A stretch of DNA of 64,000 bases, from NCBI RefSeq assembly GCF_004010195.1, contig NC_057719.1, positions 22,459,062 to 22,523,061 on the forward strand, read 5' to 3'. Under the pieces are notes generated by a model that saw only the letters and a program-made list of their open reading frames with translations, was not told the DNA's origin and made no database searches. Of the stretch, positions 1-64,000 are shown piece by piece. How positions within the stretch are numbered: position 1 is the stretch's first letter; each line of letters starts with the position of its first letter. The position numbers and the translations under genes are program-made. This DNA comes from Chiloscyllium plagiosum (lineage: Eukaryota).

Positions 1-155
1 TCTCCCCACCCCCACCCTCCTCTATCTTATCTCTCCACGCTTCAGGCTCTCTGCCTTTATTCCTGATGAAGGGCTTTTGCCCGAAACGTCGATTTCGCTG
101 CTCCTTGGATGCTGCCTGAACTGCTGTGCTCTTCCAGCACCACTAATCCAGAATC
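1..155 (+). mobile_element. Penelope-like element (PLE) 3' end / pseudo-LTR, cut by window start
   Basis: C-rich tract, then cctgatgaagggcttttgcccgaaacgtcgat...ggatgctgcctga.ctgctgtgct.ttccagcac; same terminal motif flanks the PLE RT at 19-21 kb. Confidence 0.85.
63..90 (+). ncRNA. Minimal type-I hammerhead ribozyme core in PLE pLTR
   Basis: CUGAUGA-A-GGGC(UUUU)GCCC-GAAA-CGUC; perfect 4-bp stem II; stem I weak. Confidence 0.65.
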
Positions 156-989
156 CAGTGCATCTACCAGCCAACTGAGTAGACCAGCATCCAGTGTGAA
201 TTTGATCCCTACCCTTCATTACCAATCTTTCTCCTGTTGTTAAAGCCTTCCTGAGATTGCTCTGGAAATTGCTGTGGACTGGGCACGCACACCCTGTAAG
301 AACAGTATGTTCATGCCAGCTATGCACACTGCTGTGTCTCCTGTGAGCCTGTAGCTCGTTAGTAGCACACCATGCTGGGCTGCTGACTGTAATCATGAGC
401 TGGCAGTACAAAGTTGTCTGCCTCAATGGAGCTGGGTGCTGGGTAATGACTTATCACATAATACCTGCACTCAGAAGGAGGGCTGATTAAAACCTTTCCC
501 CAGATAGCCGTCAACAAATAAAGTCAAGAGCCAGTTTGTTGTCATTCAACAGTACAATGTACAATTTGAATCAAATGAAATATACATACCTGGGCAAAGA
601 GGTTTGCATTTTCTGAATATACCTAATCCTATAATAAGAATAACACTCTTCATTTTTGACTTGTCTAGATGTTCATTAAGAAATTATTCAGTTTTAAATT
701 GGATCAAAAATTTTGTCATCCATAATCAATAGTACTTTAAACAAAAGAACTAAGGCCAATTGTCTCTCAAAATATCAATAAGCTACATGCTCTCTCAAAT
801 GTGTACTTTGTTTTCATTCTTGCCTTGTTTTTTTTTGTCTCATGTTAGATTTTAATTTGTGAAAAAGCAACACACTACATTCAGGTATAGAAAAATTAAC
901 AATTTTGTTCCCTTACAACAGCTAAAAAACAAAATGTACTTTCATTTTTTTTCATTGTTTCTGAGGCTTTGATTGAAAATGAATGAAAA

Positions 990-1165
990 TTAATTATTGG
1001 AAAAATTCAGCAGTTCTGGCCAGCAGCTGCAGTTCAATATGACTCTCCTTCAGAACTGCAAACCCAAGATGTAAATTCTGCTTTTTTTTTCTGCAGTTGC
1101 TGAGTTTCTTCAGCATTTTTCATTTTTATTTCAGTTTTCCAGCATCACATTTTGTATTTGCAAAA
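990..1165. mobile_element. Old, degenerate fold-back PLE pLTR remnant (second family)
   Basis: ggaaaaattcagcag.tctggc...gctgagtttcttcagcattttt...tttcagttttccagcatc; resembles 56320-56487. Confidence 0.4.
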
Positions 1166-1439
1166 TTTTGTTTGTAGTATTTCTTAATGCAGTGCCATTT
1201 CCCATATCATCTGTGTCATTTGACATGGACATCATTTTGCATAATATAAGTATTGTATTACAATATATAAGTGTTTCAATATCTCATTCAATCTATATAT
1301 TGATGTCCCATACTTTAAGAGGGTACTGTAAAGTATTTGGGATCCATCAATATAAGGAAAAGCAGCTCAAATACACTATAATTTTACTATAATTCATCTT
1401 AACAGCAAATGGCTCCAAAGAATACTGATAGTGTTATTT

Positions 1440-2904
1440 TTCCACCCTGGTTAAAAAGTTTGCACTTTAATTAAACAATCGACTTTGGAGGGCAGACTTT
1501 ATTGGTATTGCCTTCAAAGACTGGAATGCTCTTTCTGCCAGACTATTGGACAATGGATGGTATAGAGCTGTCCTCATATGATGAATGTCATTCAACTTGA
1601 GGAAGTATTCAAATTTCCTGCTGGTAATTGACCACCCGTTGTCTGTGACCACCACTTCTGGAGTCCGTGTATTACAAAAGGTGCTCGCAGCTTTTCTGTC
1701 CTCATCCCCTTGTATGAAGAGTGAACTCTATGCATGTCCAACCACTTTCACTAAGTGTCCACAATGACTAAGAACATCGAGTCCATGAAAGGACCTGCAT
1801 ATTCAACGTGTGATTGAGTCCAAAGTTTGCCCTGCCATTTCTGTGAATGGGGTGGTGGGAGCTGCCAGTCATAACTTTTGTCCTTGTTAGCACTCTGGGT
1901 ACTGAACCACCAACATGGCTATGTCTGTATCCAGTCCTGGCCACCAGTCACAACTTCTTGCCAACATCTTTTTTGGACACCATTGGATGACCCTGGTGGT
2001 GGGTTCAGCCAGTATCTGGGAACGACCTTTGCTTGGGATAATCACTCTTGCTCCCCATAAAAATATGCCGCCCTCTACAGTGATCTGGTCTCACCAGGTC
2101 CAGAAAGGTTTCAATTATGGTTGCAGTAGCCCTTTTGCTCCTCCCATCACCACCTGCTGTTTCAGTTTTGCAAGCATCGGATCTTTGTCCATCCACAGTC
2201 TGACATTGTCAGCCTTGACCGGAAGTGTATCCAGAAAGTTTCAAACCCAAACAGGCTCTTCCTAATGGCAGAACCATTGATGGTGTCTCTCCAGTGGGAG
2301 GCAGCTCAAGCCATCTTCATTGGTTACTTGGCCTCCCAGATGGTGTTCCAACATTGTAATTGTACACAGTTAGCATGAGAACCCACTGCTGAATTCAACC
2401 TGCAGCTATGGATGGCATGGCCTTATCTTCTTTGAGTAGACCTAGTAAGGGATGGTAGTCTGTTACTATTAACAATTTATGTAAGTAAAGGTAATAGTGG
2501 AACTTTCTCACACCAAGATGACCATCAAACATTCCTTCTATATCTCGGGGTACTTGTGCTCCACTTGCCGCATTTTCAAATGACAAAGCCAATTGTAGTG
2601 CCTGTATGAAGTCCAGTTAGGCTTCAGCTAGTAGGTGCTTTTACATGGTTGCATCATTAATCCTACTCTTATCACCATTAAAATAACTCCACAGGGGCTG
2701 GTACCCTGTCACCAAGTCACCTTTTATTTACAAGTACATAGAACTTGACACGGATTCAGCTGCCTCAGAGGCTGCTCTGAGAGTGAACAGAACCTCTGAC
2801 ATTCTGTTTATACCTGCCAGCCAGGGTACCCCGATTAAGCTAGGTTAACAGCCCCAATCAGGGAACTCATATTCTATGAGGTACACCTGGCTGGCATCGT
2901 TACA
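1440..2904 (-). mobile_element. Gypsy/Ty3 LTR retrotransposon relic, internally deleted (LTR, PBS, gag piece, RNase H, integrase)
   Basis: Integrase VVTDNG...HHMRTALYHPLSNSLAERAFQSLK (1467-1655); RNase H GVRKFHYYLY...VTDYHPLLGLLKEDK (2395-2520); gag-like LALSFENA; many stops and frameshifts. Confidence 0.85.
2680..2904 (-). repeat. 5' LTR of the Gypsy element
   Basis: On the minus strand begins TGTAAC (2904), has TATAAA and AATAAA, and is followed by PBS-like TGGTGATAAGAG. Confidence 0.7.
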
Positions 2905-3016
2905 ATCACTACAACAGTCTTATTGAGAAGAAGACTGGAAGGAAGTTGAGTAGCTTTAAGATTGAATAATTTATTTCAGATGCATTATTAATATCTAATT
3001 TACTATTATAAATCAT

Positions 3017-4470
3017 AAAGTCACACAGCACAGAAACAGACCCTTCAGTCCAACCAGTCCTTGTCGAACATAACAAACCTAGTTCCCTCTTCCTGCTCCT
3101 GGACAATATCCCTCCAAACCTTTCCTATTCATATATCTATCCATACATCTCTCAAACATTGTAATTGTACCAGCATTCACCACTTCCTCAGGAAGTTCAT
3201 TTCACACACAAACTACTCTCTGTGTAAAAAATATGTCTCTCATGTTTTTTTATTAAATATTTTTCCTGTCACCTCAAAAATGTGGCCCTAGTCTTGAAAT
3301 CCCCCACTCTAGGGAAAAGACAACTACTATTAACTCTATCTATACCTCTCATTATTTTATAAACTTCTATCAGGTCACCTCTCAACCTCCGTCATTCCAG
3401 TGAAAAAAGTTCCAGGCTATCCAACCTTTCTTTACTACTCAAACCTTCCATATCTGGCAACATCCTGGTAAATCTCTTCTGAACACTCTCCAGCTTGTTA
3501 ATATCCTTCCTATAACTGGGCGAACAGAACTGGACACAATGGTCCAGAAGAGGCCTCACCAATATCCTGAACAATCTCAGCATGACTTTCCAATGCCTAT
3601 ACTCAAAGCACTGAACAATGAAGGCAAGCATGCCACATGATGTTTTAACCACCCTGTCTAGATATGACATAAACTTCAAAGATTTATGTACCTACGCCCT
3701 GGGTCCCTCTGTTCTACAACATTACCCAAGGCCCTACTATTAATTATGTAAGCCCTACCCTTGTTTATTGTACTAAAATGCAATACCTCTCATTTATCCA
3801 GATAGAACTCCGTCTGCAATTTTTCAACCCATTGTAATCTCTTTGTAATCTTAGAAAACCTTCTTCACCGTCCCCGTATGCCACCAATTTTGGTGTCGTC
3901 CGCTAACTTACTAACCATGTCTTCTATATTCTCATATAAATCATTTATATAAATGACAAACAAAAGAGGACTCAGGACTGATCCCTGTGGAAGACCGCTG
4001 GTCACAGGCCTCCAGTCCGAACAGCAACCCTCCACTATGACTTTCTGTTTCCTGCCATTAAGCCAATTATGTATCCATTTGGCAAGCTCATCCTGGATCC
4101 CATTAGACCGAACATTACTGCTACGCAGAACCTCGTCAGAGGCTTTAGTAAAATCCAAAGAAACAACTCAACTGCACTGCCATCATCAACCTTTTTGGTA
4201 GCTTCCTTAAAAAATCAAATTTGTGAGACGCAATTTTCCTTGCACAAAACCATGCTGACTGTCCCTAATCAATTTTTGCCTCTTAAAATGTCCATAAATC
4301 CTATCTTTTATGATCACCGCTAGCAATTTACCTATGAACGAAGTTAGACTCATAGGTCTTTAGTTCCCCGGTTTTTCCTGATAACCTTTCGTAAACAAGG
4401 GTAATACTTCTGCAAGGGATCTCACAATTTCCTACCTTACTTCCCACAATGTTCTGGGATAAAATGATTA
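3017..4470 (-). mobile_element. CR1-clade LINE, 5'-truncated, decayed ORF2 and 3' UTR
   Basis: WRPVTSGLPQGSVLSPLLFVIYINDL...KLADDTKIGG; LVRPLLDHCVQFCSPSYRKDINKLESVQKRFTRMLP; tail gaaacagacccttcagtccaac. Confidence 0.95.
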
Positions 4471-5799
4471 TATCCTATTATTAATTATTCAAAGTAACAG
4501 TGGCAATAAAATCTACTTGAATTACATCTTAGGTTATTGGCTTCTACATACAGTTCAAGTAACTTTGTTGGGTGAAGGGATTGGGGTGTGTGGGGAAATG
4601 TCTCAATGTGAATGAGTATTTAATACAGTTCTTTGAGTTTCATTTGTAACATTCAATTGACTCTATTCAATTTTCAGCTGCTACTACTATTGCAATACAA
4701 TTCTTTAAAAAAATCTACAGAGTTTTATCTTTAAGATCAAACCCAAAATCATAACAAATAGTTCACTCAGTTACATTAGATGATGCACAATAGTAAATCT
4801 TCGAAGGAAAGCAGAGTTCAGCACTGTAGCTCATTTCATATACATTGAAAATATTTAAAGTTGATAAATGAGTGGTGCGTAATGTCAATCAGTGGTGTCC
4901 CTTGGCTAAAGAATCGATTGTTTATCAAATTTAACCAAAGTTGTGAAACATATCATCATCCATGAGGTAAATATCAAACAAAGCTTTAAAACAATGTTGC
5001 TAAGGCTTATGGTGTAAATCTTGCATGTAAAACAATTGATGCGAGAGTAGTGTAACCTCACTGAGGGATTCATGCAACATTAATACAATGAGCAGAACTG
5101 AACGATTTTCATAGTACACATTTGTTCCCCCCTTGAAGTTGTGTGAAATTGGATGGTTTTGATAGAAATACATTTCATTGATTTCAAGACAGGTTCCTCT
5201 GATCTTAGCAAAACCTCAGGTAACCATACAGCCATAGCAATGAATGTGATGTTTGGATTATTGTTGCTGTCAACAGGACTTTCCTTGTAAGTGGGTCTTA
5301 ACCCTTTCTTTTCTTTTTTGACCAGGCGTGTCTCAGGCTTCTTTGTTTAAACATTTATTCATATACGCCTGGGAGATGTACATGGTCAAAGTTGGTGTAG
5401 AGCTCAAATTTCATTGCAGTAACAAAGGTTATATCCTATTTTTACAGATAACAAACTTACAACTGACTATTCTGACAGACAATAATGTACAATCAAAAGA
5501 TTATGCATTTGTTTACTGCTATCTCCATCCAATCGTCTAGTTCACATTTCAAATTCACACGAATGACTGTTTCATCCAGTCATGTACAAACTGATACATA
5601 TGACTATGTTATTCAATCATATCTAAACTAATATACACAATTATATTATCCAATCACATAATTACATGTTCACATCTTGAACTGTCATTACAATACTTTA
5701 TCATTACAGAAAGTCTATATTGTTTAATTCTTTTCCTCTTTCACTCTCACTCAAGTTTAGTTCATTCCCATGTAACAGAGCTCAAGGGTAGAGGGAAGA

Positions 5800-6100
5800 A
5801 AGGCTTACATTTATCTGGCAACATCAGGGCATCCCAAAACATTTCACATTTGATGGTGTTCTTTTCGAGAATTACTGGTGTAAAATGAAGCACTCCACCC
5901 AATTTTCCAACAGCCATGGCTTACAATGTCATAATGATTGAATAATCTGTTTTCTTTTGGTGTTAGTTGAAAGATAAATGTTGGCCAATGTACCAAGGAG
6001 AATGTAATTGCTGTTTTTCAGAATTGTGCCATGGGATTTTTCATATCTGTCTGATAGGGCAGATTGTAGCTTGATGCAATGTTTCTTTCAAAAGACTAGA
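5800..6100 (-). mobile_element. Ancient Deu-domain SINE (SacSINE1/AmnSINE1-like) fragment
   Basis: gataaatgttggcc...gtgccatgggatttttcatatc..ctgatagggcaga matches the reverse Deu-domain consensus; homologous to 57040-57690. Confidence 0.7.
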
Positions 6101-6229
6101 GGCAGGACAAGTTTACACATTGCACGCTCCAAGCCAACATGAGTTAAGAAATAGAACTCTTCAGGAGAAGTGTCCTTTATGTTGGTCATAGATGTATCAT
6201 ATGAGTTATGAGAGACCGGCATATATTGG

Positions 6230-6660
6230 ATGCCAATGTCTGTGGACTTCTAGTGTGCATGACCAGTTCCAATGGAGCATGCCCTGAGATGTTGTTGTCC
6301 AGTGTCCAACATTGAGGTCTTTTAGAGCAAGTGGTGAGATGAAGTTGTCGGGTACCCTCTTTTACTACCCTGTCGAGAATTTTTGATTTCTACTTTCTTC
6401 AGCATGTTTAGTAACATAGAAAGCTGAATATTAATAAGGTGATTTATTTCATTAATAAGACTTTGAACAAACAATACTCCCCCTTCATTGGCAGTTTCCC
6501 ACACCAAGAAGCTCGCCTTGCTGTGTGGTAGATGCATAAAATATGGAGCAAATTGCTTCTGACATTGAGAAAGGCCTTGCTGGATGTCCTGCATGATTCT
6601 GCCACAAAATTTGCCAGAGCTCATACAGTTTAGAGACCTATAGGGTTCTGCTCAACCCAT
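6230..6660 (-). mobile_element. Highly decayed RTE-like LINE C-terminal fragment
   Basis: QKQFAPYFMHLPHSKASFLVWET...GSKRGYPTTS resembles RTE 'RLRFAGH...ASxLVLWEP...GRGRPxTT'. Confidence 0.35.
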
Positions 6661-9156
6661 CTGAATGCAATATAAAATTGTTATTTAGTCAGTGGACTAT
6701 TTTTTTAAAAAATGAAGCAGAAACTTCTGTAATCGAGGGTCATACATTTATGTTTTACTTTTAAACTCACCTTCACTGCGAGTCTGATCTGAAGTGTAAA
6801 GGATGTGACCAAATGTGGCCAGAGGCATAAGATCGAGTAATAAGCATGCGGACTTTGTGATGTTACATTTGCATTGAAGCACAACAGGTAATCGAGGAAC
6901 AGATGATTATCACTCCTTGAGTTACAAAATGTCAGCTGCCAGTATCGTGTTGGAAACTACTATCTCGTCATCCGAATGGATAGGATATTAAAATAAGCAT
7001 AACTGCAGTTTTCTGATTTGTGGGACAGGAAGGGTGACAGATTTTGACATTGCACCACAGTGTAAAACAGATGCTTGCAAATTGGCCACCTGTTCTACAT
7101 CTCTCCCAATTTTTATTTGCCTTCCATTTAAAATCTTCCCTGCTGTGTGCAATGCTTGATCCTACATAAAGTGATAGCTACTTGAGACAGAGTGACAGCT
7201 GAGTGAGAGGGTGCGATACTTAGAATGACAACTTAGTGAGGTTCTTGTGCATATTATAAAATTCTATTGAACAAATCAATTGAATGAAATATTAATGGAC
7301 AATATGACCACAATTTTCAAATATACATTAACTGCACACTAATATACATTAACTGCACACAATTTTCCATCTTAAAGGGTAAGTGCCATGTGACAATGTG
7401 TGACAGACAATATATCTAGCATAACACCTGGGTAAAAGTGAATGGCACTTAGGTAAAGGATGAGACTGTAAGACATATCTATGTATATAATATATGAATC
7501 TTTAATGTCAGCTTTTATTGCCAATTTAAAAGTATTTTCATAAGTTTTGTGTAAATTAAGTGAGAGCAAAGATTAGTCAAAAACTAGATTTAGTAAAAAT
7601 AACGTTTCTAATTCTAAACATTACTAAAACTCATGGAAGTGAGCAAGTAGTTAAATAAAAGTACAGTTTTCACAAGCAATGTTTTTCACAAGCAATATCT
7701 AACTTGATATGCAAGACTGATAAAGAGCTATACCCTGTCAGTAGAGCACAAAGATGATCCAAGTTCCCTATATTTAAAAAAAATATTTTTTAAATTGGGC
7801 AGCTTTCATTTCTTTTTCTTTCAAACATTGTCAAACCATAGACTTTTGCTGAAGTTGTGAACACAATGAACCCATGTTTTATGAAGGGAGGACACCTTTT
7901 ACCTACTCGTCTGCCTCTGAAAGTCTAATAATTTATTGATTGAAAAAGATGATTTATTCTAGACATTTTGGGTAAGTACTAAGGAAGTGTATAACTACTG
8001 AGTGAGAGTGTGAAAAGGCTGAAGGATGTTCTGTTTGCAAATCATTGCAAATGACATGAAAGTTAGAACAAAATGCATTACATTCAGTAACATCTGGCAG
8101 GGCATGCAGGGCATATAGAATAATAATGTTTGGGTGGAACTGTGATATAAATCAAATAATACAATTCAACAGATTTGAATTCAAAACTGTTAAGAGTGAT
8201 ACACAACGTCTGGTCAGCTGCTTTCTATCATACAAAATTTTCGTTCTGGCTTGGGTTTGAGATTTGTTTGCCAATGCAAAAGCCCTGAGGCAATCTTCCT
8301 GCACACTGTGTCTTAGAACTTGTCTTTTCGACTGAGGCACGCATGCTTTTTGGATTGTAATAAAAATGAGTGACAGTGAGATGCATATCCTGATGAAAGC
8401 AAATAAAGCAAGATAATATCATCCATGAAGTAATAAGGTGTGACAGGATGTTTTTTTCCCTCGTTGGTTACTGCACCACATATAGATATTATTGGATAAT
8501 GGAGCCTTGAATTACTATTTGTCTATTGTAGCTCTAGAAGCCAAGCAAGACAGGATAACCAGTTAGCAGTCTAGCCTGGTATTGATACTATTCCAGATTC
8601 CAATGATAAGCTTTTTAATGTAAAAGGGAAGAGGACATTAGCACCATTCTTTGCGCTTCTTGAATGGTCAATAACAGGACTGATGTTTGGGGAACTTGTT
8701 TGAAAGGTGTAGGAATATGATAGCAGCAGTTCGCTGTCTCATGACTGGACGTAGTGGAGAAAAGGGAAGAGAGAGAACTTGCGGCAAACATTATAGACAT
8801 TTGTTGATCTAATGTTTGATTGTCAGTGCCCTGAAGTCAAGTGATTACCGAGAGGTGGAATTTTCCTCTTTGCAGCTAAACTGTTCTGTCCAGTGAGATT
8901 CATGACTCATAGCCTGCCATTGGCTCAGAGTGATTTTTCTGATGTAATCCTCTCCTCCTCAACTCACTGATAGAGCAGCCAGGTTCCTGGGAACCTTTCT
9001 TGGGGAATTATGCAGCAGCAAAGGCTCACTATGTTGGGAGCATTCAGCTTTCATGCCTTTAGCACCATGTTTAAAACCACAGCTACTCACCACTTCAGAC
9101 ATTGCAAGCCAGAACTGGCCCTCAAAGTCAATACCTGACTGTTATTATTGAACATA

Positions 9157-9395
9157 TGACACAGAGAAAAGGAAAGCTTGCATACCTGAGTCACGGATAA
9201 TGACCTGGGGTATTGATGGGTAGAATGGTGAAGGGGAGAGCATTCATTTTCCTATAGACCACCGCAGAAAACCACACCATCAGAGAACATTAGCCTGGAC
9301 GCAGATCGCAGGCCAGACCAGTGCTGTGTCCCGGATGAAAAAGAATGTTCAATGGTATATTAAAAAAATCAATGATCATCCACGCTCCACAAGTT
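9157..9395 (+). pseudogene. Decayed Myb/SANT-like DNA-binding ORF of a Harbinger/PIF transposon
   Basis: Reconstructed across frameshifts: TDNDLG.LMGRMVKGRAFIF.PIDHRRKPHHQRTLAWTQIAGQTSAVSRMKKNVQWYIKKIND, like 'AW..VA..VSAVS...R...QC.KK.ND'. Confidence 0.65.
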
Positions 9396-9879
9396 GAAAC
9401 ATCTTCTCTCTGTTACCTCATACTCACTCACTCTAACTCAGCTACTGCATACGTATCTCACCAAGACTACTCTCAATATTGTATGCACCACTCAATAGCT
9501 GTCATTCACCATACCCTCTCAATCTGTTAATCCTTCCTGCCTTCTGTGCTTTCTACTCGCAGAGGACATCTCACCACTTCTCTGCCTCTTGCATCACCAC
9601 TAACTGATCTTTCACTTCCTTCCATCATATAGAATCCCTCCCTTTTCCTCACTTGGGAAAAATTGGTCTACACATGATCTGATGACTCAACAGTACCACA
9701 AAAAGCTTACCTGTATCCCTGGACTGTCTGTGTTTGATTTGCAGCACCAATTGTGTCTTAATTTCTGAACCAAAAGGATGTGAATCTCCAGATTCTGGTA
9801 GGACCAAGCACTTGACCGAACGTGATAAAAGCCTTGGTTTGGAAATGGATAAACACCTTGACTGACTATAGTCCCTATT

Positions 9880-10520
9880 TATTCCAATAAATATTGCTCC
9901 TTTTTGACTTTCACAAATGGCCAATTGTTTGAAGTTCACGTAGTGTGTTTGCCACATAAACTGCTGGCACATGCTGCAAACATTATGTTGACATAGTGTT
10001 ATACAGCACAGCAAAAGGTGTATTGATCATGTTGATTGACTGTACACTGCTGTCCACCATCACAAGATGCCTGCCTCTCCCTGTGAACCGAAAAGAAATG
10101 TAAGCCACAGAGACTGGCAAACAATAACTGAGAACTAAAGATCCTGTGCATTTAGAAAGCAATGGAAGCCATTCGGAGGTTGGTAGGAGTAAGTGCCAAA
10201 GTCCGTGAGTGCACATTTAAAAAAAAAACAATGTGAAATATGCAGCCCACATATAAGTGCAAATGTGAGTAATTATTCAGAAAGCAAGGTCCATAAGCCA
10301 GACCTGATGTAGATGTATGAGACATCGACTGGGTAAAGCATGTAGTTCATGCTTCATGAACTCTGAGGTCCAGTGTTGAAGGGCTGAAATGGTGGCTGAG
10401 CTGGTCTGAGAGAAAATATGATGATGTGTTGAGGCTGGTGGTTGTGGATGCCAACATGCGTGGGTGGAGGATTGTCACCATGAAGCATGCAGGGACCTTG
10501 TTGTGAAGAAGCAGTTGTAT
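9880..10520 (-). repeat. Dispersed repeat segment, inverted homologue of 38830-39410 (Harbinger-associated)
   Basis: Collinear shared words: gcctca.cacatcatcat, agagttca...catgctt, tgccag.ctctg.ggct, tgccagcag.ttatg, gccat.t.tgaaagtcaaa. Confidence 0.6.
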
Positions 10521-12199
10521 GATGATGGGGCAAGATTTCCTCAATGCAAACTCCAGGTACCTGTCCTGACTTCTATATTCTAAATTTGTGCCCAATCCTT
10601 TCTCAATGAAGGAGAAGTGTTGACCTTGGGTTTTAATTATATGTAAATGCATGGAAATAAGTGGCAAAATTCTTAAACTGATATTTATACCTTGGGGGGA
10701 AAATCAAGAAATGTTGTCTCCATGTTGATCATCAAATATGTTTCATTTCATACCCTTCTCGCTGTTACTTATGTCAGACTGAGGAGGGGAGAGGAGAAAA
10801 TTACACCCATGAGGACGATTGGCAATAGGCAATGCCATTGTGGACATCATGTTGCCCTTTGCATCAATGTAGATTCCTGCACCATTCTTGATGGCTGCTA
10901 GAGGAGCAGTACTGCAGGGATTTTGAGCTGCCAGGCAGCCTGTTCCAACATATTGCGGGGTTTTTAGCATGGAAGAAACAATGGTCATAGGAAATGCTGA
11001 CCCTCTATCCATCAAAACATTGAAGTGCAAGTTGCAAGAATTACATAGCATCTACCCAGATCACCTGATAATTTTGGTCAATGCTCTAAATGAGAAGCTC
11101 AATCAACAAAGCCTTCTATTCCCTTCCCTCTTGTGCATTTGTCCAACTTAATCTTAAGTGCACAAAAAAGGGAGAGACCTGTTCAATCCTGAATGCTCCT
11201 CCAAGATTGTGTGAAATTTATACAAAGGAAATCACCTGTTATTCTTTAGATTGATGGCAAACTTATTATTTAATCACACTGAGTTAAAAACAAACATGTG
11301 AAATGCAAAATGCTACAACTCTCACCAGTTTTGTTTTTAAAGTGTGATTTCCAGGTTCAATAAAGAACATCCCTCAATATTTCAATTCACAAAGCTCATG
11401 TGAATATCATTGTCTAAATGTGCAACGTGACCAGATGAGAGTCCTTTGTTCATAATTTTAAAGGAGTTATGAGTCTTTTTACTCAAGATCTGAAAAGCTG
11501 CAAGAAAGCAATTTTGTACAAGATAGCTCATATATTAATGTTCAGATAATGTCACTTAAATTGAAATGAAAATTATACAGTTCTTATAATGTGATATAAT
11601 GCAGTTTATACCTAGGTAACATTTTGGAAATCTACAATTTTATGCATGTCTCTGTATCAAACTTATGTTGGTTTTAGTGTTATCTCATGTTTATAACTTG
11701 TCTTGAGCCATCTGACCTGGAACATTAAATCTGCTCTCATCTCTCTACAGATGCCACTTGAAATCCCCCCTTCCCCTACCCATCCCCCAATCTCCTAAAT
11801 CCCCCACGTTGCCAAAGCATAGAATTGTACAAGAGTCTTCAGGAACTGGAAAGGCAACGGTCATTTGACTTAAATAAAATTTCAGTGATACAAGGATACA
11901 ATGGGTATGGGCATGATGAATCAGTTGCTTGCCTTTGTGCTATAAATTACTCTGTGAAAATTGACTGGCAAAATACTGACACTGACAACCATGGTAAAAA
12001 AAACAGAGATGTTAACAGAATTTTCAATTTTCCTGAACACTTCTGATTTTTAGCTTTGGAAATAAAGGTAAAAAATGAAGTTCAATAAAAATTGAGAATG
12101 GTCCAGTCAGACAGTGAAGAAGGAATAGAAACGAGTTGGAGGAATTTTAACCAAAGATCAGAATTAAAAAATCAACTATTGTTGGACTGCAAACCAATT

Positions 12200-12390
12200 C
12201 AAGTCAGTGACGCAGGGCGGCAGGAGTTAGCAATATAAAGATACAAGCAGCCGATTTTTGGATGAGCTCAATATTCTGGACGGTGGAAGATGTGAGCCTG
12301 ATCATGAAAGCTTTCAAATAGTGACATCTGGAGCTAACAAAGACGTGGGCTATGGTCCAAATAGCCTGGGATTGAAAGGTGGTGCTGGTT
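12200..12390 (-). mobile_element. L2 LINE ORF2 3' fragment
   Basis: gcagccgatttttggatgagctcaa...ggtggaagatg...aatagt...tctggagctaacaaag; reverse of L2 'AFVTSRLDY..LQLIQNSAA'; ORF track shows IELIQKSAACI. Confidence 0.7.
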
Positions 12391-12739
12391 CGCACACACA
12401 CAAACTTGTGTTTATATTGACACATATCCAAACACACACCTTGAAAATCCAACAAACACAATGTTAGTCTGATCCTGCATATAAACAGTCTTCTGTTTAG
12501 CCCATAAACCCATGAACAACCCATTACCATTAAATATCCCATGTGAAAGTGGCACTCTAAATTCTCTATAACATAAACAAAACCTTTAGAAGGAAACTTA
12601 TCAAGTTAAAACAACATTCACAATGGTGATGATGTAGTCCAGCTACCCCAAACATTCAGACCCCTGGTTCCCACTGCCCCCTCTCCATCCCATCCCCAGT
12701 TTTGGAAATGCGTCGATACATAGACGTACAACTTTTCTG

Positions 12740-12890
12740 TTTCTTCTTAGGCAGTAACTCGGGATTGAGGATGGCTTGCCTTCTCTCCCGTTCAGTGGTT
12801 TCTGAGGTAGTTGGTAAGTCCAGTGTGCAATCTGCACACACTGTCGCATGTGGGGCAGGTGGTGCTTGAAGTGCTGGTAGGTGGGTTGTT
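12740..12890 (-). mobile_element. RTE-clade LINE 3' end
   Basis: Minus frame TTCPTCDSVCRLHTGLTNYLRNH* (C-terminal Cys/His motif), then tail ...ctgcctaagaagaaa shared with 56500-56880. Confidence 0.75.
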
Positions 12891-13967
12891 TCTGATTCCC
12901 CTATGGAAGAGGTTTGAAAAGTCCTGTGACAAATCAGAAACAGCAGAGGAACTGAGAAAGGAGGTGGTGGGGTAGAACTGGATGTTGTCAGCATAAATTC
13001 GAAATCTGATCTCCCTTCAGATTATGGCACACCTCCAGAAATATTTTCAACCAAAGGATTGCTGAGAGTTTCCAGAATGTCACTAATTTAGAGTTTTTAA
13101 AATGTACATAGTTGTGTTGTATTTTTTGTATTTTCTTTTAAGATTGTTAACAATCTGTTGAAGAGTTAAAATAATCTCGATCCCGTCCTGCTTTAAGCAG
13201 ATTTGGAGGTAACAGTGTGATCGCTTACAAACTCCATCGAGTGGGCTGACAAACGTAGACCTGGATCAAATCAGATGACTAATTGCAACATCAGTACATC
13301 ACTGACACCTGTTAAAGGAACATCTCTTGCGTTCTTGTTCTGAAAACCGATATATGGCTGCAGGTGTCACAATACTGTGTAACATTTGGCCAGAGCCTAT
13401 TGCTGCATAAGTTTGGAGCAGCCTTGCTGTGGAAACTGCTCAGAATTTACACATGGGCTTCCTTCCGTTCGTAAAATAAGTCATAAATGTGCTTTTTTAT
13501 GCACATTACTATTTCCTCGGATTTAATGAACAGAGGGAATGCTCCGATTATATTGTTTAGGTAATTATATTCTGTGCAGTGCAAAGGATTGAATGATGTT
13601 TCTCTTAATGCTAATAGTTTTAAATGCAGTCATAAATTAGAAGGCATTACATCAGCGATGCCATGACTGTGTACCCTTTGTTTGCATACCAATTCACCAA
13701 GATAAACCACAGTGCTCCATCATTGTATTCCATAAAAGCAAACTGATCCAAAGTTTTGGCTGGAGTGGAACTTAGCAACTGAATTCTGAATGGAAGTTCA
13801 CAAGTCTGTCTCTCAACAGAATTAGCATAGGAGCAATGTTGTAAAGAAATGACGATAGTGTTACTGGTTCAAAATTATAAGGGTGCTGTAGTGCTAATTT
13901 TTATTTATGAAAATGTGTTGCTGGAAAAGCGCAGCAGGTCAGGCAGCATCCAAGGAGCAGGAGAATC

Positions 13968-13995
13968 GACGTTTCGGGCATGAGCCCTTCTTCAG
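13968..13995 (-). ncRNA. Hammerhead ribozyme core (PLE)
   Basis: Reverse complement CUGAAGA-A-GGGC(UCAU)GCCC-GAAA-CGUC. Confidence 0.6.
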
Positions 13996-14073
13996 GAATG
14001 AGGAAAGTGTGTCCAGCAGGCTGAGATAAAAGGTAGGGAGGAGGGACTTGGGGGAGGGGCGTTGGAAATGAGA

Positions 14074-14506
14074 NNNNNNNNNNNNNNNNNNNNNNNNNNN
14101 NNNNNNNNNNNNNNNNNNNNNNNNNNNNNNNNNNNNNNNNNNNNNNNNNNNNNNNNNNNNNNNNNNNNNNNNNNNNNNNNNNNNNNNNNNNNNNNNNNNN
14201 NNNNNNNNNNNNNNNNNNNNNNNNNNNNNNNNNNNNNNNNNNNNNNNNNNNNNNNNNNNNNNNNNNNNNNNNNNNNNNNNNNNNNNNNNNNNNNNNNNNN
14301 NNNNNNNNNNNNNNNNNNNNNNNNNNNNNNNNNNNNNNNNNNNNNNNNNNNNNNNNNNNNNNNNNNNNNNNNNNNNNNNNNNNNNNNNNNNNNNNNNNNN
14401 NNNNNNNNNNNNNNNNNNNNNNNNNNNNNNNNNNNNNNNNNNNNNNNNNNNNNNNNNNNNNNNNNNNNNNNNNNNNNNNNNNNNNNNNNNNNNNNNNNNN
14501 NNNNNN
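14074..14506. other. Assembly gap (others at 17799-17804, 19323-19572, 20991-21487, 59937-60448)
   Basis: N runs, all inside young PLE or CR1 copies. Confidence 0.99.
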
Positions 14507-14707
14507 CCTCCCCCTACCTTGTCTCAGTCAAATCCCTCGAACTCACCGCCTTCCTAACCTGCAACCTTCTTCCTGACCTCTCCACCCCCTCTCCGGCCTA
14601 TCACCCTCACCTTGGCCTCCTTCCACCTATCGCATTTCCAACGCCCATTCCTCAAGTCCCTCCTCCCTACCTTTTATCTTAGCCTGCTGGACACACTTTC
14701 CTCATTC

Positions 14708-14735
14708 CTGAAGAAGGGCTCATGCCCGAAACGTC
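14708..14735 (+). ncRNA. Hammerhead ribozyme core (PLE)
   Basis: ctgaagaagggctcatgcccgaaacgtc. Confidence 0.6.
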
Positions 14736-15102
14736 GATTCTCCTGCTCCTTGGATGCTGCCTGACCTGCTGCGCTTTTCCAGCAACACATTTTCAGCTCT
14801 GATCTCCAGCATCTGCAGTCATCACTTTCTCCTTGCTAATTTTTATTAGTGAATAATTCACCTTCCTTAAATTGTTCTTCAGCCTATTCTGAAATGCTAG
14901 CATTGAGTTACATGACAACATGATTTTGATGCACGTAGATACTTTTAGAACAACACAGCTGCACCACAGTACTGTGGCAGGGTTAGACACAGCACTCAAA
15001 AACAGTATTTTAAGATGGCAATCAAATATAAACAGTAAAATACGAATCATGAGTGGAAATAAATTTATATGTTGAGATGAAGTAAGATCTTTCTTTAGTG
15101 AT

Positions 15103-15590
15103 TGTATCAAGGTCAGCCAGGTGGACCTCATAGAATCCTTACAGTATGGAAGCTGGCCATTCGGCCCATTGAGTCCGCACCAACCCTCCAAAGAGCAGCC
15201 CACCCTGGCCCACTGTCTTATCTTATCCCTGGAACCATGTATTTCCCAAGGCTAATCCACCTAGCTTGCACATCCTGGACACAATGGACAACTTAGCATG
15301 GGCAATCTACGTAGCTTGCACATCTTTGGAGTGTGGGAGGAAACCAGAGCACCCAAAGCAAACCAACGCAGGCAAGGGGCGAATGTGCATGGTCCGAACA
15401 GACAGTCACACGAGGGTGGAAGCAAGCCCAAGTCCCTGGTACTGTGAGTGCTAACCATTGAGCCACCGTTCCTCCTTTTACAGCATTGAATAGTTATTTC
15501 AGCAAGCCACCCTTTATTTACATGTGGAGTGTCGTAGAATATGAATTCCCTGATTGGAGCTGTTAACATAATCCAATCAAAGAGACCGAA
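15103..15590 (+). repeat. Fragmented LTR of the same family as 2680-2904, interrupted by a SINE
   Basis: tgtatcaaggtcagccaggtggacctcatagaat (15103-15136) and agaatatgaattccctgattggagctgttaac (15536-15567) match the reverse complement of 2840-2904. Confidence 0.75.
15130..15470 (-). mobile_element. HE1-like tRNA-derived V-SINE (older copy)
   Basis: V-domain gtgggaggaaaccagagcacc...; head gtgctaaccattgagccaccg; CR1-like tail. Confidence 0.9.
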
Positions 15591-15591
15591 G

Positions 15592-15668
15592 GTAGATTAG
15601 GCTATCTGGTCGGCATGGACAAGTTGGACTGAAGGGTCTGTTTCTGTGATGTACATCTCTATGACTCA
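15592..15668 (+). mobile_element. CR1 3'-tail fragment
   Basis: ggcatggacaagttggactgaagggtctgtttct...ctctatgactc, same as 18298-18360. Confidence 0.8.
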
Positions 15669-15689
15669 GTATGAGTGGTGGTGATGTTG

Positions 15690-16370
15690 TGATGGGTGGG
15701 GTGTTGAGTTCTTCTGCTGTCAGTGCCTGTCAAAAAGCAATTGCCAGCAGCTTCACAGGTCCTTTTTTTCCAGTTTGAATGGTCCTGCTCCTACAAGTGA
15801 TGGGGATATTATATTTTCTCAGCAAAGCTTTGAGGACATTATTAAAGCATTTTCTCTGTTCTCTTGGTAGTTGCTTGCCATTATAGAGCTCAGAGTAGGG
15901 AGCTTGTTTCAAGAGTCTTGTGTCAGACATGCTAAACGTGTGGTCTGCCCAATGCATCTGATAAACTGTAATCAGTGTGTCAATACTGGGTCTGTTGGCT
16001 GAAGAGAGGTCATTGATATTGAAATGCCTAACCTGCTATTAGATTTGCTGAATATTGCAGAAACATTTCTAGTGCTATTTCTCTGAAGCGTATCATCCAT
16101 GTCTCTGATAGAAACAGCAGATAGAAACTGCCTGTGAGTTTGGTGCTGGGGTTAAGGCCTTTGTCATTAAACACTTTTATCCTCAGACAACAGAAGGCTG
16201 TGACAAAACAGTAGAGTTGATGTTGAGTTTCATCGTCAATGTCTGACCTTGTTGACAGGAGATTCGCCAGGGATCTTGATTGCCAGAGGTGCAATGTTGT
16301 AAAGTGGGGCGATGTGTTCCTGATATTTAACCTAAGGTTTAGTGTTGTACAAATGTTCGTGAATGCATCT
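15690..16370 (-). mobile_element. RTE-clade LINE ORF2 fragment
   Basis: HWADHTFSMSDTRLLKQAPYSELYNGKQLPREQRKCFNNVLKALL; LSTRSDIDDETQHQL; SETW. Confidence 0.85.
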
Positions 16371-16561
16371 GACTCTGTCAAGTTGGACCGAAGGGTCTGT
16401 TTCCATGCTGTACAGCTCTATGACTCAATGATTTGTATGATAGGAAGTTGACTGTCTGAACTGGCCACCAAGCACTTATTTGGTTCAAAGAAGGGAATAT
16501 CATCTCTAGTTGGGCAGACTATACAGCATTCTCCTCAAATTGTGGACGCTTGTAGAAATTC

Positions 16562-18370
16562 ATTAGGGTGAAAGGAAAGGCTGGTATGTATAGGGAATGC
16601 TGGCTAACTCAAGAAATTGAGGGTTTAGTTAAGAAAAAGAAGGAAGCATATGTAAGGTATAGACAAGATAGATCGAATGAATCCTTAGAAGAGTATAAAG
16701 TAGGAGTATACTTAAGAGGGAAATCAGGAGGGCAAAAAAGGGCCATGAGATAGCTTTGGCAAATAGAATTAAGGAGAATCCAAAGAGTTTTAACAAATAC
16801 ATTAAGGACAAAAGGGTAACTAGGGACAGAATAGGTCCCCTCAAAGATCAGCAAGGCGGCCTTTGTGTGGAGCCGCAGAAAATGGGGGAGTTACTAAATG
16901 AGTATTTTGCATCAGTATTTACTGTGGAAAGGATATAGACTGTATGGAAATAGATGGTGACATCTTGCAAAATGTCCATATTAGAGAGGAGGAGATGCTG
17001 GATGTCTTGAAACGGGTAAAGGTGGATAAATCTCCAGGACCTGATCAGGTGTACCCTAGAGCTCTGTGGGAAGCTAGAGAAGTGATTGCTGGGCCTCTTG
17101 CTGAGAGATTTGTATCATCGATAGTCACAGGTGAGGTGCCGGAAAACTGGAGGTTGGCTAACGTAGTGCCACTGTTTAAGAAGGGTGGTAAGGGTGGTAA
17201 AGCCTGGGAACTATAGACCAGTGAGCCCGACCTCGGTGGTGGGCAAGTTGTTGGAGGGGATCCTGAGGGACAGGATGTACATGTATTTGGAAAGGCAAGG
17301 ACTAATGCGGGATAGTCAACATGGCTTTGTGCGTGGGAAATCATGTCTCACAAACGTAATTGAGTTTTTTGAGGAAGTAACAAAGAGGATTGATGAGGGC
17401 AGAGCTTCAGTAAGGCATTTGACAAGGTTCCCCATGGGAGACTGATTAGCAAGGTAAGATCTCACGGAAAGATCTCAGGGAGAACTAGCCATTTGGATAC
17501 AGAACTGGCTCAAACGTAGAAGACAGAGGGTGGTGGTGGAAGGTTGTTTTTCAGACTGGAGGCCTGTGACCAGTGGAGTGCCACAAGGATCGGTGCGAGG
17601 TCCTCTACATTTTGTCATTTACATAAACAATTTGGATGCGAGCATAAGAGATACAGTGAGTAAGTTTGCAGATGACACCAAAATTGGCGGTGTAGTGGAC
17701 AGCGAAGAGGGTTACCTCAGATTACAACGGAATCTTGACCAGATGGGTGAATGGGCTGAGAAGCGGCCGATGGAGTTTAATTCAGATAAATGTGAGGTNN
17801 NNNNACTGTTGGAATATTGCGTGCAATTCTGGTCTCCTTCCTATCGGAAAGATGTTGTGAAACTTGAAAGGGTTCAGAAAAGAGTTACAAGGATGTTGAT
17901 AGGGTTGGAAGATTTGAGTTATAGGGAGAGGCTGAACAGGCTGGGGCTGTTTTCCCTGGAGCATCGGAGGCTGAGGGGTGACCTTAGAGATGTTTACAAA
18001 ATTATGAGGGGCATGGATAGGGTAAATAGGCAAAGTCTTTTCCCTGGGGTCGGGGAGTCCAGAACTAGCGGTGTAGGTTTAGGGTGAGAGGAGAAAGATA
18101 TAAAAGAGACCTATGGGGCAACGTTTTCACGCAGAGAGTGGTATGTGTATGGAATGAGCTGCCAGAGGAAGTGGTGGAGGCTGGTATAATTTCAACATTT
18201 AAGAGGCATTTGGACGGATATATGAATAGGAAGGGTTTGGAGGGATATGGGCCGGGTGCTGGCAGGTGGGACTAGATTGGGTTGGGATATCTGGTTGGCA
18301 TGGACGGGTTGGACCGAAGGGTCTGTTTCCATGCTGTACATCTCTATGACTATGACTCTATGACTATGAC
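16562..18370 (+). mobile_element. Young CR1 (HER1-like) LINE, 5'-truncated ORF2, 3' UTR and (CTATGA)n tail
   Basis: DKSPGPDQVYPR, NYRPVS, QHGFVRGKSCLTN, GVPQGS, KFADDTK, LEYCVQFWSP; several frameshifts; 6-N gap. Confidence 0.97.
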
Positions 18371-18389
18371 ATTACCAGTCTCCAAGTGC

Positions 18390-18660
18390 TGCCAAACAAC
18401 ATGAAATTTATGTTCCTGAACAATGAAACCAGCACAGAGCGCATGTGAGTGTAAAATGGGATTTATCAAAGCAGGTATCATTACACCAACAGCCTTCTCC
18501 ATATTTCTTGCTACAAACGCTCCACCTCATCCTCACTGAAGTCCATTGTTCAAGCTATGTGGTCTCCATTCCAGCTTCCAGATCAGCAGAACCTGTGTAT
18601 TGCTATTTATACAGACAGCACTTGGATGTGTTCACAATCAGATGCTGCGTCCAAATGACT
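18390..18660 (+). mobile_element. RTE RT-domain fragment
   Basis: VKMGFIKAGIITPTAFSIFLA resembles RTE 'VKTGVKQGCVIAPTLFSIFLA'. Confidence 0.55.
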
Positions 18661-19572
18661 GTCAATTAATTTAAAGTAATTCACAGATTAAGTCAGTAGC
18701 TAGAAATGTGTAGTCTTCTTGAGAGATCTCAATAGAATGTCCATACTTGGATTATGTGCTGATTTATAATACTTAATATTATACTAATGCTTCATCGAAA
18801 TGAATGCACGTTTTCTGAAGACATGCATTCACTAGAGATAGTCCCTTCTTTGCATCAAATATTATTGTAGCTGCTTGGTAGTCAATTTGACCAGTGAACT
18901 TTATACTGCACAAATCATAGTCATAGAGCTATGCATATTGAAACAGACCCTTCAGTCCAACGTGTCTATGCTAACCAGATTTCCCAAGTATATCTAGTTC
19001 CATTTGCTAGCATATAGTCCATATCTCTCTAAACCCTTCCTATTCATATATCCATCCAGATGTCTTTTAAATATTCTAATTGTGCTGACAGTGTGTTGCT
19101 GGAAAAGCGCAGCAGGTCAGGCAGCATCCAAGGAGCAGGAGAATCGACGTATCCTGCATGAGCCCTTCTTCAGGAATGAGGAAAATGTGCCAAGCAGGCT
19201 AAGATAAAAGTTAGGGAGGAGGGACTTGGGGGAGGGGCGTTGGAAATGAGGTAGGTGGAAGGAGGTTAAGGTGAGGGTGATAGGCCGGAGTGGGGGTGGG
19301 GGCGGAGAAGTCAGGAAGAAGANNNNNNNNNNNNNNNNNNNNNNNNNNNNNNNNNNNNNNNNNNNNNNNNNNNNNNNNNNNNNNNNNNNNNNNNNNNNNN
19401 NNNNNNNNNNNNNNNNNNNNNNNNNNNNNNNNNNNNNNNNNNNNNNNNNNNNNNNNNNNNNNNNNNNNNNNNNNNNNNNNNNNNNNNNNNNNNNNNNNNN
19501 NNNNNNNNNNNNNNNNNNNNNNNNNNNNNNNNNNNNNNNNNNNNNNNNNNNNNNNNNNNNNNNNNNNNNNNN

Positions 19573-20280
19573 TGGAGGTTGGGTTGGTGGGGGGTGTGGA
19601 CCTGATGAGGAAGTCACAGAGGGAGTGGTCTTTTCGGAATGCTGATAGGGAAGGGGAGGGAAATATATCCTTGGTGGCGGGGTCCGTTTGGAGGTGGCAG
19701 AAATGACGACGGATGATACGATTTATACGGAGGTTGGTGGGGTGGTAGGTGAGGACCAGTGGGGTTCTGTCCTGGTGTCGATTGGAGGGGCGGGGCTCAA
19801 GGGCAGAGCAGCAGGAAGTGGAGGAGATGCAGTGGAGAGCATCGTCGATCACATCTGGGGGGAAATTGCGGTCTTTGAAGAAGGAGGCCATCTGGGTTGT
19901 TCGGTATTGGAACTGGTCCTCCTGGGAGCAGATGCGGCGGAGATGAAGGAATTGGGAGAATGGGATGGCGTTTTTACAGGGGGCAGGATGGGAGGAGGTG
20001 TAGTCTAGGTAGCTGTGGGAGTCGGTCGGTTTATAGTAAATGTTCATGTTGATTCGGTCGCCCGAGATAGAAATGGAGAGGTCTTGGAAGGGGAGAAAGG
20101 AGTCTGAGACGGTCTTGGTAATTTTGAGGTTGGGATGGAAGGTGTTGGTAAAGTGGATGAACTGTTCAACCTCCTCGTGGGAGCATGAGGCAGTGCCGAT
20201 ACAGTCATTGATGTAGCGGAGGAAAAGGTGGGGGGGTGGTGCCAGTGTAGCTGCGGAAGATGGACTGTTCCACATATCCA
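19573..20280 (-). pseudogene. PLE reverse transcriptase C-terminal/thumb region (left arm)
   Basis: FLRYINDCIG...FTNTFHPNLK...IYYKPTDSHSYLDYTSSHP..CKNAIPFSQFLHLRRICS...DRTPLVLTYHP. Confidence 0.92.
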
Positions 20281-20297
20281 TTATGAAGATAAGGTGT

Positions 20298-20990
20298 TGG
20301 ACATCCAGTCCCTGTACACCTCCATCCCCCATCACGAAGGACGCAAAGACCTCCGCTTCTTCCTTTCCCGCCGAACCAACCAGTACCCTTCCACTGACAC
20401 CCTCCTTCGACTGACTGAACTGGTCCTCTCTCTGAACAACTTCTCTTTCCAATCCTCCCACTTCCTCCAAACCAAAGGAGTAGCCATGGGCACCCGCATG
20501 GGCCCCAGCTATGCCTGCCTCTTCGTCGGATATGTGGAACAGTCCATCTTCCGCAGCTACACTGGCACCACCTCCTCACCTTTTCCTCCGCTACATCAAT
20601 GACTGTATCGGCGCTGCCTCATGCTCCCACGAGGAGGTTGAACAGTTCATCCACTTCACCAACACCTTCCACCCTGACCTCAAATTTACCTGGACCGTCT
20701 CAGACTCCTCCGTCCCCTTCCGAGACCTCTCCATTTCCATCTCGGGCGACCGAATCAACACGGACATTTACTATAAACCGACCGACTCCCACAGCTACCT
20801 AGACTACACCTCCTCCCACCCTGCTTCCTGTAAAAATGCCATCCCATATTCCCAATCCCTTCATCTCCGCCGCATCTGCTCCCAGGAGGACCAGTTCCAA
20901 TACCGAACAACCCAGATGGCCTCCTTCTTCAAAGACCGCAATCTCCCCCTGACGTGATCGACGATGCCCTCCACCGCATCTCCTCTACTT
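20298..20990 (+). pseudogene. PLE reverse transcriptase core (right arm), frameshifted
   Basis: DIQSLYTSIPH...LNNFSF...QTKGVAMGTRMGPSYACLFVG...RYINDC...YYKPTDSHSYLDYTSSHP. Confidence 0.93.
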
Positions 20991-22973
20991 NNNNNNNNNN
21001 NNNNNNNNNNNNNNNNNNNNNNNNNNNNNNNNNNNNNNNNNNNNNNNNNNNNNNNNNNNNNNNNNNNNNNNNNNNNNNNNNNNNNNNNNNNNNNNNNNNN
21101 NNNNNNNNNNNNNNNNNNNNNNNNNNNNNNNNNNNNNNNNNNNNNNNNNNNNNNNNNNNNNNNNNNNNNNNNNNNNNNNNNNNNNNNNNNNNNNNNNNNN
21201 NNNNNNNNNNNNNNNNNNNNNNNNNNNNNNNNNNNNNNNNNNNNNNNNNNNNNNNNNNNNNNNNNNNNNNNNNNNNNNNNNNNNNNNNNNNNNNNNNNNN
21301 NNNNNNNNNNNNNNNNNNNNNNNNNNNNNNNNNNNNNNNNNNNNNNNNNNNNNNNNNNNNNNNNNNNNNNNNNNNNNNNNNNNNNNNNNNNNNNNNNNNN
21401 NNNNNNNNNNNNNNNNNNNNNNNNNNNNNNNNNNNNNNNNNNNNNNNNNNNNNNNNNNNNNNNNNNNNNNNNNNNNNNNNNNNNNNNTCGCATTTCCAAA
21501 CCCTCCCTCCCCCCCAAGTCCTTCCACCTTACCTTTTATCTTAGCCTGCTTGGCACACTTTCCTCATTCCCGAAGAAGGGCTCATGCCCGGAACTTCGAT
21601 TCTCCTGCTCCTTGGATGCTGCCTGACCTGCTGCGCTTTTCCAGCAACACATTTTCAGCTCTGATCTCCAGCATCTGCAGTCCTCACTTTCTCCTAGAAT
21701 ATTCTAATTGTACCAGTCTCCATCACTTCTTCTGGCAGCTCATTCCATACACGCACCATCCTGTAAGTGAAGAAGTTGCTGCTTAGATCTGTTTTAAGTC
21801 TGTCCCCTCTCAGCTTAAACCTATGCCTTCCAGTTTTGGATTCCTCCACCCCAGGGGAAAGATCTTGCTATTTTTCCTATCTTGTCCTATCCATGCCCCT
21901 CCTGATTTTAAAAACCTCTGTAAGGTCACCTCTCTGTTTCCGATGCTGCAGGGAAAATAGCCTTAACCTATTCAGCCTCTCATTGTAGCTCAAACCCTCC
22001 AATCCTGGCAACATCCTTAAACATCTTTTCTGAACCCTTTCAAGTTACACAACAGCCTTCCTATATCCCTTTTGGGAGACCAAAATTGCACACAGGACTC
22101 CAAAAGTGGCCTAACCAATGTCCTGTACAGCTGCAACATCACATCCCAATCCTATACTCAACACACTGACCAATAACGGCAAGGTTCCAAATGTCTTCTT
22201 CACTATTCTGTCTACCTGTGACTCCACTTTTAAGGAATGATGAACCTGCATGAACAACCAAAGTCTCTGTTCAGCAACACTCCCTAGGACCTTACCATTA
22301 AGTGTACAGGTTCTGCCCTGAATTTTATTTGTGGAAGTTAGTAGCACCATATATTATTTGTAAGGGTAATTTTGGAATGATGTATCTAAAAGTAAGTAAA
22401 GCATCTGCAGCAAGTTTTTCCGTGCTATTGTTATGCAAAATAACTACATCTAACCCGGTGATGAGGCATTGAATGCTAAAATAAATTTTTCCTCAGACCA
22501 TTATGAGGCAAAATAAATGGCAACCTAGGTCTATGAGCCAAAAGTCACCACACATTTTTAACTAAGGCCTCTCCAGTGCTCAATTCAGTTCTTTGTACAA
22601 ATATATGGACAGCACTGGGGCTTGGCTCAATGATTCATAAAGTTTTCTGAACTGTCTCTCAGTTTCAGGCTGCTACAGATTGGATGAAGTATTTGCAAAA
22701 TGACATCCCGTTGTGAGTCATCACTTTCTCAGAGGGGAGGAGAGACAGGGGAAGATAAGCAAAGCAAATAAGAATTTAGGATGACCTTGTTTTCTAAAGG
22801 TTTGAATTTAATAAATAAAATGGTAATTACATAAGCAAATCAGGAATTAACATGGTGACGATCTCTCTTCCGACTCAGAATGTAAAACTTGCTGTAACTT
22901 GAAACAGTTAAAACAAATAAAACAGATGCTTTTAAAGGGAAGCTAGATAAAAAGATGAAGCTGAGAGCTGAAG

Positions 22974-22978
<5 letters not shown>

Positions 22979-23012
<34 letters not shown>
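22979..23012. repeat. (TA)n/(CA)n microsatellite inside an old CR1 3' fragment
   Basis: About 15 TA units followed by CACACA. Confidence 0.95.
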
Positions 23013-23015
<3 letters not shown>

Positions 23016-26000
23016 CAGATGTTTTAATTGAAATAGGATTGAATAAAGCTCATGTGTAGCATATAGAACAGCATAGACCAACTGGGGACAAATAGCTTGA
23101 TTCTATATATATTCAACATAATTAAAGATTAACTGGTAATCTCACAAATATTTGCACGATTCTTGTTACGAGGATAAAATAGCCCTTGCATAACATGAAA
23201 CTTCAGAGTTGTAATATCTAATCAAATCATGCTTAGCACAAATTAAAATCATTCCTAGGTAATGCTTATGTGTAAAACCTAGCCTAACTTTAAATGTGCT
23301 TTGAAGCAGGTCTGCATGTATACTGATGATAAAATTCACATCACCTCTATTAGAGTTGTCATTACCATATGTAAATAATATACTCTGTGACACACTGCCA
23401 CCTTCAGTCACTGCAAGAGGGAAGACTGGACGTGCAATGACATTGTATCTCAGCTTCTAAGAAAATCAGGCTAGAAAACAATTATGGTATGGTTTTAAAC
23501 ACTATTCTGTTGTAAACACTAATTTGTTGTAAGCATCTATAGCACAGCATATTACAAATGCTGTTCTATGTGCCATCTGTAACATGTAATTTTTCTCCTT
23601 TTGTAGCTTTTGCTTTTGTAATTCATGCTTACTTTATTAATCTAATAGCAGAAATCTGACAATAAGTTAAAGGAATCTATTTAAGAGCATTTAGAAGTTA
23701 TGCAACATCGTGTGCTGTCTAATATCATTATAGTTGGAAAAAGAGAAATAATAACGTCACAAAAGCACTTCTGTGAGCTCAATTACTCCTCGGTTAAGAG
23801 AAAAGTAAGGATTGCTGAAAATTTGTTTGTCTGGCTGGTTCTCACTAAACCTCACCTCACACCCTTCCATTTGTACCTTTTTTACTTCTCTTCATCCTGC
23901 AAGACATCCCTCATGCTGTTCTGTGGCCTTTCATTAAAAAATAAAAACACAGAAATTTCAAAAGATGGGTCAATTATGTCGAAACATTTTTTGGCGAAAC
24001 AACATGAGGTGTACGACTAAGTGGATCACTTTTGCAGATGACAAAATGATGGACAGAATAGTTCCATTCTGTGCTATGTATACTAAACTTTAACATTGAC
24101 CAGTACACATTCAGCTGACATGGACATATGGCAGACAGGGTATGGTGATGTGAACATCTCCTGTTGATCATTTTAGCAAGTAAAGAATAATTTAGATCAT
24201 AAAAACATCTTCACTAAAAATGATCAGAAGGGAACAATGTGACTCCTATCATGTGAGCAATACACAAACATAGGTACAAGACATATGTGAACTCTCAATG
24301 TAGAAACGTACCCTGTATCTTGGTGATGGCAGAAGTGTGGGGGGTCATGAATATACATCTTGTTCCCAGTTTGCTTGGCATTATTTTATCGAAGTAATTA
24401 CACATTTTTTTTATTTATTTGCTCTTATATTAAGACCTTTTTCCCAACTATTTCTTTTGGAAGGTGCAGGATTGTAGACATAAATTCATACTGCAGCTTC
24501 ATATAGATGCAAATAATCTAAGCCTTGAGTCAATGTTGAAGACTGCAGCTGTCACTGCTATAATTTACTGTTTAGCAACCCCATTAACTCATTGAAAAAT
24601 ACACAGAACGGAGTCATTCATGAGGTGCAATTAATTTATTCTGTGTTTTATTCAGTGAGCTTTGCAAGAAAATCTGCTTGATGCCACAACGAAAATTGAG
24701 TCCCAGGCTTCCAGTACTTGTGAACAGATAGCCACATTTCCCAGATTAGGCACAAGGGGGCTCCTTGTATAAATACAATCCATCTTTATTTTTGATGTGC
24801 TGCAGGGTTGAGTGCTTGAAAATTCGCACTCAAAAATGCCACAACAACATCTCAGTAACACTAGAGTATATGTGATACATTTTATTTAAATGTCTCACCT
24901 CTGATGTTCCAATCTAAGATATTTTCAAAGGACAAAACTGAAGAAAATAAGAAAAGAATAACAGAGGCTGTCTCAGAAGGGCATCATGATTTTTATTCGG
25001 TAACCTCAGCTGAGCTGGAGACTGAGTCAGAAGCAGTATACAATCTTCCAAATCCCAGGGAGAGATTACAGCCTCTGACTCATGTTGGTGGAACAGTTAT
25101 TATTGATTACATAAATATTGTCATCCCTGTTTCCAGGATCCATGACGATATCAACAACTGATTAATTGTGCCTTGATACTGTAAGGGCTAGTAGGAAAAG
25201 GTAATTCATTTCACCCAATCCCTTCAGATCCTGGTGCTAATATGTAAAAGCAAAACAGCAAAGTCAGTAAATTGTGAATTAAAATGCAAGCATTAATAAC
25301 AATGCATTGAAGTTTGAGGGGGATCCTTAATATCCCTCTGGGGAGTGGGTGTGGACAGCAGATGGCATTGTGTTTGCTTTTGATTTGTGTTGTCCGTGTC
25401 ATTGATATATGATAGCATATACCTTTATAAATCAAAGCTTTTCAATGGAATAACTCCAGGTTATATTGATTGATTGATTGACTGATTGATGATCAGCATT
25501 TGATGACTGCCATTATCAACGAAAATCTAAGAGATATGATTTTTGGATTGTGTCCATTTTTGCTCATTTAACCTTTGACTCCTGCTGTGTGTCTCTATGT
25601 TTTGCCAGTTAGTTGACACTTGTATAAAATCTGATTGCCTGATTTATTGGTAATCCTTTTGAAACAAAATCACATCTTTCTCCCTAGTTTTGTCCAATCC
25701 TTGCTGGCTCCACCCTTGTCCAGCTGGAAAAGCAAGAAAGTCCAGGCTGAAAATATTTCCGTCACTGTAATCAATGTATTTCCTTGACAAGATTTTGCAT
25801 GAGAAGGTACGTTTCATGCCGGGAGAGCCAGACAATGGGTCTATTTACATTGGGCAGCTGGGTAGTGAGGGACTTCCTCAGCTCTGCGCATTATACAATG
25901 TAGTGGCAGAAGGAGGTCTATGTTTTGTTTATTCAGCAGGATTAACAAATTTATCAGGCTTCGTCAAAAAAACTCCAAGGCTATAAATCACTTCTCCAAT

Positions 26001-26369
26001 TGAAAATAAGTTTTGCATTCAACTCGGTCTGGCACAGCATGGAAAATCCTGACAAAATAATCGCAATGTTCTACTTACATTATAGCACCTCAAAAGCCTG
26101 CAATTATAATCTAATTATGAAGACATAGAGTCCTTTATGCAATAGATTCCCTCTCTGGCACTTGACATAAAGTGTCACGAACATCAAACATAAAAAAGCC
26201 ACCCAAACTATAAACATGTAACATACAGACATTCCCTTGATGTGTCTTGCACATGGAAATATTGCCAATGTTTCTACTTTGGACAGTCAATGTAAGTACA
26301 GTCAGAATATCAGCTGTCTTGTCATTTTTATCTGGACCTCCAAATCTGTTTATTTATTTATGTTTTCTC

Positions 26370-27690
26370 TTTCTTCCTGGGGTGTGGGTATCATTGACTA
26401 GAGCAGCATTTACTGTCCATCCCAAGTTGACTTAAAGAAGACTGTGTTGAACCGCTGTACCTTCTTGAACAGCAACAGTCCATTTGGTGCAGGTACTCTC
26501 GTAATCCAGTTGTGGAGGGAGTTATTGGATTTTTACTCATTGTCAAAAAGGAACAGCAATGTATTTTTAATTCAGGATGGTATGTGGCTTGGAAGCACAT
26601 GGTGCTGCCCTTGTCTTTCTCGATGATAGTGGTCACAGGTTTGGAAGATACTGCCTAAGAAGTCTTGGTAAATTTCTGCACTGCCTTTTGTAGGTTATAC
26701 AAATAAAACAAAGAACTGGGGATGCTGTAGATCTGATCATAAATACTCCTGCTACAAAGTGCTGATGGTGGAGGGAGGGAATGTTTGTGGATGCAGTGCC
26801 AATCAAGCAACCTGCTCTGTCCTGATGTTGTTGAACCTCTTGAGTGTTGTTGGAGCCGCATACATCCAGGCAAGTAGGGAGTATTCCATCACACTCCTGG
26901 CTTGTGCCTGTAGTTGATTGACAAGCTTCAGGGAGTAAGGAGGTGAGTTACCTACAACACAATTCTTAGCTTCTGACCTGCTCTTTTAGCCACATTATTT
27001 TTTTGGCTTGTCCGATCAGTTTGAGTTCAATAGCAGATCCCAGCATGTTGATAATAGGGGATTTAGTGATGGTAATGCCAATGAATGCCAAATGGCAAGA
27101 GTTAGCAGTTTTCCTGTTGGAGATGGCCATTGCCTTATGCTGTTTGGCATGCAAGTACTCCTATTTTGAGGGTTCATTATGAGGTATGCCTGTTGTTGAT
27201 CTTGGCATGCCCTCCTGCACTCTTCCTTGAACAGAGTGGATCACTGTCTTTATTGTAATGGTGAGTGGGAGATATGTTGGGCCATGAATTGTGATTGAGT
27301 ACAATTCTGTTGGTACTGAATTGGCCCATTGTGTTTCATGAATGCACAGTCTTGAGCTGCTAGATCTGTTCAAAGTCCCGGTGATAGTGCCACCCAGCAC
27401 GATGGAGGGTATTCTCAATGTAATGATGGGATTTCATCTCCACTTCCTGCATGGTATCTCTGTTACTGGAACTATCATAGATAGATGCACCTGCAGCAGG
27501 CAGATTGTGGAGGAAGAGGTAAAGTGTGATTTTTCCTCCTGTTAGTTCCCTCATCACCTGCTGCAGACCTAGTTTAACAGTTAGGACTCAGCCAGCTCAT
27601 GCTATTGTGGAAAAAGCTCTTGGTAATGGACATTACTGTTCCCCCACTCATGGTTATTTCTTGCTGTTGTCACTCTCGGTGTAAGAGCTG
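26370..27690 (-). mobile_element. Decayed LINE of a second CR1/L2-group family (ORF2 3' half and 3' UTR)
   Basis: Minus frame AQARSVMEYSLLAWMYAAPTTLKRFNNI; 3' end gcagcatttactgtccatccc shared with SINEs at 30.1 and 45.6 kb. Confidence 0.8.
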
Positions 27691-27860
27691 CAGTCTTCTG
27701 CTCCTTAAAGGACATTAGTGAACCGAATGGATTTTTTATAGGAATTGATTTGATTTTCAATTGACTTTTCATTCCAAAATTTTTTTTATTGAAGTCAAAT
27801 CACCACCTGTCAGAGTGAGATTTGGACCTCAGTCTCTGGATTACTATGCCAACATGTCTC
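27690..27860 (-). mobile_element. tRNA-derived SINE fragment (family 2)
   Basis: aaggacattagtgaacc...ttattgaa.tcaaat..caccac; homologous to 45605-45912. Confidence 0.7.
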
Positions 27861-28986
27861 CACTTATTATGCATTATCATCAGATATATTATAATATACT
27901 TTATAGCCCTTACGACTAAGAAAGCTCTGCTAAGTTGGATTGGAAAAAAAAGTTTTATTCACTGTCCCCTTTCCAGGAAAAGTTAATGCTTTGAGAATCT
28001 GAACATTCCATGCAAATCTTTTGTCAAAGAGTGTAATATTTGTTTTTTTTTCCCAATGTGTCCTGAATGACATCTACAGACAAACACAATAGTTTGAGGT
28101 TTTCATATAAAATTGGATAGATTTAGGAAATTCGATCCTCCAAAACACTGGTAAAGATCCCAAAATGCAACACAATTGGATATAATCTGATGCAGATGTC
28201 AGTCAAAGGCACTTAATTACAAAAATTTCAAGCTATAGATTTGTTTTTGTGAGAACCATAAACAAATGTATACATTTTAAATGATTCTCTTTTTTACCAA
28301 CTCCATTCCTTTGCATGGTTGGATACTAATGTGAAGAGGATTTGTGTATAGTTGCTCAAATATTTGTTTCATAGCAACTTGAGGATTAGCTGCAAGTTCT
28401 CTCGAATGTTTGTTTGTTGTGCACAGCCAGTATGTTGAACTATGTGGTTCATCAGTGCAACAGTGCACACACATACCTTAAAAGGATAGTGAGTTGTGTG
28501 CGGCTACTGTGCAGGACAATCCCAATCTTATATGAAAAAGGCCAATTCTGGCTTGGTTTGCCTTCTGAGAGGTAACACATTCCACCTTTTTGCCCTTTAA
28601 GATGTCCATGCTCAATTAGGCTTCTGGGGTTTTCCCTGCAATCTTTCCGGTCTGACATTTAATGATCCACAAATCAGGCAATTATAATTAATACACTAAG
28701 TGAATTATATAGGTTGGCAAAAAAGAAGAAAATAAGCAATTACTGAAATAATTTTGCATTTGCAATATCTTCAGGAATTAAGGCAACTAATTATGGGTTG
28801 TTGAATATTAAATCATATAAAAAAATTTAATGACTTAATTATGAATAATTCATTCTGAACCTGTTATGAACTATATTCCATTTGATTATCTTGTTGATTG
28901 AATTTAAAAACCATTGAATCAGGTGTTGGTTGCTTTTTGACAAATTTTCTCACATTTAAAGATATAAATTAATTTCTTATCTTATG

Positions 28987-29891
28987 TGTTATGAAGACAC
29001 TTTATATTTGTTATTGATTGGAGATCTAAAGTTTTGTAGAGTTTTGGAAAAGGAATTTATTTCAAGTTTTATAGATATATCTGGACACTTTGAAAGAGAT
29101 AAAAGTCCACTGGCAGCACTGGAGATTTCATAAGAAAACTTTCTAGAAATCACATTGCAGTTAGCTTTATGGGAGATCCTGCTGGGGGATTTTTAGAATA
29201 AGAGGCCTGTTTGGAGAGGTGTTCAGTTGGAGGGAAGCCCGCTAAGAACAAGCTGATTTGGAGGAAAGCTTGCTATGAACAATCTGCCCAGCTGATATCT
29301 CCCATTTCTGAAAACATCTGTTTGGAATGAAACTACGTGTTCTTTTCAATGTATGATTTTTTTTTTTAAATTCAAAATTTAATTTCTTGAGCAAGCTCTG
29401 TTTGGAATAATTTAGTGGCAATCATCTGTGATAAGTGCCCTGACCATATACATCACAATATCACAGTGATAGACTGCAGGACTCCTATGCTTTATCTTTT
29501 TTCCTTCAAGAATAAGCTATGGGACACAATTTTATTTTTTGTAGAAAGCCAATCTTTGCAGAATCTTACTAAAATCTTTTCTGACAGAGTGCCTGTATTT
29601 GTTTGTATTTTGTCGCTATTTAGAGGGATGGGCATTTACAGTTCTACATTTCTGACCATGTATATTAACCAAGATTTGCATCTTTAGTGAATAAGTTTTC
29701 TTTTGATAATAAACCTAGAATTGTGTTTACTAAGGAATTGGTTTATAGATATTATTGTTTAAAAGCTGATGTCAATAAGATACTCAATTGGTCATCATGG
29801 TAACTGGAAAAATTATCTTTATTTTTATCTTCTTACATATGGAGAAGTGGGGTGAGAACAACAATGCACTCTTCTAGCACTGGTTATTACA
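28987..29891 (+). repeat. Possible solo LTR
   Basis: Starts TGTTATG, ends TTATTACA, internal AATAAA, LTR-like composition; no clear TSD. Confidence 0.35.
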
Positions 29892-30149
29892 TGGGCAAAT
29901 GTTATATTACTATTTCAATGAGAGTAAAGTTGCTGAAATTACACGTGACAAGTGATAGAGCCAGTCACACTTCAGTGAGATGGTTCTTTACATACAATTA
30001 TTAAATATGGGACTTCAAAAGGCATATTGCTCAAAGCAGTTTAGTAATTTGGTTTATGCTGTGCTAAGGAATGGACAAAAAAATTGAAAAGCAGATTTTT
30101 TTTTATATAGCCCACAAGCATGGCCATGTTTGTAATGGTTATAATGTGG

Positions 30150-30495
30150 GCAGGCAGTGATGATGTTACTGGATTAGTAATCCATAGTTCCAGACTGATA
30201 TGCAGGAAATGTGAGTTCAGATTTCACCTTGACAGTTGGCAAAATTTAAATTCTACAAACAGCCTGGAACTGAAAGTAAGCTATATAATGTCTGTCAATT
30301 GCTATTTGTTCACTAATGCACTTTGGGGAATGAAATCTGCATTCTTATGTCTTTATGACTCTGGACCCACAATGTGATTGACTTTTGACTGCTCTCGAAA
30401 ATGTCCTGAGTAAGCCATTCAATTTAAGGGCATTTAGGGACAAGCAATGAATACTGGTCCAGTCAGTGACATCCACATTCAATGAAAGAATTTGA
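30150..30495 (+). mobile_element. tRNA-derived SINE (family 2)
   Basis: actggattagtaatcca...gagttcaga (B-box-like)...gttcactaatg...tail tttagggacaagcaatgaatactgg...gacatccacattcaatgaaagaat. Confidence 0.75.
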
Positions 30496-32014
30496 AAACA
30501 ATCTGAACATATTTGATGAGCCTAAATTGGAGCAGTCGGTTGTAATAAATCATGCAGGAAATTGCTGAAAAGACTAGAACATCATTGTGAAGTGTTTAAA
30601 TTTAGGAATGGCACTGGCTCCACTTCCTTCCCTGAAGCTACACAATCTGGTAAATAGGAGAATAATTCCCTTGTCACCTTGAATCATAATTATATGATCT
30701 AATTGTAAAGTCCAAAACATGTGCTTTCCAGTGCATGCCAGTAGCACACAATGAAGTCTCTTACATCCTTGAAAATGTGTACTTCATCATATGTTATTTT
30801 ACAAATAATCTACTCAAGTATTGATATCCATCTTCATGTAATGTAGCTAGGCCTGGTTCCTGATTTGGCACAGGCCTAAGGTTGGAATGGTAATGGTGCT
30901 GAAGGTGTGTTCCTGGCCAAAGCCTCACTTTTACCATTATTCGCCTTCTCTGTGCTCAGCACAGGGAAGCCAGATTAAATCAAACTTGTCTGTTTTTGCT
31001 ACAATCCCTGTGGATAAGAAGGCCAAAATACCAGGGAAGCCCAAATATAAATAAATACTGAGCTTTAAACCTCCAGGGCTCTTGGCTGCTACCCAATTTC
31101 AGTTCAAGTCTGTTCAGACTTGGGCCTAAGTGAAATCTAGTCAAATGACCTAAACAGGACGCCATCTTTTCATGTGCAAGCACAAATCATCTCAGACATG
31201 TTTAGTATGGCAGTTGCAGCTGCAAATGTGAGCAGCAAAGCTCTTCAGTAAGTATAGTTCTCTCTCACCTTCCCATTTTAAATACAAAACCAGTGAATTG
31301 AATCCATACTGCCATGTAGCTGATGCATTTGTTCAGCCTGTCTTAACAACCTTGCTGCTACCAGGAGAGGTTTTATTTCTCTCTGTAGGTTGACTTTTTT
31401 TTCTCTTGAATACCTGCTACCATCAACCTCAGTAAGATGGGGTGAAGCAGATTATGCACAAGACAACAATACGTTCACTTTAGGAACATGCTTCTATTTT
31501 AGTTTTCACTTACTAATAACTCAAAAATAACAAATAATCCTTGTCAGCTTGGATTCCCCTGGGTTCCTCCATGTCCCCAGTTCACACTATACAGCTCACT
31601 CATCACATTCTGTTCTTTCCAGCATCAGACTGCAGCACAACGACTGAAGCGAGCGATTACTCTCAGAATGGTTTAAGAGATTGGCTGTTCCCATTGTGCA
31701 CAGCAATCTTATCACTGACATGTAAAAGGATGAAGTTGTGGACCTACATCAAATGTTATAGAAATGTCAATACTTCAGCAATAAAACTTCATGGCCAATG
31801 TTTTAGTTTCCTTTTTCCCAACCTTGCTGGCAACACGTTTCCCTTCTTCGAACAGTCCATTGAAAATACAAACTATAATTTTAAATCTTGATTGTTCTCA
31901 AGACAAATGTTAATTTGACTTTGAAAATGTGTGCCAGGGCACAACTGGGAAATTAAATTCAAATTAAAATGCGGTAAGAATGGCAGGATCTTAATTAGAT
32001 GATACAAATCGTGC

Positions 32015-32510
32015 TACACATACACGCACTCTCTCATAGACACACATAACCGCTCCCCCCCCGCCCACACACACTCACATGCACACACACACATAAAAGT
32101 TTGTGGGGTGAATTTGTACTTGCAGAATTACATTTTGTTTTGCTCAGAAACTGTATGAATCCATGTAAGAGTCTCCAAATCCCTTTTTTAGATTAGAATC
32201 AGTCTGAACATTGGGACACAGACAGTCTCACCAATTATTAAAGACCACATGAGAATGTAATTTTAAAGAAGTTCTGCAATTTACATATGAAAGAACTGAA
32301 ACCAACATGTTCATTCTAAAAGAGAACAGACTTAACAAACAGTCCAGCTCTTTTTCAATATATAATTTCAGTTACATCACTGTAACCTTTTGCTATTAAT
32401 TCCATGTTTTGTGATCTTATACTCCACAACCACCTAGAGCAGTGCTCCAAAAGCTAGTGCATCCAAATAAACCTGTTGGACTATAACCTGATGTTGTGTG
32501 ATTTTTAACA
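32015..32510 (+). mobile_element. PLE 3' region (third family)
   Basis: End gagcagtgctccaaaagctagtgc.tccaaataaacctgttggactataacctg.tgttgtgtgatttttaac; GAGC/GCTC stem remains but the CUGANGA part is missing. Confidence 0.7.
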
Positions 32511-32759
32511 TGACACAAATCAACTGCAATAAGACATTGGGTGGAATTTAATGACCTTGCTGCACCAAGATTGATGGAGGGATTTTTCAGTGAGGTAATG
32601 GGGACTATGTTGCCTTTTTGCATCTGTTATGATTAAAAAAGGGAAAGCCCTTGCATGACCTCCTGTCACACTGCCAACTGAGGTCCTTATGTGGGCTTCA
32701 TCCAATTACCACCGTGGTCCCAGCTCAGTTATAACAACAGGGGCTTTCTGATACAAGGT

Positions 32760-33240
32760 GAGCTTGGAGAACTGACTATTCATTTCCTTGGAGTAGAGGA
32801 GATTAAGCTGCAATCTGATGGAGAATATGACAGATTTGGATAACGTAGACAAGGAAAAACTGTTCTGACCAGCTAATAATACAAGAGTGGCAGGATTTTA
32901 ATTAGATGATACAAATTGTGATGCACATACACGCACTCTCTCATAGACACTCATAACTCCCCCCACCTCAGTTCTTCAGGCTAACCATCTAGTGGTCACA
33001 GGTTCAAGATTTTGAGTAAGAGATGCGGGGGAGAAGTAAGGGAAATATTTTTATGCAGCAGTTGGTGGAATTTGCTGCCCACAAGAACATGAAAACAGCT
33101 GATTAGTGATTTCAAAGAAAATCAGAAGCTAACTCGAAGGAGAGCCAAGAGGAAAGTGGGGTAATCGGACTTTTTTTCCCCACAGAGACATGGATTTGAT
33201 GTGCCATATAGTCTCATCTGTGTAAATAATATGACTTTAA
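32760..33240 (+). mobile_element. Old CR1 3' fragment with an internal insertion
   Basis: tttccttggagtagaggagattaag...gtagacaaggaaaaactgtt...ctagtggtcacaggttcaag. Confidence 0.7.
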
Positions 33241-33401
33241 TCTATCTGCCACTGCAAAGTTACTTACAGTGATATGTTGTAAAATGACTTTGTCCGTATT
33301 AATGGTAATCCAAATGTAGTTCGCAGACAGAATAGATTCGATCAGAGATTTGCCACCCAGCCATAACGGCGTTGTAGATTGCTCTTTGATTATTGAAGAT
33401 A

Positions 33402-33615
33402 ACTGCCCTATCGCATTTCCAATACCCCTCCCCCATGTCCCTCCTCCCTACCTTTTATCTTAACCTGCTGGGCACACTTTCCTCATTCCTGAAGAAGGGC
33501 TCATGCCCGAAACGTCGATTCTCCTGCTCCTTGGATGCTGCCTGACCTGCTGCGCTTTTCCAGCAACACATTTTCAGCTCTGATCTCCAGCATCTGCTGT
33601 CCTCACTTTCCCCTC
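33402..33615 (+). mobile_element. Short PLE 3'-end insertion with 14-bp TSD
   Basis: pLTR plus tail; TSD gattattgaagata at 33388-33401 and 33616-33629. Confidence 0.92.
33489..33516 (+). ncRNA. Hammerhead ribozyme core (PLE)
   Basis: ctgaagaagggctcatgcccgaaacgtc. Confidence 0.6.
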
Positions 33616-36089
33616 GATTATTGAAGATAGTCAACTTTCAGTTCTAATGATTATTTGGAATTAGTAGGGGATACGCAATGGGAATTATGTACCAAGAGCT
33701 GAAAGCAGGCATTACCTGCACAGACTATTAATAGGTTCAGCCTGTTTGGAAGTTTCAGTTTAGCAAGGAATTTTTGGATAATTGATAACTTGAAAGCACT
33801 GATAGGTGCAAACCAGAAACATTTAAGTTTAACATGAAACACTCATTAGAAACAATTTTGGTGAAGACTGCAACTGTGGACGCCATACATCTAAATCTAC
33901 TGAAGCTGTAGATTTTTCTGGCTTGCAAATCCAGGTCAATGCAATGCATCTGACCAGAACAACCATACCTCAAAATTCAAATTTAATGGGAATGACAACA
34001 TTGGCACATTGAAAATACACAGTTGAAAGTAAATCTGATATGGCAGCATTTAACCAATTATTGCTTCAGCAGATTCCATCTTGTAAGGTTACAAGCATAA
34101 GTAATATTCAAATAATTCAGTAATAATTGTAAATATGATACATTGTCTTTGGCTTACTATTGGAAGTTGGTTCTCATCATTTTCACATAAATGCTAAGTA
34201 TTTTTGTCTCATGGCTGTACCACCTACGGTTTCCATTAACAGCTCTTACGATGTTTAATATATATTTATAAACATGCTGAGATTGATTTTCTGCTGTGCA
34301 TATATCACTTCAGAGGAGTACATATCACAGTTACATTGGGAAAACTAGTAGATCCCTCAGGGAAAGATAAACTTTTGAAAATGTCGAGGACTGTTTTCTT
34401 TCCATGGGGGTTTTTGTCGGTCTCCTGCTGGAGTTACAGAGGTAGGTCAGTACAATCTTATAATTTATTATGGCTCATGCTGTTCACTGCAATATACAGT
34501 CATCAAATATAAAGGGAACACTTCCATTTTATGTAGTCGCGTTCATGGTATTTCAAAACACTTCAGAGTCAAATAACTTCTCCTGAAGTATACTTTTTGT
34601 TTATATAGACAGATATACCATTTAGGGTTAGGTCTTCAGACCTAAGAATGACACTCTTGACTGCTTTATGCCAATTAAGTGATTTATCTTTCATATGGAG
34701 GACAGAAAAGAAGGCTCCATCTTGTCAGGAATTTTATATTGAACCTTCAGGAATTGGCAGGTGCAGGGTGAATTTTGGGGTCCTGTGCGGACATTGCAAT
34801 GATTTTGTGTTCAGAATTTGCCTGATTAATCTGACAGGCAATATGAAGCCTAGTGAAAAAAGAAACAGTGAATAGTGCAGTAATATTGCATGATGAGCCT
34901 CAGCAACTTTTTGCAAGGCTAAACGAGTGAGGTTTGAGATTAATTGTCAGTAATCATTTTGCTGAAGCAGTTGCACGACTTATGGAAGCCTCAAGGTCTG
35001 AATGTCTTCTAGACAATGGTCTTGATATCGGATCATTAATTTCTACACACTACAGGCTGACTCATCACCAGAAACAGAGCAATCAGTAAATATGTCACTA
35101 TTGCGCTGTCTATCAAATCAATTCATTTGCTGTCAGCTGCCTCAGGAGTAGCTGAAGAAAGGGGTAGATTTCATTCATGTGCTGCTGCACAAGTCTTCCT
35201 TCAATTCTGTAAGTAATAAAAGCTCAATCCTATTGGCTTGCCACATTTTTCTTTTGAATGACTGATGCAGCAATTAAACATCTCACTCACTTGCCAACAA
35301 CGTTCAAAACTGTTAATCAAGCCCTCAGCTACGGCAATTGATGACAGGTATGTAAGTTTGCTGTACATAAAGCAGGCTGTATCTGCTGTCCTATGCTACA
35401 CATTAAAAGTGAAAATTGTGAGGACATGCAGAGCACGGATGGAGCACTATGCAATCTGTGTGGAATTAAATTGAACATGCATGGCATAAACAGGTGATTG
35501 AGCTCAATATTACATTAGCATTTATTCTCTATATGAGTCTCCAAATATTACTCGTTATTAGACAGTATCAAAATAATCTTCTCTTCCTGTCATGTGTTTA
35601 TCTCACATTCCTTTCAGCGTATCTATGCTTTTTACCTAAACTACTCTTTTGTCGTAGTTAATTCTACATTATAACCATTCTCTAGGTAAATACATTTCTC
35701 CTGACATCTCCTGAGTAGAGAAAATACCTTCTATCAAACTTTCCAATAATCACAGACTTTTTCAGATTTAAAAGTCCTAACTTGTTCGATCACTCCTCTC
35801 AAGTATAATCTCTCAGTTCTGGGTTTTATCCCTGTAGTTTTTCTTTCACTTTATTCCAGTGCCTCTATATCCTTGTAATAACTTAAATCTCAGGATTATG
35901 CTGCTTCAAACATAGCCTAAGATAGAACCTATTGATGCCTGAGAACACATCTTGTACATCATCTCTATCGCAAGAAATAAACACAAATTTGCAGCAACAC
36001 TAAGTGGCCAAGTTAAGTTGGCAATTGATCAAGACAACAAGGAGTAACACCACAAGAAAATCATTAAAGTTAGCAAAATGATTTCATCA

Positions 36090-36378
36090 CTGTGGCTCAG
36101 TGGTTAGCACTGCTGCCTCACAGCACCAGAATCCCAGGTTCGATTCCAGCCTTGGGCAACGGTGTGGAGTTTGCACATTCTCCCCATGTCTGCGTGGGTT
36201 TCCTCTGGGTGCTCTGGTTTCCTCCCATAGTCACAAAGGTGTGCAGGTCAGGTGAATTGGCCATGCTAAATTGCCCATAGTGTTAGGTGCATTAGTCAGG
36301 GGTAAATGGGTCTGGGTGGGTTACTCTTCGGAGGGTCGGTGTGGACTGGTTGGGCCAAATGGCCTGTTTCCACACTAT
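36090..36378 (+). mobile_element. HE1-like V-SINE
   Basis: gtggctcagtggttagcactgctgcctcacagc (A box), ggttcgattcc (B box), V-domain, tail ggcctgtttccacact. Confidence 0.95.
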
Positions 36379-36769
36379 TCCACCGTAATATTTAGCTCAA
36401 TCACCTGTTTATGCCATGTGTGTTCAATTTAATTCCACACAGATTGCATAGTGGATCATCCGTGCTCTGCATGTCCCACAATTTTCACTTTTAATATGCA
36501 GCATCTGGTCTAAATTGATTGATTGAAATATTATTTTCATTTCCTGGACAAAGAAACCTACTCTGACAAGTCATTTAACAGGTACTTCACAAGAAGTTAT
36601 GAGAAGATAAAGACTCACAATGCCAATATGAAAATTCAAATTAAATTAAATTTGATAAGCAAAGAAAATAAGGAGTTTGGGTTTGAATGAAAGGCTGCTA
36701 TTGAGGATTGACAACAACCTATGGAAATTCCAGTTAACAGATCATGTGCAAAAGATGGAAAACCTCCAA

Positions 36770-36960
36770 ATGACATGGCCTGAACATGGCCCATCTCCAA
36801 CACTACTTCAGTCTGTCAACTGCTAAATCCCTCATCATGATTTTTTATCTCCAAACTCCAATGTTCCTCTGGCCATCTTGCCACCATTCAGCATCCATAA
36901 ATTTCAGGTCATTTAAAGTCTGCTATTGACATCCTAACCCCATTCAAATTCCCTTCAACT
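36770..36960 (+). mobile_element. L2 LINE fragment
   Basis: ccctcatcatg..ttttatctccaaactccaatgttcct...ccataaatttcaggtcatttaaagtctgct...atcctaac. Confidence 0.55.
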
Positions 36961-38237
36961 GTGTTCTGGATATGTATTGGTTTCTGGTGCATGTTTTGAT
37001 GTATAAAATCCTTTTACATAAAAATTCTAAGTTCCAATTTTTTAATTGATAACAGTGGAGTTCTCAGTTGTCTTTGCCCTAATAAGATACAAAACTGAAT
37101 TTCTAATTTGAGGACATGGTTTGAACTCTTTCCATTGGCTGAAGATGAGGTCAGATATTACCCCATCCCCGTAGCTAGAGTCACATAGGTTAAACAAATG
37201 TCCATCTGTTGGAAAACTCGACAAGTCTGGTAGCATTTGTGAAAAGAAAAATAGAGCTAACACTTTGAGTCCAATTTGACTCTTTTTTAACTCTTCTTCC
37301 ATTCCTAAGCATGGTTTATTTCAGATTTTCAGTATCTTTGCTTTTGTTTAAGCACTCATCTTTTATTTCTTAGTGTCCAGGAACTGACATTTCATTGTGC
37401 AGACAAATTTAATATTTTATGAGATAAAGAACAGTTGTACAAACAATGCTACATCTCTTAACACTATCACAAAATATTCACCTAACATCCCCAGGAGTAC
37501 TGAAAAAATTATGAATGTATTTCCACAGCAGAATATCACGATGTCCGTTTAAAAATATGGATATTTTGCTCTACAGATACAGTTAATTGACCTAAGATAT
37601 AATTCTTGTTTAAATATAGCTATCATACTCAGTTCAAGCTATTAAGTTCAAATTTCTTTTTAACGCTGACAATCAAAGATTAAGTTGCATCTAATGTAAT
37701 TAAGCCAGATAGAATTGGTTAGCTCACACTCTTCAGCACCTTTAGATTATTGAAGCCAATGAGACCAGTTCTTTGCAAGCAACTTTTATCTTACTAGCTG
37801 AAAATCAAACCAAGTTGTTTGAATAAATAGCTAAGTAAGAACCATGCTATTACTTCAAACCAATAGTTTACACTAAAACTTGGCATTGTTATCAAAATTG
37901 ATAGTATCAACCTCAGGGAAATCCTGTAATGCTTCCACACATCACCCATATTTAGTCTGTCTCCAGTCGTGAACAATTCTGATGATGGGCAAGCATCGAT
38001 CTAAACACAAGTAAAAATGTCAAGTGGAAATGTGTGATCCTTTGCATCACAACTGAAGCCTGGGTCCAGGTAAATGTTAGATTCTTGTGCCACTATAGGG
38101 CGTTACCAAACCAAACAAGATTTTAGATTTGGAAGATAATGCCCAGTTCTTTGATTTCAATGGATAGTTGCTTACCAGAAGTAACAACTGAATTGATGAT
38201 TATGATTGTGACGATTGTTGCAAATATGCATCATGTT

Positions 38238-38523
38238 TTAGATTAGATTACTTACAGTATAGTAACAGGCTCTTTGGCCCATCAAGTCCACACTGACCCT
38301 CCAAAGAGCAACCCACCCTACATTTACTCCTTCACGCAACACTACAGACAATTTTGCATGGCCAATTCACCTAACCTGCACATTTTTGGACTGTGGGAGA
38401 AAACCCACACAGACACACGGAGAATGTGCAAACTCCACACAGACAGTTGCCTGAGGCAGGAATTAAACCCGGGTCCCTGGCGCTGTGAGGCAGCAGTGCT
38501 AACCACTGTGCCACCATGCCACC
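38238..38523 (-). mobile_element. HE1-like V-SINE
   Basis: tagattagattacttacag tail; head gcagcagtgctaaccactgtgccacc. Confidence 0.95.
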
Positions 38524-39712
38524 TGTTTACTGGAGATGCCTTTGCTAAATCCCTAATTATGCTCATGTTGCAATACAATATGACACCAATAAATAGCCAA
38601 GTGCACATCTGTTACCCTTGACCATACTCTCCCTTTCATAATTGCTTATCTTTGATTTGTTCTCTAAAACTAGTTGTTAGTGAATTAGATTTTATCTTAA
38701 TTATTAGAAATGCATTTTCATGGGAAATACGTGTCAATACTACGATGCTGCCAATTTCTAATATGAAAATCAGTGTGGTTACCTGGAGTAATAGCTCATT
38801 GCATGATTCAGTGGCCATTCATCCGACTTTATCTTCGCCACATCTGCATATTCCATGGCCATGGTCTTCTTCCATCTTACAGCACACAAGTTGGCATTGC
38901 CTCACCACATCATCATGGTTGATTTTAGAACAACCTTCTTCAGATGAAGTTCGCCCTTTAGGACTTCACTTTAGAGTTCAGAGACACCTATGACTTGCAT
39001 GCTTCTGGCAAATTGCTTTGTCCACAGAGGCACACATACACACACAGTCATCTAAGTACGATGCATCTTCTAGCTTTTAGCTTTCTAGCCTTTGGTAGCA
39101 CTCAGTCATTTTGTACTTATTTCAAGGCTGCCAACCTCTCTGCTTTGTATTACTCCTCAGTACAGAGTCTCATGAACCCTAATTTACAGGCTGCCAGCCT
39201 CTGCGGCTAGCTTGGGTTTTTAGTGCTGAGGCTGAGGTAGACTGCTTGCCACATACTTACATTGTACAGTCAAGGAGGCAGACATGTCGGTGGATGGCAC
39301 CATGCTATGTTATTGTCACACCTGCAGGAGGTGCCAGCAGCTTATGAAGCAATCACACCACATGTACATCAACCGAATTGCCATATCTGAAAGTCAAAGA
39401 GGACCAAATACCATTCCAAAGGCTTGGCCATGGTTGGTCAGGCACTTGGTCTTAACAGGGTCCGTGGATGTTTCCTTGAAGTATGGAGATTGGGTCACAT
39501 TCAGACCTGCAGGTCAACTGCAATCTGTTCGTGGATTATAGGAAAATTAGTCAGGGTGCTGCGGAGATATCAGTCTGCAGTTTGGATTGTCCCACCAGTC
39601 AGTCTGGAGGGTAGTTCATGTCGGACTTGGGAACTTTGGCATAACAGTTAGAGGGCTTATTAGGAGCCAGTCAATGGAGTCACAGGGAAAGTGCAAACCT
39701 TGGAGGATGTGT

Positions 39713-39825
39713 TGGTGTAATGGTAATGTCGCAACAGTCGCCAAGCACAAAGTGCCAGGCACGAGTTCAAATCTCATAATTGAAGATGACAAGATTTAAA
39801 TTCAATAGAAGTCTGAAATTTGTCA
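39713..39825 (+). mobile_element. 5' fragment of family-2 SINE abutting the Harbinger nuclease relic
   Basis: tggtgtaatggtaatgtc...gagttcaaatctca...atttaaattcaat. Confidence 0.55.
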
Positions 39826-40545
39826 GCTGCTCCACCATAGCCCTAGTCAAAGCCTGGGCAGCATTGTATCTGTGCTGTGTATCTGTCATGAGACTGTGCA
39901 AAGGTCTTACGAATCATGGTCACATTGGTAGCCCATGTCCCCAGTAAATAGCCTTGTCAGGCTCCAAAAACCGCAAACACAGCAGGTACATGAGAGGGCT
40001 CTAAGATGTACAAGTGAGCCCTGGCAGCTGCCACAGTAGGGGACACACAGCTCCAGGAAGTGCTGACGATGATCACATATGAATGGAACATTAATCAAAT
40101 GGAACCCCTTCTGGTTGATAAAATCTGAGTGTTGTGACATGACCTCGCAGTGACATGTATGTACAGTCGATGTCACTCCACAGCTGGAGTAACCTAGTCC
40201 TACTGCACAGACCAGAGCACTGACCTGGACTTGGAGAAACAAAATAAACTGATGTTATCTTGCACAGATGACTTCATTTACTGTTCTGATGTGTTTGTGG
40301 ATCCACAACAGAGAGATCCCACACAGGACACCTGTTTCATCTTGGAAGAAGCCAGTAGCTTGGGAACCAGGGTGCTGTAGACCTCCTTGGCACGCCACTT
40401 CCAAAGGACCCTGGGGCAGTGACCTCGCCCTGAACTAGGTATCCTTGTGCTCCATATGGACCTGCTGCAGCTCTTGGGCTTGCTGTCGGCCTAGTCCTTT
40501 TTCAGCTGCCTTCATCTTTTTCAGAAGGCAGGCACATCCCATCAA
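39826..40545 (-). pseudogene. Harbinger/PIF DDE transposase (HARBI1-like) relic
   Basis: ATGFFQDETGVLCGIS..IHKHIRTV; FINQKGFHLINVPFICDHRQHFLELC..YCGSC; LFTGDMGY; QHRYNAAQALTRAMVEQ; frameshifts and stops. Confidence 0.88.
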
Positions 40546-43237
40546 TGGCAGGGTCCTTGATTCTCAATGGAAATGATCTACAGTGGGATCAGAGGGAGAG
40601 AAACAGTCAATGGTGGTGCTTAGTTCAGTTGAGAGCCGAACACACTTCCACAGACAGTGAGAAATACTAAACCCTGATAATGAGCGTCATGTTTCCATTA
40701 TCTAACCACCATCTGGCTCAGTATGTTTAGCAACTTAGTTAAAGTATCATGCTATCTGAGTGACCATACTATGTCATCAAGAGTATGTTCCAGCACCCTT
40801 CCTAACCCTGACCCAAAACAAATCCTCGACATCTCACTGCATTCAGTATAGGCCATTGAACAGTTAACATGCCATATGATGAAGTGATGTTGCATGGCTG
40901 ACACAGGACCTTTGAAAACTGCACGAATAATTGTTCCCCTTCAGCCAGCAGTGGCCCTTTGTTATGCCGGTGCTATGAACTTCAACATTATTGAGATGTT
41001 CACAAGCACTAATCGCATATTGCAAATTGCTTTTGACCAATATTCGACCACTGAAGCACCTTCACTCTGCATGCATTACAAATGCACAATAAAATGATTG
41101 CAAATTAAATATAGATGCACTTTGCAATTAGCTGCTTCATATATTTGTTGCTGCAATGACTGAGTGTCCGGCAGATGTGGATCCTATTCTTTTGCCCATC
41201 AAACTGTCAATTACTCCGCTCACCCTGGGAATTGTCCCAGCTACTTTCTTTATATCAACAGAACAGAAACTGACAGTAGAGATTGGAGCTCACTTTGGAG
41301 ACCATCAGCACCAGGCTCTGCCTGGTCACAAGGTAACCTCCCAATTCCTCCATCTCTCACCCATTTTCTCACACAACGTGACAGGTCATTTTTACCCATC
41401 ACACCCCCAAGTGAAGACCCACCGCATTGAATTTCACCAACAGATGTTCTTCCTCCCCTTTGGGACCCAATGTCCATTGTGCTCCTCCATGCTATCCTTG
41501 TAAATGGCCATGGTGGATGTCACTGTAACTAACCACCCTCCATTTTCTTTCCATGCCCCCCCATTCTGTTTCACATCTCTCCAAGAACCTTGAATTTCAC
41601 CCAATCACCTTCCTTGTCACCGCCTCTTTAATGTCTCTGCTTTCCCCACCCCTAACCTCGAATCACCCTGCTGTTCCTTCATCAGAAATTGACAGATGCA
41701 TCCTCAGGACTGCATTTGCCTCAGTTTGTTAAAAGAGGAAGCCAAGTATTCATGAGGTGAGTTATGCTACCAACAATGCCCTTAACAAGCAATAATCCCC
41801 CTTAATTAGCACCTCACCCCTGCCGAGTGAGAAACTACCACACCGCTTGTGAAAAATGTAAAGGTTTCTTCCAGATGGACTTTGACAAATAGCCACTAGA
41901 CATGACTGACCAGACTACTGTTCTATGTTTGCAGGTCCCTAATTGATGATATGTGATTCCCCCGACTCTATGTGCTGGTCCTATAGAACTCACGGGTGAA
42001 AAACCCTCGGGTAGTACTGGAAAAGATTCCCTGACCACCAATGCTCCAAGTGGGCACCTGACCATGGCGAAGCAGACTGTGTACTAACTGATGGCGCTGG
42101 GGCTCTTTGATCAACAGCAGCCTCCCCCACCCCACACCTTTCCTGTACTGAGAGCCAGCTCCCCCACCCCAGTTTCTGAGCTATGGCCATTTATTTGAAT
42201 GTATGCACAGTGTGTTTTCTGCACAGACAGCTGGCACACATGCTGTAGGTGTTAGGTTGATTTCCCTGTGTGTAAGACGATCTAAACTCCCAGTAGATCC
42301 CCACGGACAGGGAGCCTGCCTGTCTGTGCTAAAGATCACCTCAGTATGGCAGTAGTCATAGCCTTTGGCTCTGGCAGAAGCAGGAATGGAAATGCAGGGC
42401 ATGGATGCTAACAACATGAAGAGGCATGTACTGAAAGAGCAAATAGCAGCCCTGAGATACAGGTCTGATGCAATCTGTGAGCTGCCAGTTGCTGCAATGC
42501 AATCTGGGCTTCCAAGTAATCTGTAAATGTATTGGAATGGTGTCATGATGATCACAATGGGTTGGCTGGTGCCAATATCCATCCGTGGATGAAAGGTGTG
42601 TGGGGCTGGTGCCTGTAAATCATGTCCTGAGATGTAGTTCAGAGCAGGCGTCCAACTCAATCTGTCAGGTCCTTGCTCTGATATCCATGTCAAGGTTTCT
42701 CAATGTCTAGCTTGGTGCATTTTTTAAAGGAGGAATGAGTGAGTTATGCTACCAACAATGCCCTTAACAAGCAATAATCCCCCTTAATTAGCACCTATTG
42801 AGAAACTACCACACCACTTGTGAAAAACATAAAGGTTTCTTCCATATGTTCACAATGTTGAGACTGGCCTTGCTGGACTTCTCATCTGAGTCTGTCACGC
42901 ATCTCACCATAGCCCACTTTGCTCAGACTTGATTAGATTCCGCCCTCTGTTTCTGCAAAGTAGTTCAGGAGCTTAAGAAAATTATAAATGCTGATTAGAT
43001 AAAAAACTATTTTTTAAATCTGACCTCTTATCATACTGATTACATCTCGTCTGAATATCTTAAGGCGCTGATTTGCATTGAAAAGAGCCATGTATTTTCC
43101 TCGTTATAATTTTATCTCTGATTAAGCTGGTCTGCTTCTGAACAAGGGACTTAATACTGAGGACATGGAAGGTCTAAAGAGGCAAGTAAGAAACGACTGT
43201 ATTAGGCCAAGCCTTACTCAGTACACTTTTGGCATAT

Positions 43238-43546
43238 TAGATTAGATTCCCTTCAGTGTGGAAGTAGGCCCTTCGGCCAAACAAATCCACACCGAGCCTC
43301 CGAAGAGTAACCCAGATCCATTTCCCTCTGACTAATGCACCTGACACTATGGCCAATTTAGTCTGGACAATTCACCTAACCTGCACATCTTTGGATTGTG
43401 GGAGGAAACCGGAGCACCCGGAAGAAACCCACGCAGACACTGGGAGAACGTGCAAACTCCACGCAGATAGTCGCCCAAGGCTGGAATCAAATCCCAGTCC
43501 CTTGTGCTGTGAGGCAGCAATGCTAACCATTGAGCCACCATGCCGT
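43238..43546 (-). mobile_element. HE1-like V-SINE
   Basis: tagattagattccc tail, V-domain gggaggaaaccggagcacccgg, tRNA-like head. Confidence 0.95.
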
Positions 43547-44099
43547 AATATGGTAAGGTGTTAGATTTCCATGTAGAAGGATGTTTTCTGAAATAACGGA
43601 GGAATAACACACTTGGGAGAAAAATAAAGCACCTGCAGAAAATGCAATGTAGCCAAATTTGAAAGATTATTTATTTCCACTGTGTGTAACACTCTGTCCT
43701 CATTCAGTACTAGCACTGGAGTTAATGGTGCTCCAAAAAGTTGAGCTAGCCATCTTTTATATGAAAAATACTTTACAACAGAAGCATCCTCTTGTCTTTT
43801 ACTGCATTTTCCTTGAGAGTTTTTCTTAATAATGTTTAGCATATTATCCTTAACAATACCAAATTCCACTTACTTAACACTATTAACATTGTAAAATATC
43901 CCAGGTCCGTTCACAATGGCCGGCATCAAGCAAAATGTGACACCGATACACATAAGGAGCTATTTAAGCAAATGGAGAATGTCTTGGTATGTTGTAAGAA
44001 GTGCCTTAAAGAGTATGAGAGACACTTTCATGTGGTAGTGATTCTGTGACAGGCGATTTATATATAACGGGTACCACAAAAGCAATAATAACTTGAATG

Positions 44100-44415
44100 G
44101 GGGTGGCACGGTGGCTCAGTGGTTAGTTCTGCTGCCCCTCAGTGTCCGGGACCCGGGTTTGATTCCAACGTTGGGAGATTGTTTTGCACATTCTCCTCAT
44201 CTGGGTTTCTTCTGGATGCATAGTTTCTTCCCGCAGACCAAAGATGCGCAGATTGCCTGTAGCATCCAACGATGTGAAGGCTAGGTAGATTAACCATGGG
44301 AAATGCAAGGTTAGGGAGATAGAGCGCAGGGGTGGGTCTGAGTGGGATGCTCTTTGGAGGGTTGGTATGGACCCAATGGGTCGAATGGCCTGATTTTGCA
44401 GTGGTGATTCTATGA
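44100..44415 (+). mobile_element. HE1-like V-SINE (diverged)
   Basis: ggcacggtggctcagtggttag...cccgggtttgattcc...gggtcgaatggcctg...gattctatg. Confidence 0.9.
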
Positions 44416-44713
44416 AATGATTTAGGATAGGAATTACAAAGTTTGGGGTGCCTGATAGCTGAAGAAACAACCACTAATGGTGGAACAACTACATTAAGGC
44501 ATGGTCAAGAGGCTAGCATTGGGAAAGCATTGGGATTTTGGACAGTTCCGTCAATGTTCTATTACCTTTGCAACATTCCCCTCCTCTGCCAAGATAAACT
44601 TATTGTTTATCAAACAAATTGTCAGTTTCAACCTTTAACCAAAGTAAAATTCAGATTACTGAAGGAACTTAGTCTACTTTTCCAGCTGTAGATAGGGGCC
44701 TATAATTAAATAG

Positions 44714-44890
44714 GCAAAAGAGAAGACTGCAGCTGCTGGAGATTAGAGTCCAGAGTGTGGTGCTGGAAAAGCACAGCAGGTCAAGCAGCATCCGAGGAGC
44801 AAGAAAATTGACTTTTCGGACAAAACCCTTCATGATGATGCTGCCTCAGATGCTGCCTAACCTGCTGTGCTTTTCCAGCACCACATTCTC
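44714..44890. mobile_element. Fold-back pLTR-only PLE mini-element
   Basis: gtggtgctggaaaagcacagcagg..gcagcatc paired with gatgctgcctaacctgctgtgcttttccagcaccac; possible decayed TSD. Confidence 0.85.
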
Positions 44891-45604
44891 ACCTTAATTC
44901 AATGACCTTCCTCCTAGGAGTTTTAAAATGTGCAGAATTACCTCAGGGTAGAATATATGAAAAGGTTTATTATCACAGAAACAACATTTTCTTTGAAGCT
45001 TACAATCCAGAGTTAAGTATTCTAGGATATTGTTATCCAGATGTAGGCCCATGGGAATTTATTTATGAGATTGCAACTCTGTACTTGCTTATGAATATTT
45101 ATTGTAAAAATCAGTTCCAAATTACATTACAATAATGAATACTATATAATAGAATATTAAATGTAGATGTTTAAATTCACCTTATATGACTGGATATTCA
45201 ATCAAATACATTTAAAGCAAACTGCAACACAAGGCAGTACACTTTCCATACCTTCTTTGTTTCATTAAAGGGAGTTTTAGTGCTGTGCCCTGTATTGGCT
45301 GCTGTTCTCTCTTTCTGTCTGTCTGTTTTTCTCCCTCCCGCTGTGTTTTTTTTAATTCATGTGTGTTGTATTATAATTTATCTCTGTGGCAGAAAGAGAC
45401 AGGCTGTCTTTGTTCATTGTATGTCCACAAAACAAGTCTGATCAATTTGCTTATGCAGTTCCTTTAATTAATTCATACACTTCAAACAATTGTCCCATCC
45501 AGTTTTCTCACAGGTGTTTGGCTACCTTTCAAGGTCCCTCAAGGTCCCATGCTTTTCTTTACAGTGCTTGTGCACCTATTCAGCTGCTAGATGTAGTGAT
45601 TTCA

Positions 45605-45912
45605 TTTCTTAATTCATTCACAGGATTTGTGCATCTATCACTAGGCTAGAATTTACTACCTAATTGCCCAGAAGGCAATTAAGAGTGAACCATTTTGCTG
45701 TGGGTTGGAGTCACATTAGACCAGATCAGGTAAGGACATTAGTGAAGCAGATGGGTTTTTACAATAATTGCAATGATTTTGTGGTCATCATTAGATCCTT
45801 AATTCCAGATTTTTATTGAATTCAAATTCCACCATCTGCCATGGCAGGATTCGAACCCTGGTGCCCTGAATATTATCAAGGTGCTTGGATTAATTATCTA
45901 GTAATAATACCA
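45605..45912 (-). mobile_element. tRNA-derived SINE (family 2)
   Basis: ggattcgaacc (reverse B box), aaggacattagtgaa, 3' end ttcattcacagga...ctaattgccc. Confidence 0.85.
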
Positions 45913-45959
45913 GTAGTTTTAACTAATGCCCCCCATAATTTGGTCAATTTCTTTACAAT

Positions 45960-46620
45960 AAAGCAGAAGGAGGTGCAGATAATGGAATGGGTGAGGTCAT
46001 TGGAATTTGAAAGAAAGGACAAGAATTTCAAAATTAAAATTATTGTTAGGTGGAGAGCTAACATTAGTCTGGTCCACAAACTTTGCAATGATGGATGAAC
46101 ACAATTTACTGTGAGTAAGGCTTTGGTCAACAAAGTTTCAGATGAGCTTGAGTTTATATCTAGTGGAAGATGGGACACCAGTTAGAGAGTATTAGAACAA
46201 GAAGATCAAAAAGTAACAAAGTCATGGATGAGGTTTTCACACTAAATAAGCTGAGATAAGGATGGAGTTGGATGATGTTCTGAACATCAATAGAAGTGAG
46301 GCAAAAGTGAGGACTACAGATGCTAGAGATTACAGTCATGATTAGAATGGTGCTGGAAAAGCACAGCAGGTTAGGCAGCATCCAAGGAGCAGGAAAATTG
46401 ATGTTTCGGGCAGGAGCCCTTCATGAGGAATGGCCCTGATGAAGGGCTCCTGTTCTGAAACATTGATTTTCTTGCTCCTCGGATGCTGTCTGATCTGCTG
46501 CATCAATAGAAGTGACCTTGGTGACTGTGTGGAGAGGTGATCAGACACTCAGCATGGGGTCAAATACAATACAGAAGTTTGTGAATGATGTAGTTCAGTT
46601 TTAGACAAAAGTCAGGTGAA
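45960..46620 (-). mobile_element. L2 LINE fragment interrupted by a PLE mini-element
   Basis: gatgagcttgagttt...gtggaagatggga...gtaacaaagtcatggatgaggttttca...ggggtcaaata. Confidence 0.7.
46300..46500. mobile_element. Fold-back pLTR-only PLE mini-element with 15-bp TSD
   Basis: TSD catcaatagaagtga at 46285-46299 and 46501-46515; two opposed degenerate hammerhead cores. Confidence 0.9.
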
Positions 46621-46969
46621 GGGTGGTGTTAAGAACCAGGAAGTGGAATTTATGATAAGGACGTAAGGCCTTAGGATCTGAAGGGGAAGCTGATTACCTT
46701 TATTGTGAGACAGAGGTAGGAGGTGGAAATCAGATATCTTGAAAGGTGGCATGGAGCCTTGTTTGGGAACCAGAGATTGGAGCTTGGTGGGTTTTTTCAG
46801 AGGACATTGGGGGTCTCAGGTGATGATTATGGAGGCAACCCAATTGAGGATCTTCTGCAGGCAGGCTTCTTGATACAGCAGGTAAACGTGAAAGCACTCA
46901 CATTCTGAATTGACCCTCACCTTGAGCTGCTGGGATCCCCATGATTTTTCAATTCTGGAAACCATTAAT

Positions 46970-47160
46970 TAAAAGTAAAGGTAAAGTTGCTATAGTCCTG
47001 CTCTGTCATAAGATAGACATGACTGGTGGTAGTTTAACTTGAGGGTTACCATGCCTCAGTTGAGGAGAGAGGTTGGGAAAGAGAGTCCTTCATGTTAACC
47101 ACAACTGATGTAGGTATTGAACCCAAAGCCAACCAGCCTTCCAAGCTCACTTATCCCCAT
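46970..47160 (-). mobile_element. Probable SINE fragment (third family)
   Basis: Reverse B-box-like ggtattgaaccc and a simple aaaagtaaaggtaaag tail. Confidence 0.4.
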
Positions 47161-48119
47161 TGCACCCCCAGATAGCAATTAAACTTGAGTGAAGGACATC
47201 AGTGAGACTGACAGCCTCAACATCAAAAGTAAAAATCTTGCATTGAATGAGTTCCCCACATATATTTTGGTGTCAATTAGAGCTGGAAATAAGTGGGTTG
47301 GAGCTTGGCCTGGATTAGGAAGTAGGTTTTACTGACCTTAACCTTCCCACCCAATGCAAGCTCACACAATCTTCTTTTAAATATAAAATTCTTGCTCACA
47401 TTGTAATTTGCAACCATTCCAGGATATTTCTGGGAGTTCTGGGACCATGTCAAGTCAATCCACTGAAGTTTATTTCTATTGCAAAAGCAAAGCTTGAACA
47501 ATGGGTCTGCTGTTTATCTCAGTATACGGAACCATCAAAGCTACATTTGGATAGGAGGTAGGAAGAAGGAAATGTGGCCCAGCTATTTTATTTAATATGC
47601 TGAGCATTCTGTGACCAATCTGAGTGGGATTGATACTTGAGTGCCATTGAAATCTCATCCTGAAGCTGTGCTGTAGACCCCGTCCACTAAACCACCAGAC
47701 CAAACAAGTTCAGTGTATTAAACAGGGCTGGGTTAATCACGGGTTCACAGAGCATAGTGTCCAATCCATTGCTCCACCCATTATTTCATTGAAGTTCTGA
47801 TATTAGTTGACTTCAAGTCAGAATGGAAATATAAATGGGGTGTAGTGTTAAATAGGCTGCTGATTAACTATGGACCCAATTTTAATTGATAAATTCCAAT
47901 CTCTTTTTCAGAGTCCAGTGAATCAGAGTTTGTACTTTTTTTTATTTCTTAACATATATCAAGTAGACATTTCTGTGCTTCAATTAAATGTAAATCATCC
48001 TTTACGTTTCCAACGGTTGTGCTGCTTCTTTTCCTGACAGTTTATGAGAATAATTACAAAAGTTGCACTTTTAAAAAATTGGAACAATCATTGTTTTGGA
48101 GTCTAGGTAAACTGAGGTA

Positions 48120-48258
48120 CCCCCGCTCCACTCCGGCCTAGCACCCTCACCTTGACCTCCCTCCACCTATCGCAATTCCAACGCCCCTCCCCCAAGTCCC
48201 TCCTCCCTACCTTTTATCTTAGCCTGCTGGACACACTTTCCTCATTCCTGAAGAAGGG
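48120..48258 (+). mobile_element. PLE fragment ending within the hammerhead
   Basis: Near-identical to 14580-14718; stops at cctgaagaaggg. Confidence 0.9.
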
Positions 48259-50829
48259 TTTGAGAATGACATCTTGGAACCACAAACTGTTTAAATTCTT
48301 ACTGTGATAGTCTGTTCTCATCATTGTTCCCAAGTTCCAAACATTCTTAATCTGAGGGAATAACCCGTAAAAATGTATAGTCTTAATGTAGATTTTTCAA
48401 TCAGTTTACCATAGGTTTCTTGGCATACCAATGAATAAAGAATTCTTCTTAGCACATTGCACTCAGCATTAAATTACAGAAGGTCACCAAGAGGTTAGAA
48501 TTTTCAAACATAGCTTTTTTAAAAAAATTTGCAGTGGAATTGAAATTTTTCAATCTACTAAATGTTGACAGGTTTGTCATTTTAAATTTCTGTGGATTAA
48601 GTTGTGAGGTATTATCAGTACCTCAAACTTTCGCTGGCCTGGCAATACCCTTGTGGCTTTTGATTCCAATGACAAGTCCAAAACATGAATTGCTTTGTGT
48701 AAAAGCACCTGAGAGAAAAAATAAAGTCTTACATTTATACCACAGCTTATCGAATTGCTCAGGAATGACTCAAATGCATTGGCCCAGAAGCTGTAACATT
48801 GCTAAAATGCAGATGAGTTTTGAGTTTCAAATATCTCTCTGCTCTATTTTAGTGGAAGGATTAACCTGTACTAAAATAGCAGAGAGCAAAGAATTTCAGA
48901 CAATTATGTTAAGCCTTGCTATGCGACTGTGTATTCTCTGAGCTTATGTGTTCCTTTGAAGTCTGCAGTTATGTGGATAAATGCAACAGGCATTTTTACA
49001 GACAAGAGGCCCACAAATAGAAAGAGATAGAGAGCTATAACCAGTTTATTTACATTTGTTTGAGTGAGGAATGCTGTTTGAAATTCCTTCTCTCAGCAGT
49101 GGCATTTAATGCCATATTGAGGACATCATTCACAACTGAAAGGAAAGGTTTAACAAGATTGGCTATGAGTTCAGTGCGGTGTTCATTTTATAGAAACTGA
49201 ATGAGGAAGCGCGATATTTTCTAATAACAGTAATACTGTTCAACTTTCAACTACTCTTCCCCCTCCACAAAATTGAAGTTGCTCACCCCTGATGCCATAC
49301 TGGTAACTCTCCTCGAAAATCTCAAGCCATTAACCTTCTTCCTAAAGTATGGTGCATACAATTGGAACAATACCATAACTCCACGATTTTACCCACTGAG
49401 GCAGCACTTGGGAGTTGGGTTATTTCCTCATGCTGCTTTTCCACTTCCTCTTCAATTCACATGCTCCTGTTATTCTGTAGGTCAGGTCAGATCAGAGTTA
49501 GAGCAGCTGCCAACCAAAGCAGCGCTGAGGCAGGAAGACAGGAAAGCAGATGCCAAGATGGACAGTTTACAAGGCCTGGCTCCATTCACTTGGACATTGG
49601 CCTGATCCAAATTCTGCTCATAACAGCAAGGGCCTGGAACTGTCATCTCTCAATCCCACCTACTAACCATCACCATGTCTCCTCCCTGAACCCCATCCTC
49701 TCTGTTGTAAAGTGAAAGGTGAAAAAGTGTACCTTGACTAACCTTGACCAGTTTGCAGTAACAATTTTCAACTCAAGGGTGCTATGCGGTGAGATAGACA
49801 ATGGGTCAAGAGCGAGGGGAAGATCAAACACAATTTTGTTGAATACTGTATCAAGGAAAAACAATATTTTTCAGACTATACTATTGTATTTCAATTAAAG
49901 TCTATCAATCTCTTCACAGGACTCTTTAGTAAACAGCCTTAAATCTACACTAGCTATCTACTTGATCCGCACATCTGAGGATTCACTACACCCTATCCAT
50001 AGCTCCCTAACACTGTATTTGAACTGTTTGAAAGGACTCTTAATACCCTTCAATAATGTTAAGACAGGCTGCTCCTCAGTCTTTGAGGGTTGGCTGATGT
50101 TTCAAGATCTGCATTCGCCGATTTGGGCTCTCCTTTCTCCCAGGGGTGGTTCTGGTCTTTGGAATGCCTCATCCAGGTGGTCTCTCTGGGTCTGGTCAGT
50201 CTAATAATGCTGGCCATGAGGTACAAGGAGCTGGAGATGCTGTATAAATCAGCTGCAAGTATCTCCAGAGATGCCATTAGGGAATGTGCAAAAGCAGAAG
50301 GTGAGCTGGGGGTTCAGGATGCATCTTTTATCCCCCTCTTTGTGTGCTTCTCAAAGATTCTGTGGCCTGTGTCCAACACCAGTGTTGGGCAGAGGTAGGA
50401 TGATCCAGTGAGGTGACTACTTTCCATATTTGGAGATCACAAAACATGGTTTCCAACTTTTAACTGTCAAGTGCAGCTTTTGTCACACTGAGTTTCTAGT
50501 CTCCAACTGAGCTGGGTGCCACCAAGTCTGTGTAACTTCTTCAATCATTGCAGCTTCACTGGAGGTGGGACCAATGATTCATTCTGAAACATTGTGGCCA
50601 TTAGGTCCTGGCCAGGTAGCTCCACATCTGTCTGGTTTCAATGGGAGGTTGATTGCCCAAGGCCTGGCTGCATGAACACTCCACAGTTTGCAAATTACAG
50701 GGTCCAGCTAGGCTTAAACTTGACTTCCACATTTGGAGTTTTTATCCACAAAAAAAATGAAAAAGGTTCGTATTTCTGTAACAATCCTACAGGTTATGGG
50801 TCACCTGACCACTCCTCCACATCTACTCA

Positions 50830-51054
50830 GGAGAAAGTGAGGACTGCAGATGCTGGAGATCAGAGTCGAAGAGTGTGGTGCTCGAAAAGCACAACCGGTC
50901 AGGCAGCATCCGAGGAGCAGGAGAATCAACGTTTCAGGCATCAGCCCTTTGTCAGGATTCATTCCTGATGAAGAGCTTCTGCCCAAAACATCGACTCTGC
51001 TGCTCCTTGAATGCTGACTAACTGGCTGTGTTTTTCCAGCACTCCATTCTTTGA
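50830..51054. mobile_element. Fold-back pLTR-only PLE mini-element
   Basis: Inverted arms; TSD ctccacat(ct)actca at 50815-50829 and 51055-51067. Confidence 0.88.
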
Positions 51055-51597
51055 CTCCACATACTCACCCTGTATCCACTGTATTAAGAACTCAGGAACT
51101 TAACAATTGGAAGTCTTTGAAATCTTTATATAACTGTCAAAATATACAGGTATGAAAATGAACCACACTTGAAAATAAAACTAATTTCTCTCAGGACCTC
51201 ATAGATCCATTAGGCAAACTTAGAATCATTCAAACTCCACTGCATGTTAAGCTTCATAGTAAGTGACTAAAATAGCAGACAGCCAGTCAAAAATGAGTGC
51301 AAAAACATAGTTTTGTTAAGTACTTATAAAACTGCCAATCAAACACAGCACATAGACTCCTTGACAGTTACATCATTCATGTCCTGAGCTGGATCAGTTA
51401 ATAGGGTTTAGAGCTCAACCAAGCATTCATAATCAGATTCTGTTGTACAACTATGTCAACAAAACCTCCAGACCTAAATATGGTAAGGTCTTTGAAGTTG
51501 CTTAAACAAATGGCTGATAGAATAAAGAACATAACAATCTGGTCTGTATTTTCAAAGACTGAAAATATGACTGGACTGCAAATTCATATAAATCGTG

Positions 51598-51897
51598 GGC
51601 AGCACGGTGGTACAGTGGTTAGCACTGCTGCCTCACAGTGCCAGAGACCCGGGTTCAATTCCCGCCTCAGGCGACCGACTGTGTGGAGTTTGCACGTTCT
51701 CCCCGTGTCTGCATGGGTTCCCTCCGGGTGCTCCGGTTTCCTCCCACAGCACACAAAGATGTGCAGGTCAGGTGAATTGGCCATGCTAAATTGCCCGTAG
51801 TATTAGGTAAGGGGTATGGGTGGGTGGCGGGTCGGTGTGGATTTGTTGGGCTGAAGGGCCTGTTTCCACACTGTAATGTAATCTAATCTAATCTAAA
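51598..51897 (+). mobile_element. HE1-like V-SINE (young)
   Basis: A/B boxes, V-domain, (TAATC)n tail. Confidence 0.96.
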
Positions 51898-52499
51898 TAT
51901 CAAATATATTCCATATTGCACATTACCATCTAATTTCAAGACAGTCCAATGCAGAAGAGATCATTAATAACAGGAGAAGTATTTTAATGCATCAGAATAC
52001 TTTCACAATGCTATTCGATAAAACTGTCACTTCCTTTTGAAGGATAAAGCCCTATCATTATTAATTGCTTAAAAACGGACTTAATTTCACATTCAGCATC
52101 TAATTACGGCATTTGAAGGTGGCAACAACATTCTGCCATATCTGGCAAAGTTCCTGAGTCCACAATCAGCTTCTTCCAGGTTCATGAATTTGTGAACTCA
52201 GTGTTCTGATATGTTCATACAAACTTCAGAAATCCATTGTCTTGCTAAAATCTCCAACTTTGTTAAAGTCAAAAGTGACAAAGCATTACTGTGGAAGACA
52301 GAGTGTCAATTTGGGTATAAACGTATTGGGATTCACCATGTTTTCTGTGGACATGGTAGCTTGGAACCAGCGTGCAAATTCATATCTATGTTTTCCTCCA
52401 TTTGTATCCACTCAACATGGATTTGCTCTGTGTATGTTCCGGAGAATCCAGTCCTTAGGACTATCGATAAAGCCAAGAAACCTGTAAGCTTTACACTGT

Positions 52500-53460
52500 T
52501 GCAGTTTTAAAGCTGCTCTTGTAGCTGCTACTGCCAGAAGATCTGTTGTCATGATATGTGACATTTATCTGTCATGCCCCATTATCATATGTCCACTGTA
52601 GCTCATGTATAACCAGTCTGTGTTGCATGCCCTCTAGCTATACCCAGGTTAACCCACTTTCTGCTGCCCTCCACTTTGCTTTCTAGATGAAATCTCTGTA
52701 GCTTTTCAGTTCTGATCAACTGGCCGAAATACTGACGTTCTCTTGGAACTACAAGTACTTCTTCATTTCTCAATGGTATGTATGCACATTTTTTAGCAAA
52801 TGACTCAGCATCCATATTACAAAGGCCTCTATATTCTTCCCTTGCTCTTTACTTATTGTCCAGGTTTCTGAGGTATAAAAGAGATTGCATAGAAAGTGGT
52901 ATCTTATGAGTTTGCGCTTGTTTGAAGCTTGATTTTTCTCATTATTAAAACATCTTTCACTTTCACAGAATTACCTGTGTCAATCTCTATCATTCTTCTA
53001 ACTTCTGCGTCACATTTGCCATCTTCACTTGTCATCTGTCCTAACTAGCCAAACCTGTCTATTTGTTCCAGTACAACACAATCCATTTCAATCTTTACTT
53101 TAAATTCTTCAAACATATTCCTTCTGTCTACCATTGCTTTTACATTTTTTGGTGTTTGTGTTCAATCTATATTCTAAACCTCTAGATTTTAGTTGATCAG
53201 CAACATATTTTAGGGCCTTCTCTGATTCTCCAAGAAGTGTTGTAAGTGTACCAGAATTTGTTACCTTGTTACCCCCATTTTTTTTATTTTTTGGAATAGT
53301 ATATCATTCTCTTAATATTTGTTCTGTTTACAAACTGAAAAATATAGAGAGTCGACAGAGCATTTTTCTCCTCTTGAGTGCTCCTTTCATCACTTTGAAA
53401 CAGGTCCAATTATCACCACTTTAACCTGGTGTTAGGTACTTGGTCTTAATAAAAGCCCGA
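52500..53460 (-). mobile_element. RTE-clade LINE ORF2 relic
   Basis: VLEQIDRFG.LGQMTSEDGKCDAEVRRMI; YTSETWTISK; RNEEVL..RQYFGQLIRTEKLQRFHLESKVEGSRK. Confidence 0.8.
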
Positions 53461-53879
53461 GATGAAATGCATATTTATGTTATTAATGTCACATTTCAGC
53501 AGCCCATCTAGGTGAATGCTTGTTCATATCCTATGAAATATGCGTGAACGGTCATCTGTACTTTTGGATATTTATCAAAGACATTTCATAGGTTAAATAA
53601 CACCTCTCTTGTTCCCACTCCAGTTCTAAGTTGAAAATATGCTCCATCAATTACAAATGTGCTGTTGTTTATTTGTTTGTTTTATAATTCTGAAGATTGC
53701 TTTAATGAGATGTGTAAGCTTATAGTTCTAAAATGATTGCACTCCCGTTTGGGTTTCTGAAGCAATGTTGTGAATAATGAATGTCTCAGCTCCCTTGGAA
53801 TATAACTTTTGTCATATATTCAATCACATATTTCAGTTATCACTTCTAAATCTGTATCTCCAAGGGTTTTTAGATATTT

Positions 53880-54100
53880 TGTGGTTATTTCATCTGAGGT
53901 TTGCACCAGATGCTGAAATCTTTGACAGATAAGAGAGAGGGTGATAACAACAGAATATGAGTGCACAAAAGACAAAGATGGTAAAACATTGCTTGGGAGA
54001 GATGCAAGAGTGAAAAAATGAACAGAATATAGAAGCAAATTGTGCAGTTATCCAAGTCAAAGGAGTAATCACAATATGAAGGCAAACAATTTAAAATATT
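53880..54100 (+). mobile_element. RTE ORF2 fragment, opposite orientation to its neighbour
   Basis: KDKDGKTLLGRDARVKK*TEYRSKLCS resembles RTE 'KDKDG..L......RW.EY...LY'. Confidence 0.55.
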
Positions 54101-56319
54101 TCGTTGTATCATTTTACCAATGTACAGGTGAGAGACTTATGGGTCTAGCTTTCTTTTCAGTCAACTAGCTTGTAATCAATAAAAAAGTCAGAATTCGTCT
54201 GATATCCTCAAAGATCTCTGTACTGTCAGTGTTCCTCAAGTCATACAGATGTCTTAGTATCTTAAATGCTGACATCACTGTTCTGTTAAAAAGAACACAA
54301 CAGGAAGATATATGGAGTTGAATTGACAAAATGCTTCACAGTATTCAGTGGACAGGAATTTGATTTAAGGTTTTCTGTATAAACAATTATACACAGTGTT
54401 CTATATTCCTTTTTCTATGTCCCCTAACTCTATCACGAGCAATACAAAGTATATAGTTCATTTCCTCATGTAGAGCAATAGCAATGTGTTTGTAATTAAA
54501 ATAAAGTGGCTGATAAAAGACAAACACTGAGTAATGGTCATATCGACTAGCTTTGGCCACCTCTCCAAAAACAAATTCTTCTTCATTGGCTTTCTTTTTT
54601 TGGCAATGCTTTGTTGACGACATTGCATAACTGCAATTTATTGTTGTTAATTATAATAGAATTCAGAAAATGTGTTGTATTTTGTGACAACTGTTTATCC
54701 TTCTCCTCCGCACTGCAGTTTGAGCACAATTCTGGTCGGTATGAAAACTAATCCTAATGCACAAATGCTGAAGCTGCAATGATGTGCGAAAGAAAAGTGT
54801 GGGCTGCCCTTTCAAATAAGTGGAGGATGTCCATTATTATCTCTTAAATGTCATCTCACCAACATCTCCTCCCCATTCCTCCTCCTCACCCAACCCTTTC
54901 TTTCCCATTAAGTAACTCTGAATCAGAAGTGAACTGCACCATTTCAGTTTCTTCTCACAAAAATGTGAATTTAACTTTTATAAAGTTTGGTACTGAAATG
55001 TGCATAATCTGGATTTAATTTACATCTAGCTATTACATTTAATCGACTCATTTAACTGGTATTGTAAATGAAAATAAGATGGTATAAATCCACTTTACAC
55101 CGATCAGCACTGACAGTGCTGTAGGGCTGGCAGTGTTACTTCTGATCCCATTATATGCCATCCCAACTTGCTTTCCCGTTGGCTTCATTGGAAAGTCACA
55201 TTGCGCAGGGTGACTGATCCAAGTTCATTGCAAGTCCAGCCCTACCAAATTAAGAATTATCCTCACCCCACTCTTTTTAGATGAAAAACTATTGATGCTA
55301 TTTGTCCAATTTACATTTCTTAATTGAATAGCACTCAATTCAAATTCTTAGATAACTCACATATATTGTCATGCTAGATTATCATTTTGTTATGCAATTT
55401 ACTTGGTTTTATTCCATTTATTGAGTTATTTAAAGTGTTCTTGGCTTTTAAATGTGGCTGAAATATGTGAGTAGACTGCATAAATGCACAATTTTACAAT
55501 TGTATTTCTTCATTTTTTTTCTCGATATTCACACTTGGAGAGTATTGCCGAATATTAATTAATGGAAACACATTTCAGTCTCTGGAGAGTTATTTTGATG
55601 GCTTTAACAAGCAACTTTGGTTCTTAATTACTTCATTACTTTGTAGTTTTTAGGTAAACTATTCTGCCACCCGTTTAATTTTCAGTTAAAGACTTAGGAA
55701 TACATTGAGTGAAATAATTATTTATGCTGCTTGTAATTGCCACATTATGCAAATAACTTAAAATTAACTGTAATTAAATAAATTGACTGTATTGGAAGTA
55801 CTATGTCTTAATTTATTGTTTAAATGGACCATATGTATGCTTTTTGTGATATTAGTTTATTGGCCATTACGTGGAAACAAGCCATCAATTTGGTACTAAT
55901 GTGTATCTACAAAAAAGGCAGCAAATGCACACTTTGTTTCTAGCAAGACCAGTAAAGATTGTTACTTTCAAACCTTTTGAATATGTCCTTCAGATGAGGA
56001 TATTCAAATCGTGCTTTGCAATCTTGCACTTTACCTACCCAGGGATGCGAAAGAGAGTTAGATTTCTTACTTGTCAATATTTATTATCTGACAATCCCTG
56101 CAAATCTAATGGCAGGAAGTGTACCAATATCATGGTCTCTCTCACACTATCATTCCCAGTGCCTCAAATTGGTCAAATCAGCTGTATTGGCATATCACCT
56201 TGTCCTTATGTCCAATACAATATTTCTGAAGCAAGTTCTTTGCTCTAGGATTGAAAAAATACTGGGATTTCTGGAGATCTGAAACAAGGAAAGATTTAAC
56301 ATTCAGCTTCCATGCCCAT

Positions 56320-56487
56320 GTTGCTTGTTGCTGGAGAAACCCAATAGGTCTGACACAACTGTGAAGGGAAAATAGATCTAATGTTTTGAGTCCAGTGACT
56401 GAAGGAGGGTCATCAGACACAAAATGTTAATGTTGTTTTCCCTCCACAGATGCTGCCAGACCTGTTGAATTTCTCCACCAATTTCAG
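56320..56487. mobile_element. Fold-back PLE mini-element (second family)
   Basis: tgctggagaaacccaataggtctgac... versus ...gatgctgccagacctgttgaatttctccacca; degenerate ctgaagga..gtcatcagac. Confidence 0.65.
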
Positions 56488-56499
56488 TGCTCCATTCCT

Positions 56500-56880
56500 G
56501 GCTTCATCAGGGCAAGTGGCTACTAAGAGGGCAGAGGAAAAAGATTTCAAGGTTTTCTTCAAAGTCTGCCTGACAAAAAAGTGCCAAATTCTGACTGACT
56601 TATGGGAATCTGTTGGCTAAAGCTGCCCTAACTGGAAAAGAAACATGCAAGAAGGTACTAATTATCTTGAGCAACTTCAACATGCCCAGTGGAGGCAAAG
56701 CACAAACATCAGAAAGAGGCTGTGAAAACTGAGCCGACCCACCCACCCCTTCAAACAACACCTGCAACCTGTGAGGCAGGGTGTGTAGATCCAGAATTGA
56801 AGGGCTTACTCACCTCAGGACCCACTTCTGGAATGGGAAAATACATGCTTTGTTTTGACGGACTGCCTAAGAAGGAAATA
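56500..56880 (+). mobile_element. RTE LINE 3' end
   Basis: QGKWLLRGQRKRF; decayed terminal Cys/His motif (..LTHLRTH); tail ggactgcctaagaagg. Confidence 0.75.
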
Positions 56881-57039
56881 GATAGCTCTTCCTCATTTGG
56901 TCAGGATCTTTTCATATAGCAGCAGCACAAAAGCTGGGAACATGTAAACACTTGACTACCAGAGTTTTACTTTAGGCCACCTCAAGCAGGCAACATCACA
57001 CTGGTTTGCATTGGGAGCAAAATAAATAAAAACTGACAA

Positions 57040-57690
57040 ATAACAACAGAATATTCCAATGCATTTTACCACCAATGTAGTAATTTTGAAGTGTAGTCAC
57101 TGTTATACAAAAAGTGGCAGCAAATTATGGAAATGTGATAATGATCAGATAACCTGTTTTAAGGTGTTGAATAAGGGATAAATAATGGGCAGGGCACGGG
57201 GAACATCTGTTCTTCAAAATAATGTCTGTGAGAGTTTCCAGGTTCATTTGAGAGAGAGGAAAGTGTCCCAGTTCAACATCTCATCTAAGAAACAGCAAAT
57301 CACATAGTGCAGTATTCCCTTAGTAGTGCAGAGGAGCGGATGTCTTGATTGTCGTTCTCAGCTCTTAAAGTGGGACTTGAACCAACAAGGAGAAAGTGAG
57401 CACTGCAGATGCTGGAGATCAGAGTTGAAGAGTATAATGCTAGATAAGCACAGCAGGTCAGACAGCATCTGAGAAGCAGAAGAATCAACGTTTTGAGTAT
57501 AAGCCCCTCATCAGGAATAAGTGTTTGTTGCTGGAGAAGGGCTTTCCTGATGAAGAGCTTACATCTGAAATGTCAATTTTCCTGCTCCTCGGATGCTGCC
57601 TGACCTTCTGTGCTTTTCCAGCACCACATCTTCGACGTTGAACTAACAAGTCTGACTGAAGTCAAGAGTGCTATCTGGGAATAGAGCTAT
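57040..57690 (-). mobile_element. Deu-domain SINE (SacSINE1-like) split by a PLE mini-element
   Basis: gttcaacatctcatctaagaaacagc...agtgcagtattcccttagtagtgca...gtgggacttgaacc|...tctgact...agagtgcta. Confidence 0.8.
57390..57637. mobile_element. Fold-back pLTR-only PLE mini-element with 13-bp TSD
   Basis: TSD ttgaac(c/t)aacaag at 57377-57389 and 57638-57650. Confidence 0.88.
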
Positions 57691-57919
57691 GTCTGGCATT
57701 ACAGACTGTAACTGCAACTGGTATATTGTTTTCTTTAAAAATGTTCATGTCATATCATTTTTAAGAATTAGAAAAATTTAAACTTATCTTTGAGTAATGG
57801 TGAATAAATCTTTCTGCATTCATCAATTGCAGGAATGAACTAGATCTAGAAGAACAACCTAAGCTGCAGACTCTACGTTTTTATAAGTAGGTATACATTT
57901 CCACACAGTACTTATTCCA

Positions 57920-58915
57920 TACAGTCATAGAATCATAGAGTCAGACAGCATGGCAACAGACACTTCAGTCCAACTTATTTGCCCCAATCAGACAGCCCAA
58001 TCTGACATAGTCCCCATTGCTTGCATTTGACCAATATATCTCTAAATGCTTCCTACTCATGTATCCATCAAGATGCTTTTTAATTGTTGTAAATACACCA
58101 GCCTCCACCAATTCCTCTGGCAGCTCATTCTATACATGCACCACCCTCTGCTTGAAAAATTTACCCCTCAGATCCTTTTTAGATCTTTCCCCTCTCACCT
58201 TAAACCTATGCTCTCTGGTTTGGTTCCCCCACTCTAGGAAAGAGACCTTGGCTTTTCACCCTATCCATGCCCCTCATGATTTTATAAACCTCTAAGGTCA
58301 CCCCTCAGCCTCTGATGCCCCAGCCTAGTCAGCCCCTCCCTACAACTCAAACCTTCAAATCCCGGCAACATCCTTGTAAATCTTTCCTGCACTTTCTCAA
58401 GTTTACCACATCTTTCCTGTAGAAGGGTGACTAGAATTGTATTCTGTATTCAAAAATGGCCTCACCAGTGTCCTACGTAGCCATGACATGTCATCCCAAC
58501 TCCTATAATCAATGTTCTGACTAATGAAGGCAAGCATGTCAAACGTTTTCACCACTCTGTCTACCAAAGATACCACTTTCAAGGAACAATGCACCTGTAC
58601 CCTTAAGTCTCTTTGTTCAGTAACACTCCCCAGTGCCCTACTATTAAGTGTATAAGTCCTGCTCTGGTTTGCCTTACCAATATGCAACATGTCATATTTA
58701 TTTGAATTAAACTCTATCTGCCACACCACAGTGCACTGGCCAATCTGATCTAGGTCCCATTCTACTCTGAAATAATCTTCTTCACTGTTCACAACATCAC
58801 CTCCTACATTCACATCCAAATCATTCATATAAATGACAAAAAGCGGCGGACCCAGCACTGATCTTTATGGCACACCACTAGTCACAGACCTCCTGTCCGA
58901 AAAGCAACCCTCTAT
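57920..58915 (-). mobile_element. CR1 LINE 3' portion
   Basis: LGPPLFVIYMNDLD...EQRDLRVQVH..LKV...TLVRP; tail agtcatagaatcatagag. Confidence 0.93.
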
Positions 58916-59236
58916 ACTTTAAAACAAAAGACAGAAACATAAAAAGCCAAGAGACCCCCCCAATACTACTCTGCTCAGAAACTCCCAGGGACAGCACCAA
59001 GTGAAACACAATTAAACAAATGGTATTCATTTGAACCAGAAGACAAGTATCTCGACTTTGTAATGCAGAAGTGAAGTTCCAGTTATTTGGGGGAAAACAA
59101 AAATAAATAAATAAGCAGAAAAATGGCTTTCCCTTGACTCCATCCTGATCATCCAATTCTGGGACAGGGACCAGAAGGAGAGAAGGAGGAGTGAAGTGAA
59201 GGCTGCCGGGAAGGTAAGGGCTTAATTTATATTTGG

Positions 59237-61080
59237 GCAGTGACTGTACTAAATTGGGCCAAAGCCAATTATATCAAAATTAGGCAGGAGCTGGGAAATG
59301 TGGATTGGACACAGCTACTTGAAGGGAAGTCCACATTTGAGATGTGGGATGCTTTCAAAGACAGGTTAAAGATAGTGCAGGATAGGCACGTCCCATTGAA
59401 GGCAAAGGATAGGAAGGGCAAGATTCGTGAAGGGTGGATGACAGGAGAAATTGTACAACTAGCCAAGAGGAAAAGGGAAGAGTACATAAGGTCTAGGCAG
59501 CTAAGAACAGAATGGGCCCTGGAGGAATATCGGAAGAGTAGGACAAGTTTTAAACAAGGAATCAAGCGGGCGAAAAGGGGTCATGAAATAGCTTTAGTGA
59601 GTAGAATTAAGGAGAATCCCAAAGCATTTTATTCTTATATAAGAAGCAAGCGGGTAACTAGAGAAAGGATTGGTCCACTAAAGGATAATGAAGGAAGGCT
59701 GTGTGTCGAACCTGAGAGAATGGATGAGATTCTGAATGATTACTTTGCATCAGTGTTCACTGAGGAGAGGAACATGATGAATGTTGAGATTAGAGATAGA
59801 AGTTTGATTAGTCTGGATCACGTTGACATAAGTAGGGAAGATGTGTTGGGTATGCTAGAGGATATTAAGGTGGACAAATCCACAGGACTGGATGGGATCT
59901 ATCCCAGGTTGCTGAGGGAGGCAAGAGAGGAAATAGNNNNNNNNNNNNNNNNNNNNNNNNNNNNNNNNNNNNNNNNNNNNNNNNNNNNNNNNNNNNNNNN
60001 NNNNNNNNNNNNNNNNNNNNNNNNNNNNNNNNNNNNNNNNNNNNNNNNNNNNNNNNNNNNNNNNNNNNNNNNNNNNNNNNNNNNNNNNNNNNNNNNNNNN
60101 NNNNNNNNNNNNNNNNNNNNNNNNNNNNNNNNNNNNNNNNNNNNNNNNNNNNNNNNNNNNNNNNNNNNNNNNNNNNNNNNNNNNNNNNNNNNNNNNNNNN
60201 NNNNNNNNNNNNNNNNNNNNNNNNNNNNNNNNNNNNNNNNNNNNNNNNNNNNNNNNNNNNNNNNNNNNNNNNNNNNNNNNNNNNNNNNNNNNNNNNNNNN
60301 NNNNNNNNNNNNNNNNNNNNNNNNNNNNNNNNNNNNNNNNNNNNNNNNNNNNNNNNNNNNNNNNNNNNNNNNNNNNNNNNNNNNNNNNNNNNNNNNNNNN
60401 NNNNNNNNNNNNNNNNNNNNNNNNNNNNNNNNNNNNNNNNNNNNNNNNCTTGCCTTCATTGGACGGGGTATTGAGTATAAGGACTGGCAAGTCAAGTTAA
60501 AATTGTACAAGACATTGGTTCGGCTGCATTTAGAATATTGTGCACAGTTCTGGTCACCACATTACCAAAAGGATGTGGACACTTTGGAGAGGGTGCAGAG
60601 AAGGTTTACGAGGATGTTGCCTGGTATGGAAGGTGCTAGCTATGAACAGAAGTTGAGTAGGTTAGGTTTATTTTGACAAAAAAAAGAGATTGAGGTGGGA
60701 CCTGATTGAGGTTTACAAAATCATGACGGGTATAGACAGGGTGGGTAGAGACAAGCTTTTTCCCAGGGTGAAGGCTTCAATAACTAGAGGTCATACTTTC
60801 AAGGTGAGAGGTGGAAAGTTTAAGGGGGCTACGCGTGGCAAGTACTTCACACAGAGGGTGGTGGACATTTGGAATGCGTTGCCAGCAGAGGTGGTAGAGG
60901 CAGGCACAGTAAATTCATTTAAGATGCATCTGGACAGATGCATGAGTAGGAGGGGAGCTGAGGGATACAGACGCTTAGGAATTGACTGACAAGTTTAGAC
61001 AGTACATTTGGATCGGCTCAGGCTTGAAGGGCTGAACGGCCTGTTCCTGGGCTGTAAATTTTCTTTGTTTTCTTCTTTGT
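59237..61080 (+). mobile_element. CR1 LINE (young subfamily) ORF2 and 3' UTR, with N-gap
   Basis: LNWAKANY..IRQEL...IKENPKAFYSYI...DKSTGLDGIYPRLL...LEYCAQFWSPHYQKD...WNALP. Confidence 0.96.
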
Positions 61081-61084
61081 TTAT

Positions 61085-61295
61085 AAAGCTGTTGGGGTCA
61101 GTTCATTAGATATATTCAAGAGGGAGCTGGATGTGGCCCTTGCGACTATAGGACTCAAAGGAGAGATAATGGGAGCGGGATAATGAAATTGTATGAACAG
61201 CCATGATCATATTGAATGGTGGGGCAGGTTCGAAGGGCTGAATGGCCTCCTCCTATTTTGTGTGTTTCTATCTTCTATGTCTCTATGTTTCTAAA
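61085..61295 (+). mobile_element. Another CR1 3' end fragment
   Basis: gatatattcaagagggagctggat...gccatgatcatattgaatggtggggcaggttcgaagggctgaatggcct...(tctatg)n. Confidence 0.85.
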
Positions 61296-61559
61296 TCTTT
61301 GATCCGTCCTCATTGATGCACCTGGGATCGTGACAGCAAGGGTTGGAAAATCCAAAGGATTTCTTCTACTCATTTTAACTAAAAATGAAACTCCCCTCAC
61401 ACCAACCCCATCAAACACACCTGAGACAGCGATGATTTGGGGTTTAAATAAAAGCCCCCGTTAACTGTTCCCAGGGGTCGGAAATCAATACAAATGAAAA
61501 TAAATCATCCCATTTCTCGACACAAATTTAAAATATCGATTGGAAATTTATGGTACTAA

Positions 61560-62310
61560 TTCAAAACATAATTGCTCAAACTGACTCCCAGCCCCCAAGT
61601 CTGCCATGAAAGACTACCCCATGCTTGCACTCCAGGGACAGCTGAGCATGATGTAACTGTGCAAGAAGGACAGATAATCAGAACCAACAAACCCCTCATC
61701 AGCTCGCTGCATGGACCTGTTAATGGCCATTTTGGGCAGGTCCAGGAGCACAGCTATGAGAAGGATCCGAAACTCCTCCCTGCCCATGTCTCAAGAGCAT
61801 GAAGTGCAATCAAAATTTCAAACGCAGCCCCTTTAAAAACTAAAAAGGGACTGCAAACAGATGAGCTCAACATAAATGTGAAACACCTTTTCGTCCAGGC
61901 TACAGAACGTGCACGTGATCTGACATTTGATAAATTCGTTCGGTCACCGGTTGCACTGGACCAGTGCGTGTAGCACTCTCCAGCCCAGATCCCTGATGTA
62001 AAAGAGGAGGACTCCTTTGTAGAGGACCTTCCAGTGGGGATCTCCACTGCTGGGGGGCAAAACATCATGACAGGGCGTCTGCAGTGAGCAGGTGAAAGCA
62101 CTGCGGTGGAGAGAATGCAGCATCAACCCATATAGTTAGTACCTCAACTGGGAGGATATCCCTAAGACAGCTCTGATCGTGAGGCACCATGTCGTGCGGT
62201 AGAGTCTACAGCATGGGGACCACTGTCGAATTCCAGAAGGGGAGGGGTCAGTTCAAATGGATGCCCACTGCATGTTTGAGGTGTTGGTGCAGAGTGCCTT
62301 GCCCATTGAC
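61560..62310 (-). mobile_element. Tx1/L1-clade LINE ORF2 C-terminal relic
   Basis: PHWKVLYKGVLLFYIRDLGWRVLHALVQCNR...CTFCSLDEKVFHIYVE (zf-RVT-like). Confidence 0.8.
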
Positions 62311-62650
62311 TTAAGTCTCTATTTCCCTGGCTTTTCCTGACAGCATTTCTTCAATAATGGCACCACATTAGCCAACTTAGAGTCTTCTGGCACCTCATGG
62401 CTGTCAATGGTACAAATATCTCAGCAAGCAGCCCAGAATTCTGAGAATCACCCAATCAGGTCCTGGGGATTTATCTACCTTTATGCATTTTGAGACCTCC
62501 AGCATCTCCTCTTATGCAATATGAACTCTTTTCAAGACATCATTATTTACTTCTTCAAGTTCCCTAGCTTCCATGTCCTTCTCCTCAGTAAATCCTAATG
62601 CAAGATATTCTTTTCATATCTCACCCATCTCCTGTGGTTCCACATGAACA
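62310..62650 (-). mobile_element. CR1 ORF2 middle fragment
   Basis: Reverse of DKSPGPD and VPEDx.LANVVPL motifs. Confidence 0.8.
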
Positions 62651-62664
62651 GAGTTGATCTTTAA

Positions 62665-62900
62665 GGCAGAGCAAAGTACAGCAGATGCTGGAATCTGTAC
62701 AGAAAACAACCAATGCTGGAGATCACAGTCGTTCAGGTAGCATCCATGGAGAGAGAGCAAGGTACATTTTGGGTCTAGATGACTCTTCGTCAGAGCTTAT
62801 GCTATAGTGGGAGGGAGGAAGATTGGAGTGCTGGGGGAGAAAGAATGTTGATAGCTCAGATTAAGTGGCAAAGGAATTAATGAATAACAAAAACAAGAAG
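62665..62900 (-). mobile_element. PLE 3' end (second family) with degenerate hammerhead
   Basis: Reverse complement ctgacgaagagtcatctagacccaaaatg...ggatgctacctgaac...ctccagcatt...ttccagcatctgc. Confidence 0.7.
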
Positions 62901-62962
62901 TTTGTGAAAGCCAATGAATCCTGTCGCCACCCAGTATTCTCAAAACTAATTGATTGCATCAT

Positions 62963-63322
62963 CGGCACAGTGGCACAGTGGGGCGGCACGGTGGCACAGT
63001 GGGGCGGCACGGTGGCACAGTGGTTAGCACTGCTGCCTCACAGCGCCAGAGACCCGGGTTCAATTCCCTCCTCAGGCGACTCTCTGTGTGGGGTTTGCAC
63101 ATTCTCCCCGTGTCTGTGTGGGTTTCCTTTAGGTGCTCCGGTTTCCTCCCACAGTCCAAAAATGTGCAGGTTAGGTGAATTGGCCTGCTAAATTGCCCGT
63201 AGTGTTAGGTGAAGGGGTAAATGTAGGGGAATGGGTCTGGGTGGGTGCGCTTCGGCGGGTCGGTGTGGACTTGTTGGGCCGAAGGGCTTGTTTCCACACT
63301 GTAAGTAATCTAATCTAATCTT
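62963..63322 (+). mobile_element. HE1-like V-SINE with triplicated 5' head
   Basis: About 3 copies of ggcggcacggtggcacagtgg, B box ggttcaattcc, V-domain, (TAATC)n tail. Confidence 0.96.
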
Positions 63323-64000
63323 ATAAATGCTGAGGTTACCTACAATAGTTTTTTCTTTAAAATCCCCTTCTGATGCTCCGACTAATACATTCATGAGATC
63401 TCATGATGTTTGTCCCATTGTTTCTGAATTAAAATATCAATAAGGCTTATAATTTTGAAATCAGTGTCTTTAGAAATCAGTGTCTTCGGAAACCACTTAG
63501 AGAAAATCCTTTATTATTAAATTCACAAGGTAGTTGTGTGTAACGAGAGCCTTCCTTCAAAAATTATATCCATTGTCCATTAGCCAGCTTCTTCACCACA
63601 AATTACTAAAATGTATCAGCTTCAGCAGAAGTCAGGCTGATCCTGAAGGCAGATGATTACACATGTCTAACTATAATGCATAACAAATACAGGCACAACA
63701 GAAAATGTTAACAATGCCCCTTTTATTATCAGATAGGAAAGGCTGAAAACCAGATTGTCATTGATATAAGGTCAGAATAGGCTTACATAGCTTCATGTTA
63801 ATTTGACAACTATAATCAATTCAACGAGTTTTATCATGTCTTTTATAACTACTGTATAGTGCTCTGAGTTGCGTTACATTGCATAGATATGAGTAAGTCT
63901 AAGATTAAGACGTGACTGCAGTTCTAAAAGATTGTGTTAGTTTAAGTTCTGATTTATGGCTAAGTGACAAGTTGCTTCTGTGGATCATTCCTTTCTGAGA

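Follow-up and report, generated by a model that had tools for sequence, protein, structure and literature searches.

Short hairpin insertions in a shark genome as the shortest form of head-to-head, one-tailed Penelope-like element insertions with a fixed inner boundary

The insertion units of canonical EN+ Penelope-like elements (PLEs) consist of a pLTR, an adjacent inverted and 5'-truncated copy, and a tail of 30–40 bp on one end (Arkhipova 2013; Craig 2021; PMC3846280; PMC8557442, Fig. 2 legend; PMC2377424, Fig. 1C legend). How the tandem and inverted ends of PLEs are formed is left open in PMC8557442 and PMC11167929. For a PLE protein from Anolis, an in vitro study reports that both strands are cut and extended, with starts at two internal sites bracketing the tail (Frangieh 2024; PMC11167929). 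For one Penelope transcript of D. virilis, the start lies within the upstream pLTR (PMC2377424). The minimal hammerheads of metazoan PLEs include dual motifs in Schistosoma, 100–700 bp apart on opposite strands (PMC4209133).

We have analysed a stretch of 64,000 nucleotides from Chiloscyllium plagiosum, called the window below, in which a preliminary description had placed four short fold-backs (minis, E1–E4) and two large insertions (L1 and L2). The features are:

44714..44894, minus strand: mini E1, tailed arm 44714-44838 and short untailed arm 44839-44894
46300..46500, minus strand: mini E2, tailed arm 46300-46432 and untailed arm 46434-46500
50830..51054, minus strand: mini E3, tailed arm 50830-50957 and untailed arm 50959-51054, with a near-symmetric centre
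57390..57637, minus strand: mini E4, tailed arm 57390-57521, 22-nt centre spacer and untailed arm 57544-57637
57522..57543, plus strand: E4 centre spacer, with a piece of 14–17 nt in antisense orientation to the sequence directly preceding site B
13906..14833, plus strand: large insertion L1, inverted untailed arm 13908-14073, N gap 14074-14506 and tailed arm 14507-14833
19084..21697, plus strand: large insertion L2, inverted untailed arm 19084-20279, 18-nt filler 20280-20297 and tailed arm 20298-21697
33402..33615, plus strand: solo tailed copy of the same family, without an inverted arm
14798..14832, plus strand: tail of about 35 nt, delimited by site B (~14795-14799) on one side and site A (14832/14833) on the other
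14708..14735, plus strand: minimal hammerhead motif (CUGAnGA, extra A, 4-bp helix II, GAAA, CG palindrome, UC), predicted cut after 14735
14704, plus strand: candidate RNA 5' end, where short copies have a fixed 5' boundary; this is the A in TCATTC, and the hammerhead core follows 4 nt later

All six insertions were recovered where they had been placed, to within a few bases, with E1 extending to ~44894. It was likewise borne out that each consists of two inverted, head-to-head copies of one module of ~90–130 nt (6/6), and that only one arm carries the tail (6/6). The tailed ends all stop at an identical ...CC (7/7, the six insertions and the solo copy). The untailed arm had been said to end at a shared site in five of the six, close to 'cagcaccac/aacac'; the sharing holds, but the exact site does not, as it lies at the equivalent of 14795-14798, 7–10 nt beyond that sequence. 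The untailed arm of E2 stops 25 nt before site B is reached. With independent tailing of each end, one-tailed units in 6/6 would have P ~0.015, given a family-wide tailed share of 0.53–0.56 that was taken from the top loose-end rows among those listed; the fully readable insertions number six only. It is important to note that earlier publications already describe the one-arm asymmetry as a typical PLE trait. Folded as RNA, the minis reach −91 to −120 kcal/mol (z −8.6 to −14.4 versus base-shuffled copies).

The tailed arm reaches further 5' in four of the five visible centres, the centre of L1 being unseen because of a 433-N assembly gap. In E1 the start of the untailed arm within the module lies 38 nt 3' of that of the tailed arm, and in E3 the untailed arm is equal to the tailed arm at the centre or slightly longer. 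The 18-nt filler of L2 finds no match with fewer than 4 mismatches in the rest of the window. For the piece in the E4 spacer, the score against a young copy was reached by 0/2000 shuffles, and the comparison with E4's own arms gives p=0.018; the piece is a candidate for a template jump or a templated insert. A profile search also revealed a much older fold-back-like pair of another family at ~56325-56481, the left arm with an E value of only 0.012. With a tail recognisable on neither arm, this pair is a possible exception to the one-tail rule.

Target-site duplications (TSDs) of 13–15 bp surround the whole unit in 5/6 fold-backs, and the solo copy has one too:

46285-46299/46501-46515: E2, 15/15
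50815-50829/51055-51067: E3, 15 vs 13 with a 2-nt gap (ungapped p=0.02)
57377-57389/57638-57650: E4, 12/13
13892-13905/14834-14847: L1, 14/14
19070-19083/21698-21711: L2, 14/14
33388-33401/33616-33629: solo copy, 14/14

The candidate for E1, 44703-44711/44895-44903, matches at 8/9 (p=0.25) and is not above chance. Because the TSDs are variable, the ends are unequal and the module also terminates an RT-bearing copy, the insertions are retrotransposition products and not DNA transposons, in agreement with the preliminary description.

The source element is probably an endonuclease-type PLE, with relatives probably of the Neptune/Nematis type. Both arms of L2 carry a PLE reverse transcriptase (RT), with 65–83% identity to shark proteins (E down to 8e-99; the RVT_1 match alone is weak), and have in common a frameshift, a YIDD-to-YIND change and pLTR variants. 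Since the two RT arms have the same inactivating changes, one template is indicated; L2 shows trans-mobilisation of a dead template. The arm-specific changes are neutral-looking by codon position (7/6/9). Shark relatives have RT, a CX4CxxC linker and GIY-YIG. The GIY-YIG domain, in EN+ PLEs a C-terminal endonuclease with a CCHH motif, is found by Pfam in P0010, P0025 and P0014, and its motif is visible in P0002 and P0004, the L2 region being N gaps (19323-19572, 250 N, and 20991-21487, 497 N). A CX2-5CxxC linker between RT and EN, which sets the Neptune and Nematis clades apart from Penelope and Poseidon, is seen in P0002 and P0004, the window region again being an N gap. In P0004 the end of the ORF reads through into hammerhead sequence, and the pLTR and the minimal hammerhead lie 3' of the ORF. 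The copy number is high, with >100,000 contigs aligned per public run. A Pfam scan of 43 of the 62 long ORFs of the window gave only two other RT fragments, and no tRNA genes were found. A metagenome scan gave 0 matches to a 32-nt pattern; the 17 matches to a 20-nt pattern were each limited to 20–26 nt and were treated as chance.

With a hammerhead descriptor using the features of PMC4209133, intact copies are found also at 63(+), 13995(−) and 33489(+), making 4 descriptor matches in younger copies. None of the eight mini arms has an intact motif, and the only sense arm would be paired with the other arm, so a role for the opposed ribozyme cores mentioned in the preliminary description is not supported. 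Rfam gave 0 matches at gathering score in the whole window, minimal hammerheads not being modelled there, and two chance-level matches in the solo copy, neither a hammerhead. As to the A-to-I editing raised in the preliminary description, the RNA reads do show an editing-like A>G excess, a candidate sign of such editing.

We now turn our attention to the centres. Seven of the eight mini arms end there within 7 nt of each other (14701-14707 equivalent), just 5' of the hammerhead core. The 14704 equivalent is also the top 5' loose end in 4/4 public runs (536, 571 and 606 contigs; 220 reads), and RNA reads as well as the DNA of three species show the boundary. In >500 contigs per species it adjoins unrelated AT-rich DNA (agreement 0.3), and the boundary is therefore not dependent on a master hairpin. 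The 3' ends in the public runs fall at A (14832/3) and B (~14789-14799) in about equal numbers. A symmetric 14704/14704 joint is absent among the 15 joints listed, with 145 more beyond the listing and counts that were saturated. Clipping by another subfamily may add to the 14704 counts; as the sole cause of the pile-up it was rejected, since the window's own centres show the boundary, and the unrelated AT-rich loose ends also oppose it. The poly(A) single-cell reads have no pile-up of RNA molecule ends, in a library type that may not show 5' ends, and this result was given no weight in either direction. A look-up of the unique stretch listed no RNA data set containing it.

The four minis have four different centre junctions and, judged by the tail end, loop II and the B region, represent at least three sub-lineages, which supports a hairpin geometry made at insertion. 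The proposed de novo formation is supported in this respect, with the qualification that the arm ends cluster at a fixed boundary and are not random truncations. The fixed inner boundary may mark the RNA start of the element; at 14704 the position is observed and its role as transcription start is what we infer.

The reading we favour, with moderate confidence, is that an endonuclease-type PLE leaves the minis as its shortest insertion products, made anew at insertion by priming from two nicks at sites A and B. A GIY-YIG nuclease, assigned on the basis of the relatives, would nick both target strands 13–15 nt apart. One nick would prime reverse transcription at internal site A, the tip of the tail, and the other at site B, likewise internal and ~35 nt upstream of A, both probably on a single RNA and presumably in that order. 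The two cDNAs would then face each other, and joining of their 3' ends via microhomology or filler would yield a head-to-head pair with one tail. With the 5'-terminal module of the transcript as template, both cDNAs would run off just before the hammerhead to give a 180–250 bp hairpin, while with a downstream module they would enter the ORF and give insertions of the L1/L2 type. Two priming events had been proposed before and are retained; the suggestion of a tailed and an untailed RNA end is better replaced by two internal RT starts, as shown for an Anolis PLE (PMC11167929). Site B is a landing point as well, because direct-tandem joints in the public runs connect 14799/14800 to 14705-14725 and because of the piece in the E4 centre. 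A more far-reaching version, which we hold only tentatively and consider less likely than not, is that the minis record a 'strong-stop'-like step, in which the enzyme binds the 5' module of the mRNA, primes at A and then B on one RNA and runs off at the cap site, seeding shark genomes with ADAR-edited intronic hairpins.

It is important to point out some observations that go against two-nick priming. The E2 end is 25 nt short of B, the 56325-56481 pair is tailless, and no 14704/14704 joint is listed. The tailed arm lying further 5' in 4/5 centres is a prediction of snap-back that two-nick priming does not need. The PLE studied in vitro belongs to the Poseidon clade, while the present element has relatives with a Neptune/Nematis linker, and because start-site use in that system is without strand difference, the strict A/B pairing is not explained by it (PMC11167929).

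An origin as MITEs or foldback DNA transposons, derived from PLE sequence and mobilised by a transposase, would fit short, non-coding, high-copy units with inverted arms. The TSDs that transposases give in MITEs and foldback transposons have a short fixed length of 2–11 bp. Here they are 13–15 bp and variable, the ends differ by ~35 nt in 6/6 so that there are no matching terminal inverted repeats, and solo, tandem and RT-bearing copies all have these ends too; this reading is largely refuted and hardly credible. Another option considered was a set of self-propagating non-autonomous families, in which PLE enzymes acting in trans would make full copies from the transcripts of a small number of master minis. 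Non-autonomous PLE derivatives exist (MRC1; PMC8557442), L2 is a case of a dead template mobilised in trans, the centres and sizes are clustered, and E3 and E4 have one G-to-A change in common, on the untailed arm only. However, four different junctions in four minis of at least three sub-lineages, and a boundary next to unrelated AT-rich DNA, make such families very improbable.

The most serious competitor, though still rather unlikely in our view, is snap-back: priming would take place only at A, and the 3' end of the cDNA would fold back and be copied towards the tail, stopping near B and joining the second target strand. A related self-priming on an antisense template was proposed by Arkhipova (2013; PMC3846280). 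Snap-back accounts for the strict one-tail asymmetry, the single template of L2, the longer tailed arm at the centre (4/5) and a looser B end, E2 included. Against it, a PLE protein starts reverse transcription at B in vitro (PMC11167929), and B is the jump target in direct tandems and the E4 spacer, which a mere stop site would not give, and the untailed arm of E3 is not the shorter one. A different question is whether the inner boundary comes from cutting or splicing instead of transcription start, by a nuclease at ATT, a splice junction or ribozyme processing. Positions 14704-14706 are ATT, the motif preferred by the Anolis PLE nuclease (PMC11167929), the 5' side of helix I is where a D. 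virilis intron ends, and in some opposite-strand joints an arm begins at 14737-14741, right after the predicted ribozyme cut. Those joints are a minor class, though, and could have arisen by deletion between the two copies of a short direct repeat, at 14704 and 14737. The boundary is not preceded by AG and lies 31 nt upstream of the ribozyme cut, and a splice acceptor at 14704 and the ribozyme cut as main centre were rejected on these grounds. We thus consider this origin of the boundary unlikely, somewhat more so than snap-back.

The short hairpin inserts are the shortest form of the already described head-to-head, one-tail PLE insertion, and since this geometry is known, the finding as originally stated is ordinary; the new contribution is the fixed inner boundary. 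The literature search, with most subscription papers and the Repbase/Dfam entries outside its scope, gave no direct description of pLTR-only fold-backs in sharks. Such hairpins are liable to mis-annotation as MITEs. In each of the very many minimal insertions two starts and one stop are recorded, and together they form a data set on two-nick priming versus snap-back. If true, an ordered A-then-B rule would be one mechanism for tails, tandems and inversions, and shark genomes would hold very many ready-made intronic hairpins, ADAR-edited like inverted Alu pairs in primates.

Like canonical EN+ PLE units, the shark insertions have head-to-head arms, a tail on one end, a TSD around the whole unit and a palindromic or near-palindromic centre; unlike them, the minis are the module alone (180–250 bp) with a fixed inner boundary, and the TSDs are 13–15 bp as compared to 8–10 bp in rotifer PLE examples. 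In L1 twin priming, both target nicks prime cDNA and an inversion results within one TSD. On the favoured reading the shark units are alike in both respects, but their arms copy the same stretch from fixed starts, whereas the L1 pieces are non-overlapping. Non-LTR retrozymes (PMC7229834) are also short, hammerhead-bearing and non-coding animal retroelements. They have, however, direct tandem repeats, canonical type I hammerheads and circular RNAs, whereas the shark copies are dispersed inverted pairs with minimal, decayed motifs; a retrozyme was rejected in view of the inverted pairs, the intact motif in 0/8 mini arms and the lack of an Rfam hammerhead match. With metazoan PLE hammerheads (PMC4209133) the motif shares the extra nucleotide before helix II, G10.1-C11.1, the palindromic 15.2-16.2 and opposite-strand pairs, while helix I is only ~2 bp and the motifs in the four minis are decayed. 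PAc, the Poseidon element of Anolis carolinensis, is probably of a different clade, and the available part of its description does not report ordered pairing of both sites or run-off minis. In PAc as here, two ends ~35 nt apart define the tail, AC-rich sequence lies by site B and a hammerhead lies upstream; both strands are cut and extended in PAc, as they would be here on the favoured reading (PMC11167929).

Comparison of the window with itself, together with a scan for inverted repeats, confirmed the six structures of the preliminary description, each a head-to-head pair of the terminal module (pLTR with a minimal hammerhead) of a Penelope-like element (PLE):

44714-44894, mini fold-back E1
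46300-46500, mini fold-back E2
50830-51054, mini fold-back E3
57390-57637, mini fold-back E4
13906-14833, large fold-back L1
19084-21697, large fold-back L2

Using the tailed arm of L1 (window 14560-14833) as a ruler for the arm ends, we find that every structure combines one arm reaching the tail tip (site A, 14832/14833) with an inverted, tail-less arm. In E1, E3, E4, L1 and L2 this second arm terminates at the position matching 14795-14798 (site B), and in E2 at that matching 14772. From the ends at A versus B, the tail is thus ~35 nt long. The minis have predicted folding energies of -91 to -120 kcal/mol (z -8.6 to -14.4) and are old, as the identity between paired arms is just 75-90%, no higher than between arms of different minis. 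A profile search revealed no further fold-backs of this family in the window. The same search returned, at ~56325-56481, a very old fold-back-like pair of a different PLE family, with the tail recognised on neither arm.

The arm ends were then compared with those of the whole family, using sets of DNA contigs from three organisms (A, B and C) and a raw run of single-cell poly(A) RNA from organism A, together 4 of 24 listed runs, mapped to 14507-14870 at 80% likeness. At least 125,064, 105,182 and 168,496 contigs were mapped (saturated counts), together with 3,852 of 12,955,460 RNA records. Among the top ends listed, the main ones agree across all runs: a 5' end at 14704 (at least 536, 571 and 606 contigs; 220 reads) and 3' ends at 14832/14833 and 14788-14793, the last of which run ~10 letters on in older-subfamily sequence and correspond to site B. 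Ends at A and at B are of similar frequency (1606:1410, 1745:1392 and 743:618 in the three runs listing both A positions), and with independent ends six one-tailed structures out of six would have a P of about 0.015. The recurrence of the same ends and this low probability refute random arm end-points. The fold-backs are real, non-random, minimal PLE insertion units.

Target-site duplications (TSDs), evaluated against 3000 random flank pairs, match at 15/15 positions in E2 and at 14/14 in L1, L2 and the solo copy at 33407, which is tailed and lacks an inverted arm (each p <=0.0003). E4 has 12/13 (p=0.003), and E3 aligns 15 nt to 13 nt once a gap is allowed (p=0.02 ungapped), while the E1 candidate, 8/9, is not above chance level (p=0.25). 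The matching TSDs argue that L1 and L2 would each be a single insertion despite assembly gaps. As already proposed in the preliminary description, a MITE origin is ruled out, because the TSDs are variable (13-15 bp), as judged against transposase TSD lengths, and the ends are unequal.

Reverse transcriptase is present on both arms of L2. Searching with the left arm matched 35 of 535 candidate proteins; those from Chiloscyllium, Rhincodon and Stegostoma match best (65-75% identity), which points to a carpet shark as the likely host. Three of the four full-length relatives scanned have RVT_1 together with a GIY-YIG domain at the C-terminus; the L2 nuclease region falls within assembly gaps, and GIY-YIG is known here from the relatives. 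The CX4CxxC linker in the shark relatives P0002 and P0004 marks what appears to be Neptune/Nematis, not Penelope/Poseidon. The reading of P0004 continues into hammerhead sequence, which places the module 3' of the ORF.

Both L2 arms share a +1 frameshift, a YIDD-to-YIND change and one more substitution, in a column where six relatives do not vary. Likewise, pLTR variants are common to both arms within L1 and within L2, the two sets being different. Because of these shared changes, both arms come from one source, which was apparently already dead and moved in trans. The differences between the L2 arms (7, 6 and 9 by codon position; 12 codons non-synonymous, 7 synonymous) look neutral. A single RNA would most simply supply both arms; early gene conversion between them is a possible alternative for the sharing. 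L2 itself sits within a fragment of another repeat, as 17805-19081 and the sequence from 21698 on each match the family of the other. Also dispersed in the window is a ~300-bp repeat of SINE-like size, with five or more copies:

36088-36376, repeat copy
38238-38523, repeat copy
43236-43545, repeat copy
51597-51894, repeat copy
63002-63321, repeat copy

We now turn to the inner ends. Seven of the eight mini arms stop within 14701-14707 (chance <1e-5 over all arms and ~1e-3 over just the four tailed ones). This boundary precedes the hammerhead core (14708) by 1-7 nt and the predicted cut (14735) by 31 nt. In the DNA contigs, 14704 is preceded by unrelated AT-rich sequence (agreement 0.3), which means that single-arm stubs have the same boundary and that it is independent of any master hairpin. 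Position 14704 is the A of TCATTC, which we take to fit the initiator consensus, and we infer that it is a transcription start. In D. virilis, transcription of Penelope begins within the upstream pLTR (PMC2377424). In the predicted fold of the young family, the bases immediately upstream of 14704 are able to pair with the core (14698-14716), and an RNA beginning at 14704 would be without most of this blocking strand.

The minis had been suggested to contain opposed ribozyme cores, for which we see no evident function: minimal hammerheads require same-sense dimers (PMC4209133), and the mini copies are decayed. A descriptor built after the same text has four matches in the window, all within younger copies, and finds an intact hammerhead in 0/8 mini arms. 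The same source describes hammerhead pairs on opposite strands, 100-700 bp apart, in Schistosoma. Among other modules in the window, 62675-62793 (-) is a tailed stub with one arm, from another PLE family, that likewise starts just before its own core; 1-165, truncated where the window begins, is a tail-less module with an intact motif from a third subfamily; and 48120-48258 is an internal piece of pLTR that ends inside helix II.

The differing centres had been read as suggesting that each element formed de novo. Base by base they do differ, but the arm stops cluster. De novo formation is still favoured, on other sequence grounds: the four minis have four different junctions and represent at least three sub-lineages, judged from loop II, the B region and the tail end (TTTTGCC or TTTCTCC); against it, E3 and E4 have one change in common, in the untailed arm only. 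A symmetric centre joint is not among the best 15 of 160 joints listed. The opposite-strand joints listed resemble E1 in pairing an arm at 14702-14722 with another at 14739-14797. Several have one arm at 14737-14741, just after the predicted cut, and the other at 14701-14705; these could be either ribozyme-cut templates or deletions between short direct repeats.

According to Frangieh et al. (PMC11167929), a PLE protein cuts and extends both strands, and reverse transcription begins at two internal sites, the gap between which is the tail. Priming at A from one nick and at B from the other would give the observed head-to-head, one-tailed geometry, presumably in the order A then B and probably with one RNA for both cDNAs. 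Direct-tandem joints from 14799/14800 to 14705-14725 (2-5 contigs each among the joints listed) and a piece of the E4 spacer antisense to the B region (0/2000 shuffles reach its score) support the view that B is a start and not just a stop. Snap-back of a single A-primed cDNA is a serious rival to this two-site priming: the tailed arm is longer at 4/5 visible centres, and no strand difference in start use was seen in vitro (PMC11167929). The commonest joint listed is a tail-to-tail, opposite-strand one from B to A (14793 and 14832/14833; 6, 13 and 7 contigs in three species), which could reflect adjacent repeat insertions or tandem fold-back units.

Family RNA reads occur in both directions, and 93% continue into dissimilar sequence, which makes most of them passengers of host transcripts. 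The A-to-I editing check proposed earlier gave an A>G excess, at 33/66 A positions in RNA vs 6, 8 and 8 in the DNA sets, with no rise in G>A (17 vs 17, 18 and 23 of 44; Fisher p 0.0006-0.004), in a comparison of different individuals, of reads against contigs and with saturated DNA counts. The excess is editing-like but unproven: T>C against C>T gives no significant excess in RNA (p 0.21-0.59), and transversions are likewise somewhat higher in RNA. The one strand-biased site listed, 14802 (314/1026 vs 50/440 reads; DNA 4-7%), lies in the tail, unpaired within the fold-back.

In literature outside most subscription journals and outside repeat databases, we found no description of pLTR-only fold-backs in sharks or of a fixed boundary before the hammerhead. 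The one-tail asymmetry is already in print. The fixed inner boundary and the evidence for a single template add modestly to the known PLE picture, and they make the integration mechanism testable. In the target after the tail (14834 onward), ATT tends to sit at positions 6-8 (consensus in 3/4 runs, with low agreement; 4/7 window sites), reminiscent of the preference for ATT shown by the PLE nuclease of Anolis.
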